IMG/VR virus record: IMGVR_UViG_2898099943_000001 | Coordinates: 62,001-126,000 of that record | Strand: one strand, 5' to 3' | DNA from: an uncultured virus (IMG/VR IMGVR_UViG_2898099943_000001) | Lineage: Duplodnaviria; Heunggongvirae; Uroviricota; Caudoviricetes | Length of the DNA stretch: 64,000 bases | Shown: positions 1 to 64,000 of the stretch, one piece after another | Numbering within the stretch: position 1 is the stretch's first letter | Layout of the letters: the number at the start of each line of letters is the position of its first letter | The notes under the pieces: generated by a model | What the model saw: only the letters and a program-made list of their open reading frames with translations | Told to the model about the DNA's origin: nothing | Database searches by the model: none | Program-made: the position numbers and the translations under genes

Positions 1-1360
1 CATACACATCAAACTGTGCCTCTGTGTGTTCTACACGCTTGTATATATCTTGTGCATTGTCTTCCCAAGCATAAACAGTTTCACCAACTTCTAGCTTAGG
101 TCTATTTAGATACAACGTAATATCACTTGTCATACCACTTCTATCAAAAACAAACTTCATTGTGGTTGCACTAGCCACAATAGTTGCGTAGTATCTTTGC
201 CAATCAGTTGTAACTTTAGTATCATGTGGAGTGTATACAGTCTTCATAAGCCCCGAATATGACTTCCCATTATCTACTGTAACTCTTACACCACTTGTAT
301 TACTATTAGTACTTACCTTTGCAAAGATAGAAACAGAATATGTCTTACCAACTTCCAATCCATCTACTGTAATACTTAGATTAGAACCGTTATGCAATTC
401 AGCTACTTTAGTATGATTATAACTATCATCATTAACTCTACCTAAAGCCTTATCACTAAATTCCCAACCCATAAATTCTCTTGTACCAGTAAAGATATTA
501 GCTTTCTTGACTTGGAAATCATCAATATCATTGGCTAAAGTGTCCTTAGATACCTTACCTTCGAGCTTGCCAGCTAACTGTGTGATATTACTTCCTTGTG
601 TTGTAACAGTCCCTGTCAATACATCTAAGTCTTGCTTTGTGGCTTTTGATTGTAATTCATTTTTAGTTTGAGTAATTTCAGTTTCGTTATGTTCAATGCG
701 TTCTTTATATTCATCAAAGTCTGTGTTAGACATCTTACTATCTAACTTACCATTGATGTTAGTGATTTCAGTTCTAACCTTACCCCAGTCCATTTGTGCA
801 TTGGTTAGGTCATTTCTAACACTAGCTAATTGAGCTGACGTAGCAGTTAAATCACTCTTAGTACTTTCAATAACCGCATTAATTTGTTCAATTTCAGTAT
901 TCTTTTGGTCTATATCACCTTGTATATCGGCTTTAGCTTGTTCTAGCTCTTTATTGATAGCTTTTTGTTCTTCCATGAATTGAGCCATGCTATCATCTAA
1001 TTCTTTTTGAGCATCCTTATAAGCCTGTAATGCCTCTGCCTGTGCTCTCTTAGCGTCTTCCACAGCTTGATTGATAATCTTTTGTGCTTCTTCATCACTT
1101 AACCCTGCGTTAGCCACTTCTTCAAGTCTTTGTTGAAGATTATCGGTAGCTTGTTGTGCATTTTGAGCGGCTTGTGTACTCTCATCTACCTTTTGTTGTA
1201 GGTCGCTAAAACCTTTGCCACCACCTAAAAAGATTTCGTTGATGGCTTCTACTAAATTATCCTTGCTTTCGGTCTTTAATTCCTCGATAACCCCAACGTC
1301 TTTTACGGTAGCGTCATGGTATTCTCCGTTTTCTAAATATTTAATAGTCTTCTTAGCCAT
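1..1360 (-). CDS. Tail fibre/baseplate-associated protein, coiled coil followed by beta-rich (possibly carbohydrate-binding) region; runs off window edge
   Basis: Read manually: ATG at 1360 after GAGGAG; MAKKTIKYLENGEYHDATVKDVG..., long Q/A/E heptad stretch; follows major tail gene. Confidence 0.65.
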   Translation of the reverse strand, partial: MAKKTIKYLENGEYHDATVKDVGVIEELKTESKDNLVEAINEIFLGGGKGFSDLQQKVDESTQAAQNAQQATDNLQQRLEEVANAGLSDEEAQKIINQAVEDAKRAQAEALQAYKDAQKELDDSMAQFMEEQKAINKELEQAKADIQGDIDQKNTEIEQINAVIESTKSDLTATSAQLASVRNDLTNAQMDWGKVRTEITNINGKLDSKMSNTDFDEYKERIEHNETEITQTKNELQSKATKQDLDVLTGTVTTQGSNITQLAGKLEGKVSKDTLANDIDDFQVKKANIFTGTREFMGWEFSDKALGRVNDDSYNHTKVAELHNGSNLSITVDGLEVGKTYSVSIFAKVSTNSNTSGVRVTVDNGKSYSGLMKTVYTPHDTKVTTDWQRYYATIVASATTMKFVFDRSGMTSDITLYLNRPKLEVGETVYAWEDNAQDIYKRVEHTEAQFDVY

Positions 1361-1495
1361 TCAACGAAATCTCTCCTCTACGTATTAATCTCTCTTATTT
1401 CATGAATACTTTCTATTCAATTTTCTAATATGTACGATAGTTCCTATCGCAATGATAGAAACTATTTATGATAGCGCTTACATTTTATGGCTTAA

Positions 1496-2596
1496 TTAGT
1501 CAATAAATGTGTATTCAGCGATTGACTTGTTTTCATCTGGGAACAAGTCAACCTTAATAGATAAGGAAGTTGGTTCTTTAGATGATTGGTTGAATGTGAA
1601 GTCAGATTGTGGACGTGCGTTCATGTAGTGAACTTGTGCAAAATGGTCTTCACCAGTTTCAACTTGACGAATTTGTGCGTCTGCGTAGATTTCAAAGCTC
1701 TTAGGGAACTTGTCAGCAGAAACAGTTAATTTGCTTGCACCTTGTACTTTTGTTTCGTAGTATGCAACGAAGTCTGCATTGATTGGAGCTGCGTCTGATA
1801 ATTGTACCAAACCGCCTTCTTTTAATTCGTATGTCAATGCAGCTTCTGTTGTAGCTGTAGCAGCTTTTTGTGCAGCTTGCTTAGCTGGTTCTGTTGCTTT
1901 AACTGTTGCACCAGCTTCTTCTGTACCTAAAGCTGTTGTTGTTACTTCAACTTCTGCAGATAAAGCTGATTGTCCTTTTTCTGGACTTGTAGCACGTACT
2001 GTGTACTTGTATTTTGTTTCTGGAACTAAATCTGTATCGTTATAGCTGTTTGTAGCAACGTCAGCAATCTTAGCACCATCACGATATAAGATGTAAGTAG
2101 CAGCACCATCAACTTTATTCCATGTGATTGTAGCTGTCTTATCTTTTGCTGTAACAGCAACTTCTTGTGGCATAGCTAATGCTTGGTCGCCACTTGCTAC
2201 CTTTTCAAGAACTTCAACTCTGTGTGAAATTCCATCGCTATCTAATTGGAATACAGACAATGTACCTTCTTTAGGAACAAATGATAGTTTTAATTGCTTA
2301 GAAACAGAACTTTGTAGACGTTCTTTCTTGAAGATGTCGCCTTCTCCTTCTTCAATATCACTACCCATAACCATAGCAAGTAACTTGTTGTCAAAGATTT
2401 CACTTTCGATTGTTAATGTACCTTGACGTCCAGAGTCAAATGCTACTGCGTTGTTATTTTTCTTCTTTGCGTATACTCGGTCTGCCTTATATTCAGCGTT
2501 TGTTGCGTTTGCGTAATCTGCATAGAAGAAGATACGACCTGTTGCTTTATCAATCACTGTAAAGTTAGCAGCGTCTTTCATAGCGTATGTTGCCAT
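1496..2596 (-). CDS. Major tail (tube) protein with inserted fibronectin type III domain
   Basis: Internal FN3 pattern (ITWNKVDGA..Y..YRDG...LVPETKYKYTVRA); position after head-tail genes. Confidence 0.75.
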   Translation of the reverse strand: MATYAMKDAANFTVIDKATGRIFFYADYANATNAEYKADRVYAKKKNNNAVAFDSGRQGTLTIESEIFDNKLLAMVMGSDIEEGEGDIFKKERLQSSVSKQLKLSFVPKEGTLSVFQLDSDGISHRVEVLEKVASGDQALAMPQEVAVTAKDKTATITWNKVDGAATYILYRDGAKIADVATNSYNDTDLVPETKYKYTVRATSPEKGQSALSAEVEVTTTALGTEEAGATVKATEPAKQAAQKAATATTEAALTYELKEGGLVQLSDAAPINADFVAYYETKVQGASKLTVSADKFPKSFEIYADAQIRQVETGEDHFAQVHYMNARPQSDFTFNQSSKEPTSLSIKVDLFPDENKSIAEYTFID

Positions 2597-2618
2597 ATAT
2601 CAAAAACCACCTTTGGTA

Positions 2619-3422
2619 TTAATTTTTATTATTTTTAATTAGCTTGACTTTAGATTGCCAGCTAGTTAATTTCATATTTTTAGTATCGAACTTGCTTGAT
2701 GTGTAGAATGCTAATTCTTCCATATGTGCCTCACGTTCCATATAGCCATTTAGCATATTTACGAATTGGTAGTAAGTTAGGTTTTCAATCACGTCTGCTG
2801 TCATAAATGAGCCAGTTGAGATTTGTAAAATCAATATTTTATCTCCGAACTCACCGCCATTATCATTCTGTTGTTTCTGCAAACGACCAGCGTAAACTTT
2901 CTTCCATATATCAAGTTTCCTATCATTGCTTGCTACATTCTTAGGAGCAATCAAATCTGGGTTCTCTTGATAAAGAGTTATAACCTTGATGTAGTCAGCG
3001 AACTTTTCATATTCTTCTACATCTATAATCCAATCTAACTTCTCACTAACTATCTTTTTACTAGCTGGTAAGAGTTGGAAATCTTCTGGGTCACATTCTA
3101 CCCAATAAGCTAAGCTCTCAATTATATAATCACTAAGCAAAATCTTGTTACCAGTAAGCAATTCGCCTACTTCATTATTTGCCTCTTCATCAAATGCCAG
3201 TAGTAATAGTGATGGAAATTGTTTCTCCATTTCATCTACGATTTCTGGCATACCAGAGAATATCTTTCGTACTGAGTCTGTGAAAGGTCTAGCCTTCATC
3301 ATAAACTCGCTTTCGCCATTCTCTATAATTTCCTTAATCTTTGGTACGTGTATCTTGAACTTATCCTCATACTCAACATCTCGACCTAAAATCAACTTTG
3401 TATAGTTAATCCCCATAGTCAT
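2619..3422 (-). CDS. Phage structural/assembly protein
   Basis: 267-aa ORF coupled within morphogenesis operon. Confidence 0.55.
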   Translation of the reverse strand: MTMGINYTKLILGRDVEYEDKFKIHVPKIKEIIENGESEFMMKARPFTDSVRKIFSGMPEIVDEMEKQFPSLLLLAFDEEANNEVGELLTGNKILLSDYIIESLAYWVECDPEDFQLLPASKKIVSEKLDWIIDVEEYEKFADYIKVITLYQENPDLIAPKNVASNDRKLDIWKKVYAGRLQKQQNDNGGEFGDKILILQISTGSFMTADVIENLTYYQFVNMLNGYMEREAHMEELAFYTSSKFDTKNMKLTSWQSKVKLIKNNKN

Positions 3423-4096
3423 TACCTCATCAAGTCAATAACTTTCATCTGTAATACATAACCACCGAATTTATTGTTTTGGTCGAATAGTTCTGTTAAG
3501 TTACCTTCTTTAATATGTCCCATACCATAATCATCAGAGTCTTGGAACAAGTCATATACACGCATTAGTAATAGGTCACGTCTATCGCCATAATCAGTAT
3601 TCATAATGGATATATCATTCAAAATATAAAACCAAATGTAACCCATTGTGAATTGTTGTGAGAATTGTCGCCATGACTCTTGTGGGATAAAACCAGATAT
3701 ACCCAAACTGATAAATGCTTTTTGTGTTTCTACTGTTTGTGGAATATATCTATAACTAAAGATGTTTTGATTGATTAAATCGTAACTTTCATCTTCGGTT
3801 AAGTCTGGTCTATCCAATGCGTCTGGTGTACTATATTTCAACAACTTACCGATTTGCTTATCTAAACACAACGTTTCTATAATCTTTTGTCGCCAATCAA
3901 CTATCTTCATAATTGAATTTTGATGTTGAAATGGATAACGTCTGTCCATTGTCATACCAGAGTCACCAAGTTGTTTTACACGTTTTTCATCTGGTACTGT
4001 GCTAGGGTCAACAATCATAGGATTGTAGTTTTCTTCTGACCTAGCACGTACATCTTTCATTCTGTCTTCTCTAGTATCAATACCTATGTTTGTCAA
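3422..4096 (-). CDS. Putative tail completion/neck protein
   Basis: GGAGG RBS; operon position. Confidence 0.5.
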   Translation of the reverse strand: MTNIGIDTREDRMKDVRARSEENYNPMIVDPSTVPDEKRVKQLGDSGMTMDRRYPFQHQNSIMKIVDWRQKIIETLCLDKQIGKLLKYSTPDALDRPDLTEDESYDLINQNIFSYRYIPQTVETQKAFISLGISGFIPQESWRQFSQQFTMGYIWFYILNDISIMNTDYGDRRDLLLMRVYDLFQDSDDYGMGHIKEGNLTELFDQNNKFGGYVLQMKVIDLMR

Positions 4097-4121
4097 AATT
4101 TACCCCTCCTATCCCTTGTTT

Positions 4122-4250
4122 TTATTGTGGGAAAATTTTCAAATAATCATCTTTGCTAAATTGGTTTACATCTATCAATAACTGAATATCTTCTTTTGTG
4201 AATAGCCCTAAATCATAGAACTCTTTTACGAACTCATAACCGTATTGCAT
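4122..4250 (-). CDS. XkdX-like small protein (42 aa, not in ORF track)
   Basis: MQYGYEFVKEFYDLGLFTKEDIQLLIDVNQFSKDDYLKIFPQ; follows chaperone-like gene. Confidence 0.7.
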   Translation of the reverse strand: MQYGYEFVKEFYDLGLFTKEDIQLLIDVNQFSKDDYLKIFPQ

Positions 4251-4251
4251 T

Positions 4252-4602
4252 TTACTTGTCCCCCTTAGCATTCATTGCATTTTGCATTACCAATGTTTTA
4301 ACTGCACCTTGTAGCGTTTTAACATCTTTAGCTAAACCAGCAATTAATACCGTTTGCTTAGCTTGTAACTTTTGTTCTAGGGACGGTTCTTCAACCACAC
4401 CATGCTTCTTTAACCATTCACTTTCGGAAATACCAGTCCATGTTTGTGTTTCTGTATTCCATACTGGGTCATACAATCCAACACCATTTTCATCAACAGG
4501 TTCAACTAAAGTTGCATTAGCTGACACTTGAGTGTCATCAGCAATGGTATCTGCACCAATGTATTTAAATGTCTCTTTATTATAAAAGAATATATATCTC
4601 AT
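4252..4602 (-). CDS. Fibre assembly chaperone-like protein
   Basis: ATLVEP..GLYDPVWN..QTW motif plus C-terminal helix; lies between fibre gene and XkdX-like gene. Confidence 0.6.
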   Translation of the reverse strand: MRYIFFYNKETFKYIGADTIADDTQVSANATLVEPVDENGVGLYDPVWNTETQTWTGISESEWLKKHGVVEEPSLEQKLQAKQTVLIAGLAKDVKTLQGAVKTLVMQNAMNAKGDK

Positions 4603-5687
4603 TAATTACCAGCCTTTCTAACTGCACCAAGTTCTTCAACGATTTCGTCGCTCCATATACCCAACTCATAGATTGTTCGAGCAAATATAGCGCGATTTTT
4701 GGCACTGGTACCATCTTTTTTTATTTTAGTCCCATCCCAGTTGTATTTATCTCCATTATTAATTGGATTTTCGACTGTTGTGCCACCAAAAAAGCCACCT
4801 TCCCAGTTAGAATTTTTAAATTCCGAATATAAAATCAATCCTTCTAGTACATTCATAATTGTATCTGGAATTGAATATATTGGAAAACCACATTTCCTAA
4901 GTTGATTTGGTGAGTCTGGTCTAAATATTGCGTCGTTATTCCAATACAAAGAATTATATACAATACAACCATTATCAAATAGAAGTTTCCATGGTTTAGT
5001 GCTTGTGTCTAGCACATACCCAGTTGGTGCGTGTCTTTCGACTTTTGCCTTTAATGAATTGATGAAATCTTGTTCTGAACCAGAATTGCCTAAATCTAAC
5101 CAAATTTGGTAAGCTGATTTACCATCTTGTCCATTCTTTCCATCAACCCCATCACGACCATTAGTGCCATTTATACCATCTTTACCGTTGACACCGTCTT
5201 TGCCATCAGCACCACGTTCACCAGTATCGCCCTTGTCGCCTTTTTCGCCCTTATCACCTTTTTCACCCTTGATTTGCTCTATACTCTCAACCTTTTTAAG
5301 AGCCTCATCAATGCGTTTGTTAAATTCTTCGATTGTGATAACAGGAATGGTTTTACCGTCAACTTCAGCTACGTTCTTATCAATCTTGAATGTGCCATAG
5401 TCTTCATCTGGGTAGATACTGTCTTTATCTTTGTAACTATCCCAAACTTCAACCTCGTAATCATCTGGTGTAAAGTCTTTTAATTTATCTGTTGTTAGGA
5501 CTAACTGATTACCCTTAATTTCTAAGTCGTATTCAGTTAAATATCCTGTATTGTTTTTGATTTTTAATTTATAACTATGTTCTGGGTTTAACTGAACTTC
5601 TTTAATACCACTAATCAAATTGATGGTTAGTTCCGTATTGCTATCTAAATGTTTAAATACTTGTGGTTTAATCTTTAAACTTTTCAC
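4602..5687 (-). CDS. Collagen-repeat fibre protein
   Basis: 17 consecutive Gly-X-Y triplets followed by GKSAYQIWLDLGNSGSEQDFINSLK. Confidence 0.8.
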   Translation of the reverse strand: MKSLKIKPQVFKHLDSNTELTINLISGIKEVQLNPEHSYKLKIKNNTGYLTEYDLEIKGNQLVLTTDKLKDFTPDDYEVEVWDSYKDKDSIYPDEDYGTFKIDKNVAEVDGKTIPVITIEEFNKRIDEALKKVESIEQIKGEKGDKGEKGDKGDTGERGADGKDGVNGKDGINGTNGRDGVDGKNGQDGKSAYQIWLDLGNSGSEQDFINSLKAKVERHAPTGYVLDTSTKPWKLLFDNGCIVYNSLYWNNDAIFRPDSPNQLRKCGFPIYSIPDTIMNVLEGLILYSEFKNSNWEGGFFGGTTVENPINNGDKYNWDGTKIKKDGTSAKNRAIFARTIYELGIWSDEIVEELGAVRKAGN

Positions 5688-5699
5688 TTAAACTTCCTC

Positions 5700-6821
5700 C
5701 TAGAACATGTTTACAATAGTTATTGCTAAATTCTTAACTACACCATTAGCGTCTTTTGCCATGATATTTGATTTTTGACCTACCAATCTTCTATCTTTCT
5801 TAACCCTAATTGCTAAGGTGTTTTCTGTTCTGTCTTGGATAGTAAATGGTAAATCTTCAATATCAGCAGCTACCCATTCTGTTACGTTATAAGGTTGTTC
5901 CACACCTTGTTCATCAGTGTAAACAGTCTTGTATACATAACTTCTACCTAACTTAGCCCTATCTTCACCGACTATCTTCCAGTCAATTTGTGGTTGGTTA
6001 GGTTCTTCTGGTGTATCGCCCGTATTGTCATGATTTTCATCATCTTTAGGCTTATCATCCGTATCTGGATTTGTAGGTGTCGTATCTTCTCCACCCTTAT
6101 CTTTATCTTTGTAATCATCAGCTTGCCAATAATTAGCTATCCCTAGTTCATAGTTATCTATTTCTGGGTTCTTTGTATCTTCATCAAGTAAGAAGTTAAT
6201 CAACCCTACACGAGAGATATTATCGGCAAATTCAATCTTATAAACATTACTACCGATAAATAATCTAGTCCCGATACCCAATTTTCTTGTTTCTTCATTA
6301 TCTTGCAGATATAACATCATCTTGGCATTAACCAATGAAGTATAGTTACCAGCAAAGCTAACACCCAGTGTATACAATGTCTGGTTTTGTACGTATGCTC
6401 CCCAGCCTTCACCGTTGTTACATACCTTGTGACCGTCATAATCTACAATCCATTTCAATTTTTGGTTTACTTCTTTAATCTTTAACTGTTGATGAGTTGG
6501 AATTGTTTTGTGTTCTTCTGTAAATACAAGCCATTCAGACTCACCCCACTGTGGTACGTCCCATTGAAGATAACTACCAACGTTACATTCAACATCATTG
6601 TCTAAGATAAGATACTTATCATCTGACAAGTCTTTGTTGTTAGCTTGTGAATGGTCTTGGAATATAGCATATTCTTTACGACCGTCAATGTAACAAGGAA
6701 ATCTATTCAATGTGTTTTCTGAATAAATCTTATATTCGTGTGCTTTACGTCTGTAATTACGCTCATAAGTATTATCACCTAGAGCTTTCATTCTTCTAAG
6801 ATATGCGTCTGAATATCCCAT
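5700..6821 (-). CDS. Putative head-closure/connector protein
   Basis: 373 aa; acidic Pro-rich linker and beta-rich C-terminus; synteny. Confidence 0.55.
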   Translation of the reverse strand: MGYSDAYLRRMKALGDNTYERNYRRKAHEYKIYSENTLNRFPCYIDGRKEYAIFQDHSQANNKDLSDDKYLILDNDVECNVGSYLQWDVPQWGESEWLVFTEEHKTIPTHQQLKIKEVNQKLKWIVDYDGHKVCNNGEGWGAYVQNQTLYTLGVSFAGNYTSLVNAKMMLYLQDNEETRKLGIGTRLFIGSNVYKIEFADNISRVGLINFLLDEDTKNPEIDNYELGIANYWQADDYKDKDKGGEDTTPTNPDTDDKPKDDENHDNTGDTPEEPNQPQIDWKIVGEDRAKLGRSYVYKTVYTDEQGVEQPYNVTEWVAADIEDLPFTIQDRTENTLAIRVKKDRRLVGQKSNIMAKDANGVVKNLAITIVNMF

Positions 6822-7360
6822 TAAGCCATTTCCCCTAACACTTCTGGATTTCCAAACTCAACTCGTTGCACCATGATTTGAATTTCTTTGTTTAATTTGT
6901 CTTCCATAGATTGTAATTGCTCTAAATACTTATAACCTTGTTGTGCTGCATAATCTCTATCACCGATAGCCTTAACCATTAATTCTTCTGAGTACTTTTT
7001 ATTACGCACCCATTCTAATTTCATAGCTTTAGCCAGCATGATTTCTTCATATCTCGTAAGCTCAACATTGAATTGACCTTTTTCATAATCAACATCAAGT
7101 AGGTCTTTGGCAATATAGTTTACAAAGCCACCTAAAGCATTGCTTAGAAAGCCTTGTAACACTTCGTCTAATTCGCCATCATCATTTTTAGCAATCGCAG
7201 CTATTTCATAACTGTCTATGGAATTTAGAAACAACTTAAACACTTCTTCAAAACTTGTATGTGGCTTTTCTTCCTCAACCACCGTTTCATTCTCATCAGT
7301 TGTTACTTCTTCATTTGTAGTAGGTTGTTCATCTACTACTTTTTCTTCTTCGTTATCCAA
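6821..7360 (-). CDS. Putative head-tail adaptor
   Basis: Synteny after capsid gene; AAAGGAAG RBS. Confidence 0.55.
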   Translation of the reverse strand: MDNEEEKVVDEQPTTNEEVTTDENETVVEEEKPHTSFEEVFKLFLNSIDSYEIAAIAKNDDGELDEVLQGFLSNALGGFVNYIAKDLLDVDYEKGQFNVELTRYEEIMLAKAMKLEWVRNKKYSEELMVKAIGDRDYAAQQGYKYLEQLQSMEDKLNKEIQIMVQRVEFGNPEVLGEMA

Positions 7361-7388
7361 ATGCTAACACTTCCTTTCCAATGGAAGA

Positions 7389-7991
7389 TTAGCCTTTAAC
7401 ATAGTCCAAGAATGTTTCTCGTTCATCTACTGGTCTTGTTGCTTTCAATGCTTGTAGCTTACTATAATCGTTTAATTCACCTTCACGATATAGTGCAACA
7501 GAACGTTCAATGATAGTTTTCTTGATACGACCTTCTAGTTGCACCTTGTATTCTTCCAAAGTGCTATCTTTGATAAAGTCGTCAAGTTCTTCTAGGTCAA
7601 TGTCATATTCTTCTTCCATTTCTTCATCTGAAAGTCCAAGAATAGACTTAAAATATTCTTCATAACTACGGTTTACACGTAAGCTACGTGCAATATCAAT
7701 AACTGAATACTCATCAGAATTTACGTCCACAATGACTAATGAAAAGTCTTCTAAATACCTCTTTAACTGACGTAAATCTTCAAAATTTACAAATTCTTCA
7801 TCACCATATTTTTCCATGCTCAAGGTTAAAACCTTGTTAGGTGATTGGTATTCAAACATTCCATCTGTGTTATTTGCCACAGTGACTTCTACGTCTGCTG
7901 GAATTTGTTTTCTTACTCTCTTTTTTCTTTCATGATTTCTAGCCAACCTACTCACGCTCCAATCTCTTAGTTTGCTAAAATCTCTAAACAT
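7389..7991 (-). CDS. Hypothetical virion-module protein (start uncertain)
   Basis: 200-aa ORF directly after capsid gene. Confidence 0.55.
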   Translation of the reverse strand: MFRDFSKLRDWSVSRLARNHERKKRVRKQIPADVEVTVANNTDGMFEYQSPNKVLTLSMEKYGDEEFVNFEDLRQLKRYLEDFSLVIVDVNSDEYSVIDIARSLRVNRSYEEYFKSILGLSDEEMEEEYDIDLEELDDFIKDSTLEEYKVQLEGRIKKTIIERSVALYREGELNDYSKLQALKATRPVDERETFLDYVKG

Positions 7992-8033
7992 GACAAAGGA
8001 GTCGAACCTTTATCATGTAATCACTTACAGTAA

Positions 8034-9026
8034 TTAAGCTAATTTAGCCATACCGTAAACACGCATTTGCAATACTCCAACACCGAGTTTTCTACGTGTT
8101 GCAAATCCTAATTGCATAGATGTGTTAGATGTTTGGTCTGCTTCGTACACTTCTGTTGTACCTTCTGTAACAACACCAACAATCTTTTCGCCAGCTGGTA
8201 ATACAATAACTTTGTCATCACCAATAGCAAATTCATCTGAGTTTGTCTTAAATGCTTGTGGAATTTCAATTAATTTCAAGCCACGAACCATTCCCAAGTA
8301 ACCTTTTTGGTTAAGTTCGTTCTTCATATCGCCACTGTATAATTGAACATTGTCTAAAGCAGCGATTTTAGCTAATGCAGAAGCTGTACCATAGATAGCA
8401 ACTTCTTTACCACCAGACTTAATCTTGATACGTTGTGCTAACTTAACAAGACCATCAAGTGTTAAGCTACCTTCAATTTTGTCGTTTGCACCTAATAGTG
8501 TGTATGATTGTTCCAAACCTTCTGCAATACGTTCTTCGATAAATGATACGAAACCGTCAGCAACACGATTTACAAGGTCTGTCCAATCAATATCTCCAGC
8601 CATGAATTGTTCAAATTCAGCATATACAGCTGCTCCATACCATTCTGTTTCGATTGTGAATGAACGACCTGTAATTGTTTGTCTACGCATGTCGTTTGCA
8701 CCACCAGCGATACGTCCTACACGAACTGCTTTAGGGTCATTGTATGTGAACAATGGTTTGTCGCCTAAGTTAGCTGTACGGTAGTCTGCAAAACCGTCTA
8801 ATTGGTTCTTCAAACGTTCTGGGATAACAACATCTAAAGCTGTTTGTAAGATACTAAATACTTCCCACTTGTTCTTTCCCCAAGATACTGATGTAAATTC
8901 GCCACCCAAAGCGTCTTTAACAGCGTTACGCATTGCGTCAGAAGCAGAAACGTTGTTAAATTCAAGGTTGCGATTATGATAAGCGTCTTTAGCTAATTTT
9001 GCTAAATCTTTCATTTCGATTGCCAT
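8034..9026 (-). CDS. Major capsid protein
   Basis: 330 aa, highly-expressed codon bias, order portal-protease-decoration-capsid as in SPbeta-like phages. Confidence 0.85.
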   Translation of the reverse strand: MAIEMKDLAKLAKDAYHNRNLEFNNVSASDAMRNAVKDALGGEFTSVSWGKNKWEVFSILQTALDVVIPERLKNQLDGFADYRTANLGDKPLFTYNDPKAVRVGRIAGGANDMRRQTITGRSFTIETEWYGAAVYAEFEQFMAGDIDWTDLVNRVADGFVSFIEERIAEGLEQSYTLLGANDKIEGSLTLDGLVKLAQRIKIKSGGKEVAIYGTASALAKIAALDNVQLYSGDMKNELNQKGYLGMVRGLKLIEIPQAFKTNSDEFAIGDDKVIVLPAGEKIVGVVTEGTTEVYEADQTSNTSMQLGFATRRKLGVGVLQMRVYGMAKLA

Positions 9027-9049
9027 AATAATCTAATTCCTACCTTTCG

Positions 9050-9496
9050 TTAACCAAATGCGATAACGAATACTTCGCCATCTAAACCATGATTTTCTTT
9101 GCCGATTACTAAACCAACACCGTTACCAGATGAAGCCTTCTTGAAACCTAAACCAGCGTCACCAACGTCAACATGGTCGCCAACTGCTGCACCAGATACC
9201 AAATCTTTTGTTACAGAAATGATTGTACCTTCATCTTTGTGGTATGCACGTCCTGTATCTCCGTCTTTCAATGTAACGTTTGCTACGTCAAAGTGTGGGT
9301 CACCATAGCTAATTACTTCTGGTGCTAAGAATACATTTGCGTCTGCATTTCCTGTTGCCTTTTCTACCAAGCGGCGTTCTCCATCAGCGTCTAATACACC
9401 TAATTTGAAGAATTGTCCTGGCTTAACTTCTTCTTTGATTGCGATAGATTCTACGTGAGCTGTTGCAGCTACTCTATCTAAAAATACTTGTGCCAT
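9050..9496 (-). CDS. Capsid decoration protein
   Basis: 148 aa, Gly/Val-rich, between scaffold and capsid genes. Confidence 0.65.
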   Translation of the reverse strand: MAQVFLDRVAATAHVESIAIKEEVKPGQFFKLGVLDADGERRLVEKATGNADANVFLAPEVISYGDPHFDVANVTLKDGDTGRAYHKDEGTIISVTKDLVSGAAVGDHVDVGDAGLGFKKASSGNGVGLVIGKENHGLDGEVFVIAFG

Positions 9497-9514
9497 ATTT
9501 AATAACTGTCCTTT

Positions 9515-11095
9515 CTAATTATGGAATAAAGCGTTTGCAGCACCGTAACCAAAATCTTCACTAAAGTTATGGGCTTGTACTGCTACCTTTTTGTTGTTTT
9601 CTTTATTTGCACTAAAGTTCGCTCCAGACTTGTAAAGAGTAAGAGCAATTTCCTTTTGTACGTCTTCAAATGACATAGCAGAGAAGTTGTTTTGAATACT
9701 TTCGTATGCTTCCTTGCTCATCAATGACTTGGATTTATCCAATTCTTTTTGTTTTTTATCTTTTTCATTGTCAGCTTGATATTGTTCAAGTTCTGCCAAG
9801 CGTGCTTGCAATGCTGCTACTTCTTGACGTTGAGCTTCTACTTTTGCCACTTCTTCAAGTGTTAAGTAAGTTGGAACTACTTCTGTGTATTCACCCAATT
9901 TAACTGAACCATCAGCATTCAATGAGTAGTTATAGTCGTAGTATTTGTCATCTTCGCCCCATGAACGAATGATTGCATGTGTATCAAATACATCAACTAC
10001 AGACGCACAATAATCTGTTGCAGCGTCCACAGCACTTTCAACAGCACCAATTTTATTTCTAAGAGATAATTCAAATTCTGACTTGCCTTTTTCTTTTTCA
10101 TCATCTTCGCTACCCTCATCTTCTGTGTCTTCTGGGTCTTTTTCATCATCTGCAAAGTCTTTCTTTTTCTTACTCTTTGAACCACCACATGAAAAATCCT
10201 CATCATCTTCATCAGTAACGTCTTCTTTTTCATCTTTGTCGTCATCTGATTTAGGTTCTTCTGTGGACATTTCTGCGTGGTCGTCTGTACCAGCGTCAGA
10301 ATCAGCTTTTTCTTCGCCTTCATCTTTGGATTGTGGTTCGGACTTGCCACTAACAGTTGCTTTTGCTGGTTCTTTTTCAGCCGTTTTTTCTTCGTGCTTT
10401 TCTGTGTCTTCAACAACTTCTTCGTTGTTTTTATTCTTGTTGCTTTCAGCCAAGACCATTTCTCCTTTCTGGGCTGCAAATTCAGCCATCATGGTTTTGA
10501 TTGTTTCTTTAATTTCATTTCTTTCAAACTCTGTTGAGATTGTTGAACCTGTCATAGCTGGTGGAACATCATCACCCAAGATACATAAGCCAGCAAACTT
10601 GCCATCTTCAAAAACTACACGTCCTTGATTGTCTATATATCCGTCAGTGTCAATGATTTCCATAGATTGACCTTTAGAACCATTTGAGTTTTCAAACAAT
10701 TCCATAACTTCATCAAATCTAGTCCATAGATAACCATCTGCTACCAACCATTCCTTACCACCTGTTGTTTCAAAGTGAGCATTGTGGTCTTCGCCGATAA
10801 AACCATAAGCATTGGTCTTAAAATTGATTTCTATGTCATGACCGTTCCATGTAATCTCTTTGCCATGTCCTCTAAAATCATCTTCATCATTACCGTTTTT
10901 GCCGATAACACCTAAGATAGGAACATGAGCTAGAGTAGGGCTCATCTTTTCTAATACTTCTTTTGAAAAGACTGAATTATTAAGGTTCTCCCCTGTATGA
11001 GCGATATAGATTTTAACCTTTTGAAATCTGGTATCGGGCTCAACCTCACCAATTTCAAAGTGAGTGGGAAGGTTAATGTTTTTTAATCTAATCAT
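9515..11095 (-). CDS. Prohead protease/scaffold fusion
   Basis: N-terminal IAHTGENLN...QSMEI...GLCILGDDVPPAM; acidic linker; C-terminal coiled coil. Confidence 0.8.
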   Translation of the reverse strand: MIRLKNINLPTHFEIGEVEPDTRFQKVKIYIAHTGENLNNSVFSKEVLEKMSPTLAHVPILGVIGKNGNDEDDFRGHGKEITWNGHDIEINFKTNAYGFIGEDHNAHFETTGGKEWLVADGYLWTRFDEVMELFENSNGSKGQSMEIIDTDGYIDNQGRVVFEDGKFAGLCILGDDVPPAMTGSTISTEFERNEIKETIKTMMAEFAAQKGEMVLAESNKNKNNEEVVEDTEKHEEKTAEKEPAKATVSGKSEPQSKDEGEEKADSDAGTDDHAEMSTEEPKSDDDKDEKEDVTDEDDEDFSCGGSKSKKKKDFADDEKDPEDTEDEGSEDDEKEKGKSEFELSLRNKIGAVESAVDAATDYCASVVDVFDTHAIIRSWGEDDKYYDYNYSLNADGSVKLGEYTEVVPTYLTLEEVAKVEAQRQEVAALQARLAELEQYQADNEKDKKQKELDKSKSLMSKEAYESIQNNFSAMSFEDVQKEIALTLYKSGANFSANKENNKKVAVQAHNFSEDFGYGAANALFHN

Positions 11096-11119
11096 TTCTA
11101 ACTTTCCTTTTCTCCACTA

Positions 11120-12628
11120 TCATTTCTCGCCATCTAACCTATCAGTATCATCAGTCGGATTATCCGTTTCTGGTCTACCTCGACCCTGCTCACTCACTTC
11201 ATTAGCCGAGATTGTGTTAGATGTTGGTTTTACAATCATCAAATCGTCAATACCTAATGCTTGTTGTTCAAAACTTAATTGGGAAACTATTTCAGAAGGT
11301 GAGAAACCATTAGCAGCAAGGTAATTCAAGCGTGAACCACCATAAGACAACTGGTCTTTTTGTAATGCCACATCATCTTTTAAGGTAAAAGTTGTTTGTC
11401 TTACGAACTTAATAGCCCACTTAACCTTACCTTTTGTCTTAACTTGTGCTATTTCACTGTTGTAATAGTTCTCTAATAATGGGAATAGGTTTGTATAAAC
11501 CCAATTTGCGTCTTTTTGAATGGAAGTTTTGACAATGTTGGCACTTGTTGTATCGCCACCGAATAATGGGGCTGGTGTACCAACATCAAAGAATAGTTGC
11601 TCGGTTGATTTTTTAACTGTATCAAGAGCATTTGTATTACCAGAATTGGTTAAAGGAACGTTTTCCAATTTAGTAGGGGTTGTAACATTGACTACACCCT
11701 TTGGAAGTCTTGAACGAATTGCACTGTCGTAAACTTTAGCTTCCTTAGCTGTCATAAGAATACGACCGTCATTATCGACTGGAATTTTAGAATGTAAAAT
11801 ACGAGTGGTGTCAATACCATCTTTAATATCAACATTGTTTTTAGCTTGTGCCACAGACATAATATCTAGTAATACACCAGCAAACGGTGAAACTGCTAAG
11901 CCACCATAATCTAATGCACTAGAGTCAAATGTAAATGCCACGCCTTTTTCTGATACAAAGTAATATCTGTTGTTGTACCAAGAGTTTTCATCAGTTGCAT
12001 TACCGTTTTGATATTGCTCATAAGCTGTTTGTAATTCTTCTGGTAATGTTGTTAAAAAGTCTTGTTTGAATTTTGTGACGTCTATCATAAAGCGATAAAC
12101 ACCATTTTCAATACCACGAATTTTGCACCATTCAATAGGAAACTTCATAAATGATATTCCGTCTGAGTCTTCTATTTTGTAGTAGAAAGTAACTCCTTCT
12201 ATAAGTGTGTCCCTAAAGAATATTGGTGCGTAATACTTGATATTGTATTGTTCTAATGCGTATGCAATATCTATATAATCATTACGCATGTTCACTGTGT
12301 CTATGTCATAGACTTTATTACCTAAGATAGGTTTAATTGCGAAATTGTATGTGGGTAATGATTGATAGTAATCAATTACTTTAGCCAAAACACCATACTT
12401 ATTAACACTATCTCGGATAGTCGCAGCTATCTGTGGTGCATTATCATATGGTCGTTGCAGATAAGTAGCAACGTTACTCTTTTCAGTAGCTCCAGTGGTT
12501 GTAGGTTTTAACCCAGCTTTAGGGTCAGCTACAATATTTGCAAATTCTTCACGTTTTGCTTGGTTAGCTCTAAAATTACGTCTTGGCTTTTTTCTTTGTC
12601 CTCTCACATCTTCACCTACCTTATACAA
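11120..12628 (-). CDS. Portal protein
   Basis: ~500 aa between terminase and protease; C-terminal GRP motif. Confidence 0.8.
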   Translation of the reverse strand: MYKVGEDVRGQRKKPRRNFRANQAKREEFANIVADPKAGLKPTTTGATEKSNVATYLQRPYDNAPQIAATIRDSVNKYGVLAKVIDYYQSLPTYNFAIKPILGNKVYDIDTVNMRNDYIDIAYALEQYNIKYYAPIFFRDTLIEGVTFYYKIEDSDGISFMKFPIEWCKIRGIENGVYRFMIDVTKFKQDFLTTLPEELQTAYEQYQNGNATDENSWYNNRYYFVSEKGVAFTFDSSALDYGGLAVSPFAGVLLDIMSVAQAKNNVDIKDGIDTTRILHSKIPVDNDGRILMTAKEAKVYDSAIRSRLPKGVVNVTTPTKLENVPLTNSGNTNALDTVKKSTEQLFFDVGTPAPLFGGDTTSANIVKTSIQKDANWVYTNLFPLLENYYNSEIAQVKTKGKVKWAIKFVRQTTFTLKDDVALQKDQLSYGGSRLNYLAANGFSPSEIVSQLSFEQQALGIDDLMIVKPTSNTISANEVSEQGRGRPETDNPTDDTDRLDGEK

Positions 12629-14372
12629 ATATAAAATCCAATAAATTACGACTAGCTTCTTCTGCTCTCAAATCTTTTTCCAACTCATTAGCATAGAAGT
12701 TACCGTATGCGATAGAACTATATCTATCTTTTGTTGTTGTACCTACTTCTTTGATACGGATTTTACCTTCACGCACCTCGTATTCTAGGTTAACCAACTC
12801 ATTAACTAGAGCTGTTGCTTGGTTAAATGAATACAATTCTTTTTGTTGCTCCTCTACTGATTTCTTTAAGAAACCACCAGAGTTAACTAAATCTTCACGC
12901 TTTTCAATATGGTTAATTGGTAATCTTAATTTTCCACTTTCAATAGCTGAATTTAGTGATTGAGCAATTTCATTGTTAAATGCTGCGGAAGCCTTAACCG
13001 TATATACAATAGGTAAACCATGTGTTTTTGTACGTTCATTAGTTGCCTCATCGTTCATACTTGCCCAAGCTGGATAATCTTCATCACGTTCTTGGTCGTG
13101 TAAAACTGTTGCACATGCGTCAAAAACACCTAAACCATTTCCGTTTGCGTCCATTACTACATAATCGGCTTGGAAGTCGTTATATAGTTGTTTCAATCTA
13201 ATAGCTAAATTCTGACTGGAGATACTATCGTTAATACTTTCAAGGTAAACAACCTCTCTACGATAACTATCACCATCTCTTATTAATCTGAAACATGTAA
13301 ATGCGGAAGTATCGTTTTTAACGTGTTTATTACCACCCATAAGAGCAATATCCAGTGATATAATTCTTATTTCATCAATATCCCTACGTTTAGGCATATT
13401 TGACAACTTTTTAGGTTGTGATAAGTTCTTATTCTCTAAATATTCACGATTTGTAGGTGGAATAAACGTCTTATTTAATGTTCTAATCTTGTTTAATTTA
13501 TCTAATTTGAAGTAAGCCTTGTCATTTTCACCGACAAATATAGCTTCATATTCCATATCAAAACCGTTTTGGTCGAAACTATCACTGGTTCTTTCATCAT
13601 TAACAATCTGTTTTGTTAACAAACCATGATGTATTGATAACTGATATGGTAAATCTGCTACAAAATATTTGTCTCCTTTGAGCATTTTCTTTAGATATGC
13701 TTGAAACTCGTCCCAAGACCAATGTGATTTCCACCATGCAGATGAAATATAAATCTGCTTGTTTTCTTCTTTTGGATAATCTTTATATTCTGGTAAAGTC
13801 AAATATCTTGGTTGTCTTACTACGTTCAAGAATGGCTTTAAAACCTTATCTAATACTGTTTTGTTAACCATACGGAACTCGTCAACGATTAAGATATTGG
13901 CACGAATACCACGTGAATTATCGTTAGAAGTTACAGCTTGTATCTTAGAACCGTTTTTAAACTTAACGTAGGCTTCATTGTAACTTGTTTTGATATTATC
14001 TCGTCTATTTCCTATTTCAAATCGCAACGCTGCATTTTCGTCATAGAATTTGTCAATCTTTTCGGATATGATTTTTGCAGCCTGTCCTTTTGTACCAGCG
14101 GCAAGTGCAATGTTTGTTCCTGGATATAAAACACAGCGAACAATGCAATACCACGCAATCAAAAAGCTCTTTCCTTGTCCACGTGCTGCGATATACATAA
14201 ATTTATCGTCCTTATTCATCATATAGAATAAGAAACGTTGGAATGGATGCAGATGAGTACCAAAATAGTCTTCCATGAAACGATGTGGGTTTTGTCTATA
14301 AAAACCTATCCATTCAGCGAAATTTTCGGCTTTCTTTTGGAGATAACTACTCTGTTCCCTCATACAATTCAT
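12621..14372 (-). CDS. terL: Terminase large subunit
   Basis: Walker A AARGQGKS, Walker B ILIVDE, nuclease motifs ISLDIA and KDRYSS. Confidence 0.92.
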   Translation of the reverse strand: MNCMREQSSYLQKKAENFAEWIGFYRQNPHRFMEDYFGTHLHPFQRFLFYMMNKDDKFMYIAARGQGKSFLIAWYCIVRCVLYPGTNIALAAGTKGQAAKIISEKIDKFYDENAALRFEIGNRRDNIKTSYNEAYVKFKNGSKIQAVTSNDNSRGIRANILIVDEFRMVNKTVLDKVLKPFLNVVRQPRYLTLPEYKDYPKEENKQIYISSAWWKSHWSWDEFQAYLKKMLKGDKYFVADLPYQLSIHHGLLTKQIVNDERTSDSFDQNGFDMEYEAIFVGENDKAYFKLDKLNKIRTLNKTFIPPTNREYLENKNLSQPKKLSNMPKRRDIDEIRIISLDIALMGGNKHVKNDTSAFTCFRLIRDGDSYRREVVYLESINDSISSQNLAIRLKQLYNDFQADYVVMDANGNGLGVFDACATVLHDQERDEDYPAWASMNDEATNERTKTHGLPIVYTVKASAAFNNEIAQSLNSAIESGKLRLPINHIEKREDLVNSGGFLKKSVEEQQKELYSFNQATALVNELVNLEYEVREGKIRIKEVGTTTKDRYSSIAYGNFYANELEKDLRAEEASRNLLDFIFV

Positions 14373-15135
14373 TCACCTCTTCTTCACTTGCCATACCAAA
14401 GTTGCGTTTGAGTGGGGTGATATACCACTTAGTTAAGTATTCGGCATATCCATCTACGTCTTCATACTCCTTACGAGTAGGAACAGGCTTTGTTGCTTCC
14501 CAGTGTCTAATGCTTTCGCCCACGCTTTCGATTTTATCTTCTTTGGTGTTTAGTACAGCTTCTAATCCCAATGTCTTACAATCATCTTCGTATGCTTTAC
14601 GTAACGCTGGGATAGCCTTCACATCATTTTCTTCAAACGCTCTATCTAAAGCAATCTTTAACTTAACATTGGAGATGTATTTTTCAACCTCAAACTTGGT
14701 TGCTGGTTCTTTAATTGCATAAAGGTTTCGTAGTGATAATTCCAAAACTTCAATTTCACTAGCTTCATAACCTGTACCCCAACGGGCTTTCATTTCATCG
14801 GTTATTACGAATCCTTCTTGTTTATCTTGGTCTTCGTATTCAAAAACGGAACTAGCAAATCCATCCGTCCAAACCTTGCTAATGCGTGATTTGTAAGTAG
14901 ACCATGCTACATTTTTCTTTCCGCTTTCTACCGTATTTTCGTATTTGTCAATCAAGAAAGGCATGTTGAGTAGAAGACACATATCAATAAATGATTGTTT
15001 GTTTTCTAGTTCAACATTTCGATTTGAACAACTTCGACAAACTCCGAAACCATTTTCAGATAAAAGAGTATTGTTGCTATCAATCAAACTCTTTTTATTG
15101 TGGCAGAATACGCATATACCTTCTCTATTCGCCAT
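14347..15135 (-). CDS. Candidate terminase small subunit, Zn-binding
   Basis: CVFC..CRSC N-terminus; overlaps terL start. Confidence 0.55.
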   Translation of the reverse strand: MANREGICVFCHNKKSLIDSNNTLLSENGFGVCRSCSNRNVELENKQSFIDMCLLLNMPFLIDKYENTVESGKKNVAWSTYKSRISKVWTDGFASSVFEYEDQDKQEGFVITDEMKARWGTGYEASEIEVLELSLRNLYAIKEPATKFEVEKYISNVKLKIALDRAFEENDVKAIPALRKAYEDDCKTLGLEAVLNTKEDKIESVGESIRHWEATKPVPTRKEYEDVDGYAEYLTKWYITPLKRNFGMASEEEVNELYEGTE

Positions 15136-15316
15136 CTAAACCACTCTTCTCTCTCATTTCTAGTGTATGTAGTGCATTTACTAGGTTATTCAAAGTTTTT
15201 GCGTATCGTTCTAGGTCTGCCATATCATGAATGTCTAAATCAGTCTTATTTGCTAAAATTGATATTTTATTCATGATTTTCTTAATGTCGCAACGGAGCT
15301 GAATAATTTCTTTCAA
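15125..15316 (-). CDS. Hypothetical protein
   Basis: AAAGGAG RBS; coupled to next gene. Confidence 0.6.
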   Translation of the reverse strand: MKEIIQLRCDIKKIMNKISILANKTDLDIHDMADLERYAKTLNNLVNALHTLEMREKSGLDGE

Positions 15317-15334
15317 ATATCTTCATTCTCCTTT

Positions 15335-15437
15335 CTTCTACGATTTCAAAAACATAGAAGCCAGTTAATTGCTAAGCTGTTTTTATTTAAAAGGAGGTGT
15401 CTTCAACTACTGGTCTATGCTCATGAAATCGCAGAAG
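15335..15437 (-). ncRNA. Long stem-loop with anti-SD loop (CACCTCCTTTT)
   Basis: ~30-bp interrupted stem CTTCTGCGATTTCA...TGAAATCGTAGAAG enclosing the complement of AAAAGGAGGTG. Confidence 0.45.
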
Positions 15438-15558
15438 GACTGCGATATATTAAATATGGCTATGATTTGAACCCTAAACCCTCTCACAGCTCTCACGTTG
15501 GTTTTCTTATCTCATGCTATGCTGTAGCCACAAGATAAAGGAGTATTTTCAAGTATTC

Positions 15559-15837
15559 TTATTTCTTCAACTTTTCAGCTAACTTAACTTTATGACGATA
15601 ACCAGCTGGTACTGTAACAGTTTCACCTGTGAAGCCTAACTTACGTTCATGTTCTTCTTGGTATACTGTTTCAAAAGTTGCAAAACCTGTTAAGCGTAAT
15701 GTCTTGTTTTCCGCTAAAACATCTTTAACACCAGAAATAACGATTTCTAATGCTTCTGCTGCAACTTTCTTTGTAATTTGGTTATCTGCTGCGATTTTTG
15801 CTACAAAATCTGCTTTGTTTAATGTTTCTACTGCCAT
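15559..15837 (-). CDS. HU-family histone-like DNA-binding protein
   Basis: LNKADFVAKIA...LTGFATFE...TGETVTVPA; 92 aa. Confidence 0.88.
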   Translation of the reverse strand: MAVETLNKADFVAKIAADNQITKKVAAEALEIVISGVKDVLAENKTLRLTGFATFETVYQEEHERKLGFTGETVTVPAGYRHKVKLAEKLKK

Positions 15838-16043
15838 AAAATGAACCTCTTTCTCGCTCTCACACTCTCTCGTGAGGCACTTTAATTATTATTGGAAACG
15901 CTTACATTATTGAAAGTAAACGTACCCTCCTTCTATATACTTTGCAAAGTTATGTGTAATATATACACTTTTTTGGGACATTTTTGACAAATTTTTTCAA
16001 AAAAATAGAACAATCACGAAAAATCATGACTATTCTAGGGTTA

Positions 16044-17090
16044 CTATTCCATGTCTGCCTTATATCTTGTCCAAATGACTTGACCGTTTAGAATAAGTTT
16101 CTGGATATCATTAATATTAATCTCATTTTTCCATAGTTTATCTGCTTTGTCAGCTGGTAGGGTGCGAACATTATAGTTTACTAAATCTGACAACCGTTTT
16201 GTTTCAAAATATTGTTGGAAAATTTCTGGGTTGATATTGTTTAAAATCTCCTCTGTGCCTTTATTATTTACGTAGATTATATCCAGCATTGAGCTTTTCT
16301 TTATTTCATTGCGCTTCAACTTGGAATTAATCTCAGAAAACATATTCAAATTTCTCTCAGAGTCAAAACTCAATACGAAATTATCCTTCAAATCTTGATA
16401 TATCTTTTCTTTTAGTTCTTCTATCACGAAACTTGTGTTTTCGTCCAATAATCTATCAACATAATTGTCGACATAGTCTTCATTAACACTCGCAAGCGCT
16501 AAAAGTCTATCAGATGGCTGATAACATTCGCCGAAATACTGCCTAAAAGCGTTATGGCTTTGTTCCATTTCACCATGAACTATTTCGGCAACAGTTCTAT
16601 CCATGATTATTTTCTCAACTTTTTTCTTGTTTTTATAATCCTCTTTCCACTTACCAGCTTTAAACATATCAGCGGCACGCTCTACCGCTTTTCTTTTAAG
16701 CTCGAAGTCGAATTTTCGTGAAATTTCATTTGTCCATTTTACCCAAAAATCATTACTCGTAAATATATCTAATGGTTTAAATACAGTTCTATAATATTCC
16801 ATATATAATACATCTTTTTGGACATTATAGATACCAGCAAAACGCATATTAAGGTTTGTTTTGAGATTGCTAAGATATTCTACGGTAAGAATAGTGTAAA
16901 CGCCATCTACAATTTTTCCTTCATCATCAAGCACTTGCATTTTTAATAATGCCAATATTTCCTCATCATAATCACCTTCATCGAATACAAATGACCTAAT
17001 CATCTCGTCACTTTTTAGGAAATCATGTATACTCTCAGCCATCTTTGCTTCTTTTGCACGTTGTTTTTCAGCTATTTCGTTGCTCATCAC
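16044..17090 (-). CDS. Hypothetical protein
   Basis: 348-aa ORF with AAGGAG RBS. Confidence 0.7.
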   Translation of the reverse strand: MMSNEIAEKQRAKEAKMAESIHDFLKSDEMIRSFVFDEGDYDEEILALLKMQVLDDEGKIVDGVYTILTVEYLSNLKTNLNMRFAGIYNVQKDVLYMEYYRTVFKPLDIFTSNDFWVKWTNEISRKFDFELKRKAVERAADMFKAGKWKEDYKNKKKVEKIIMDRTVAEIVHGEMEQSHNAFRQYFGECYQPSDRLLALASVNEDYVDNYVDRLLDENTSFVIEELKEKIYQDLKDNFVLSFDSERNLNMFSEINSKLKRNEIKKSSMLDIIYVNNKGTEEILNNINPEIFQQYFETKRLSDLVNYNVRTLPADKADKLWKNEININDIQKLILNGQVIWTRYKADME

Positions 17091-17270
17091 TTATACTCCT
17101 TCTATTTTCTTTAGTTTTCGACTTTGTCGCATATTCTATAATTTCCCAAGAACCTAACTATTAACTTTCAAAAATCAGACTTAAATAGTTTTGAGTATAA
17201 TTATACCTAATAGGTAGGTTACGTTATTTTAACAAAGTCTAGCCTTAGTCTCTTTAGAAATTAGAACAAA

Positions 17271-17579
17271 TTATAACTTGTTTTCTTCTCGTAATTTTTT
17301 CATTCTTTCAGAAATTACTTTTCTTTCTTTATCACTCATTTTCTTTCTTATTCCAACATTGCCAACAACATAACCATCTATCATTGCTAATTGACCGCCA
17401 TTAACGCTGTAGCCTTTTCTATGGTTCTTACTTTCATCAATGTATTTTTCATACTTTCTAGCATGTTTCGGAACATCGGTGTAAATATGCCATTGGTCGA
17501 CCTCTTCTTCATAGATTAAAATCGTTTCACGTTCTTCTCTACTTGGAACTTTCCAATCTTTGATGATTTGTTCTGTCAT
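17271..17579 (-). CDS. Hypothetical phage protein
   Basis: 102-aa ORF with AGGTG RBS. Confidence 0.7.
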   Translation of the reverse strand: MTEQIIKDWKVPSREERETILIYEEEVDQWHIYTDVPKHARKYEKYIDESKNHRKGYSVNGGQLAMIDGYVVGNVGIRKKMSDKERKVISERMKKLREENKL

Positions 17580-17602
17580 TTACCACTTATCACCTACCCT
17601 AC

Positions 17603-18259
17603 TTACTGTTTTTCTTGTAGATTTTTCTTAATTTTGTCACATACTCTAGTCAGCTTATTGCTTACTGCTTGTGATGATACATTTAATTCTTTTGAAATAT
17701 CAGCTATCTTATCGTATTTTTTGAATAGAGAAACGAAATCCAAGTCTTTTTCACTAAGACTATCTTTCAAAACATCTTCAAACCATTCAAATGCTGATAG
17801 TAGTTCTTTACTTGTAACCTTTTCAATTTTACCTATGTTCATTATGATTTTTCTGATTTCCATTCTGTCAAGATTATCTGTGTTGAATAATCTATTTAGA
17901 TAACCATTGATACTGGAGTAATCATCTAACACACTGTCCTCAATGGTTTGTTCATTCATCTTCCATTCAGTCAAATCTGTATCAACAGCTGTGTTTTTCC
18001 CCATTGCATATGAACTCTTATAATGTTTTTCATTGCGGTAGAATGTATCTTCAATTTTTCTACCCGAGTCAATGTCTTTGCTTTCCAAAAGGTAGTTGGC
18101 TACATCATCTAAGAAGTTCCCAAAACTTGTGTCAGATATGTTTTCTCCACCTTTAACTTTATTAGTTACCACTTTATTCAATTTATTTACATCAAATGTA
18201 TCTTCTATGTACTTAGCTTTATCAGCGTAAGACTTTAAATCATTATCAAACTTAAAAAT
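17603..18259 (-). CDS. Protein with C-terminal sigma-4-like HTH, candidate late regulator; probable ATT start
   Basis: IADISKELNVSSQAVSNKLTR; frame open upstream of TTG 18181 to TAA 18286; SD AAGGTGG 12 nt before ATT 18259. Confidence 0.6.
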   Translation of the reverse strand: MFKFDNDLKSYADKAKYIEDTFDVNKLNKVVTNKVKGGENISDTSFGNFLDDVANYLLESKDIDSGRKIEDTFYRNEKHYKSSYAMGKNTAVDTDLTEWKMNEQTIEDSVLDDYSSINGYLNRLFNTDNLDRMEIRKIIMNIGKIEKVTSKELLSAFEWFEDVLKDSLSEKDLDFVSLFKKYDKIADISKELNVSSQAVSNKLTRVCDKIKKNLQEKQ

Positions 18260-18296
18260 ACTAGGAACTACCCACCTTATTATTTATTCAGACCAA

Positions 18297-18336
18297 CTAA
18301 AAAAGGACACACTACCGCTATTAGTAATGTGTCCTT
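18297..18336 (-). terminator. Intrinsic terminator in leader of the late-direction transcript
   Basis: AAGGACACA...TGTGTCCTT hairpin plus T-run on minus strand. Confidence 0.6.
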
Positions 18337-18353
18337 ACGCATTTAACACCTTA

Positions 18354-18382
18354 ATTATATCATTATGTGTCGATAAAGTCAA
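18354..18382 (-). promoter_or_regulatory. SigA-type promoter
   Basis: TTGACT-17-TATAAT with TG extension. Confidence 0.7.
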
Positions 18383-18619
18383 GGCATATTCATTGTTTCG
18401 GTATTAAGTTTTAGTTTTTTTGAGAAATTCCACAAATAAAATCTTATATAATATATAGGTAATTATTTGTGGAATTTGAATTACCGTCTAATATACATTC
18501 TAAGACGTCTTAACCGTTTTTAATATAATTATACTTGAAATGATTTAAAACGTCTTAGAAATGATTTTAGGACTACTCTCGAACGTGTTATAGCGTTTAT
18601 ACTCTAGACTCTTAGATTG

Positions 18620-19624
18620 TTATCTTGGTTGCACACTATCTGACATCTGCTGGCAATACTCTTCTGTTATGATATTCTTTGGTTCTTTATTGGGATAGAA
18701 CCTTAAAGCGTCTATTTCATTTAGCTTTGCATACTGATTATATTCTGAATAGATGTAAGTCTCATAAAAGTGCATAAGCCCATCTATATTCCTTAACGCT
18801 GTATAGAATACAACTTCTTCATATCTTTGAGTAGAAACATGCTGGTAGTCATAGATATGAATAGTGGCTATGAGCCTGTTCTCTTCAAGCCAATCGAGAG
18901 CTTTATTTATCTTTTGATTTGAATATTCTGTAATATTTTTATCGTCATCTGGTTTGTTTGGTGGAATTGATTTGATAGTTGTGATTGTGGCAGCTGATAA
19001 TGAACGAATTGAACGTGGTGCAATGACAATACCGTTTGTACTGCCATTGAATTTCTTAGTATTTTCAGAATAGTTAGTAGAAATCATTAGCATGTAAGTG
19101 CCTAGAGCCTCAATATATTTATTATGTCTAGTCTTTCTCATAATCATGGTGGCTGTTATTCTTTCCATGTCTATGTGAGCGATATAGGCATACCTTTCTT
19201 CAACAAATGGTATCTTAACCTTGTTTGATACGAATTTGATTAAACCTTCTTTTTCTAAATTGTCAATACTGTTATCTATTTTGGTGGATATTCTTAAATC
19301 AGAAGGTGATTTTCTAAACACATGCTTTAGTCGTGTTGCTAAATCTTTTTTAGTTGTTATGTCAATCCAGTTAGTATTCATACTGGTTCTATTAACAATA
19401 CTATTGATTAAGACATAAACCCCTAAGTCAAATAGGGTTATGTCATAATTACTGTATTGTAATTTAGGTACTTTAAAGTAACTACCTTTACCTTCATAAC
19501 TCTCTTCAAAATTCAAATTGTCGAAGAGAGTTTTATATTTATTCTTTACTAATTGAGTGGAGTATTCCTTATACCCTGGAGTATTAGGAGTAATAGTAAT
19601 AGTATTATATATATTATTATTCAT
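18620..19624 (-). CDS. Putative winged-helix DNA-binding protein (paralogue of next gene)
   Basis: DLGVYVLIN, LEKEGLIK, EALGTY motifs shared with 19883-20788. Confidence 0.55.
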   Translation of the reverse strand: MNNNIYNTITITPNTPGYKEYSTQLVKNKYKTLFDNLNFEESYEGKGSYFKVPKLQYSNYDITLFDLGVYVLINSIVNRTSMNTNWIDITTKKDLATRLKHVFRKSPSDLRISTKIDNSIDNLEKEGLIKFVSNKVKIPFVEERYAYIAHIDMERITATMIMRKTRHNKYIEALGTYMLMISTNYSENTKKFNGSTNGIVIAPRSIRSLSAATITTIKSIPPNKPDDDKNITEYSNQKINKALDWLEENRLIATIHIYDYQHVSTQRYEEVVFYTALRNIDGLMHFYETYIYSEYNQYAKLNEIDALRFYPNKEPKNIITEEYCQQMSDSVQPR

Positions 19625-19882
19625 ATAGTATAACTACCCTCTCTCTTAATCTAATAATAGGCAACCTTTAGGTTCTTATATCTAGTATTTATTCTATTAC
19701 TTTCTCTATCGGCTTTAAAAACCCAGTGTTTTCAACGGTTCTAGCGATTTTACGCTATAAAGATGTGCAATTTTTTGGACATTTCACTATAACATAGCGA
19801 GCGAAATAAAATAAATGTACCTTTTATTTCCTACAAAATTTTCAAAAATTAAAAACATGCCCCTATATTGAACCAACTATTT

Positions 19883-20788
19883 TTAATATAAATGTCGGAT
19901 TACAGTTTTGAGTTGTCCAAAATTTCTTGGGAAGGTATATATGATAAATTTAATTCCATTCTCTCGAATTGGTGTTGATACAATTACACCTAATTCCTCT
20001 AAGATGTCCATGTATTCTTGAATACCTTTCTTTCTAACGCTACCTGTTAGTTTTAAGCCAAATGTAAAGTCAATTCTGTTAGCATATCTTGTACTTGCCA
20101 TAGTTGATACTGTAACAATACCGTTTTTTAGTGGAATTTCACTCTTGTCAGTCTTTGAGTCGTACTCTTTGTAAAAGGTCAGACAAGCTACAGTATAAAC
20201 TCCTAACAGTTCCAAAAACTCTTTAACACCGAATTTTCTGTCACCATTTTTGATATTAGTTAACAAAGTGTGCATGTCAAAGTTAGGAAACTTGAAAAAT
20301 CCGTCTCTGCTATTGAGTTGGTCGTTTTTAAATGGGATAGTTATATCTTCATAAAACGTAGTTCTGGCAGTTTGTCTAATATTGCATTTAATTAAACCAA
20401 GTTTTTCAAGTCTGTAAAACGATTCCTTGATACGATTTGAGCTAGTAGAGTCAGTTCTAGTCTTGTTTAACAGCTCTTTAATCAACATTTTAATATGCTC
20501 ACTGTTTAATATTGCAATCTTAGCACCATCATTTGGTGAAATATCTTCTGCCATGAAGTTTAGAAGTAAATACAGCCCAACATCAGCCATTTTTAAAATG
20601 ATTCCATCTTCACCTATTGGTGTTCTATCTGCGTCTAAGATAAAACGATACAACCTAAAGAATGAATGTTTTGTATATTTTGTACGCAATCCACCCTTTT
20701 CACCAACATGATATTTGCTTTCGAGAGCTTTGATTTTTTTATCTGCCCTAGACATGTTTTTATTTTCCAAATACATACCTACTTTCAA
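19883..20788 (-). CDS. Putative winged-helix DNA-binding protein
   Basis: DVGLYLLLN, LEKLGLIK, ELLGVY. Confidence 0.55.
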   Translation of the reverse strand: MKVGMYLENKNMSRADKKIKALESKYHVGEKGGLRTKYTKHSFFRLYRFILDADRTPIGEDGIILKMADVGLYLLLNFMAEDISPNDGAKIAILNSEHIKMLIKELLNKTRTDSTSSNRIKESFYRLEKLGLIKCNIRQTARTTFYEDITIPFKNDQLNSRDGFFKFPNFDMHTLLTNIKNGDRKFGVKEFLELLGVYTVACLTFYKEYDSKTDKSEIPLKNGIVTVSTMASTRYANRIDFTFGLKLTGSVRKKGIQEYMDILEELGVIVSTPIRENGIKFIIYTFPRNFGQLKTVIRHLY

Positions 20789-20978
20789 TAAAATTCTCAG
20801 TATTTAGGTGTAAAACATCAATTTTAATGTATAAAAAATTGACACTTTTGAAAAAATATGTAGGAAAAAAGTCCTACTTTTATTTTCACACTTAAACATC
20901 TGTTATAACTAAATTATATCAAATTTTAGAGTAAGGTCAATATATATTCATTCTGTTGGTATAAAGTTTTAGTGTTTT

Positions 20979-22028
20979 TTAAGCTACAAGTGCTGCTGGT
21001 GTTTTAAAATTCATGAGCATATTTAATTCAATTTCATCATCTTCTACGAGTTCGTAGTTGTCTTTGATGTAGTTTCTTACAGCACTAGCCATGAAGTTAC
21101 GGATATAAACATAGATAAAGCTGCTGGCATTTCTGATAGTTTCCTTGCCACGATATACATGTTCAGCGATTTGCAATAATGCAGATTCCAACCCTTTAGA
21201 CAATAATTCATTAGTTTCAAAACGTGTAGCCTCACTACTTACTGGAGAATACAACCATGTGTCACTAGATAATAACTTGCTTTCAACTTGGCTCTTTGCT
21301 TTGAAGATAGTGTCTACAAACCACTTAGCTTTACTGTAACTACCTTGTGATAGTGTCTTAATACGTCCAAATGTAGATTTTGTTAATACAGGAGCTACCT
21401 TATCTTCCAATGATTTAATTGCCATACCGTCTAAATCTTGTTCAGTGGGTTGAGAAACAGGTTGCACACCATATTTTTGTGCGGGAGTGTCTGTTTCATT
21501 TGTTTCTCTTGTAATATTAGATTTAGATTGATTATTGTTAGATTGATTTATTGGCATATTTTGCGAGTAGTCACTAGCATTATTTGCTACTAGCGTAGTA
21601 TCAACGTTTTGAGCCATTTCTTTCTTTTCAAAACTAAAGTTAGACCATTTCATTTTTAGTTCAACATCATCTGGTGTAAGTTCTGGTTGATTTACATAAA
21701 TCTTGAAGTTTCTTAAACCATGACGAACTACTTTAATAAGACCACATTCGATAAGTTGCTTGCGTAGTTGTGTTAATTTACGCAAAGAAACACCTAAGAT
21801 ATCTGCAGCCTCTTCATTGGAGAAGTAGATAAATGCACCATTGTTGTCTGTAAATGTCTTATCCCCGTTCAAACTATGATATTGTGATACTTGTTGACGT
21901 TGTTCATACAAGGAATATAAAAACCATCCTGTTGTTCCTAAACTTCTATACTTTGGATTGTTAACTAAATCTGTGTTTATAGAAACGAATGCACGTCCCA
22001 TTGTATCTTCGCCTTTTAATTTCATCAT
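20979..22028 (-). CDS. repA: RepA_N-family plasmid replication initiator
   Basis: LVNNPKYRSL...LYSL...FIYFSNEEAADILGVS...LIECGLI...KIYV; low-complexity N/Q central linker. Confidence 0.82.
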   Translation of the reverse strand: MMKLKGEDTMGRAFVSINTDLVNNPKYRSLGTTGWFLYSLYEQRQQVSQYHSLNGDKTFTDNNGAFIYFSNEEAADILGVSLRKLTQLRKQLIECGLIKVVRHGLRNFKIYVNQPELTPDDVELKMKWSNFSFEKKEMAQNVDTTLVANNASDYSQNMPINQSNNNQSKSNITRETNETDTPAQKYGVQPVSQPTEQDLDGMAIKSLEDKVAPVLTKSTFGRIKTLSQGSYSKAKWFVDTIFKAKSQVESKLLSSDTWLYSPVSSEATRFETNELLSKGLESALLQIAEHVYRGKETIRNASSFIYVYIRNFMASAVRNYIKDNYELVEDDEIELNMLMNFKTPAALVA

Positions 22029-22098
22029 AATTATTTTCCTTCTTCCGTACTAAGTATTTTTATGATGAAAACCAAAAAGCAATGTGCTATAATATAGG

Positions 22099-22396
22099 TA
22101 ACGCAATAAAGAAGCGTTAATCACATTTGAATACTTTTTGATTTCCACCTAATTGATTTCGTTTGATTTCATCTGGTTGTTTTTACTAGGTGTTAGTCAT
22201 ATAAGAATACCCTTCTGTTTTTTGTTTAAGGTTTTCTTTATGATTTTCGTTCTGTGGTTAATGATTTTAATATCACCTTCGTTTCTTTTTTGTTGTATTG
22301 CTTGCGTTCGCCAAAACGTAAGCTATTTGATAATTTAATAGATTTATTTAATTTGTTTATCAACCGTAGTTCGCCAAAACTGACGGTTATTTTTTT
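22099..22396 (+). ncRNA. Antisense copy-control RNA of repA (pSK41 RNAI-like)
   Basis: TGcTATAAT at 22085-22093; two hairpins with CGCCAA loops (22300-22323, 22362-22388), second followed by T-run. Confidence 0.65.
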
Positions 22397-22759
22397 GTCT
22401 AAATTTTATATCAATTTATTTTAATGTATACCCACGTACTTATCTAAGGTGCTTACGTGAGTTATTTCTTTAGCATAATATATCTTACCAGGAAAATGAA
22501 GACATGTTAAGTTTTTTCATGTTTTAAATCGTTTTGAGCACTTTACACGAAGTCTGGCTAATTACACTCATGTACTTCTAAAGTTGCTCATATGTGACTA
22601 TATGAAGTCTGGTGGAAAGTTATGTAGTGTGAGATATGTACGCTGCGTACGTAGTATATGCAACCGCCCTACCCTACTTCTATAAGGCTAGGATAACACA
22701 AAAGAAAGCTGAATAGTAGGGTTAAATGTTGATGTTTCACTGGTATATGGAGGCGCAGT

Positions 22760-23080
22760 TCCACATGTACAACCGTACACATGTACACATGTACAACTAT
22801 GTACAAACACGATACTTTATTTTTAAATATAAAAATAGTGATTTATTATCGAATTATATACTGTACAAGTACACATGTGGAACTGTACAAATGTACACAA
22901 TAATTATTATAAAAACATGATTATATAAGCATTTATTAAACATCTGTTGTACATTACCACATATATACAAGTACAAAATCACACATTTTATATTATGCTT
23001 ATTTTTTATTTAGTTAAAATAATATAACAAATACAAAGATGTTCTACATTTATACATGTATATATGTGGTAATGTGTACA
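22760..23080. repeat. GTACA/TGTACA repeat cluster, candidate centromere upstream of parA
   Basis: About a dozen closely spaced GTACA units; further clusters at ~24619-24650 and ~25088-25205. Confidence 0.65.
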
Positions 23081-23127
23081 ATGGGGTTGATAAATTATTT
23101 TTTTAAGAATATACTAAAAGCATAATA

Positions 23128-24015
23128 TTGGAGGTGCTTATCATGCGTTATACTAAGAAGACTTTTGCTGAATTAAAAGATGTTATAGAAAAACGTGGTA
23201 AGGGTATCACAGTTGTTATTGGTAATCAAAAAGGTGGAGTTGGTAAGACTGCCAATGCTACTATCATGTCATATATACTAGCCAAGCATGGTATCAAGAC
23301 ACTTGTAGTTGATTTAGACCCACAAGCTAATGCTAGTGAAACTCTAGTCCATACTATGTCACGAAATTCAGAAGATGGGAGAATACCAGCTATTAAGAAG
23401 ACAATCTTATTAGGTATATCCGAAGGTGATTTAACTGACCTACCTGTTAAAATTATGGATAATTTATATCTTCTACCTAGTTATATAGATTTTGAAGGCT
23501 TCACAGAATATTTATATGAACATACTAATAATGAATATGAAAGAAACCATTTCCTAAAACCATTATTAGACCCATTGAAAGAAGATTATGATGTAATCAT
23601 CTTAGATATGCCACCATTGATGAGAGAAATTAGAGATAATGCTGTTGTATTATCAGATTATGTATTAATCGTATTACAAACGCAAGAACATGCTTTAGTT
23701 GGTGCTAAGAGATACATTAAGAAGTTGATTGAACTTAGACATAAATACGATTTGCCAGTAGACCTACTCGGTGTTATTGGAGTATTAAACAATAGACGTG
23801 GACGTGTAGATAAGATTGTTTTAGATGAGGCTAAAAGAGATATTGGTGAAGACCTTGTTTTTGAAACAGTAGTACCTAATATGGAAAGAATAAAGAGATT
23901 CCCTATTCAAGGTGTTGGAGAAGATGATAGATTCGACACTCAAGTATTAGATGTTTATCGTAAGATTACTACTGAATTTGCTAAGAGATTAACAGAGGCT
24001 GAAACGAGAGAGTAA
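23128..24015 (+). CDS. parA: ParA/Soj-family partition ATPase
   Basis: NQKGGVGKT, VVDLDPQANAS, IILDMPP. Confidence 0.93.
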   Translation: MEVLIMRYTKKTFAELKDVIEKRGKGITVVIGNQKGGVGKTANATIMSYILAKHGIKTLVVDLDPQANASETLVHTMSRNSEDGRIPAIKKTILLGISEGDLTDLPVKIMDNLYLLPSYIDFEGFTEYLYEHTNNEYERNHFLKPLLDPLKEDYDVIILDMPPLMREIRDNAVVLSDYVLIVLQTQEHALVGAKRYIKKLIELRHKYDLPVDLLGVIGVLNNRRGRVDKIVLDEAKRDIGEDLVFETVVPNMERIKRFPIQGVGEDDRFDTQVLDVYRKITTEFAKRLTEAETRE

Positions 24016-24210
24016 AAAAAGATATATTATGTTAGAAAGTGTAAAAATATGGAGCAAACTTAAAATATCTTCACAAAAAAATGAATATATCTTGACTTTT
24101 ATTATAAGCAACCATATAATAAATAATGTAAGATATGGAGGAAAGGAGATAATAGCTCTTTCTAGTTAAGTATTCATATACTTAATTCCATATTGTTATA
24201 GTAATGTGAT

Positions 24211-24531
24211 ATGTCATCAATCAAAAGAACAAGTAATTTAGAAGACTTGGCTAGTAAGGATAACTTTAAGCCAGAAAATACTTACGATACAGTTAAAAGC
24301 GAAGGCAAGACTGAGAAAAGAAGAACACGTAAAGATAAAAGATACAGTTCTATGCGACTTAAAACTGGAACACGTAAAGAATTTGACGCTTATAAACTTG
24401 CTACCAAACTTAAATATGATGATGATGGTTTAGTTAGACTAATGGACTTCTGGAAAGCAAATGCGAAGATGTCACAACGTAAAAGATTTGATATGTATCT
24501 AATGGGTGCTGAGGAAGAAGACGAAGATTAG
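24211..24531 (+). CDS. Putative centromere-binding adaptor (RHH-like, type Ib)
   Basis: Small basic protein after parA; beta-alpha-alpha pattern YSSMRL...KYDDDGLVRLMDFW. Confidence 0.55.
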   Translation: MSSIKRTSNLEDLASKDNFKPENTYDTVKSEGKTEKRRTRKDKRYSSMRLKTGTRKEFDAYKLATKLKYDDDGLVRLMDFWKANAKMSQRKRFDMYLMGAEEEDED

Positions 24532-24675
24532 TTATCAATCTAAACTATTATATAAATGGACAAAAAGTAACAGATATTAGACGCTGTTGTACCAGCGTTT
24601 ATATTTGTGGCTAAAATTTGTACACATTTGTACATGTACACATTTACACAAAAATTAGATAGGAGTGATTTTATA

Positions 24676-25083
24676 GTGTACTGTCAAACATGCGGTGCGA
24701 TTAATCGTGAGGACGCTAAGTTCTGTTTTAAATGTGGAGATAAACTTGAAAAAGGTATCGAACCAAATAGAATTGTGATTCCAGCAGACGTACAACCACA
24801 ACATGGTGATGACGAAGATATTGAAGCTATCGAATTGGAATACATCAAAAAGTCATTAAATAGTGGTAGTGGGACTAAGAACCAACAATGTGGTTTTAGA
24901 ATTAATAAAGATATTAGAGAAAGAATGGACACTCTAAAGAATATCACGAGATTGAAGTTCGATTATCAAGTCGCTGATTATCTTTTAGATTTCCATAGAC
25001 GTCATGCGACACCAAGACAATTAGGTCTATATGCAGCCTACGATAGTATTAAAAGTAATGACGTAGCAACGGATAATGAATAG
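24676..25083 (+). CDS. Zinc-ribbon plus RHH-like paralogue
   Basis: AGGAG RBS before GTG 24676; CQTC..CFKC; LKFDYQVADYLLDF. Confidence 0.6.
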   Translation: MYCQTCGAINREDAKFCFKCGDKLEKGIEPNRIVIPADVQPQHGDDEDIEAIELEYIKKSLNSGSGTKNQQCGFRINKDIRERMDTLKNITRLKFDYQVADYLLDFHRRHATPRQLGLYAAYDSIKSNDVATDNE

Positions 25084-25232
25084 ACAAGTATACATGTAGA
25101 AGTGTACAAAGTTCCACAAATAAAGATGTAAGAATACTTATATATAGGTGTTTTAAGAACTTCATGTACATATGTAGAAATGTAGAACTGTACAAATGTA
25201 CACAAATATAGTAAATTATGGAGGTAAATAAT

Positions 25233-25583
25233 ATGATTTGTCCTAAATGTAATAATGAAAATTCTGATAAGGCTATGTACTGCATGTACTGTGCTAATAA
25301 GATTGGTAGAACTTATAATGTGGAAGATAATGTAGAGAAAATCGAAAGCATTGTTGCTGCCAATAATGATAAACCCAAGAGCAAAGGTAAGAAAGCTAAG
25401 AATCCAAACCAAGCTGTTAACATTAAGATGAGTGAAGATCTTAAATATGACCTTGAAATATTTAAAGCAATGATGTCTATTAAGTTTGATTACGCAGCTA
25501 TTAGTTACTTATTGCAAGATTGGGCTGAACGTTTAGACCCATCTGAAAGAGCTGTATATGACGCATTGAGAGCAAGACAGTGA
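25233..25583 (+). CDS. Zinc-ribbon plus RHH-like paralogue
   Basis: GGAGGT RBS; CPKC..CMYC; IKFDYAAISYLLQDW. Confidence 0.6.
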   Translation: MICPKCNNENSDKAMYCMYCANKIGRTYNVEDNVEKIESIVAANNDKPKSKGKKAKNPNQAVNIKMSEDLKYDLEIFKAMMSIKFDYAAISYLLQDWAERLDPSERAVYDALRARQ

Positions 25584-25594
25584 GAGTAGTTAAT

Positions 25595-26002
25595 ATGAAA
25601 CTTTGTAAAGAATGTAGAACAGAAAACCCAGATTATGCGAATATGTGCTGTGTATGTGGTAGTAAAAACCTAGTTCGTTTCGATGAAGTGATTGATACGT
25701 ATATGGAATTAGACGCAAACAAGAGCAAGAAGAGTACTAAGTTTAATGATTTATGCGAATACATTGACGACCCATTAGTATTAGATGACAAGAGATACAC
25801 ATCAGCAAGGTTAAAAGACCTTACAAGAAGAGTATTTGACGGATATAAGATTGTAGAGAATATCAAATACGATAACGAGGCTACATTTTCATTGGTGAAT
25901 TATTGGACTACACATCCCGACACTAAGGCATATAAAATCGACAAGTTAGATGATATTGTCAGAATGTATTTTGATAGAGATAAGAGCTTAAGAACTATCT
26001 AA
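25595..26002 (+). CDS. Zinc-ribbon plus RHH-like paralogue
   Basis: CKEC..CCVC; DKRYTSARLK...IKYDNEATFSLVNYW. Confidence 0.6.
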   Translation: MKLCKECRTENPDYANMCCVCGSKNLVRFDEVIDTYMELDANKSKKSTKFNDLCEYIDDPLVLDDKRYTSARLKDLTRRVFDGYKIVENIKYDNEATFSLVNYWTTHPDTKAYKIDKLDDIVRMYFDRDKSLRTI

Positions 26003-26029
26003 CCAAGCTAAATAGTGATATAATAAAAG

Positions 26030-26200
26030 GCGATACAGGGGCTTTCTCCTTTTGCCCGCCTGTGTCACCAATGTGATATTTTTCCGACTAACCCTTCTGC
26101 CTATAGAGTTAGTCTTAAAATACTAGCAACATCACACTCCATAGTTTGTTGCTAAATTGAGTTCCAGACCGTTGTATCCTTCTGCAGCGGTCTTTTTATT
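26030..26200 (+). ncRNA. Candidate sRNA, four hairpins with C/U-rich loops
   Basis: TGaTATAAT at 26016-26024; loops containing TCTCCTTTT, CCTTC, CACTCC, TCCTTC; last hairpin plus T-run is a terminator. Confidence 0.55.
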
Positions 26201-27596
26201 TAGATAGCTTTCTATGAATTATATAGGAATATTTTAGACCGTTACATTAGCTTGTATCGGTCTTTTATTTTGCCTTAATATCATAGTTGTATCATGAACT
26301 ACACTATAATAAGCAGCATTATAGATTTACATACGGTATTTTAACGCATGATAAGGTAGTGATTGTCATGTAAGTCTTAAAAACCATATAAACAAGGTCT
26401 GTTTAGCATTTGTGGGAGTTTTATTTTTAGAATTTCGTTTTGAAAACTCAATGTAAGCGTGATAATAAGGGGCTAATATGACAACTTCTGAAATGAGTGA
26501 TTTTAGGGGTAAAAACATAAGGTTTACCACCTTGTAAAGCCAGATGTAGATGTGTCGCTTATTAAGGATAATTTTAGAGGCATGAATATAAAATCTAAAT
26601 AAAAACTAGGTAATAATGTCATAAAGATAAGATAAAGTTATAGTAAAGTATGGAGAAAAGTAAATTGGAGTGAGTGAAAAATTCACTGTTTACATGGGCA
26701 TATTAAGGTAGATTTTTTGAAAGAATGAAAGAGAAATCGAAACTTTCCATTTTTGTACCAGTGGAGTAGCTGCGAGTGTATTGTTTCAAGGTTGTAGCTC
26801 ACAGGGACTTTTGTCAATGATTTATAGACAAAACTTGATGTGTCTTAGCTTGTATTTTGAGTGATTTTTGAGTGCAATTATAGTGAGCTAAAAAGGTCGG
26901 AATCTATGAAAATACGAAATATTTTATAAAAGCGGAGTGAATTTGCAGCTGGAAATTGTGAAGATTTTGTGAAGATTATAATTGGAGTGATTGTACTGGC
27001 TGGAATTGAGTTTGTTAATTATAAGATTATTGTTATGTAATTAGTTAGATTTAATGTATAAGTGATATGTACATATACAGGCAATATTATAGTGTTTTTG
27101 AGCTTGATAAGGGGTGTTAGTATCATTTTATGTAAGAAGGGGAGGGTGAATAGCCTTTTAAGGCTGCTAACACAGCTAAATTAGGAGTAAAAGCGCAATG
27201 TAAGACAGTTAGAATGGGGTGGAATGGGGAGGAATTTGGTAGGAATTTGGTAGGAATTTGTGGTGTGTGGGGAGAGCTACTGTATCTGAAAGGTTGTGCA
27301 AAATTTAAAAGATTTGAGATAAATAGGGGGCTTCCTCTATGTAAAATAATTCTAGTTATTTTTTGAATGCTAAAAAAGTATATATTTTGGTCCTTAAAAA
27401 AGATTAAAAATGAAAACGCTTTCAGAATAAAATCAAGTGTATTTATATAAATTAATATATGAAGATGTATCTATAAATTTTATTTATAGTATTATAAGAA
27501 TAACTTATATTTTGCGCTATTAATAAAATTTGATACACCAAACCCTCTATTATACCACACTCCACACAATAACACAATACTATATTTAAAATAATA

Positions 27597-27612
27597 TGTT
27601 TCACGTGAAACA
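27597..27612. promoter_or_regulatory. parS: parS site (Spo0J/ParB consensus)
   Basis: Perfect palindrome TGTTTCACGTGAAACA. Confidence 0.8.
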
Positions 27613-27628
27613 TCTATAATTTATAACA

Positions 27629-27828
27629 ATTCTAAACTAATAAAGATTACAGCTTAACAAAATTTACCACCTTGTAAAAATTCTAAATTAACAAAAACTC
27701 TAACTTTATAATCATTCTAAATTAACACAAATTCTAATATTAGAAACATTCTAAATTAATAACGATTATAAGTTAATAACATTCACAAAATACTATATTT
27801 TATTAGTTTATAACTATTCTAAACTAGC
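27629..27828 (+). repeat. About six copies of ATTCTAA(A)YTA
   Basis: Copies near 27630, 27681, 27715, 27732, 27749, 27817. Confidence 0.55.
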
Positions 27829-28363
27829 TAACATCTACTGCATGCAGCTGCCACTTATTTACTTACAATAAGTTAGCGTATTAACTAGATGTAACAACAT
27901 TGCAAGCCGTCAAGGCTTTAACCTAATTACATAAATGTATATTATAGTAGATACATACATATAAGCACTATATACCATAAGCATAACATTATATTAACAT
28001 CTACACTCATTACACCTTATTGCATACGCTCAAACCCTTGATATATCAACGTTTATCACGCTTACATTATATAGATTATACATACTAACTGCATATATAT
28101 ACACGTATAAGACACCTATAATACTAATCATATATAACACTATGAAAAGCCTTATATAATAGCATTTATAGCACCATACCACCATAAGATTATAATAAAA
28201 TACTTATAACAATAAAATAAGCATAAAATAAAGCTCCACAAAATACCACAAACAAAAAGCCTTATCTTATAAGTTTTCACAATGTTTTCATAAAGTAAAT
28301 GAAAGCGATTAAAGCCTTATTAAATAAGGGTTTAATAGTGCTTGAATAATACCATCTTATAAT

Positions 28364-28723
28364 TTACTTGCTAGAGGTTAGCCCTTGTAAAAATGCTTTC
28401 AATGCTATTATATCGGTATCTGTAAGCGTTTTGCCATTGTATGAAATACCAGTTTTCAAAATGGTATCTAATTCATTAGCATTGATAAGATTTTTATTAT
28501 CTTTTTTATTAGATAAACCGTATAAATAATCTAAACTTACATTATACAAGTTAGCTAATTTAAAGGCTTTATCAAGTGGAAGGTTACTTCTTCCATATTC
28601 ATAACTAGAATAAGACCGTCTATCAAACATATCTAATTTTTTAGCAATATCTTCCATTGTGTAAGAGTGGATTTCTCTTAACTCTTTCAAACGGGAGGCG
28701 GTCAATTTTTTATCGTACAACAT
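28364..28723 (-). CDS. XRE/Cro-CI HTH repressor
   Basis: RLKELRE..YTMEDIAKKL...YSSYEYGRSN...LANLYNVSLDYLYG. Confidence 0.88.
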   Translation of the reverse strand: MLYDKKLTASRLKELREIHSYTMEDIAKKLDMFDRRSYSSYEYGRSNLPLDKAFKLANLYNVSLDYLYGLSNKKDNKNLINANELDTILKTGISYNGKTLTDTDIIALKAFLQGLTSSK

Positions 28724-28963
28724 ATAAATTATTTTAACCTTTCATTTTTTTATTATAATAGAAGAAACCATTTGAAATCTACTTTAATTATACCGTATAA
28801 AGCCCGTTATATCAAGGTTTATAAAGGATTTTAAAGGTGTAATTGTAAGCGTTTTCAATAGGTATTCTATATCAATTTAAAAAAATATAAGTCTTATAAA
28901 CCTTGATATAATAGGATTTGTAAAGGGTCACAAAATCTTTTTTGAAAAAATAATAAAAAACTG

Positions 28964-29324
28964 TTGACGGTGTAAAAATAATGTATTATGATATGTTTGT
29001 CGTTAAGATACAACGACAAAAAAAGCCCGAGGCTTGCGGGAGGTATTCAAGTTATACTTAATTTAATAAAATCTTCCAATTTTGGAAGTCAAAAAAGATT
29101 TTGATTTTTTTCAAAAAAAAGACTTGACAACATGGAAGATACATGATAAATTGAGTTTGTCGTTAAGTTGTAACGATAAACATATCATAATTTTAGGAAG
29201 TAAAAATCTTCCTAAACCTTGAAAAATCAAGGGTTTAAAAAGATTTTGAAAAAAAACAAAAAAACTCTTGACACAATTCAAGAAAGAAGTTATGATATGT
29301 TTGTCGTTAAGATACAACGACAAA
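28964..29324 (+). promoter_or_regulatory. Three tandem SigA promoters, each with the same palindrome at +1
   Basis: TTGACG-17-TATGAT (28964), TTGACA-17-TAAATT (29124), TTGACA-17-TATGAT (29268); each followed by TTTGTCGTT-N7-AACGAYAAA. Confidence 0.82.
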
Positions 29325-29905
29325 AAATAAAGCCTCTGAGTTGAGGCTTCCGACAATATCAACTCAATAAGTCAATTTTTAAATATGTTAGTTAGTACGC
29401 CCCGTACGTGGGGCGGGGGTATAAATAGCGTACAAAACACTTCCCCTCGGGTGTGGGAGGTGGGTAAACAAAACTTACACTCAATCCCTGGGTAGCCCTG
29501 GGCGTTCTTTGGACAATTTCATAAAATTTCGGGAGTAGCTTCCTGAGAGTGTACGCCGTCTACACTATAAATAATACGGAAGAGCCACGGCAAGCATAGC
29601 CGTGACACTCGGTCAAAAGCGGGCTTTCAAGGTGGAGTGCATCCTCCCTCGCTTTCACTAGCAATAGTAAAAGCGGTACTGAGTACGTCAATAAAATTGA
29701 GGGCCTGGCGTGATTTGCTTAATAACCCGCATACGGTAGGGGTATCAGAACGGACGTGGAAACACGCATGCTACCAGACTATATATAAATATAGTTTAAT
29801 GTTTGACAAAACTTGTATAGTTTCATACAACCTCTTAATATACCTCAACAAAATCAATTAATTTTGATTTTGTTTTAAAGCACTGTTACAAATAGTGTTT
29901 TAAAT
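29325..29905 (+). ncRNA. Candidate large structured RNA/leader
   Basis: GC-rich island with many short helices in an AT-rich genome; no RBS-supported ORF. Confidence 0.6.
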
Positions 29906-29933
29906 AAAAATCAAAAAAACGAGGTATAAAATT

Positions 29934-30227
29934 ATGAAAAAGTTTGTTAAGAGTTTCAATGAAAAAGGCTACGGTTATGTTATAACCATCGAAGAAGAAA
30001 ACGGCTGGTATTATCCAACTATTAACTTTGGTGATGGTTACATTTGTAAACCTAATATAAAAGGTCGCGATATATCATGGCTTCGCATGTTTGCAAGGTT
30101 TCATGATATTGAACTAGACTTTTTAACAGTATCCAAAGAGTACAAGATTGACTACGCTTTAAAGTTTTTCAACAAACATATTAATGTAGAAGAAGAGTTG
30201 AAAGACTTTTACATTGAAATGTATTAA
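29934..30227 (+). CDS. Early hypothetical protein
   Basis: GAGGT RBS. Confidence 0.7.
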   Translation: MKKFVKSFNEKGYGYVITIEEENGWYYPTINFGDGYICKPNIKGRDISWLRMFARFHDIELDFLTVSKEYKIDYALKFFNKHINVEEELKDFYIEMY

Positions 30228-30256
30228 CCTAATAAAATCTAAGGAGGTAACAGACA

Positions 30257-30460
30257 ATGAAAGATGTTTCAGAATTAGTACCACGCTACATTGTGGACTT
30301 AGATATTCAACACAAGAAGTTATTTGTCAAATACGATGACGGTATTGTGATTGAGGTTAAGGGTATCAAGTGGACTAAAAAGACTAGCTATCAAAGTCTA
30401 TTAAGACTAGGTGCTCAACAAGGTGTAAGACTTTACCTTAAAGAAATAGGTCAACTCTAA
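30257..30460 (+). CDS. Early hypothetical protein
   Basis: AAGGAGGT RBS. Confidence 0.75.
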   Translation: MKDVSELVPRYIVDLDIQHKKLFVKYDDGIVIEVKGIKWTKKTSYQSLLRLGAQQGVRLYLKEIGQL

Positions 30461-30514
30461 CCACGCATAGACAAACTCAATAGAGTTGCCACCGTGCGAG
30501 TCGGTGGGTGGTTT
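30459..30514 (+). ncRNA. Mini tRNA-like element 1
   Basis: AACCAC/GTGGTT closing stem stacked on CCACCG-TGCGAGT-CGGTGG; internal AACTC/GAGTT hairpin. Confidence 0.5.
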
Positions 30515-30559
30515 TACCACTTGAAAAAGTGGATAATAAATTAAGAGGAGGTATTCAAA

Positions 30560-30979
30560 ATGAATACACAATTTCAATTATTACACGAACGTAGTTTCAA
30601 TAAAGGGCTAGACTTTATAACGATAGACCCTTGCGAGGTAGAAGATTACGAGGAGGTAGAAACTGAAAACGGTGTCATGTATGGAATACTTGATGACCTA
30701 GACACGTTTGATTATCTAACTGAAAAGTTAGTAATAGATAGCAACGATGACTATTACTTGCTATTCAGTAATAACGGCTGGTTATTCTTAAATAGTGCAA
30801 TCAACGTAAAAGATGGTACCATTGGATATTTCAACTATGTTGACGACTCAGACACTGAGTGTGAATATGAACCAGTTACAACAATATCAAGCCATGATAT
30901 TAGATTGCTAACTGATACGATAGATAGATATTATCTATCCGAAGGGTGCGATATTGTAAAAGTAACTGAAATTAAATAA
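30560..30979 (+). CDS. Early hypothetical protein (acidic)
   Basis: GGAGGT RBS. Confidence 0.75.
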   Translation: MNTQFQLLHERSFNKGLDFITIDPCEVEDYEEVETENGVMYGILDDLDTFDYLTEKLVIDSNDDYYLLFSNNGWLFLNSAINVKDGTIGYFNYVDDSDTECEYEPVTTISSHDIRLLTDTIDRYYLSEGCDIVKVTEIK

Positions 30980-31026
30980 ACTCAAAATTGGTTAGTCAAA
31001 AAATAAATTTTAGAGGTGTATCTATT

Positions 31027-31254
31027 ATGAAGAAAAAAGAATTTAAAGCAACATTAGATAGTTTGTTGACTGGTAAAGGTGTAAAAGAATTTAAGCACGG
31101 TATAAAAACAATTAAAATTGTGTTTAACAATTCAACTGATTATAACGACTTTGCAAACTATATCATGAAAAACTACTATTCACTAAGTGAAGGGCTTGTT
31201 GTGAGTGGCAGCTATTACAACGATAGACAAACAATTATATTAGATTACAAGTAA
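31027..31254 (+). CDS. Early hypothetical protein
   Basis: GAGGTG RBS before ATG 31027. Confidence 0.7.
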   Translation: MKKKEFKATLDSLLTGKGVKEFKHGIKTIKIVFNNSTDYNDFANYIMKNYYSLSEGLVVSGSYYNDRQTIILDYK

Positions 31255-31311
31255 AAGAATTTTTTAGTAGTAACTCAATCAAGAAAAATAAATTTTAGGA
31301 GTGTATTAATT

Positions 31312-31638
31312 ATGATTATGAATAAAAGAATTTTTAACGAAGCAAAGGATTTAGACTTGACAAGTGAAAAATATGATGACCTATATTTCACAATAAAAGA
31401 AAAATTAGATGTATATGATATTCTAGGTATTTTTAGAGTTGATAAAGAGGGCTTGCTATATCAAGCATTGATGAAATGGTACGAACATAAAAAAATTAAT
31501 CCAGTAGACTATGAAGACAATGATTATATCTACTTTACTCATGGTTATGGTTATGCTTTATACGATGATATTGTAGGTGGTAACGGTAGCACTGAGAAAC
31601 AAAAAGAATTTTTAGACTATATCAATTCTATTGATTAA
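31312..31638 (+). CDS. Early hypothetical protein
   Basis: AGGAG RBS. Confidence 0.7.
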   Translation: MIMNKRIFNEAKDLDLTSEKYDDLYFTIKEKLDVYDILGIFRVDKEGLLYQALMKWYEHKKINPVDYEDNDYIYFTHGYGYALYDDIVGGNGSTEKQKEFLDYINSID

Positions 31639-31657
31639 GAGTCTAGAGAAGAAACTA

Positions 31658-31715
31658 AGGGTAGGTAGTTAGTACATAGAAAAATTCTATCAAGGTGCAA
31701 ATCCTTGCTACCCTG
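31658..31715 (+). ncRNA. Mini tRNA-like element 2
   Basis: 7-bp AGGGTAG/CTACCCT plus 5-bp CAAGG-TGCAAAT-CCTTG; internal ATAGAA/TTCTAT hairpin. Confidence 0.6.
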
Positions 31716-31765
31716 TATCTACCATATAATACGGTAGAAAAAATAATTTTTAGGAGGTAGTCAAA

Positions 31766-32014
31766 ATGCTACTAATAAAAGAAGAATATAAACTCAACTA
31801 CGAAACTAATAAGTGGGAATTAGTTAAAAGTTCAGTAATGAAGAAAAATTATTCAGTTAAAGAGTTTCATAAGGTAGTGAATGGTAACGCTTTTAAAAAT
31901 CAAGAATTAATTGGTTGGTATAGAGTACTTAATGAAAGAAAAAACGAGTACTATGTATTCAATCAAATTAAATCAACTGTAATAAAGTTAGTTGATGAAA
32001 AAAAGAATTTTTAG
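31766..32014 (+). CDS. Early hypothetical protein
   Basis: AGGAGGT RBS. Confidence 0.7.
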   Translation: MLLIKEEYKLNYETNKWELVKSSVMKKNYSVKEFHKVVNGNAFKNQELIGWYRVLNERKNEYYVFNQIKSTVIKLVDEKKNF

Positions 32015-32027
32015 GAGGTACATTACT

Positions 32028-32390
32028 ATGATACAAGAAAAAATTATTGAATTAGACCAAGAAGAAATTAACGAATTATTGACAAGTGATTGTCTAGTAG
32101 AAACTATAGAGGGTTGCTTATTGGATAACTACCTATTTCAATTAGACCAAGAAAAATATCTAATTGTGATAGAGGAGTATAGAAACTGTTGGTCAAGTGC
32201 TAACGTGGGTTTACTCACTACAGATACAAGCAAAGTAAATAAATTTATTGAACTAGCTTTGCAAAATGAAGATGAAGATACTTGCTTGAATTTAGACGGT
32301 GTATTTTTTGACGACAGGAAAACTAGACTAGAAAAATTTTATAACGATTTTGAAACACTGGCAAAAGTTGTAAATGAGTTAAGACAATAA
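32028..32390 (+). CDS. Early hypothetical protein
   Basis: AGGAGGT RBS before ATG 32028. Confidence 0.7.
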   Translation: MIQEKIIELDQEEINELLTSDCLVETIEGCLLDNYLFQLDQEKYLIVIEEYRNCWSSANVGLLTTDTSKVNKFIELALQNEDEDTCLNLDGVFFDDRKTRLEKFYNDFETLAKVVNELRQ

Positions 32391-32451
32391 AGAATTTTTA
32401 GGTAGTAATTTCAGTCAAGAAAAGAATTAATAAGAATAGAGGTAAATAATT

Positions 32452-33144
32452 ATGATAGACAATAACAATGTATATGTAGATGACAAAAACAATTTTTATG
32501 TAGTGCTAAACGATGAAGATTACGGATATTTTGAAATAGAAAACTTAAAAGCTGAGGGCTTTCATTTTGTGAGTGATTGCATGACAAAAGAAGATGAAGA
32601 AAGTTTGTTAGAAGAAATAAAAACTTTACCTATTGATAAGCAAATAGAATTACTGGAATTAGTAGAAGAAAAAGCTAGAGTAATGAAAGAGTTTAGGTTT
32701 GACCTTGAAAGCCACCAAGAAGAATTTATAGAATAGTACGGTTATTTTGACCAAGAAGAATTTAATGAATGGTTACAAGAAGAAGTTATACCAGAAAGAT
32801 TAGACCTAGATTGGCATGATATAGAAACAGTTTGTGAGTATCTAATGCAATACAAAAAAGAATTTTTATTCTATGAATTAAGAGGTTACAGTCAAGGCGA
32901 TATAGCGTACGTATGGAATACTGATACAACATTAAAACTCACTAAAGAATATTTGGAAAGTGTATGTTTTGATAGTTGGATAAAAATTTACACTAGCAAC
33001 GAAGAAGGCGATATATTAGACAATTTAGAAGACTTGCCAGGGTACTATATCAGTAACGAAGGTGCGGATGTATATTTAAATGAATATATGAAAGAAAAAT
33101 ATAACGCTTGGCTTGCTGATTATGAAGTGACTTATAAACAATAA
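32452..33144 (+). pseudogene. Single gene interrupted by in-frame TAG at 32734-32736; paralogue of 34693-35322
   Basis: Frame continues open after TAG into ORF 32845, which has no RBS; C-termini YMKEKYNA vs YMFEKYNA. Confidence 0.65.
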
Positions 33145-33169
33145 AAAGAATTTTTAGGAGGGCTTTATT

Positions 33170-33379
33170 ATGATTAAAAATATTGAATATGTAGGATTTG
33201 CTTACAACTTAGATGATATAGAAGTTGAATTTATTGTTAATGGTGTGAAAAAGAATTTATATATCTACAGTAAAGGTGTAGAAGATATTCTAACTTTTAT
33301 GGATTATCAAGAATTCGAAGATGTAGATACGATACTAGAAACATATTTTGAGAAATTCAAAGAAGAAATATTTGCATAA
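33170..33379 (+). CDS. Early hypothetical protein
   Basis: AGGAGG RBS. Confidence 0.7.
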   Translation: MIKNIEYVGFAYNLDDIEVEFIVNGVKKNLYIYSKGVEDILTFMDYQEFEDVDTILETYFEKFKEEIFA

Positions 33380-33409
33380 CAAAAAAGTAATTTTAGTGAG
33401 GTAATTAAA

Positions 33410-33790
33410 ATGAATAAAATAAATATTTTAAAAATAACTAATGTTGTAACAATAGTTGGTGTAGTTTGTTTAGGTGTATCTAATCATGAATACATTAAAC
33501 AAAATAAGCAACTCAGAAAAGAGAATTTACATCAAGAAACAATTATTAAAAAGCAACGTCAAGAATTGACTTATAACGTTAAAAACCTTGACTTGCAAAG
33601 TGGAAATATCATTAAAACAAATAAATTTACTTTAGAATACTATGATGATAATCAGAAAGATTTTCACATGGTTATCTATCCTAATAATAAGAATTTAAGG
33701 GTAGTTAGTGAACAAGGTCAAGGAGCAAAAGGTATTGAAGTAGAAAGTGTACCAAGTGATTTTAAAGGTACTACTACAATAATAAAATAA
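33410..33790 (+). CDS. Membrane-anchored/secreted hypothetical protein
   Basis: N-terminal hydrophobic helix then coiled coil. Confidence 0.65.
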   Translation: MNKINILKITNVVTIVGVVCLGVSNHEYIKQNKQLRKENLHQETIIKKQRQELTYNVKNLDLQSGNIIKTNKFTLEYYDDNQKDFHMVIYPNNKNLRVVSEQGQGAKGIEVESVPSDFKGTTTIIK

Positions 33791-33899
33791 ATTTTAGTGT
33801 TGACAAGTAAGAATTAAGAAGTTATAATTCAGTTATCAAGTTAAAGGTTTAAAGAATAACTTGATAACAAAAAATAATTTAAGAATAGAGGTAATTAAA

Positions 33900-34547
33900 A
33901 TGACAGATACAGAAAAAATTTTTGGAATTATGGATGACGTGGTTAATGTGTGGGGTTTATATATCGAAGATATAAATGTATATACCAATGACCTAGAGGC
34001 TACTATTGTAGGTCAATACGACAGTAGAATTTACTACACTTACAACGATATAGATGAATTAGAAGGTAAGTCAGAAAAAGAAATTTTTGCAAGTTTAGAA
34101 GTCGTGCTTATTGAAACACTAGAAGATTTTGACGCCGAAGAAGAGTTCGAAAATCTAGACTGGAACGACACAAGCATTTTAGAAAACATGAAACTTGATG
34201 AAAAAGATTTTAAAGAAACCGTATGGATGTACGAACAAAAACAAAAAGGTAAAAAAGTATCAAGTTTTGAACTGGCTTTGACACACGAATTACAAAAACT
34301 AGGTCAACTTATGAATGATGAAGTTTATCCTGGTATGGTAGCTAGTTATGCTGTGGATATTTCAAGAGTTAGATGGTCAAATGAAATTTATGAGTATATG
34401 AAAGAAAAAAATATTGATATGAGTAATGTAGATTATTATGACGTTAATTTCTTTAGCATTGTAAAAAGAGATAGTTTAATAACTGAGTTGTGGACTCAAG
34501 GTAAGAAGGATGAGGCGGTAAAACAATTTCAAACACACGTATTTTAA
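33900..34547 (+). CDS. Early hypothetical protein (acidic)
   Basis: GAGGT RBS; promoter TTGACA-17-TATAAT at 33800. Confidence 0.72.
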   Translation: MTDTEKIFGIMDDVVNVWGLYIEDINVYTNDLEATIVGQYDSRIYYTYNDIDELEGKSEKEIFASLEVVLIETLEDFDAEEEFENLDWNDTSILENMKLDEKDFKETVWMYEQKQKGKKVSSFELALTHELQKLGQLMNDEVYPGMVASYAVDISRVRWSNEIYEYMKEKNIDMSNVDYYDVNFFSIVKRDSLITELWTQGKKDEAVKQFQTHVF

Positions 34548-34585
34548 ATGAATATATATATTTAGAGTCTAGAGAATAAATAAAA

Positions 34586-34643
34586 AAGGTAGCTAGTTGG
34601 TAGCTTACATAATGTAAGTAAGGTTCGAGTCCTTACTACCTTA
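34586..34643 (+). ncRNA. Mini tRNA-like element 3
   Basis: 7-bp AAGGTAG/CTACCTT plus TAAGG-TTCGAGT-CCTTA T-arm; D-like CTAGTTGGTAG; CTTACA/TGTAAG hairpin with 3-nt loop. Confidence 0.68.
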
Positions 34644-34692
34644 TATATCCTAATCAGGATAGAAAAATAATTTTATATAGGAGGTATCTATT

Positions 34693-35322
34693 ATGAAAAA
34701 GTTTATAGATACAGTAAATAAAAAAGAATTGTTGGTAAGTGAAAGTGAATGGCATGTAGACAACTACATTGATGAGTTGAAAAGCAATGGTATTCATGTA
34801 GTAAGTAATGTAGATTTTCTTGATTATACAGAGGCTTTAGAAGATATTACTGAGGCTTTCCTAGATATAGTTGACGATTTAGAAAAAGAAGACAACTATT
34901 TTAGACTACCAACTCAAGAAGAATTAATGCAAAAGTGGGTAGATAGTGGGTGGAAAGATTTAAACGAGCCATTCAATAAAGAGTTAGCAACTAGCTTTTA
35001 TTATAGTGATTGTATACGTGACGTTTTGAGTGAGGAGCCTTGCGAGTTTCTAAGTTGGTTAGATAGTGAAAGTAGATTTTTTACTTATGAAACAGTAAGT
35101 GAAGGTATGGATTTCTATGACTTAATAGAATACCATCCACTAACCAATGTAGAAAGCGATATGTTGCTAACTTATGATGATGAATTAAGAAAAAATTTAT
35201 TTGATGATTGGTTTTTTGTAGAAGATGAAGAAGGAAATCAAGAAGAATTTAGTTTAGAAAGTTTTCAATCATTAGATAGATACATGTTTGAAAAATACAA
35301 TGCAATAGAAGTAACTAAGTAA
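34693..35322 (+). CDS. Early hypothetical protein (acidic)
   Basis: AGGAGGT RBS. Confidence 0.75.
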   Translation: MKKFIDTVNKKELLVSESEWHVDNYIDELKSNGIHVVSNVDFLDYTEALEDITEAFLDIVDDLEKEDNYFRLPTQEELMQKWVDSGWKDLNEPFNKELATSFYYSDCIRDVLSEEPCEFLSWLDSESRFFTYETVSEGMDFYDLIEYHPLTNVESDMLLTYDDELRKNLFDDWFFVEDEEGNQEEFSLESFQSLDRYMFEKYNAIEVTK

Positions 35323-35384
35323 AGAAAATTTTCTAAGAATTTCAATAACAAAAAATAATTCAAGTAAAAAGGGTGGTAATCAAT

Positions 35385-35582
35385 ATGTACAATCAGGAAT
35401 TTTACGGTGGTTTATTTATGATGAGTTTTGTTGCGTTGACAGTGATTTTAATGGGTAGCTATCATGCTATACGTTGGTTATTCAAGAAAAGAAGATTTAT
35501 TTTCAAGTTAATGTTATTCATACCATACACAATATTAACTTTATTGTTAGTCGGTATTAAAGCATTGAATAGTAGAATATAA
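35385..35582 (+). CDS. Small membrane protein
   Basis: Two hydrophobic segments. Confidence 0.65.
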   Translation: MYNQEFYGGLFMMSFVALTVILMGSYHAIRWLFKKRRFIFKLMLFIPYTILTLLLVGIKALNSRI

Positions 35583-35611
35583 AAAAATAATTATTAAAGG
35601 TGGAAATTAAA

Positions 35612-36424
35612 ATGACAAAAACAGAAATTAAAGTAAATGCAAAAGAATTAGTTAGAAGTTATAAAGAAATTTTAGTACATGTTTCAAAATCAAGTTTCAG
35701 ACCTATATTAGCAACACTTAATCATGTAGTAGAAAACAATAAATTAACTTTAGTTGCTACTGATACACATTCACTAGGTAAATTAACGCTTGATTGTGAA
35801 AATAACAATGATGTTGAGTTTGCAGTACCTAGAAAAGCAATTCAAGCAGTAGCAAAGTTAAAAAATAAAGAATTAGTTGATAAAGAAATTATCCTTGAAT
35901 TTTCTGATAACAAAATCGATTACATTGTGAATGGTAAAGAATTTATTAGCTCAATGACAGAAGGTAATTATCCAAGTGTTGAAAGAATTTTACCAGTGGT
36001 AAACGAAGATAGAAATATTACGTTCAATATTCGTGAATTAAAAGAATTTATCAAACATATTAAAGAAACTGGTTACCACAGAAAGAATTGGAATAACAAA
36101 ACAATTCAATCAAATATTAAATTTATCAAAGGTCAATTCGTGTTTAGTTATGAATACGAAGATGAAGAAGGTAGTGTCTACTACAAAAAAGAAAATATTA
36201 ACTGTGATGTAACTGAAGGGTTTACTGATGATTATGATATTAATCTCAATATCTATGAATTAGAAAAACATGTGAATAAATTCTTAGTTGGTAACAAAAC
36301 AATTACATTAGCTTTTGTTGAAAAAGAATTTATGAATAGTCAAAACGTCAGACCAATTCAAGTAACATACAACGGTTTAGATAATTACGTTGGTGTGTTA
36401 GCACCAATGAGGGCTTTTAGATAG
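35612..36424 (+). CDS. DNA polymerase III beta-clamp-like protein lacking domain I
   Basis: RPIL...LVATDTHSL, EGNYPSVERILP, C-terminal VLAPMR. Confidence 0.72.
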   Translation: MTKTEIKVNAKELVRSYKEILVHVSKSSFRPILATLNHVVENNKLTLVATDTHSLGKLTLDCENNNDVEFAVPRKAIQAVAKLKNKELVDKEIILEFSDNKIDYIVNGKEFISSMTEGNYPSVERILPVVNEDRNITFNIRELKEFIKHIKETGYHRKNWNNKTIQSNIKFIKGQFVFSYEYEDEEGSVYYKKENINCDVTEGFTDDYDINLNIYELEKHVNKFLVGNKTITLAFVEKEFMNSQNVRPIQVTYNGLDNYVGVLAPMRAFR

Positions 36425-36495
36425 TAGAAAAATAAAGAAAAATTAGTTAGAAAATCGAAAACAAAAATAATTTAAAAATTAAAGGGTGGTTAATT

Positions 36496-36885
36496 ATGAT
36501 GGAAAATAACTTATTTGTAGCAACAATGTTGGGCTGTGGCACTAATGACTTGGATGTATTTTTTGGTAGATTAGATAAATATGAAGATACGGTATTTTTG
36601 GATGACGAAGAATTTTCATATGAAAAATTAATCGAAGAAACAAAATTTAGGGCTGGTAATGACTATGGTCTTAACGATTTAATGGAAACTTTAGACTGCA
36701 TGGCTGTTGATAGTGCATTAGGTCAAGTAACACAATCAGAAAAATTTGATGAGTTCAATGATTTAGTATTTGAAAATTTAAGATGGAGTTACAACTACTC
36801 GTATATTGAATTTTATTTTGATGATAAAGAAGAATTAAAAAAGTTTGATGAATGGAAAGAATTTTCAGAATTATTAGGTTTATAA
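36496..36885 (+). CDS. Early hypothetical protein
   Basis: AAGGGTGGT RBS. Confidence 0.7.
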   Translation: MMENNLFVATMLGCGTNDLDVFFGRLDKYEDTVFLDDEEFSYEKLIEETKFRAGNDYGLNDLMETLDCMAVDSALGQVTQSEKFDEFNDLVFENLRWSYNYSYIEFYFDDKEELKKFDEWKEFSELLGL

Positions 36886-36900
36886 AGGGTGGTAACAAAA

Positions 36901-37161
36901 ATGAAAAACACAATTCAAGTAAACAATGTAGGTAATAAGATTTTAGAAATGTTGGTAGATGATTTTGAAAATAAGTATTCTTTTGATACCAGTTATTTTG
37001 TAGACTTCATCTTCTATGGAGTAAAAGAAAAAATTCTAGGTATGAAACCAATGAAATACATTATTGTTTTGAGTAATGCAAACAAAATAATTTTAACTGA
37101 TGACAATCAACTATACGAAGATATGTACAAAAATAATTTTAAAGAATATATGGAAAACTAG
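36901..37161 (+). CDS. Early hypothetical protein
   Basis: AAGGGTGGT RBS. Confidence 0.68.
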   Translation: MKNTIQVNNVGNKILEMLVDDFENKYSFDTSYFVDFIFYGVKEKILGMKPMKYIIVLSNANKIILTDDNQLYEDMYKNNFKEYMEN

Positions 37162-37175
37162 AGGAGGAGTTAATT

Positions 37176-37415
37176 ATGAAAGTAAGAAATTTTAAAGAAT
37201 TAAACAGTGAATATCCAATGGTTGTTGAGTTGGTAGTATATAAACCAACTTTTAGAAAGCGTGTAGATATTGTTGTAAATCAAGAAATAACTTTAGCTTT
37301 AGCAAGTAATATTGTTGCTTATGTAATACCAAGAAGTCTAAACGATAGAGTGAGAAAAGTCTGGGATATGGATTATATAGACAATCAGACAATCATTACA
37401 GTTGACTATGAATAA
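37176..37415 (+). CDS. Early hypothetical protein
   Basis: GGAGGAG RBS. Confidence 0.7.
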   Translation: MKVRNFKELNSEYPMVVELVVYKPTFRKRVDIVVNQEITLALASNIVAYVIPRSLNDRVRKVWDMDYIDNQTIITVDYE

Positions 37416-37445
37416 AAGAATTTTTAACAAAGGGTGGTAATTGAA

Positions 37446-37685
37446 ATGAAAGAAAGAAAATTTAATGTGTACGTGAAAGATAGATTAGTAGGTCAAATAA
37501 CATATGATAACTGGGTTTACTTTGATGATTATCGTACCAATGAATATGATATTGACCTAGATATAAAAGAATTGGACGTGGCAATGGAAACTTTGATTGA
37601 TTACTACATTAAAGATATACCTTGCAATTACGAAGATGTTGGTTTTGTTGAGTTAGTTAATAAAGAAAAATTAGTTGAAATTTAG
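37446..37685 (+). CDS. Early hypothetical protein
   Basis: AAGGGTGGT RBS. Confidence 0.68.
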   Translation: MKERKFNVYVKDRLVGQITYDNWVYFDDYRTNEYDIDLDIKELDVAMETLIDYYIKDIPCNYEDVGFVELVNKEKLVEI

Positions 37686-37733
37686 TGTTCGGATAAAATA
37701 ACGATTTTATAAACGTTATAAACGTTGGTATGT

Positions 37734-37799
37734 AAGGTAATTGGTATAATACAATAAAATAATTTATTGCATTTTAAGGTTCGATTCCTTTTTACCTTG
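37734..37799 (+). ncRNA. Mini tRNA-like element 4
   Basis: 7-bp AAGGTAA/TTACCTT plus AAGG-TTCGATT-CCTT; internal CAATAAA/TTTATTG hairpin. Confidence 0.6.
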
Positions 37800-37849
37800 T
37801 CAGTTTGAAACACAATTCAAACTAAAAAAATAATTTTAGGAGTGATTAT

Positions 37850-38449
37850 ATGCAAGCTATACGATATGGCGAAGCCTTGAATTATCTGTTTGAGTTTTGC
37901 TTGTCTACTGGTAAAGAATTTCCGAAAGACTGGCGAAAGATAGACAATAGATTTTTCAATGGCATAAAGGATAACAAATTAAAAGATGAAGTGAAGATGT
38001 GTGTTGAGGTTATAAGCAACCATTCAGTTAGTAAGAATGGAAAAATTATACCTAAATCAAAACGTGAAAGAAAAATTAATAGAGTGTTTAGACTGCAAAA
38101 AATACTCGAACATGATATTAACTTTCATTACGGTAGACATACAAAAAGTATTTTAGAAAGCGAAGGATTGTGTTTAAGCAATATGTACTCAGCATTAGAT
38201 AACCATGATGATTATCTGGCACAAAGAGAAAATGGCAAAAGAATTTTCTTGATTGATAGAGAAATGATTATCCACAAAACATATGATGATGTACACGTTG
38301 CCAGCAAAGAATATGGTGTCCAACCTTACAATATTTACGATTGGTGCAATCGAGGTGCTTATCGTTTTGATGGAAAAAGAATGATTAAAGCACATACGTA
38401 CAGTAACTTAGTTTGCACCAATAAAGAATTTCATTATCAATTTAGGTAG
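37850..38449 (+). CDS. Hypothetical protein, possible NUMOD1-like HTH at C-terminus
   Basis: YDDVHVASKEYGVQPYNIYDWCN. Confidence 0.55.
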   Translation: MQAIRYGEALNYLFEFCLSTGKEFPKDWRKIDNRFFNGIKDNKLKDEVKMCVEVISNHSVSKNGKIIPKSKRERKINRVFRLQKILEHDINFHYGRHTKSILESEGLCLSNMYSALDNHDDYLAQRENGKRIFLIDREMIIHKTYDDVHVASKEYGVQPYNIYDWCNRGAYRFDGKRMIKAHTYSNLVCTNKEFHYQFR

Positions 38450-38484
38450 CAAAAACAATTTGAATTTGAAAGGGTGTCTTAAAT

Positions 38485-38763
38485 ATGGAAAACAAAGAAG
38501 AATTAGCAACAAAATTATTAAACGTATCATTAAAAGCAATTAACGATAAAGATTTGAATTTAGAAGAAAAGAGTGTTGTATACATTCTGGTAAACAAAAT
38601 TTTAACTATTGGATATGAAAATACAATGGGCGAGTTATTGCATGAAGAAAAATTTTATGAAGGATTCGGCTTTACATACAACTATCCAACGTTAGTAACT
38701 AAGTTTCTGATGAGTAATTACTTTAATGAAATTCGTGAAATTTTAGATGGTGGTGAAAAATAA
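38485..38763 (+). CDS. Hypothetical protein
   Basis: RBS; coupled to next gene. Confidence 0.68.
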   Translation: MENKEELATKLLNVSLKAINDKDLNLEEKSVVYILVNKILTIGYENTMGELLHEEKFYEGFGFTYNYPTLVTKFLMSNYFNEIREILDGGEK

Positions 38764-39455
38764 TGGAAAAAGAAAAAATTCTGGTAGAAGTTAAACAGTT
38801 TGAACGTGAGCTACAAATGCAAAATAAGGTGCTTGCAGCTTTAAATACAGTAGATGATGTTAAGTTAGTTGTTATTGAAAATGAATTGTTGGATATGTTT
38901 AAGAAGAAATTAAACATGAAATTGAAAGCATGGGGTATTCGTGAAGGTGTGGCAGATAGCTATATCAACATTAATTGGTCTGAAAAAGTTTTGAGCATGT
39001 CGTTAGATACGAAGAAAATTAAGAAAAGAATAGGTATTGGCAAGAAGAAACGTTTTGATTTTGACGCTTATAGTTTAGATGAAGTGATGATGATTGTTAA
39101 AAAAGAAATCATCCGTCAAGGTATCGAAGATAATCCATCACAAATGCTATATTACAAGAATTTAGAAGTCGGTTCAGCACCAACTCCACCAGCTATTCAA
39201 CGCAAATACGGTATGAATTGGACAGATGTGCTAGATTATATCGGCATTGAACCAAGTTCATTAAAAACATATGAAGATACAGAAGAAATATTACGTGAAT
39301 TAAAGGCGGAAATTGAAAGATTGAATATGAAATATCCCTTTAGAAAAAATGAATACGAAGAAAAAAGAAATAGAAAAACTAGCCCTTCATCAACAACAGT
39401 AATAGTTCGTACTGGTAAGGGTTGGAGAGAAATTATCAATGAAATTATGAACTAG
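38763..39455 (+). CDS. Protein with two repeats resembling homing-endonuclease-associated DNA-binding repeats
   Basis: KKEIIRQGI...APTP...YGMNWTDVL and KAEIERL...SPSS...TGKGWREII. Confidence 0.55.
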   Translation: MEKEKILVEVKQFERELQMQNKVLAALNTVDDVKLVVIENELLDMFKKKLNMKLKAWGIREGVADSYININWSEKVLSMSLDTKKIKKRIGIGKKKRFDFDAYSLDEVMMIVKKEIIRQGIEDNPSQMLYYKNLEVGSAPTPPAIQRKYGMNWTDVLDYIGIEPSSLKTYEDTEEILRELKAEIERLNMKYPFRKNEYEEKRNRKTSPSSTTVIVRTGKGWREIINEIMN

Positions 39456-39625
39456 AAAATAGTTTGAATTTAAAAGGGTGTCATCACTTTAAGGAGGTGG
39501 TTAAATTGATTGTTTGAGGTGCGTAGTTATAACTACGGTGGTAAATCATAAACGTTTAAATATAGTATTCATAATTAATTAATTATAAATAAAAATAAAT
39601 TTTAAATATACAGGAGGGCATATAT

Positions 39626-40456
39626 ATGTCAAATGAATTACAAAATTTTAGTTTTGAAGGTAAAAATGTACAAGTAATTATGGTGGAAAACGAACCATAT
39701 TTCTTTGGAAAAGAAGTTGCGGGAATTTTAGGGTATACAAGAACTGCAAAAGCAATTCAAGACCACGTTGATGAAGAGGACGTCAAAACGTTGACATATA
39801 AGGATAGTCCTAAAATGGGACTATCTAAATTATGGAAAAATGGCGATTATAAAGATAAAAAATTTATTAACGAGTCTGGTTTATATGGCTTAATTCTTTC
39901 AAGTAAATTACCAAGTGCTAAGAAGTTCAAGCGTTGGGTAACTGGTGAAGTTTTACCATCAATTCGTAAACATGGTGCTTACATGACAGAAGAAACTGTG
40001 GAAGAAATTTTAACTAATCCAGATACAATTATTAAATTAGCTACACAATTAAAAGAGGAAAGATTGGCACATCAAAAGACAAAAGAAGAAAAATTAATGG
40101 TTGAGCAACAATTAAGCGAAGCCAAACCAAAAGTAACTTACTACGACATTATTTTACAAAATCCATCGCTTGTATCAATTACACAAATTGCTAAGGATTA
40201 TGGTATGAGTGGTAAAGGTATGAACCAAAAGTTGAAAGAATTAAAAATTCAATACAAGCAAAGCGGAACATGGTTCTTATATTCTAAATACCAAAATAAG
40301 GGTTGGACTTCATCAGAAACGAAAATTATTCCAACTAGCTATGGTGACAAGGTAACAATGTACACTAAGTGGACACAAAAAGGTCGTTTAGCATTGTACG
40401 ACATCTTAAAAGAAAAAGGTATCTTACCTATGATTGAAAGGAACAATCAAGATTAA
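39626..40456 (+). CDS. Phage antirepressor (BRO-N plus KilA-C/ANT)
   Basis: INESGLYGLILSSKLPSAKKFKRWVT.EVLPSIRKHG; KPKVTYYD...WTQKGR. Confidence 0.92.
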   Translation: MSNELQNFSFEGKNVQVIMVENEPYFFGKEVAGILGYTRTAKAIQDHVDEEDVKTLTYKDSPKMGLSKLWKNGDYKDKKFINESGLYGLILSSKLPSAKKFKRWVTGEVLPSIRKHGAYMTEETVEEILTNPDTIIKLATQLKEERLAHQKTKEEKLMVEQQLSEAKPKVTYYDIILQNPSLVSITQIAKDYGMSGKGMNQKLKELKIQYKQSGTWFLYSKYQNKGWTSSETKIIPTSYGDKVTMYTKWTQKGRLALYDILKEKGILPMIERNNQD

Positions 40457-40633
40457 GATACCAAAATAAAAATAATTTTCTAAATTATCTTTAGTATACC
40501 CAACTAAAGATTAACACAAAAAATTATTTTTTCCCAGTGTTCTGGGTTTTTAAATATTCCCTAGAAATAGGGGGTATCTAAAAGTTCAGAACAATGAGCT
40601 TTAAAAATAAACAAAAGAAAGTAGGAATTAATC

Positions 40634-41380
40634 ATGGAAAAATTTGAATACAAGGATTTAGAACATATGAAAGAAGTTGTTAGAAATGAAATTATACGAT
40701 TGGGCATTCAAGATAACCCAAAGGTACAATCTTACAATGACGGGTACATTCGTGGTAAAGCACCAAGTCCAAGTTTTATCTTTTCAAAATCTAAGATGAC
40801 ATGGATTGAATTTATAGAAGAAATTGGTTTTAAGTCAATCTCACGAAAAGAAAGTAGTGAAACAGGTAAACGTAATTTAGGTAAGAAGTATGCAAAAGTA
40901 GGTAAACAAGCATGGAAAAGTGATAGCTTTAGAAAAAGAATTATGGACGAAGCGGTAACAGCTATGCACGAAGGTGGTTATGGCATGCAAACTGAATTGA
41001 GTAAGTATTTTAAGAATGATATTGGCATTGGTTTTGGAACATTCTTAAATCATGATTTTACTTACGGTGATTTTATTCATGCTTACGTGGAAAAGTACGG
41101 TGAACTACCACATGGTGTAAGAAGTACATGGAAATATGCTACAGATAAAGAATTAATTAACGGTATGGAAAATTTATTCAAGAAATATGAATGCACTAGC
41201 TTCTGGGATTACATCCAAAAAAATCATGACTCACTTGCACCAGACTCAAAGTTGTTAATGAGGAGATTGGGTAAAAAGAATGTTTACGTATTAGCAAATG
41301 GGTTCGCAGCTCAATATGGAAAATTTGGTAAAGCTGGAAGTTTAAATAGAAATAAAGGCATTGGTAAGAGATGGGCATAA
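40634..41380 (+). CDS. Repeat-domain protein related to 38763-39455
   Basis: VRNEIIRLGIQDNP...APSP...MTWIEFIEEIG. Confidence 0.6.
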   Translation: MEKFEYKDLEHMKEVVRNEIIRLGIQDNPKVQSYNDGYIRGKAPSPSFIFSKSKMTWIEFIEEIGFKSISRKESSETGKRNLGKKYAKVGKQAWKSDSFRKRIMDEAVTAMHEGGYGMQTELSKYFKNDIGIGFGTFLNHDFTYGDFIHAYVEKYGELPHGVRSTWKYATDKELINGMENLFKKYECTSFWDYIQKNHDSLAPDSKLLMRRLGKKNVYVLANGFAAQYGKFGKAGSLNRNKGIGKRWA

Positions 41381-41397
41381 TCAAGGAGGAATTTAAC

Positions 41398-41694
41398 ATG
41401 GAATTAACATTCGCAGATAAAAATACAGAAATGATTTACAAGAAAAAGTTTTCTAAGAAGATACCACATCAAATACAAAAAACAGCATATAAGAAGTTAG
41501 CATTGTTAGATGAGGCAGATAGCGTAGGTGATTTAAAAGCAATACCTTCTAATCGCTTAGAGTTTCTAAAAGGCAGCATGAAGGGTGGTAAGAAAAATAA
41601 ATATAGTATTAGAGTAAATAAGCAATACAGAATATTATTTGAATACATCGCAGATATGTTTTGCAATGTTGAGTTAGTAGACTACCACATATAA
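41398..41694 (+). CDS. higB: HigB/RelE-family toxin, no adjacent antitoxin
   Basis: LTFADK.TE...PSNRLEFLKG...YSIRVNKQYRILF...LVDYH. Confidence 0.85.
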   Translation: MELTFADKNTEMIYKKKFSKKIPHQIQKTAYKKLALLDEADSVGDLKAIPSNRLEFLKGSMKGGKKNKYSIRVNKQYRILFEYIADMFCNVELVDYHI

Positions 41695-41875
41695 TATGGT
41701 TAGGCAAAGAAAAGAATTTTTACCAAAAAATAAAGATTGAAAATAATTTACAAATAAAAGGGTGTCATGAAAATAACAAAAATAACGTTATTTATGTTAT
41801 TGACAATGGTAGTAAATATGATATAATTCAGTTGTAAAGTTAAAAGCTAAAAGAATAAAGGAGCAACGATGCAAT

Positions 41876-42127
41876 ATGAAAAAGAATTTAATAACAGTCA
41901 TCTCAAGTCAAGGCGAAAACAATGAAGTGAGATTGCATATCAATTACGAAAACAATGTGTACTATAAAGGTACTCCAGCAACAGATGATGATATTTATGT
42001 TAACTTTCATGAATATCCAGCTGTTAATGTAATGAATGAAGATGAGTTAAATAATCAAGTAAGTGAATTGAACGCTAATGGTTTTAGAAGTGTTAGCAAA
42101 GCAGACTATCAAAGATTAATGAACTAG
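41876..42127 (+). CDS. Hypothetical protein
   Basis: AAGGAG RBS; promoter TTGACA-17-TATAAT at 41800. Confidence 0.68.
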   Translation: MKKNLITVISSQGENNEVRLHINYENNVYYKGTPATDDDIYVNFHEYPAVNVMNEDELNNQVSELNANGFRSVSKADYQRLMN

Positions 42128-42177
42128 AAGATAAAAACAAAACAATAATAAAGATTAAGAATTAAAGGGTGGTAATT

Positions 42178-43197
42178 ATGATGGAAATTAGAGATGTATA
42201 CACAAGTTGGTTGGAAAGCAAATCAGAAAATACAAGAACAAAATATCAAGCAAAGGTAGATAACTTTTCTGAAATGGTCTTTGGTAAAGAGGCTTGGGAA
42301 CTAACAGAAGAAGATTTGGTTAACTTAACATATCATGATGTTTATGGTAAATATATCAAAACATTCTTAACAGGTAGTAAACCAGCTAAAGAAACAACGA
42401 TTGTTAACTACCTACGTTCAATCAAATCATATTTCGGTGCTATCAGACGTGCAGATATTTATCCTAACGTTAACTTCGACCATCTGGTTAATGATGTATT
42501 ATATACGAAAGGCTTATCTGCTAAAGATGGTGGACATAATGAACAGATTTCCAAGTCAGAAGTTAAGAAAATGGAAAGTTGGTTGATTGATAACAAAACA
42601 AATGGATATAAGTATGCTACATTGATTGATTTCATGTTTCATACAGCAGTTCGTGTTTCAGCTGCATTCACTATTCGTTGGAGTGACTTTACAGTTTATG
42701 AAAGTCCTTATGGTGGTACTTTTGCTAAGTTAAAAGTAATTGATAAGGGACGTAAATTGAATGATAAAGATATTCCAGTAAAACACTTTAATAACTTAAA
42801 GGAAACTATGGGGTATGATGGAAATGATAATGAGTTAGTGTTTAAGGGTATGAAACAAACAACCTTGCGTAATTATATGAGGGAATTTAGTGACCTTCAT
42901 GGACGTAACTGGACTCCGCACTCATTAAAGGTTGGTGCTGCTACTACATTTTATAGCATTACTAAAGATATTGTTGCTACATCAAGACTATTAGACCATG
43001 AAAGTTTAGATACAACAATGACTTATATTAGAAATAATCCTAACCCAAATGATAGTGGTACAACAATTTTGTATAGTTCAGATACACACGTTGATTTTAG
43101 TAAATTAAAGAAGGAACAATTATTGATGTTGATTAATAATAGACCAGAAGTTGCTGATATGTTATCACGTGACGCACAACGCATGGGAGTTGATTAA
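42178..43197 (+). CDS. Tyrosine recombinase/integrase-family protein
   Basis: HTAVRVS, VIDKG, PHSLK, LDHESLDTTMTY. Confidence 0.82.
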   Translation: MMEIRDVYTSWLESKSENTRTKYQAKVDNFSEMVFGKEAWELTEEDLVNLTYHDVYGKYIKTFLTGSKPAKETTIVNYLRSIKSYFGAIRRADIYPNVNFDHLVNDVLYTKGLSAKDGGHNEQISKSEVKKMESWLIDNKTNGYKYATLIDFMFHTAVRVSAAFTIRWSDFTVYESPYGGTFAKLKVIDKGRKLNDKDIPVKHFNNLKETMGYDGNDNELVFKGMKQTTLRNYMREFSDLHGRNWTPHSLKVGAATTFYSITKDIVATSRLLDHESLDTTMTYIRNNPNPNDSGTTILYSSDTHVDFSKLKKEQLLMLINNRPEVADMLSRDAQRMGVD

Positions 43198-43272
43198 TTT
43201 ATACTCTAAACTTTAATTAGTGCCAGCACCTAGACCTGTAATACAAGTCTTTGGTATAATCAATAGGGACAG

Positions 43273-44619
43273 GTGATGAAAATGGAGAGAACTTTTAATG
43301 AAATTAATGTAAGAATGGTGACGCATGAAGAGTATGAAAAACTCATGCGTCTTTGTCATAATCTGACTTATGAAGCAAAGAAAAGAGACGATATTGAATA
43401 TCTAAATCAAATGTTAGATGAATATTACGCTATTCGTGACTACTTTTATAGTCTACATTCTGACGAATATTGGTATAAAAGATTGGACGGAATGTCAGAT
43501 GAGGAGTTTTTAAAAGAGGGAATTAAAATTGTGCATTTCCCCAATTACCAAAATATTCCTAGTAAAATGGTACTTGGGAGGGTTGTGCGTAATGTAAAAC
43601 TCATAGACTATACAGTATATGCGGGTTACAATCTAGCATTTAAAAATTCGTGTGTTTTAAGAGCTAATGACTTAAATATAAAAAAGAGGAAGATAGCTGA
43701 TAGAATGTCTTGGATAGGGGAGGTGGAAGAAAAAGAAGGTAAACCTTTATCCAAAATACCAGTAGAAGATTTTTGTAAATATTTTTATTCAGAAAAAATA
43801 GCAACAGCTGGATTTGAAAGAAGCGAGTTTTTGTGGTGTGTTAAAGGGTTATTGAAACACGATGGCATGACAGAAACAGAAATAGAAGAATACACAGATA
43901 CTTATATAAAGTATGTTGTAAAAGAAGTGGCAGAACGTTCTAATGCCGAGCTTGAAAGCAGTCAAACTTTATATGGTGAAATAAATAAAGTATTAGGGAC
44001 AGTATATAGCAGAGGCAAAAGTTTTAAATATAGGTTTACTAATGCAAGAGACCAAGTTATTATCTGCCTTATATTGTTAGGTGTAACAATAGATGAGTTT
44101 CAATACCTAGACGAGAAAGATTTTAATTCAAAAGACTTTAAGGACAATGGTGTCCTAACAATCAGAAATCCTAAAATGGGAACTAGAACTATAGAAATAC
44201 CGTTGAGTTTAAAGTTGAAAATGAACGAGTACTTAGGTATGGTGCATACGAAATCTTCTGATGGTTCTTTGATAGTCGGTGTGAGAGCAGTAAATGATGA
44301 GTATGTACGAATCACAGAAAGACAAGTGCGTGTTGCTGTGATGAAATATGATGATAAGATGAAAAAAGCTACCGACCTAACGCAAATAGGTAGAATGTTA
44401 AACTTTATGGATGTAGTTCGTGAGTATGAAGAGGAACATGGTGAAAAACCAAAAGGTGATTATTTTGAAGATAAAGAGAATTTAGATTTAATAACAAATA
44501 ATATGAGACGGTATGGCATGCTCCATGCAAATGGTTTTATTACTGTTGACGACATGAAATTTATACAATTACAGTACCATAAGTTTTATGCAAACTATCT
44601 TGGAACTAGGGTTCACTAA
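43273..44619 (+). CDS. Degenerate integrase-fold protein
   Basis: RDQVIICLILLGVTIDEFQYL...GVLTI...RTIEIP resembles box I without catalytic Arg. Confidence 0.5.
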   Translation: MMKMERTFNEINVRMVTHEEYEKLMRLCHNLTYEAKKRDDIEYLNQMLDEYYAIRDYFYSLHSDEYWYKRLDGMSDEEFLKEGIKIVHFPNYQNIPSKMVLGRVVRNVKLIDYTVYAGYNLAFKNSCVLRANDLNIKKRKIADRMSWIGEVEEKEGKPLSKIPVEDFCKYFYSEKIATAGFERSEFLWCVKGLLKHDGMTETEIEEYTDTYIKYVVKEVAERSNAELESSQTLYGEINKVLGTVYSRGKSFKYRFTNARDQVIICLILLGVTIDEFQYLDEKDFNSKDFKDNGVLTIRNPKMGTRTIEIPLSLKLKMNEYLGMVHTKSSDGSLIVGVRAVNDEYVRITERQVRVAVMKYDDKMKKATDLTQIGRMLNFMDVVREYEEEHGEKPKGDYFEDKENLDLITNNMRRYGMLHANGFITVDDMKFIQLQYHKFYANYLGTRVH

Positions 44620-44649
44620 ACGTGCGATTTCTCGCACGTTTATTTTTTT
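44618..44649 (+). terminator. Intrinsic terminator
   Basis: AAACGTGCGA-TTTC-TCGCACGTTT plus T-run. Confidence 0.75.
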
Positions 44650-44660
44650 GCTTATAATTA

Positions 44661-44730
44661 TTGACTTAATATAATTATATGTTATAATAAAATAGTTGAG
44701 TTAAGAGTTTAGAGAACAAACAAATAACTC
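44661..44730 (+). promoter_or_regulatory. Promoter plus conserved leader, near-duplicate of 52326-52397
   Basis: TTGACT-16-TATAAT then GAGTTA-AGAGTTTAGAGAACAAACAAA-TAACTC. Confidence 0.7.
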
Positions 44731-44738
44731 GCAAGAAT

Positions 44739-45404
44739 TTGATAAAGGAGGTTAGATTTATCAATTTCGGAATTATGGCTTCCAGTGGTGGAAGTGGTAA
44801 AGATACAGTAGCAGATATATTGTTGGCTCACCTAGCTAGTTATGATAGACATTCTAAGAAATACGCATTAGCAGATGGTATTTATGATGTTTGTTATTCA
44901 ATTCTAGGTAATGAAGACGATATTAAGCGTAGTCATCTACAAGGTGTAGGTGAGTCATTAAGAAATGTCTTTGGCAAAGATGTTTGGATTAACGATACAG
45001 ACAAGAGAATTAAATCAGACCAACGATTCCTTGATGATGTCATCGTAACAGACATTCGCAAGCTAAGAGAGTTCTCACATTACTTTGTAGATAAAGGTTT
45101 TGTTCCGCTATATATCAAGGTTGACAAGGATATTGCCTTATCACGTTTAAAGGAACGTGATGGTTATGTTCAAACAGAAAACTTTGGTAACAAAATCGAA
45201 AAGGAACTTAACTTTATTGAAAGTTTACCTACTATCAAGACTAATATTCCAAATGTTAGCAAGGTAAATGTTCCAGACAATTCAGTGCTTAACAGTATTT
45301 ATATCATTGATAATAACAGTGATGTAGATGAGTTGAGAGTTACAATTTCAATGTTGGTTGATAATTTAGCACAAGAAGAAGGGTGGAATAAGCTAGAATG
45401 GTAG
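44739..45404 (+). CDS. Deoxynucleoside monophosphate kinase-like protein (start possibly ATC 44760)
   Basis: GGSGKDT P-loop, RSHLQGVGESLR, IVTDIR, IIDNN. Confidence 0.78.
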   Translation: MIKEVRFINFGIMASSGGSGKDTVADILLAHLASYDRHSKKYALADGIYDVCYSILGNEDDIKRSHLQGVGESLRNVFGKDVWINDTDKRIKSDQRFLDDVIVTDIRKLREFSHYFVDKGFVPLYIKVDKDIALSRLKERDGYVQTENFGNKIEKELNFIESLPTIKTNIPNVSKVNVPDNSVLNSIYIIDNNSDVDELRVTISMLVDNLAQEEGWNKLEW

Positions 45405-46084
45405 AAGGTAAAAATTACACACATATTCTCAATATCAAGGTTGGTATGAATATTGACGAAGCTATCAGTCCAGAAAATATTCATGGGGTAATGTATATGC
45501 TTGGTGTTAATGACCCAGATGATGTTGAGAAAGTATTTCTACAACACAAGTATGATGAAATACAAACTACATTAGGTGCATTACATTTTGATGTGTTGCA
45601 AGGTGAAGTAGAACCTTTAAATCAAGGTCAAGCTGTTGATACTAAACCAGAAACAACACAAGAAATGAAACAAGTTGAACCAGAAGAATTACCAGAAGAA
45701 AATGGTGAAATCGCTGGTGCAACAGCCACACATATCGAACCTAATGAAAACATGGAAGATGATGGAATGTTCATGACAGAACCTCCAGAAAACTTACATG
45801 ATGACGACAAAATCGTACAAGATATGACAGATGAAGAACAAGAGTTAATCGGTGATTACTTTGGTTACTTACAAGACCACGAAGCAGATGATGTGGTGAC
45901 TTTTGTCGTAAATAAATCTTACAAAGATAAGATTAACGAAGGTGTTGTCAAAGCATTTGTTAGTGGCTTAACTGTAGTGCCTTTTATACACGAAGATTTA
46001 GGTGAACATGTATTAGCTGGAATTAAATACCTAAATAAAGAAACAAATAAGGTCGAAACGATTAAGTACGACACACTACTGTAG
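45398..46084 (+). CDS. Hypothetical acidic protein
   Basis: 228-aa ORF overlapping upstream gene. Confidence 0.68.
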   Translation: MVEGKNYTHILNIKVGMNIDEAISPENIHGVMYMLGVNDPDDVEKVFLQHKYDEIQTTLGALHFDVLQGEVEPLNQGQAVDTKPETTQEMKQVEPEELPEENGEIAGATATHIEPNENMEDDGMFMTEPPENLHDDDKIVQDMTDEEQELIGDYFGYLQDHEADDVVTFVVNKSYKDKINEGVVKAFVSGLTVVPFIHEDLGEHVLAGIKYLNKETNKVETIKYDTLL

Positions 46085-46110
46085 AAAACAATAAGGAGGG
46101 ATTGCCTTAG

Positions 46111-47265
46111 TTGGCAGAATTAGAAAAAGAATTGAAAAGAGGTCAAGCACGTTTTGAAGTGTTTGGCGAATTAAGAGTAAATGAAGACTCATGGGGTGAA
46201 GTTAGACAATCAGCTTCATCAACATATAAATATCGTAGAGCTGCTTTGTCCGTAGACTTAGGAGAAGGACGCTCAACTTTCGTAGAATTGATGGGTGGGT
46301 ATGACCCCAACCGTCCTATCTTACGTAGACTTTCTAAAACACAAGGCGAAGGCTTAATGGATATTCCCTGGGCTAACCGCCTTAACGAAAACATTGTAGC
46401 TAACGTTTCACCACAAAGTTTGATTTCAGTAGGTAAATTAGACGAAAATGGTAACATCGCTCGCAAAGTTTTTGTATCTGAATTAGACGCTATCGAAGAA
46501 ATGGAAAAGACCTTTAAGAATGGTGACTCAGTTCACATTTGGGGTGATGTTGAATATCATCGCTACAACGGTCAAATCCAAAGACGTCTAAGTATTCGTG
46601 GTATTTCTCAAATCGTACCAGACAGTTCATCAGCTGGTCGCCACGAAGCAACACTTAGACAATCATTCTTATTCTCTAAGAACTCAATTTCCCCAGATTA
46701 TGAAGATGAATTAGAAGAAAAAGGCAAGACAACTATTACAGTACACGTACCACAATATGTTGGTAAAGAAGAAGGTGTAGAAGTACGTAAAGTCTTACCA
46801 TTCCCACAAACATTAGTATATAAAGCTAATAATGAAGATGAAATCAAGCGTGCAAAATTTGTTATTGAAAAATTCATGACAGTTGAAGATGACGATTTAG
46901 TACGTGAAGTTGTCTTAGTCGTTGATATGTATGACGGTGTTGAAACATCTACTGGCGACTTTGAATTAACAGATGACTTAAAAGATTTATTAGATTTAGG
47001 TGTGGTTACAGAAGATGAATTGAAACGTACATCAACTGTAAGTGGCAAGCGTATTCGTGAAAATATTGTATTGAAACCATACATATACAAAGACCCACGT
47101 ACACAACAAATTACAGTAATGTCTAAAGACCGTTACGATATTTCGGTTTTGAATACATCTGTTAAGGAAGAAGAACCAGAAGAGGCTTCAATCGCAGATA
47201 TGTTTGGTGAAAGTGATGTTGACACACCAAGCAAAAGTGAATTAGATGAATTAGATTTATTCTAA
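46111..47265 (+). CDS. Putative ssDNA-binding replication protein
   Basis: Beta-rich, acidic tail ending ELDELDLF, precedes AAA ATPase. Confidence 0.55.
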   Translation: MAELEKELKRGQARFEVFGELRVNEDSWGEVRQSASSTYKYRRAALSVDLGEGRSTFVELMGGYDPNRPILRRLSKTQGEGLMDIPWANRLNENIVANVSPQSLISVGKLDENGNIARKVFVSELDAIEEMEKTFKNGDSVHIWGDVEYHRYNGQIQRRLSIRGISQIVPDSSSAGRHEATLRQSFLFSKNSISPDYEDELEEKGKTTITVHVPQYVGKEEGVEVRKVLPFPQTLVYKANNEDEIKRAKFVIEKFMTVEDDDLVREVVLVVDMYDGVETSTGDFELTDDLKDLLDLGVVTEDELKRTSTVSGKRIRENIVLKPYIYKDPRTQQITVMSKDRYDISVLNTSVKEEEPEEASIADMFGESDVDTPSKSELDELDLF

Positions 47266-47312
47266 ATTAAATTGTGCAATACAAATAAATAATAAGGTGG
47301 GATTTAGGAAAA

Positions 47313-48290
47313 ATAGCATTAAAATTTAGAAAACCAGAAAAGAAGAAAAAAGGTGCAACATTCTTAGTTTACGGAGAAAGTGGTTCTGGCAAGACATTGT
47401 TTGCTTTAGGTTTCCCTAAGTCAGCATACATTGACGCAGAAAACGGTACTACTTTCTATGAAGGTACTGATAAAGCAGAACAAGTAGTAGGTTTCTTGGA
47501 AACACAATCATTCCAAGATATTACACAACAAACAAAAGAGTTGGTTAAGTTAATGAAGAAAGGTGATAAGACCTTTGAAACATTGGTAATTGACTCAGAA
47601 ACAAAAATCTACGAAAACTTACAAGAAGCATTGTTAACAGTTGATGAAAAGCGTGCTAGAGAAAAGGGTCAAGACGCATTAGACGCAAATATTTCTATGC
47701 GTTCTTGGGGTAAGATTAAACAAAAGGCACGTTCAATGCAAAACATGAAGTTACAATTAGCTTCTACTGGTATGAATATTGTTTCTATTGCACAACCTAA
47801 AGACACAATGGAAGATTTAGGTAATGGCAAGCGTATCAAGGTTGGTATTGAACCAGATATGAAGAAACAAGCTAAATTTGATTATGATGTAGTGTTACGT
47901 TTCTATACGGAAGATGGCAAGTATTATGCACAAGTTGAAAAAGACCGTACAGAAGCACATTTACGAGATGAAATCATTGAAAACCCTAGCTTTGAAGATT
48001 GGGCAGAAGTAATTGCAGACCGTAAAGATTTAAAGGCGGTTGACGTTGATTACAATGTTGATACAGAAAAAGCTAAGGCAAGTTATGAAAAAGAATTAGA
48101 TAACGAAGACTTGGATAGCTTACCAAAGACAGAACAAATCAAGGTTATGTTGGGTGAGTTATCACAAGATGATAAGAAAGAGTTCGCTGGACGAATTAAA
48201 ACAGAAATTGGCATTACAGGCACATTAAGTAAAGCTAGTGACGACCAATTAACACAAGCATTAGAACTCCTAAAGACTGATTTTGCTTAA
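47313..48290 (+). CDS. AAA/Sak4-like ATPase; probable ATA start
   Basis: Walker A LVYGESGSGKT lies upstream of track start 47397; Walker B LVIDS. Confidence 0.78.
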   Translation: MALKFRKPEKKKKGATFLVYGESGSGKTLFALGFPKSAYIDAENGTTFYEGTDKAEQVVGFLETQSFQDITQQTKELVKLMKKGDKTFETLVIDSETKIYENLQEALLTVDEKRAREKGQDALDANISMRSWGKIKQKARSMQNMKLQLASTGMNIVSIAQPKDTMEDLGNGKRIKVGIEPDMKKQAKFDYDVVLRFYTEDGKYYAQVEKDRTEAHLRDEIIENPSFEDWAEVIADRKDLKAVDVDYNVDTEKAKASYEKELDNEDLDSLPKTEQIKVMLGELSQDDKKEFAGRIKTEIGITGTLSKASDDQLTQALELLKTDFA

Positions 48291-48293
48291 TAA

Positions 48294-48325
48294 AAAGGGA
48301 CTCACTTTGATAGTGGGTTCTTTTC
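48294..48325 (+). terminator. Intrinsic terminator
   Basis: GGGACTCACT-TTGAT-AGTGGGTTCT plus T-run. Confidence 0.65.
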
Positions 48326-48355
48326 ATATTAATAGATAAGGTGGTTTTATGAAAG

Positions 48356-49600
48356 ATTTCAAGAAGATATAAAAATAGCAAAGGCGAAACAGTTACTGTA
48401 AGTGACGAACATCTCGCTGCTGCGATTAAAATCAAGGAAGAACTACAAAAAGCCAGTCCTGGTAGACGTACAAGTTGGAAAGAACACAAAAAGTTGATGA
48501 TAAAATCAGGATTTTATGATAGCGACTCAAACGAAAGCTATCGCTGTTTAATCAAAGCTGTACAAAAAGAACAAGGTAGTTTACCAAGTGTAGAGAAACA
48601 CGCTGACATGTTGTCTAGCAACAAGTTACAGGGCTTAAAAGAGAAAATAGGCGAACTACATTATGCTAAGTTTGCTGAACAACAAGAACGTAGAGAACTA
48701 AATAAGGTTAAACGTGATATGTCTAAGGGTGCTTTGGTGGCAGATAGTATTAGTAATTTAGTTGCTGATATGAATTTCGCTAAATTACCTAAGAGTAAGA
48801 TTTACAAAAATCAAGTTAAATCACCTAGCTCATTGATTATCTGCTTATCTGATATTCATTATGGGGCTGATTTTTCAATTCCACAAAATGAATACAACCC
48901 AGAAATGTCTGCTAGATTACTAGATGAATACGCTGGGAAATTAATTAGTTTCATTAAAATGCGTAAAGATATTATCCACGTACATGTGGTTAATTTAGGT
49001 GACTCCATTGAACATGCTCAAATGCGTCAACAAAATACATTTGAAGTACGTAAGACTGTATCGGAACAAGTTACAGAAATTGCTAGATTGATTTGGAAAT
49101 TCTTAGCACGATTAAGTGAAGTGGCATATGTAACCTATGAAGGTATTGCTGGTAATCATGACAGATTAAATGGTAACTATAAGAATGCTTTAACTGGTGA
49201 TACAGCCTCTACATTAATTAATCAAATCATTCGTAGCTTAGCAGAAGTTACTGATGGACGTGTTGAATATATCGAGGCTAAAGATTACTACTTTACTGAT
49301 ATTGATTTGATGGGACATAGCTTTGCTTTTGTACATGGGGACAAACATAAGGTGGATAGTAACAACAGTGTGTTATCTAAGTTAGGTGATATTCATAACA
49401 AACATTATGACGCTGTAATTGCTGGACATATCCACCATTACAAGATGACAGAAGTTGGAGAAAATCGTTTCCAAGTTAACTTTGGCTCATTTAAAGGTAT
49501 TGACCCCTATGCAGTACAACAAGGTTTTGCATCCAGTCGGTCGCAAGGCATAATTGTAGTAAATAAAAAAGGCTACGAAATCAGACGTGTAACTCTTTAG
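48356..49600 (+). CDS. Calcineurin-like metallophosphoesterase; probable ATT start
   Basis: SDIHYG, LGDSIE, AGNHD, VHGD, GHIHH; frame open back to 48353. Confidence 0.85.
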   Translation: MSRRYKNSKGETVTVSDEHLAAAIKIKEELQKASPGRRTSWKEHKKLMIKSGFYDSDSNESYRCLIKAVQKEQGSLPSVEKHADMLSSNKLQGLKEKIGELHYAKFAEQQERRELNKVKRDMSKGALVADSISNLVADMNFAKLPKSKIYKNQVKSPSSLIICLSDIHYGADFSIPQNEYNPEMSARLLDEYAGKLISFIKMRKDIIHVHVVNLGDSIEHAQMRQQNTFEVRKTVSEQVTEIARLIWKFLARLSEVAYVTYEGIAGNHDRLNGNYKNALTGDTASTLINQIIRSLAEVTDGRVEYIEAKDYYFTDIDLMGHSFAFVHGDKHKVDSNNSVLSKLGDIHNKHYDAVIAGHIHHYKMTEVGENRFQVNFGSFKGIDPYAVQQGFASSRSQGIIVVNKKGYEIRRVTL

Positions 49601-49611
49601 GTAGGTGGAAT

Positions 49612-50463
49612 ATGGCAAAGAGAGCTAAAACGTGTTTCTACTGTGGTGGAACTTTTGAAGATGAAATGGATGTTGTAGAGTTTAGAGTTCCTTATACAAG
49701 TGGGAAATCAGCTCACAGAAGATTTCATGAGAAGTGTTTGCCAGAATTTAAAAAGGTATTAGAAGAACAGGGTGGGGAAATCGAGTCAGCCTCATATCGT
49801 AAGAAGTTGAATGAGAGAAGAACTGCCCAGAAAAAGCCTAATTGTACGTATTGTGGAAGATTATTCGTTGATACAGACGAGTCATTAGTGTTGTATAACC
49901 AGTTTGGTAATAGTTATGGCAAGTATCACCCTAATTGTTATATCAAGTACATTAACAACATGCAAAATGCAGACTTGAGAAAGCAAGAAAACAAGGAATG
50001 GGAAGAAGTATACGACTACTTTGCTTATGAAATTCTAAATATGCGACCATCGCAAGCAAGAGAGAATAAAGCTATTGTTTACAGGCTCGCAGCGTTACGA
50101 ATTGGTAAGAAAAGACTTAACCGAGGTGACGTTATTATGGGTGTTGAGGCTGGTTATTCTTATAAGACTATCCTTTACACTATGAAATACGTTAAGACAC
50201 AAATCACCGAAGAATTTGCAAGTCGTAGATTTCATGATATGAACCATAAGATTAACTATGCAATGGTTATCATCTGGAACAATATTGATTTCATTAACGG
50301 TAGAGTAAAAGCGATGGAACGTCAAAAGGAATTGACTGAAATTGAAACTAAGAAACGCTTGGCAGAAAAAGAGAGATTGAAAGATATTAAGAAATTACCA
50401 TATCAACGCAAGTCTAAAACAGGTGGTAAAGCTAAATGGCAATGGCTTGAAGATGAGGAATAA
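49612..50463 (+). CDS. Zn-binding hypothetical replication protein
   Basis: Two CxxC...HxxC clusters; upstream of helicase. Confidence 0.6.
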   Translation: MAKRAKTCFYCGGTFEDEMDVVEFRVPYTSGKSAHRRFHEKCLPEFKKVLEEQGGEIESASYRKKLNERRTAQKKPNCTYCGRLFVDTDESLVLYNQFGNSYGKYHPNCYIKYINNMQNADLRKQENKEWEEVYDYFAYEILNMRPSQARENKAIVYRLAALRIGKKRLNRGDVIMGVEAGYSYKTILYTMKYVKTQITEEFASRRFHDMNHKINYAMVIIWNNIDFINGRVKAMERQKELTEIETKKRLAEKERLKDIKKLPYQRKSKTGGKAKWQWLEDEE

Positions 50464-50480
50464 GGAGGGCTATGTTTTAG

Positions 50481-50795
50481 TTGGATAGAACTAGCGAATT
50501 AGAGTATGTAAAGAATGAACTTGAACGTAACAAAATGTTGTTGCTATCAAGTTTTGGATTAGAAGGTATTGTTAAATCAGAAAACAAGGAACGTATTTTC
50601 ATGAAGATTATAGACAATACACATAAATATTTTAATGTTTCTAATGGAGCGGTATTGAATATGCTGTTTAACACTTTGGAAATTATGTATCGAAGTGATA
50701 AAGCACTTAAATCATTATACGACCCAGAAACATTAAGTAAATTTGCAGCCGAAGAAAAAGCATATATAACAAATAATTTGATGAAAGTAGGGTAG
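50481..50795 (+). CDS. Hypothetical protein
   Basis: AAGGAGG RBS. Confidence 0.65.
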   Translation: MDRTSELEYVKNELERNKMLLLSSFGLEGIVKSENKERIFMKIIDNTHKYFNVSNGAVLNMLFNTLEIMYRSDKALKSLYDPETLSKFAAEEKAYITNNLMKVG

Positions 50796-50799
50796 AAAC

Positions 50800-52281
50800 T
50801 TGCCAAAGAAAATAGAAGAGTTGTCAGATTTTGAAAAGAACTTAGTATACGACCAACAGCGTGAAGAAGGTTTGTATGTATTATCCATATACAAAGACAC
50901 AGAATTGTATTATGAATACAAATTAAAACCAGAAATGCTTGTTAGCAAAGGTTGGAAGGTATTCTATAGTATTGCACAAGACTTAATAGATAACAGTGGT
51001 GTGCACAAACTAGACGCTGTTACAGTGGGAACTTATGTATCTGGACAAACTGAAAAGTTTCAAGACCTATACAATTCTTTTGGTGGTTATCAAGAAATCG
51101 CTGATGGTATGGATGTGGTTGAAGAAAGCAATATCGAAACATACTACAACAATATCCAAAAATACCAAGTGTTGAGAATTTTGTACAAGAAAGGTTTCCC
51201 TATCGAAAGTCAATGGAAAAAACTTAAAAGTATGCCTTTAGAAGAACTCAACGACTATTTTACTACTGTAATCAACAATGCTTTTATTGATACAGATAGT
51301 CAAAACGAAAAGGTTGGAGATATTTTTAGAGGCATGGACGAAATGATAGAGTCCGCTAATCTTGGTAAGGAAGCTGGTTTACCACTAAAGTCAAAGCTAA
51401 TGGAAAATATACAACATGGCTTACGTTTGGGTAATATTACTATGCTGGCAGCTCATTCTGGTGTTGGTAAAAGTTTCTTAACAACCTTAATTCATGTTCA
51501 ATCATGTATTGAGAATAAAGAGTCTGTATTAATTATTGCTAACGAAGAAGATAGAAGTAAATGGCAACAGGAATTGTTGGTTAGATTTATTAATACAAAA
51601 CATAAGAATGCTTATTTCAATAAGAACCGTTTCTTTGATGGCAATTTTTCAGATAAGGAAATGGAGTATCTAAAAGAAGCAAGTAATTGGTACAAAGCCA
51701 ACATTGAAGAAAACACTATACGATTTGTAAGTATGGAAAGTTTTAGTATGGCTAAGACAATCAGATTGATTAAGAAGTATGCAACAATGTATGATGTTAA
51801 GTATTTCGTATTAGATACGTTAAAGTTAGATAATGACACAGGCTCACATGTTAGTGATAAAAGTTGGTTAGTTATGCAACAAAACATGGTTAGATTGTAT
51901 AACGTTATCAAGGAATCCAGCTTGAATGTTCATGTCTGGGTTACAGCTCAATTATCTAAAGGTGGACGCAATTCAAGATATTTAGACCAATCACAATTAG
52001 GTGTTTCTAAAAATATCATTGACGTTGCCTCATCTGTTATGTTAGTTCGTGATGTAACTCAAAGTGAAAAAGACCCAAAGGCTAAGGCTTCTGAAAGATT
52101 AACGGTGCATAATGCAGCTGGATATGAAGTTGAATTACAACCAGAAGATGATTATGTGATTGTATTCTGGGACAAGAACCGTCAAGGGACAACTAATGAA
52201 CAAGTTGTATTAAAGGTAAATCGAGGTTTAAATACCTTTACAGATGTAGGAACTTGTCGTTTAGATAGAGCATTGGTATAG
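50800..52281 (+). CDS. DnaB-like replicative helicase
   Basis: AAHSGVGKS, IIANEE, FVLDTLK, TAQLS, DKNRQG. Confidence 0.88.
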   Translation: MPKKIEELSDFEKNLVYDQQREEGLYVLSIYKDTELYYEYKLKPEMLVSKGWKVFYSIAQDLIDNSGVHKLDAVTVGTYVSGQTEKFQDLYNSFGGYQEIADGMDVVEESNIETYYNNIQKYQVLRILYKKGFPIESQWKKLKSMPLEELNDYFTTVINNAFIDTDSQNEKVGDIFRGMDEMIESANLGKEAGLPLKSKLMENIQHGLRLGNITMLAAHSGVGKSFLTTLIHVQSCIENKESVLIIANEEDRSKWQQELLVRFINTKHKNAYFNKNRFFDGNFSDKEMEYLKEASNWYKANIEENTIRFVSMESFSMAKTIRLIKKYATMYDVKYFVLDTLKLDNDTGSHVSDKSWLVMQQNMVRLYNVIKESSLNVHVWVTAQLSKGGRNSRYLDQSQLGVSKNIIDVASSVMLVRDVTQSEKDPKAKASERLTVHNAAGYEVELQPEDDYVIVFWDKNRQGTTNEQVVLKVNRGLNTFTDVGTCRLDRALV

Positions 52282-52287
52282 GAAAAT

Positions 52288-52397
52288 TAGCACTCAAAAA
52301 CGAGTGCTTTTTTCATGTTTAATTATTGACTTAATATGTATATATGTTATAATGTAATAGTTAAGTTAAGAGTTTAAAGAATAAACAAATAACTTAC
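52288..52397 (+). promoter_or_regulatory. Terminator followed by promoter and conserved leader
   Basis: AGCACTC/GAGTGCT plus T-run; TTGACT-16-TATAAT; TTAAGAGTTTAAAGAATAAAC. Confidence 0.7.
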
Positions 52398-52415
52398 AAG
52401 CACGAAATAAGGAAG

Positions 52416-52919
52416 GTGAAAATTCTGCTTAGTAACTCTTTCTACGAGCATTTAAAAAACGCAGAGTATAAGAACGGTTTAGATGTTGAATGGACATTAG
52501 ATGATAATGACCCAGACCTAGTATGGTGCAGAGAATATCTAAGCAATCGTTATTTCTATCAAAGATATTACGCATTTGCAAATATGGTGATGGAGAACTT
52601 AACTCTACGAACAAAACCAACTCTCAAGCAAGTCCTTTCTAAATTTGCTGGTAAAAAGACGGATGAGCCATTCATAAAGAAGTTGAAAACAGATAAACAC
52701 TTCAAAGAATATGTAAGTCTTGTCAAAAAACACCAAAATCATTATGTATTATCTAGTTCGCTCGGCATAGATGATACTACTATCTTTTCTAGTAAGGCAA
52801 AAGCCCTTAAATATATCCGTACAAATAATTTACAAGGCTATATTCCTTACCCCTACAACAAGTTACTTTGCAAGAAATACTTGAGAGGGAGGAGGGACAT
52901 TGATGGAAATTGTAACTGA
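52416..52919 (+). CDS. Hypothetical protein
   Basis: 167-aa ORF. Confidence 0.6.
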   Translation: MKILLSNSFYEHLKNAEYKNGLDVEWTLDDNDPDLVWCREYLSNRYFYQRYYAFANMVMENLTLRTKPTLKQVLSKFAGKKTDEPFIKKLKTDKHFKEYVSLVKKHQNHYVLSSSLGIDDTTIFSSKAKALKYIRTNNLQGYIPYPYNKLLCKKYLRGRRDIDGNCN

Positions 52920-53205
52920 TGAAGGTCGTGGAACTTTCAAGTTAAGACGTGATTTTAACATGGCAAAGTTCAAGTCGATTATTCATTATGAAATGTTCAC
53001 AACTCTTGACCTTAAAGAGTATCACCGTTCTAAAGGTGCTATATCAGCTGTTTTAAGTAAAGATGATGTGGACAGGGCTATTGAGTCTGGTAGACCAATT
53101 TTGGTTTATCATGAAACAAGTAATCATGTAGCAGATATGCTAGATTATTACAATGTTGATGACGCTCAAGCATTGAAAATAGTAAAGGCTGTGAAAAGCT
53201 CATGA
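52903..53205 (+). CDS. Hypothetical protein
   Basis: GGAGG RBS. Confidence 0.68.
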   Translation: MEIVTDEGRGTFKLRRDFNMAKFKSIIHYEMFTTLDLKEYHRSKGAISAVLSKDDVDRAIESGRPILVYHETSNHVADMLDYYNVDDAQALKIVKAVKSS

Positions 53206-55523
53206 GAGATGGAATTAAATTTGTAGGAACGCTTAATAACTATATTTTTTCTTCCAAAACAAGTGATTTTAAAATTGCTAGTATTAACGTTCTTGATGAG
53301 CTAGAAGGCTTATTCAGATACAACAATTATGGCAATATCACACTTAAAGGTGGTATGGAGCTACTACCAAAAACAGAGTATGAAATTGTTGCCTCATACA
53401 TTGTTGATAAGAAATATGGTGAGCAATATAATATCGAATCATACAAGCGTACACGTGCTATTGAAGATATGAGTGCAGAAGACTTTAACGAGTTTATGGC
53501 TAGTCTAGGTAATAGTGCTGATAAGGTCGCTGAACACTTTGGTGAAAAGACTAAAGATATTATGAATAAAGCTCTCGAACAAAACGATACCAGTGAACTT
53601 GAAAAGGTAAACGGTATTGGTAAGGTTAAGGCTTCAAAGATATTAGATAAGTATGGCAGCCAACGTGATTATAGTATGGCTATTGCAGTATTTGGTAAGT
53701 GGGGCTTTACTCATTCTAAGATTAAAACTATCGTTAACAAATATCGCAATCAAGATTTGGCTATTAAAAAGCTAAATGAAAATCCATATAATCTATATCT
53801 TGACCGTATTCCTGGCATAGGGTTCAAAACTATTGATAACAAAGCGTTAGAAAATGGTGTTGCCCCTAATGACAGAAGACGTGTTGAGGCTTATATCTAT
53901 AATTTCTTTGATGATTTAAGCATGTCTGGTGACTCATATATTCCTATTGAAAAGCTACGTAATCATCTACGTACCGAAGTCTACAATGTTGATTTAGATA
54001 GTGCTACTAACTTTATCTTAGGCAATGAAGACTTTAAGATATTCAAAAAAGATGGTGTTAATTGCGTAGCTTTAAGGGAAACATATGAACTTGAGAAGAA
54101 AACAGCTTATGAACTATTAAGGGTTCAAAATGCTTGGGATAACAAAAAGAGTATTGATGATATTGATACCTACATATCAGAAGTCGAAGAAGAACAAGGC
54201 TGGAAGTATGGGAAGCAACAATTAGAAGCTATCCATACCATCGCCACAAATAACGTCTTCTTATTACAAGGTTATTCTGGTACAGGTAAATCATCTTTGC
54301 TTAAAGCAGTGGTAAGAGCTATGCAAGCTAATGACTTTACAATAGCTCAATGTGCTTTATCTGGTAAGGCAGCGGACAACTTAACCAAAGTTACAGGGTT
54401 GCAAGGTATGACTATTCATAGATTATTGCAATACAACCCTAGTTCAGATTCCATGTTTAATTATTGGAAGAAGAACCCATTGCCTTATGATGTAATTATT
54501 TTAGATGAAGTTTCAATGGTTAATTTAGACCTGTTTTATAGTTTGGTTAGTGCAATCAAAGATGGGGCTAAGTTAATCATGGTAGGTGACTCGGGTCAGC
54601 TTGACTCAATCGGTATCGGTGTTATGTCTGGCATTTTAGACTCGCAAGTTATTCCTACAATCACCTTAACTGAAATTCATAGACAAGCAGAAGAAAGTGC
54701 CATTATATCTCATTCTATTACGTATCGTAAAGGTGTTATGCCAAAGGAAGTAAACAAAGAAGGCTTATTCCTATGCGGCACTAAAAAGGACTTAGTATAT
54801 AAGTTACTTGAGAATGAGAAGGAACATGATAATCAAGGTAGAGTGGTAGATAATCTAATTCCTAACGCTTTAGTCTTTTTCAAGAAAGCCTTGAGCAAGT
54901 ATAACGTGAAGGATATTCAGATTATCACACAAACTACAAAGAATTGTAATGCGTTAAATGCCCTTTGCCAACAGATTGCCAACCCTAAGAATAGGGAAAA
55001 GGAAGAGTATGTCGTTTCATTCCAAAACAAAGATGATGATTATGTTTTACGTGTAGGTGATAAGGTTATCAATACAGTAAACAATAGACGTACTGTTTCT
55101 GCTGAAAAAGGTAATACTATTACTCCTATCTATAATGGTAACACTGGGATAATTGAGTCTATTACAAAACAAGTTGACGAAGATGGCGATGAATATATCG
55201 AGTCTGTAATCAACTTTGACGGTATTGGTAGAGTTCTTTTAACCAGTGGTGATTTGAGAAGTATCAGACTTGGATATGCTATTACAGTACATAAATCACA
55301 GGGTTCTACTATTCCATGTGTAATTGTGGTATTGCCATTCCAATTCATGTTGAACAGTCGTGAGTTGGTTTATACAGCTATTACACGTACAAGTGAATTA
55401 TGTTTTGTAATATCTAGTTATGCTACTTTGGCTAAGGCTATTAAGAAGTCCACAAACAAGGTGCATAAGACAAATCTATCTGCATTCATGTCTTTGGAAG
55501 CCAGAAAGAGAGGTGAAATTTAG
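53202..55523 (+). CDS. recD2: RecD2-like SF1B helicase
   Basis: HhH motifs GIGKVKA and PGIGFKTID; GYSGTGKS; ILDEVSMV; VGDSGQL; YAITVHKSQGS. Confidence 0.92.
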   Translation: MRDGIKFVGTLNNYIFSSKTSDFKIASINVLDELEGLFRYNNYGNITLKGGMELLPKTEYEIVASYIVDKKYGEQYNIESYKRTRAIEDMSAEDFNEFMASLGNSADKVAEHFGEKTKDIMNKALEQNDTSELEKVNGIGKVKASKILDKYGSQRDYSMAIAVFGKWGFTHSKIKTIVNKYRNQDLAIKKLNENPYNLYLDRIPGIGFKTIDNKALENGVAPNDRRRVEAYIYNFFDDLSMSGDSYIPIEKLRNHLRTEVYNVDLDSATNFILGNEDFKIFKKDGVNCVALRETYELEKKTAYELLRVQNAWDNKKSIDDIDTYISEVEEEQGWKYGKQQLEAIHTIATNNVFLLQGYSGTGKSSLLKAVVRAMQANDFTIAQCALSGKAADNLTKVTGLQGMTIHRLLQYNPSSDSMFNYWKKNPLPYDVIILDEVSMVNLDLFYSLVSAIKDGAKLIMVGDSGQLDSIGIGVMSGILDSQVIPTITLTEIHRQAEESAIISHSITYRKGVMPKEVNKEGLFLCGTKKDLVYKLLENEKEHDNQGRVVDNLIPNALVFFKKALSKYNVKDIQIITQTTKNCNALNALCQQIANPKNREKEEYVVSFQNKDDDYVLRVGDKVINTVNNRRTVSAEKGNTITPIYNGNTGIIESITKQVDEDGDEYIESVINFDGIGRVLLTSGDLRSIRLGYAITVHKSQGSTIPCVIVVLPFQFMLNSRELVYTAITRTSELCFVISSYATLAKAIKKSTNKVHKTNLSAFMSLEARKRGEI

Positions 55524-55906
55524 TGACAAAACCATATCGTTGGTATAAAGGTGAACCTGTTATCATGAAGCGTGTTTACTACATAGGCAATCAAATGTTT
55601 ACTAGGTTGGAACACTTCTATACTAAGGAAGTAATTCCAGCAGTTGATGTTCATGATGTTAAAGATACTCGTGAAGAAAGCCTAGAAATTGCTAGTGATT
55701 TACAGGAAGAACCAAAGCAAGAAGAACAAACACAAGTCAATAAGATTAAATTTACTGACGCAGATGGTAATGAAAATGTGTTTGAAGAAAACAGCGAAGA
55801 ATACCAAAAGTTTGTTGATAACAACAAGCTAAAAGATGAGTTTATTGGACGTGTCTTAGATGGCAAAATCAATAAACATAAAGGTTTTAATATCGAACGT
55901 GTATAG
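55523..55906 (+). CDS. Hypothetical protein
   Basis: GAGGTG RBS; coupled. Confidence 0.65.
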   Translation: MTKPYRWYKGEPVIMKRVYYIGNQMFTRLEHFYTKEVIPAVDVHDVKDTREESLEIASDLQEEPKQEEQTQVNKIKFTDADGNENVFEENSEEYQKFVDNNKLKDEFIGRVLDGKINKHKGFNIERV

Positions 55907-55939
55907 CCTTAACATTCGGGAAGTGTGCAAGGGTATGTA

Positions 55940-56086
55940 ATGTTTGATGATTATGAAACTTCTGAATTATTAGATATACTCAATTACATTTTACGTTCTG
56001 GAAGATGGAAAGAGTTGGAGTATGTCTATTCAGAGTTAGTTTTAGAACTACGAAAGCGTAGTGAATTGATGGGTATGATTTATTAA
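55940..56086 (+). CDS. Small hypothetical protein (48 aa)
   Basis: MFDDYETSELLDILNYILRSGRW...; weak RBS. Confidence 0.45.
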   Translation: MFDDYETSELLDILNYILRSGRWKELEYVYSELVLELRKRSELMGMIY

Positions 56087-56089
56087 GGC

Positions 56090-56259
56090 ATAAAAAATAG
56101 GATAGCCTTATCAGAATCAGCTATCCTAGAACCTCGTGAGTGTACCGACCTTTTTTAATTCCGAATATTAGGTTTACAGGATGGAAGTAAGAAAGGTGTT
56201 TTTGACATTTTTCGTTTCAGTTTCAGTATGTTAAAACAATTAGAGGTACACTCGGTTCA
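56090..56259 (-). ncRNA. Candidate ~170-nt stand-alone sRNA
   Basis: TAGAAA-17-TATAAT promoter; GAGTGTACC/GGTACACTC closing stem; terminator AGGATAGC/GCTATCCT plus T-run. Confidence 0.6.
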
Positions 56260-56375
56260 TACCTATTATACCTTAAATTCATTACGTTTTCTATAACAAA
56301 TTAAGAAGCGATGTTAATCGTGGATAAGCAAGTCGTAAGACTGAAAGCTAAAGAGAAGAAAGAGGTTGAATTATT

Positions 56376-57143
56376 TTGGAAAACAATACAATAGATAAGT
56401 TTGATAACACAGGTGCATGGTATAACGTGTTGAAACCAACATGGTATGTAGAACAAATGAAAGGCTGGTCTTTTCCTAGCTACATGCTGTTGATGTTTGG
56501 TTTGGGTGCAATTATTGGTATGACAGCTGCTAGTGGTATCAATGGTATCTCAATTTTAACTTTGTTGGCTGGTACATTAGGTTTCACATGTACTATTTCT
56601 ATCACAAACGCTAAACCATTAAACGGTATTTTTGGTTTGGTTAGTGCTTTGATTTACATTACAGTAGCTATTCATGCTAAGAACTTCAATGATGTTTTAT
56701 TGCAAACTGTTTATATCCTGTTATTAGACTTACCAGTATTGCTTATGCCATCTTGGGCAAAGAACGTTGAAGAAAAGGTACGTTTCTTACATGAAGGTGG
56801 TAAAGGTAAGCGTAATTGGTTATTAACATTAGTATTCTTTGTAGTAGTTGCTTTGGTGTTGTACTACTCAGATACACATTGGTTCATTAGCCCACGTCCA
56901 GTTGTAGATAGTGTGGCAGCAGCTATTGGTATTACAGGTGCTATGTTAACTACATTACGTTTCTCAGAAAGTTATTATTTCTGGATTGCACAAGGTCTTT
57001 CTTCTGTTGTTTTATGGGGAATTACCGCAGCAAGTGGAGCAGTTAACTGGGTATTATTCGTAACATACCTATTGTACTTATCTAATGACGCAGTTGCATT
57101 ATTCGATAAGAAGATTAGCTGGTTTCACCATACTAATAAATAA
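56376..57143 (+). CDS. pnuC: PnuC-family (nicotinamide riboside/nucleoside) transporter
   Basis: About 7-8 TM helices; DS...IGITG.ML...RFSESY.FW motif. Confidence 0.8.
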   Translation: MENNTIDKFDNTGAWYNVLKPTWYVEQMKGWSFPSYMLLMFGLGAIIGMTAASGINGISILTLLAGTLGFTCTISITNAKPLNGIFGLVSALIYITVAIHAKNFNDVLLQTVYILLLDLPVLLMPSWAKNVEEKVRFLHEGGKGKRNWLLTLVFFVVVALVLYYSDTHWFISPRPVVDSVAAAIGITGAMLTTLRFSESYYFWIAQGLSSVVLWGITAASGAVNWVLFVTYLLYLSNDAVALFDKKISWFHHTNK

Positions 57144-57243
57144 GACTCCTATTTGCTAAAAGAATAATGGTTGTTGTAGACTGGTTTTCCAGTCTTTTAG
57201 AAGCAGTGGACATGAGCTACTGTTTCTAAAAGGAGGGAAAATA

Positions 57244-57423
57244 ATGAAAGTGTTGAAAGTGTTTGTAGGAACTTGTGCACTCACATTAGCTTTGCTTTTC
57301 TTTTACATATCAAGTAGAGCATTCATGGTAGGCATGTTTGTGATTAGTTTCATGTCTGCGTTAATCGTAATAGGTATGGGTCATCTATCATATTCAATGT
57401 TAGTAGATTTGTTTGAAGATTAA
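57244..57423 (+). CDS. Small membrane protein
   Basis: AGGAGG RBS; two hydrophobic segments. Confidence 0.6.
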   Translation: MKVLKVFVGTCALTLALLFFYISSRAFMVGMFVISFMSALIVIGMGHLSYSMLVDLFED

Positions 57424-57649
57424 GGATGTGATAACTATAGCAAGGAAGATAATTGACGGAATGCTATTAGGACTATTAACGGTTGCGTATTTAGTTCTAA
57501 TAGCTTGTGTAATATATTTCTTTCCACATATAATCCATGTATATTTTGGATTGGGTTGGTTAATACTATATTGGCTATTCTTTGGCATACAAACTACGAT
57601 TGGTTTAGTTGTAGTGCTGTTGATTATAATAGGTAGCTTAGGTGATTAA
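57413..57649 (+). CDS. Small membrane protein
   Basis: Hydrophobic ORF. Confidence 0.6.
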   Translation: MKIKDVITIARKIIDGMLLGLLTVAYLVLIACVIYFFPHIIHVYFGLGWLILYWLFFGIQTTIGLVVVLLIIIGSLGD

Positions 57650-57708
57650 TCCAATGCGACTATAATAGATTGAAACAAATAAATATGTTATCAGAGGAGA
57701 TGTAGGAT

Positions 57709-58110
57709 ATGACATTACAGTTAGGCAATTTTGATAGTCTGACGCTAGATACCAAGTATGAGTATAAATATTGTATGCTTGTCTATATCAAAAGTAAATT
57801 GTATGATACACACGTTGTTCAGTTCACATACTTCGATAGTTTGTTTGGATTAGAAAAAGGGTATAAAACACTTGTTGACACATTAGAAGGGCATACTAGA
57901 TGGGTTAATACAGACGGTGGTGCGTTTCGTGTAAAAGATATTGAATGTGTTGCACCAATAGTTGGCTATAACGTCCCAGATGGAGAAGTTGATGAAGGGA
58001 CTTACAAAGGCTGTTTGGATTTTGACACAACTAAAGGGGACACTTTTGACGGTTGGTACAATCATGTTAAACACGTTCCTATTGATTTGATACGTGCTAG
58101 TGAAAGATGA
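57709..58110 (+). CDS. Hypothetical protein
   Basis: GAGGAG RBS. Confidence 0.68.
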   Translation: MTLQLGNFDSLTLDTKYEYKYCMLVYIKSKLYDTHVVQFTYFDSLFGLEKGYKTLVDTLEGHTRWVNTDGGAFRVKDIECVAPIVGYNVPDGEVDEGTYKGCLDFDTTKGDTFDGWYNHVKHVPIDLIRASER

Positions 58111-58148
58111 GTGCGTGAATAAAATGGATATTTTATAAGGAGATTTTT

Positions 58149-58415
58149 ATGGAAATAATAGACAATCGTAACGTAATTGTTGATGAAAACATTAAAATCG
58201 GCGATGTTTTAGAAGTGATTAACCCAGAAGACCATCGCCACGAATACTGGATTGTTGGTTATAACGGAGAGTTTGTTGCAGAAGGTGAATACTCACTTGT
58301 TAACTTAGAAACTGGGGTAGCTTTATTATCCAAAGACCTTAACTCAGCACTTAAATGCTATTGTTTAGGCTGCGACATTAGAGTAGTAGATACTGAATTG
58401 TTTATTCATGATTAG
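58149..58415 (+). CDS. Small beta-rich paralogue 1 of 5
   Basis: GDVLEV..EYWIV..YSLVNLETG. Confidence 0.7.
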   Translation: MEIIDNRNVIVDENIKIGDVLEVINPEDHRHEYWIVGYNGEFVAEGEYSLVNLETGVALLSKDLNSALKCYCLGCDIRVVDTELFIHD

Positions 58416-58427
58416 GAGGAATTACAT

Positions 58428-58712
58428 ATGGAAATTGTAAAAGGTTTAAGTCGCAACAAGATTGTTGGGGCTGGTGACGTAATCAAAATCTTGTTTTCCG
58501 ACACCGAAAACGAAGAGGCTTTGTTTATTAAAATAGAAGAATGCTATGTCATAGTAGTACATGACCATGGTGTAGGCGAGTACCATCTAGTTAATTTAGA
58601 GTCTGGTAGTATCGTGTTTTCAATAGATTTTGAAAGAGATATTTGTGATGAATTAAACGCTCGTGTTGATGACTGGGAAGTTGTAGACGCTAAGTTAAGC
58701 GTATCTAAGTAG
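58428..58712 (+). CDS. Small beta-rich paralogue 2 of 5
   Basis: GDVIKI..ECYVIV..YHLVNLESG. Confidence 0.7.
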   Translation: MEIVKGLSRNKIVGAGDVIKILFSDTENEEALFIKIEECYVIVVHDHGVGEYHLVNLESGSIVFSIDFERDICDELNARVDDWEVVDAKLSVSK

Positions 58713-58719
58713 AGGTGTT

Positions 58720-58986
58720 TTGATGAAGATTAATAAAAGGGTCTTAAACAAAAGAAGAATAGAATGCGGTGACGTGATTAAAGTTGTTTATAACGGTGAA
58801 AGTGCGTACGAAGAATACTGGTTTGTAATAAAAGAACTTGGGGGTAAACGGTATCACGCAGTCGATATAGCTACGGGTGTAGCTGGAATATCAGCTGATA
58901 CACCATCAGAGATTGAAGCAATTTTATGTGGTGACGCTATTGTAGATTGGGGTATCGTGGACGCGGAAATAGACGTGTCTAATTAA
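58720..58986 (+). CDS. Small beta-rich paralogue 3 of 5
   Basis: GDVIKV..EYWFV..YHAVDIATG. Confidence 0.7.
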   Translation: MMKINKRVLNKRRIECGDVIKVVYNGESAYEEYWFVIKELGGKRYHAVDIATGVAGISADTPSEIEAILCGDAIVDWGIVDAEIDVSN

Positions 58987-59001
58987 GTGGAGGAATTACA
59001 T

Positions 59002-59259
59002 ATGTCAGTACGTAGAAATGTGAATATTATCAAGAGCCTTAAAAGTGGAGATATAATCGACCTCGGTTTAAACGGGCATAACGAATACTATATAGTAGCG
59101 TACCAAGCGGTTGGTGGAAAATATTGTTTAACCAGTTTGCAAGATGGCTACACAAGTGTATATGGGGATAGCTTAGAATATATTGAAGACTTCTTGCGTG
59201 GCTTAGGTTATGAAATTGTAGAAGATACAGAAACAAAAGAGTTTGAATTTAGTTTTTAG
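59002..59259 (+). CDS. Small beta-rich paralogue 4 of 5
   Basis: GDIIDL..EYYIV..YCLTSLQDG. Confidence 0.7.
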   Translation: MSVRRNVNIIKSLKSGDIIDLGLNGHNEYYIVAYQAVGGKYCLTSLQDGYTSVYGDSLEYIEDFLRGLGYEIVEDTETKEFEFSF

Positions 59260-59272
59260 GAGGTGTTGGATA

Positions 59273-59539
59273 ATGAAGATTAAAGAGATAATTGACGAAT
59301 ACGGTTTACGTTTCGGCGATATAATCTACGTTAGAGACAACGATAGCTTCTACATGTTTACGCTAGAAACAAACAATTCATGCGTTGTTAATCTTCATAA
59401 TGGGCATATTCATATACATTATTGGGAACACGATATTAAAGAAACTGCGTTAAGGTTCTTTGATAACAAGAATTGCGTACTCATTAACAAGGGTTCACTT
59501 CTTAAAAGTGCGACTAACATGGAGGGAGGAGTTCTATGA
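59273..59539 (+). CDS. Small beta-rich paralogue 5 of 5
   Basis: GDIIYV..FYMF..CVVNLHNG. Confidence 0.65.
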   Translation: MKIKEIIDEYGLRFGDIIYVRDNDSFYMFTLETNNSCVVNLHNGHIHIHYWEHDIKETALRFFDNKNCVLINKGSLLKSATNMEGGVL

Positions 59540-59688
59540 GAGTATGGAAAATTTTAACAACAATAGTATTCATATTAATAACTGTAGGTATAGCTTTTTC
59601 AGAAATAGATACAGTCATGAAAACTTCAGCTGCAATGTTGGTTCTAATTTATTGGGAACTTGAAGATATTTTGAGAAAACTTGATTAG
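59536..59688 (+). CDS. Small membrane protein (50 aa)
   Basis: GGAGGAG RBS; MRVWKILTTIVFILITV... Confidence 0.6.
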   Translation: MRVWKILTTIVFILITVGIAFSEIDTVMKTSAAMLVLIYWELEDILRKLD

Positions 59689-59700
59689 GAGGGATAGCTC

Positions 59701-60111
59701 ATGGATAGACCGTTACAGAATATAAACGATATAGATACATCTAAGATTGTAGAAGTCTATGATAATTTAGTGTGGTATAAATTGCCATTAGATAATGGAT
59801 GGACATCTTATACGCTGCGTGCGGTAGATTGTATGCACGATAACGTGGAAATCTATAACAAGGATAATATCTATTCTGATGATGGATATACCCTCGGTAT
59901 TAATTTCTCTCATATTCCTTCTGAACGCTATGACGAGCTACGTCCCATTGTTAAATGGTATGGATGCAAAATTGAAGACGATGGTGAAATTGTATTAAAT
60001 GCTTATAAGATGAGATTTGGGAATCCATTATTGAATATGACGTTAGCCCTTAGCACAATCGAAAACTATTTTGAATTTAGTGATAAGAAGGAGGATTATC
60101 CATATAAATGA
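59701..60111 (+). CDS. Hypothetical protein (possibly DUF1828-like)
   Basis: DNVEIY...SDDGYTL motif. Confidence 0.5.
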   Translation: MDRPLQNINDIDTSKIVEVYDNLVWYKLPLDNGWTSYTLRAVDCMHDNVEIYNKDNIYSDDGYTLGINFSHIPSERYDELRPIVKWYGCKIEDDGEIVLNAYKMRFGNPLLNMTLALSTIENYFEFSDKKEDYPYK

Positions 60112-60482
60112 CAAGTGCTGAAAGAAAGTTCAATAAAGCAGTACGTAGATTAGACATGTACTTAGAAGATGGTAATATGGTCTCTGCTGACATTGAACTA
60201 AAATCTATGCGTAGAGTATATGATGAAATGAAGAAACTAGAAAGTCATAGTGTTACCTTCTGGCTTTTTGTTACAGCAGCTCTAGTTGTGTATATTGGTA
60301 TGGGGTGGGGTAAGTATGAAATACCAACCATATTTGTTACAGGAGTAGAGGCAATATCATTTGCTTTGATGACTTATGTTTCTAATATAGTAGACAATTT
60401 CATTGATAATATTGAATACTGGGAAAATGAGTATAACAGACATAAGGAGGTGAATAGAACGGTTGACGACAGTATCAACTAA
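60108..60482 (+). CDS. Membrane hypothetical protein
   Basis: Two TM segments. Confidence 0.62.
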   Translation: MTSAERKFNKAVRRLDMYLEDGNMVSADIELKSMRRVYDEMKKLESHSVTFWLFVTAALVVYIGMGWGKYEIPTIFVTGVEAISFALMTYVSNIVDNFIDNIEYWENEYNRHKEVNRTVDDSIN

Positions 60483-60723
60483 TAATGTAGTAACAGTATA
60501 TACTAAGAATAATTGTCCGCAATGCAAGATAACAAAACGTAAGTTGCATTCTATGGGAATTGACTATCATGAATACAATGTAGATGAAGACCCCAAAGCA
60601 TTAGATTATTTGTTAGAAAGAGGCTTGCGTAGTTTACCTGTTGTAGTTACAGAAGATGATACATGGACTGGGCTACGAATGGACAAGTTAAACAATCTTC
60701 AAAAAAAGATGAATATTTCTTAG
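60463..60723 (+). CDS. nrdH: NrdH-like glutaredoxin
   Basis: VYTKNNCPQCKITK...GLRSLPVV...WTGLR. Confidence 0.88.
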   Translation: MTTVSTNNVVTVYTKNNCPQCKITKRKLHSMGIDYHEYNVDEDPKALDYLLERGLRSLPVVVTEDDTWTGLRMDKLNNLQKKMNIS

Positions 60724-60878
60724 TTTTCTGTTGACTTTTATTTTTTATATGGTATTATAATATATGTAGTTAAGAGTTAAGAGAATAAACGAATAACTCA
60801 AGGCTACAACAAAACAATTAAATAAATCTATTATATGTGTAGAACTTACAAAATGTGTCCTGTTAAGTGAGTTCAACA

Positions 60879-60957
60879 ATCGGATAGCTTAATGGCAGAG
60901 CGTACGAGTATGATAACGATACTTGTAAGGTTTGGTGTTCAATTCATCAATCCGATA
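60879..60957 (+). tRNA. Non-canonical tRNA-like gene with 9-bp anticodon stem
   Basis: ATCGGA/TCCGAT; D-arm GCTT-AATGGCA-GAGC; TACGAGTAT-GATAACG-ATACTTGTA; T-arm TTGGTG-TTCAATT-CATCAA. Confidence 0.6.
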
Positions 60958-61245
60958 TTTGTCACGATAACTATAATGATACTTGATTTTGTGCATTCAC
61001 AATGAATGTGCATCCTTTTACTAAAATATTTTGTTTATTTTCTTTACTTATGTAGCGGTTATCGTGGCGACACCTCCAAAAGATTGGTAGGTGGGTGATT
61101 AACGGATTTGCCCATCTACATAGGGTTTGGTTAGAATATTGGTTTACAACTCCTTCCGTCAAGAAGTTACCAAATCCTATGTAGGTGAACAAAACTTAGT
61201 TTACCTAAACAACTTTCGCAAATTTAAAAAAGGGTGGTGAGTAAG

Positions 61246-62403
61246 ATGTTAAAAGGTATTAAGTTGCGTATATATCCAAATAAGAAACAACGTGAACAAC
61301 TAGATATTATGTTTGGGAATAGTCGTTTTGTTTGGAATAATATGTCAGCTATGATGAATGAGCGTTATAAGAATAACAAAGATTTGCCTATATTGAGTGG
61401 TTATGACTTGAATAACTTACTAAAGCCATTGAAAGTTGAATATCCATTTTTGAAAGAGAGTGATAGTTCTGCTTTACAAGTAGATTGCCAAAATCTATAT
61501 CAAGCGTGGAAGAACTTCTTTAATTCTGGTTTTGGCAAGCCTAGATTTAAATCTAGGAAATTCTATAAGCAATCATATACGGGTAAGTTGGTAAGTATCC
61601 ATGTAATAGCTAAAAGATATATGAAAATGCCTAAGCTAGGATATATTAAGTCTAGCAAAACATCCCAGCTCACCGATTGTAAGATTAAACGTTATACACT
61701 AAGTCATGATACAACTGGTCGTTATTATTTATCTTTACAGGTAGAATGTGAAAATCAAGCATTGTTACCTAAGACAAATAAATCAGTTGGACTAGATTTA
61801 GGTGTAGCAGACTTAGCTATTTCTTCTGATGGAATTAAATATAATACATTTCATGTGGAAGATTTAGAAGATAAAGCTAAATTGTGGCAACGTAAGTTTT
61901 CTAAACGTAGACATCAAGCTAAAGTTTGTATTGAGAGTGATAAATACTCTAAAGTATTAGTACCTAGAGATTTTGATGATTTTAAAAATCTGCAAAAAGC
62001 TCAAAGAGCTAAAGCTAGATTACAAGCTAAAATAGCCAACACACGCAAAGATTACTTGCATAAATTAACCACAATGTTAGTTAAACAATACGATATTATC
62101 GTTATTGAAGATTTAAAGGCTAAGAATATGATGAAAAATCATAAACTAGCTAAAGCAATAGCTAACGGTTCATGGTATTTGTTCCGTTCTATGTTGGAAT
62201 ATAAGTGTAATTGGTATGGCAAACAACTAATAGTAGTTAGTCCCAAATACACTTCACAAGTGTGTTCTAACTGCGGTGTAAATACAGGTAAGAAACCATT
62301 AGATGTTCGTGAGTGGACTTGTGATAATTGTGGTATACATCACGATAGAGATATTAACGCTGCTAGAAACATCTTGGCTAAAGGATTAAAAGAAGTAGCT
62401 TAA
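61246..62403 (+). CDS. tnpB: IS200/IS605-family TnpB RNA-guided endonuclease
   Basis: KLRIYP; RuvC motifs [21 protein letters not shown]; Zn finger CSNC/CDNC. Confidence 0.93.
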
Positions 62404-62540
62404 ATAAACATAAAGGTATGGGACGTGCCTCGGTAATATATCTAGGTTCTGTAAGTTAGGCTTAGTTCTAAATACTACCTAGAGTTCCCAGAAACCACCG
62501 TTTTTAATCGGTGTGTAGTCCATCAGCGAGTAGACGGTTT
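62330..62540 (+). ncRNA. Putative TnpB omega-RNA/right end with guide from ~62524
   Basis: Hairpins after stop; CACCG-N-CGGTG then TGTAGTCCAT, resembling an IS605 right end; boundaries approximate. Confidence 0.5.
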
Positions 62541-62629
62541 ACTTTTCAATGTATTTTTTATGCTCTTGATTATATATTTCCATTTTTAAGCTACTCGTTG
62601 ATATATCCATCTTAATCGGAGGTGTAAGT

Positions 62630-62845
62630 TTGGATAAATTAAGTAATATGATTGATAGATTTCTCTTAACGAGAACATGGTATTTAATTCAATGGTTGTT
62701 TATTATGACTGTTGCGTTTGACCTAATCTTTTATAGTTATGGTTTTTGGACTAAGTTATTCTATTTAGCTGGTTTGGCAGCTGGGTTTAGTAATATAAAA
62801 GAATGGCATAAAAAGCATATCTATCAATCAAAACGTAAACATTAA
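62630..62845 (+). CDS. Small membrane protein
   Basis: GGAGGTG RBS; hydrophobic. Confidence 0.62.
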   Translation: MDKLSNMIDRFLLTRTWYLIQWLFIMTVAFDLIFYSYGFWTKLFYLAGLAAGFSNIKEWHKKHIYQSKRKH

Positions 62846-63209
62846 AATACATAGGCAGCTTTGATGGTTGCTAAAGGGAACGGGTTGGTTTTTCACATCC
62901 TTTCAATGAATATAGATAATTAACCCCTATTTACTAATACGATACTGACAAAGTTTTTCGTCCCGTTCTCTCTAGGAGCTATCAAAAGCTCTCCCAAAAC
63001 AAGTCTACTATATGTTAAGAGTTTAGAGAATAAACGAGTAGACATTTGGTATGTAAAATGTTGGACTGTCGGGAACACTATACCACACAAGCTAATATGC
63101 GGCTTTTACATACCACGCTCACAGACTTTAAAGGGAATGTGGGAGCGGATAGGCGAACGCGAATAGTGTAGTTAGTAAACCTATGCGTAATTATTTATCC
63201 TAGTTGGTA

Positions 63210-63282
63210 GTCATGTGGTGTATTCGGGTAACACGCTCGTCCTTGAAACGAGAGCAGCAAGGTTCAATTCTTTGCCATGACA
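63210..63282 (+). tRNA. Degenerate tRNA-Gln(TTG)-like gene
   Basis: GTCATG/CATGAC; CTCGT-CCTTGAA-ACGAG; GCAAGG-TTCAATT-CTTTGC; 6/6 stems and C at position 33. Confidence 0.6.
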
Positions 63283-63383
63283 TAGAGGTGGAAACACCTC
63301 GAAACAAACATTTATTAATTCGTTCATTTTTTATTGGTTGATTATTTTGCGTATTAATCAACACTCCTTTTTAAATTATTTTG

Positions 63384-63435
63384 TTGCCGCAGATGTAAAA
63401 GGTACATTTTATGAGTTCGACTCCTAATGTGGTAA
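63384..63435 (+). ncRNA. tRNA-like element without anticodon arm
   Basis: TTGCCGCA/TGTGGTAA; ATGT-AAAAGGT-ACAT; GAG-TTCGA-CTC. Confidence 0.5.
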
Positions 63436-63579
63436 TAGGGGGTAGGGCATGACTACCCCGAGATTATAACTTTGCGTTAAGTAATAATGCGACATTAATA
63501 AGTTAATTCATGAACAGGTTCATTACGACTTACGGATTGGTTCATGGTTTAGATTTCCTCCTTTTAGAATTAGAAGGTT

Positions 63580-63640
63580 AGCAACGTAGCTCAACTGGTA
63601 GAGCGGAAGGATGATGTGGGTTCGAGTCCCACCGTTGCAA
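63580..63640 (+). ncRNA. tRNA-like element without anticodon arm
   Basis: GCAACG/CGTTGC; canonical D-arm GCTC-AACTGGTA-GAGC; 11-nt linker; canonical T-arm GTGGG-TTCGAGT-CCCAC. Confidence 0.72.
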
Positions 63641-63686
63641 TTAGCCAATATGGCTATAAATATACAATAGAAAAGAGGTGAGATAG

Positions 63687-64000
63687 ATGAAGACAATGAG
63701 TGAGTTGAAATACCATTATGGTTTAAAGATGTGCATTCATCCTAGTACAAAGCAAAAACAAATCATTAAGATGAACAGTGATGTATCTAGGGCTGTATAT
63801 AACGCTATGGTTGCGATTGATAAAGAGTTGTATCAACTCAAACAGGTAAAACTACCTATTGATACAATCCAAACACGTATTGTTGAATTGGAACAACGCA
63901 AGAAAGCTCAAAACTATTTAGCAACGCACTATACTTACATGAAACACCCTTATATTGATAGTCATTGTCGTTCTATGGCAATGCGTTCTTATAAAGCTGC
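63687..64000 (+). CDS. tnpB: Second TnpB-family protein, 5' part
   Basis: GAGGTG RBS; MKTMSELKYHYGLKMCIHPSTKQKQIIKMNSDVSRAVYN resembles TnpB N-terminal HTH. Confidence 0.7.
   Translation, partial: MKTMSELKYHYGLKMCIHPSTKQKQIIKMNSDVSRAVYNAMVAIDKELYQLKQVKLPIDTIQTRIVELEQRKKAQNYLATHYTYMKHPYIDSHCRSMAMRSYKA

Follow-up and report, generated by a model that had tools for sequence, protein, structure and literature searches.

A GC-rich folded leader with a boxA-like site and exchangeable blocks before the early operon of a Ligilactobacillus-type phage-plasmid

The element and its early region

The window analysed here is a stretch of 64,000 nucleotides that forms part of a complete virus record of 127,335 nt with direct terminal repeats. 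The element encodes a terminase (PHROG), RepA_N (Pfam) and ParA, and its capsid protein has 81 full-length relatives among large siphophages. Because the terminase, the capsid relatives and RepA_N are joined by an 88% match to the plasmid pMP1046B, we read the element as a temperate phage-plasmid of the Ligilactobacillus salivarius type. This plasmid, from L. salivarius JCM1046, provides the sole plasmid match of the GC-rich island discussed below (BLAST, 88% over 98% of the query, one of 72,556 plasmid records), and none of 50,697 phage records matches the island. In the available text of its report, pMP1046B is described as a circular putative chromid with mostly unknown genes (PMC4165912). 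It is typed as non-mobilizable.

The early region contains the following genes and features:

28364..28723, minus strand: helix-turn-helix (HTH) repressor gene (Pfam HTH_3, E 3.8e-12; PHROG repressor families), divergent from the promoters
28964..29020, plus strand: P1, a promoter-like site in a repeat, with a palindromic operator-like site (28996-29020)
29124..29180, plus strand: P2, a promoter-like site in the same repeat, with an operator-like site (29156-29180)
29268..29324, plus strand: P3 (11/12 consensus) with an operator-like site (29300-29324); predicted start near 29303
29330..29366, plus strand: stems 29330-34/29345-49 and 29337-44/29359-66, which probably form an H-type pseudoknot; pMP1046B keeps the two, with one G-C becoming G-U
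29398..29482, plus strand: rest of the upstream block, with two hairpins (29398-404/29409-15; 29438-45/29455-62); the remaining pairings vary from allele to allele
29487..29502, plus strand: hairpin directly 5' of boxA, the boxB position of rRNA leaders; invariant in pMP1046B
29504..29524, plus strand: degenerate boxA-like site, with one extra base and further changes relative to host boxA
29527..29712, plus strand: downstream block, hairpins 29527-48 and 29586-604, helices 29607-13/29678-84, 29620-30/29697-707 and 29649-55/29670-76; compensatory changes
29721..29777, plus strand: core also found in L. reuteri-type leaders; the pairings 29725-28/29740-43 and 29735-39/29771-75 probably make an H-type pseudoknot around a variable insert, with no covariation inside the core
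29848..29916, plus strand: 3' end of the leader, where a hairpin (29848-76) overlaps an AT-rich stem of 26 bp (29862-29916) that lies shortly before the ribosome site; possible cleavage site of RNase III
29934..30227, plus strand: first early gene, 97 aa; no Pfam or PHROG match, 3 homologues, no usable Atlas match

The three promoter-like sites (28964, 29124 and 29268) sit in a 67-nt threefold repeat. Region-wide, promoter-like sites are not in excess (19 against 22.7 in shuffles), and the standing of the three tandem promoters, which a first-pass annotation had already proposed, therefore comes from the repeat and from the relatives. Most relatives have three to five tandem promoters; YLR001 and the Bacillus element have one clear consensus promoter. 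At each of the three start sites the same palindrome occurs. The HTH half of the repressor varies among three L. salivarius-type elements while its C-terminal half is conserved. A comparison of the window, pMP1046B and G001 shows that the palindromes change along with the HTH half, as operators would. Given this position and co-variation, the palindromes are probably operators. Since the window and pMP1046B have the leader in common and the operator not, the leader RNA is not the immunity determinant. Repressor HTH and palindromes vary between isolates to an extent that suggests many immunity types (window 28364-29324; L001, L035, L063, L068, L070, L071, L079, L081). L. reuteri-type elements have their palindrome between -35 and -10.

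Between the three promoters and the first early gene extends an untranslated leader of about 630 nt. Its segment 29401-29800 has a GC content of 47.7%, higher than any other 400-nt segment of the genome, whose 127,335 nt average 34.1%. This agrees with the earlier description of a non-coding island richer in GC than its flanks; the final ~100 nt of the interval 29325..29905 are AT-rich. A single open reading frame of at least 50 aa overlaps the island, a 74-aa GTG frame at 29637-29861 that is unannotated in pMP1046B. The first strong promoter 3' of P3 lies at 33800, followed by other internal promoters at 35436 and 41800. From its place behind the repressor-divergent promoters and the lack of a strong promoter before 33800, we infer that the island serves the main early operon as its 5' leader, on which about ten genes appear to depend. 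Terminator-like sites in 29900-49800 number six on the plus strand and nine on both strands (4.9 in shuffles). The nearest such call downstream of the leader, at 30489, is more likely a tRNA T-arm.

Several neighbouring features were recorded alongside. TRNA-like intergenic elements at ~31658-31714, ~34586-34642 and 30489-30507, with a 7-bp acceptor-type stem, a T-arm and a variable middle, are called by neither ARAGORN nor Rfam; T-arm hairpins are also present five times in pMP1046B, six times in the L. mali element and twice in G256. These elements might serve RNase P/Z as processing sites on the early mRNA. A further tRNA-like sequence missed by both programs lies at ~60885-60960, and a short tRNA at 63580-63640 is called by Rfam and not by ARAGORN. 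RepA and parA lie 5-8 kb from the island. Behind parA come four small genes (24211-26002), three with zinc ribbons, and the first two of the four are replaced in G001. The long non-coding region 26500-28300 switches from G-rich to C-rich near 27400, as do similar regions in relatives, and may be a genome end or packaging site. A likeness of the first early protein to cold-shock proteins, noticed by eye, found no support.

Folding of the leader and its presence in RNA libraries

The sequence 29300-29860 folds with a z of -3.7 (0 of 100 shuffles as good), and 29325-29800 alone with a z of -2.45 (1 of 100). Two of seven non-coding control stretches reach z < -5, so that folding energy by itself is moderate evidence. 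More can be learned from individual helices. All six that the first-pass annotation had named are present (29330-36/29343-49, 29337-44/29359-66, 29398-404/29409-15, 29438-45/29455-62, 29586-91/29599-604 and 29649-55/29670-76). The first two had been thought to compete with each other; both exist, but an H-type pseudoknot fits better than competition, because pMP1046B disrupts one pair in the 7-bp hairpin and keeps the 5-bp stem together with the 8-bp crossing stem.

Comparison with pMP1046B further reveals one two-sided and two one-sided changes in hairpin 29438-45/29455-62, and changes on both sides in four of the six pairs of helix 29586-91/29599-604. The exchange 29702 G>A, found in pMP1046B, X3 and X6, leaves the 11-bp helix intact. 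In the hairpin 29487..29502, three changes are read in RNA contig X9, all of which keep the pairing. Template switching can also produce paired changes. A 12-helix model keeps 81 of 81 pairs, a circular figure given that the helices were picked after both alleles had been seen. An unbiased count over thermodynamically predicted pairs with a change, drawn from two alleles, is marginal: 15 of 28 stay paired in one count (P 0.056) and 16 of 32 in the other (P 0.02). The local helices are therefore supported, and the overall fold is tentative. At the 3' end, the pairings of both the hairpin and the stem are kept in G001 with altered letters, and a long stem before the first gene closes the leaders of most relatives.

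Part of the stretch is found in 13 sequencing runs, 10 of them recorded as RNA. Three of the four RNA runs examined, from three studies, contain contigs of 150-261 nt on 29381-29843; X1 has none. The island is thus present in RNA libraries, in contigs that carry no strand, end or level information. The flanks (26500-34000) are represented in the RNA runs by no more than one 95-nt piece, which differs at 13-15 positions, and by pieces below 45 nt. This does not make the island more abundant than its flanks, since the runs were chosen for containing it, depth is 2-6 and no DNA run was compared. On the whole, the evidence supports the earlier view that the GC-rich stretch is a real folded, structured non-coding RNA.

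Comparison with known RNA families

The first-pass annotation had proposed a check against Rfam families such as ROOL, GOLLD, OLE and group I/II introns, and the Rfam search, which also covers ribozymes, EAR, LOOT and others, finds no match to any of them on the island. Over the whole window Rfam 15 returns only two tRNAs, none of nine weak matches at E<=10 overlaps 29325-29840, and the loci of six relatives have no match at the leader. An RNA of the ROOL or GOLLD type in particular is not supported, as neither covariance model matches. The ROOL model (RF03087, cut-off 99.1 bits) has no match at E<=1 in G000, G001, pMP1046B or pLM1, with the control pMP1046A scoring 125.6 bits, and BLAST with ROOL finds no piece longer than 16 nt; GOLLD (RF02032) has none at E<=1 in five records, a search that had no true positive control. 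Likenesses to HDV-like ribozymes, twister and group II domain V, considered by eye, were rejected because Rfam gives no match.

The leader resembles ROOL and GOLLD in size class, in occurring in Lactobacillales, in being phage-borne and in its pseudoknots. It differs in that the ROOL model matches pMP1046A, from the same strain as pMP1046B, and not this leader. According to the accessible part of PMC12286853, ROOL and GOLLD are often near tRNA islands, whereas the tRNAs here are 33 kb from the leader. The abundant 520-nt RNA known from L. salivarius lies on the other megaplasmid type, as far as the consulted text of PMC5643018 describes it. In the literature searched, which comprised papers outside subscription, none on this leader was found, and seven supplement files of a phage structured-RNA catalogue (PMC10690425) contain none of the leader motifs.

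A boxA-like site within the leader

Can the string near 29504 that the first-pass annotation called boxA-like be regarded as a boxA? Its position was right: the site starts at 29504 and is the best of the window leader when one extra base is allowed. Against an ungapped matrix of host rRNA boxA, built from four distinct strings, it fails. The comparison set consists of 15 assembled leaders, seven of which are close kin; G002, G003, G005 and G009-G013 were left out as fragments ending before the leader or with the leader not read. The best site exceeds all 100 shuffles of its leader in 13 of the 15, and in 13 of 13 it also beats the best antisense site. The two failing leaders are those of the window and pMP1046B, whose sites are equalled by 83 and 93 of 100 shuffles. 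In the relatives, the sites correspond to the boxA found in rRNA leaders and spacers of Lactobacillaceae.

With one insertion allowed, the window site scores 10.1 bits on the host-only matrix, a value reached by seven sites on the plus strand of 67 kb. This test is stricter than an earlier gapped score (0 of 200 shuffles), whose matrix included phage sites. A single RNA contig, X9 (depth 2.4), has A instead of C at 29514 and C instead of T at 29517; the two changes bring the site closer to the host sequence and raise the score to 16.6. With caution, we take the window site to be a true but degenerate boxA. A sixteenth leader added afterwards (G620) has a boxA-like site that scores 12.6 bits, together with four promoters; G015-G017, with capsids 27-43% identical, have no such site in the stretches examined. 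The earlier proposal of an early-operon leader with a boxA is hence borne out by position and by the relatives, with the reservation that the window's own site is degenerate. In the Vagococcus element a 22-bit host-type boxA lies upstream of the terminase genes (L086 6946, minus strand), and its late operon may therefore use boxA too.

Host rRNA boxA pairs with the strand behind 16S at -34 to -37 kcal/mol. For the phage boxA, no such trailer partner strand turns up at any of nine sites over distances of up to 12 kb, where the best pairings reach -16 to -22 kcal/mol, and without this partner it would be free for protein. In the consulted text of PMC8632103, boxA is the binding site of NusB-NusE and the nucleus of the rRNA transcription complex, a complex that acts as a folding chaperone as well. 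The gene nusB is present in all five genomes tested and rho in four, including G083 (presumed L. salivarius). It is missing in G283, whose element keeps its boxA, so shielding from Rho is not the whole reason for the site.

Exchange of folded blocks between relatives

The relatives' leaders come from elements of the L. salivarius, L. mucosae, L. reuteri, L. mali, Vagococcus and Bacillus types. A common layout emerges in these phage-plasmids of Lactobacillaceae, Vagococcus and Bacillus: one or more promoters come first, then a boxA-like site with a folded block on either side, and last a long stem ahead of the first gene. When the blocks are split at boxA, both the upstream and the downstream ones fall into groups without BLAST similarity between them. 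Even G001, whose capsid is 100% identical to that of the window, has in the same slot a GC-rich sequence that is unalignable with the window island. The L. reuteri-type blocks assort with their junction at boxA, one pairing occurring four times and three others once each, and in the alignment of these leaders the switch falls exactly there. Blocks vary independently of the operator type, and the small early genes beside them are exchanged likewise. In G256 and G004 an IS3-family element splits the downstream block (L082 ~12070-13230).

Some sequence is nonetheless held in common. A 22-nt core with a distal 7-nt partner is shared by the window's downstream block and five L. reuteri-type leaders. 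As a pattern, the 22-nt core occurs in four IMG/VR records, always in this slot, and a 17-nt form in one of 401 family genomes, again in this slot. Other searches found few relatives. As BLAST queries, the leaders of G001, FN041 and the Bacillus element have no matches, and that of pLM1 only itself and ten weak 58-nt matches. Of three pattern searches with leader motifs, one returned nothing, one only pMP1046B and one only pMP1046B and G001; two GC-rich metagenome contigs that matched a pattern are attributed to chance, having no alignment to the window. A search for the repressor among viral contigs gave no match.

A proposed mechanism and its alternatives

What might such a leader do? Our preferred reading, which we hold with a probability of roughly one half, is that it loads host Nus factors in the manner of an rRNA operon and is cut at its 3' stem. 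When the repressor leaves the three operators, host polymerase would fire from the three tandem promoters, and the boxA-like site of the nascent RNA would load host NusB-S10 and other Nus factors. The modified polymerase could then cross 600 nt of folded RNA and the small early genes without premature termination, aiding the folding of the RNA as well. A double-strand nuclease, probably RNase III, would cut the long stem before the first gene and free the folded RNA from the mRNA. Counting against this mechanism are the weak window site, the few downstream terminators, the internal promoters and the IS3-type insertion in a relative, and it leaves the size and diversity of the folded blocks unexplained.

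The mechanism draws on known systems. Like rRNA operons, the early operon has tandem promoters, a hairpin followed by boxA, a long untranslated folded RNA and tRNA-like elements that punctuate it. Unlike them, it belongs to a repressor-controlled phage-plasmid, has no trailer strand pairing with boxA, and its leader, an RNA other than rRNA, is swapped from isolate to isolate. With lambdoid early regions (also mEp021 with Gp17) it shares a divergent repressor, type-specific operators, boxA and a long stem that precedes the first gene. The lambda N leader carries an RNase III site. Here, by contrast, the leader measures ~630 nt, the host is Gram-positive, and neither a boxB after boxA nor an N-like first gene is conserved. 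HK022 put and Bacillus EAR are likewise RNA elements between a promoter and the genes of a long operon, and put presumably works without boxA. The leader differs from them in having no Rfam match; they are also much smaller than conAn2-sized regions, to go by the accessible text of PMC8191782. The leader RNA may itself act in processive antitermination, as the first-pass annotation had suggested with put and EAR in mind; few terminator-like sites lie downstream, and the type of folded block varies from relative to relative.

The main rival concerns the blocks themselves, which might be exchangeable RNA cargo. This is unlikely on present evidence, though compatible with Nus loading. It would account for block types that are unrelated even between G001 and the window with their identical capsids, for L. 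reuteri-type blocks that assort at boxA independently of operator type, and for the like exchange of the adjoining small early genes; RNA contigs exist too. Yet no target or partner was found, and the common core was found only at this leader slot. H-type pseudoknots recall type III antitoxin RNAs, but for a cargo of that kind the repeat array and an Rfam match are missing. A bolder version, which we consider rather unlikely, envisages a pair of exchangeable RNA cassettes that meet at a boxA copied from rRNA, with at least seven unrelated folded RNAs per slot, made as an rRNA-like transcript. They would be excised by host nucleases, act in trans, for example against host defence, and diversify like anti-defence genes.

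It is decidedly improbable that the leader is one half of a two-part antiterminator, in which a protein of the phage would bind the leader type that goes with it, on the model of lambda N/nut or conAn of pLS20. The first gene of G001 (L035 11222-11476) does encode an arginine-rich stretch, with no family found and no Atlas support; the first gene of the window has no such stretch and no family, and L. reuteri-type elements keep one first ORF behind differing blocks. The window has no boxB after boxA coupled with an arginine-rich N as first gene, and the lambda type (PMC11893012, in its accessible text) fits less well than Nus loading. The conAn and cATT regions of pLS20 are similarly poorly conserved folded RNAs of several hundred nucleotides that head a long operon of a Gram-positive mobile element, and the 260-600 nt and 30-40% likeness given for conAn2 regions in the consulted text of PMC8191782 count in favour. 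However, conAn2 follows a protein gene in a conjugation operon, while the RNA here precedes all genes of a phage operon and has a boxA, a word absent from the main text of that paper as available. No ORF lies between the promoters and the RNA that could be a ConAn1-like gene. An attenuator or translational switch that holds the early genes down in the plasmid state is more doubtful still. Mutually exclusive helices at 29616-29707 and 29848-29916 would suit it, as would a possible pairing, in the window and pMP1046B, between 29839-46 and the ribosome site, and pLS20 provides a precedent in a 456-nt attenuating leader (PMC13401043, available text). The leader end, however, has no G-C hairpin with a U run, and the pairing against the ribosome site is not seen in G001. 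Least probable by far is a DNA-level element (an origin, a packaging or entry signal) or a relic. The strand-skew switch is 2 kb away and one relative tolerates the IS insertion; against this, G-U-preserving changes, the sense-strand boxA and the presence in RNA libraries point to RNA, and repA and parA are distant.

Implications

That Nus factors and boxA are used is well known from rRNA operons and, among E. coli phages, from the lambdoid and mEp groups, and our literature search found no report of it in Gram-positive phage-plasmids. A boxA that is kept where the host genome has no rho would point to a folding or anti-pausing role of the Nus factors. Each block is an undescribed folded RNA. 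The natural block swaps offer ready-made test pairs in a culturable commensal, of which JCM1046 carries pMP1046B.
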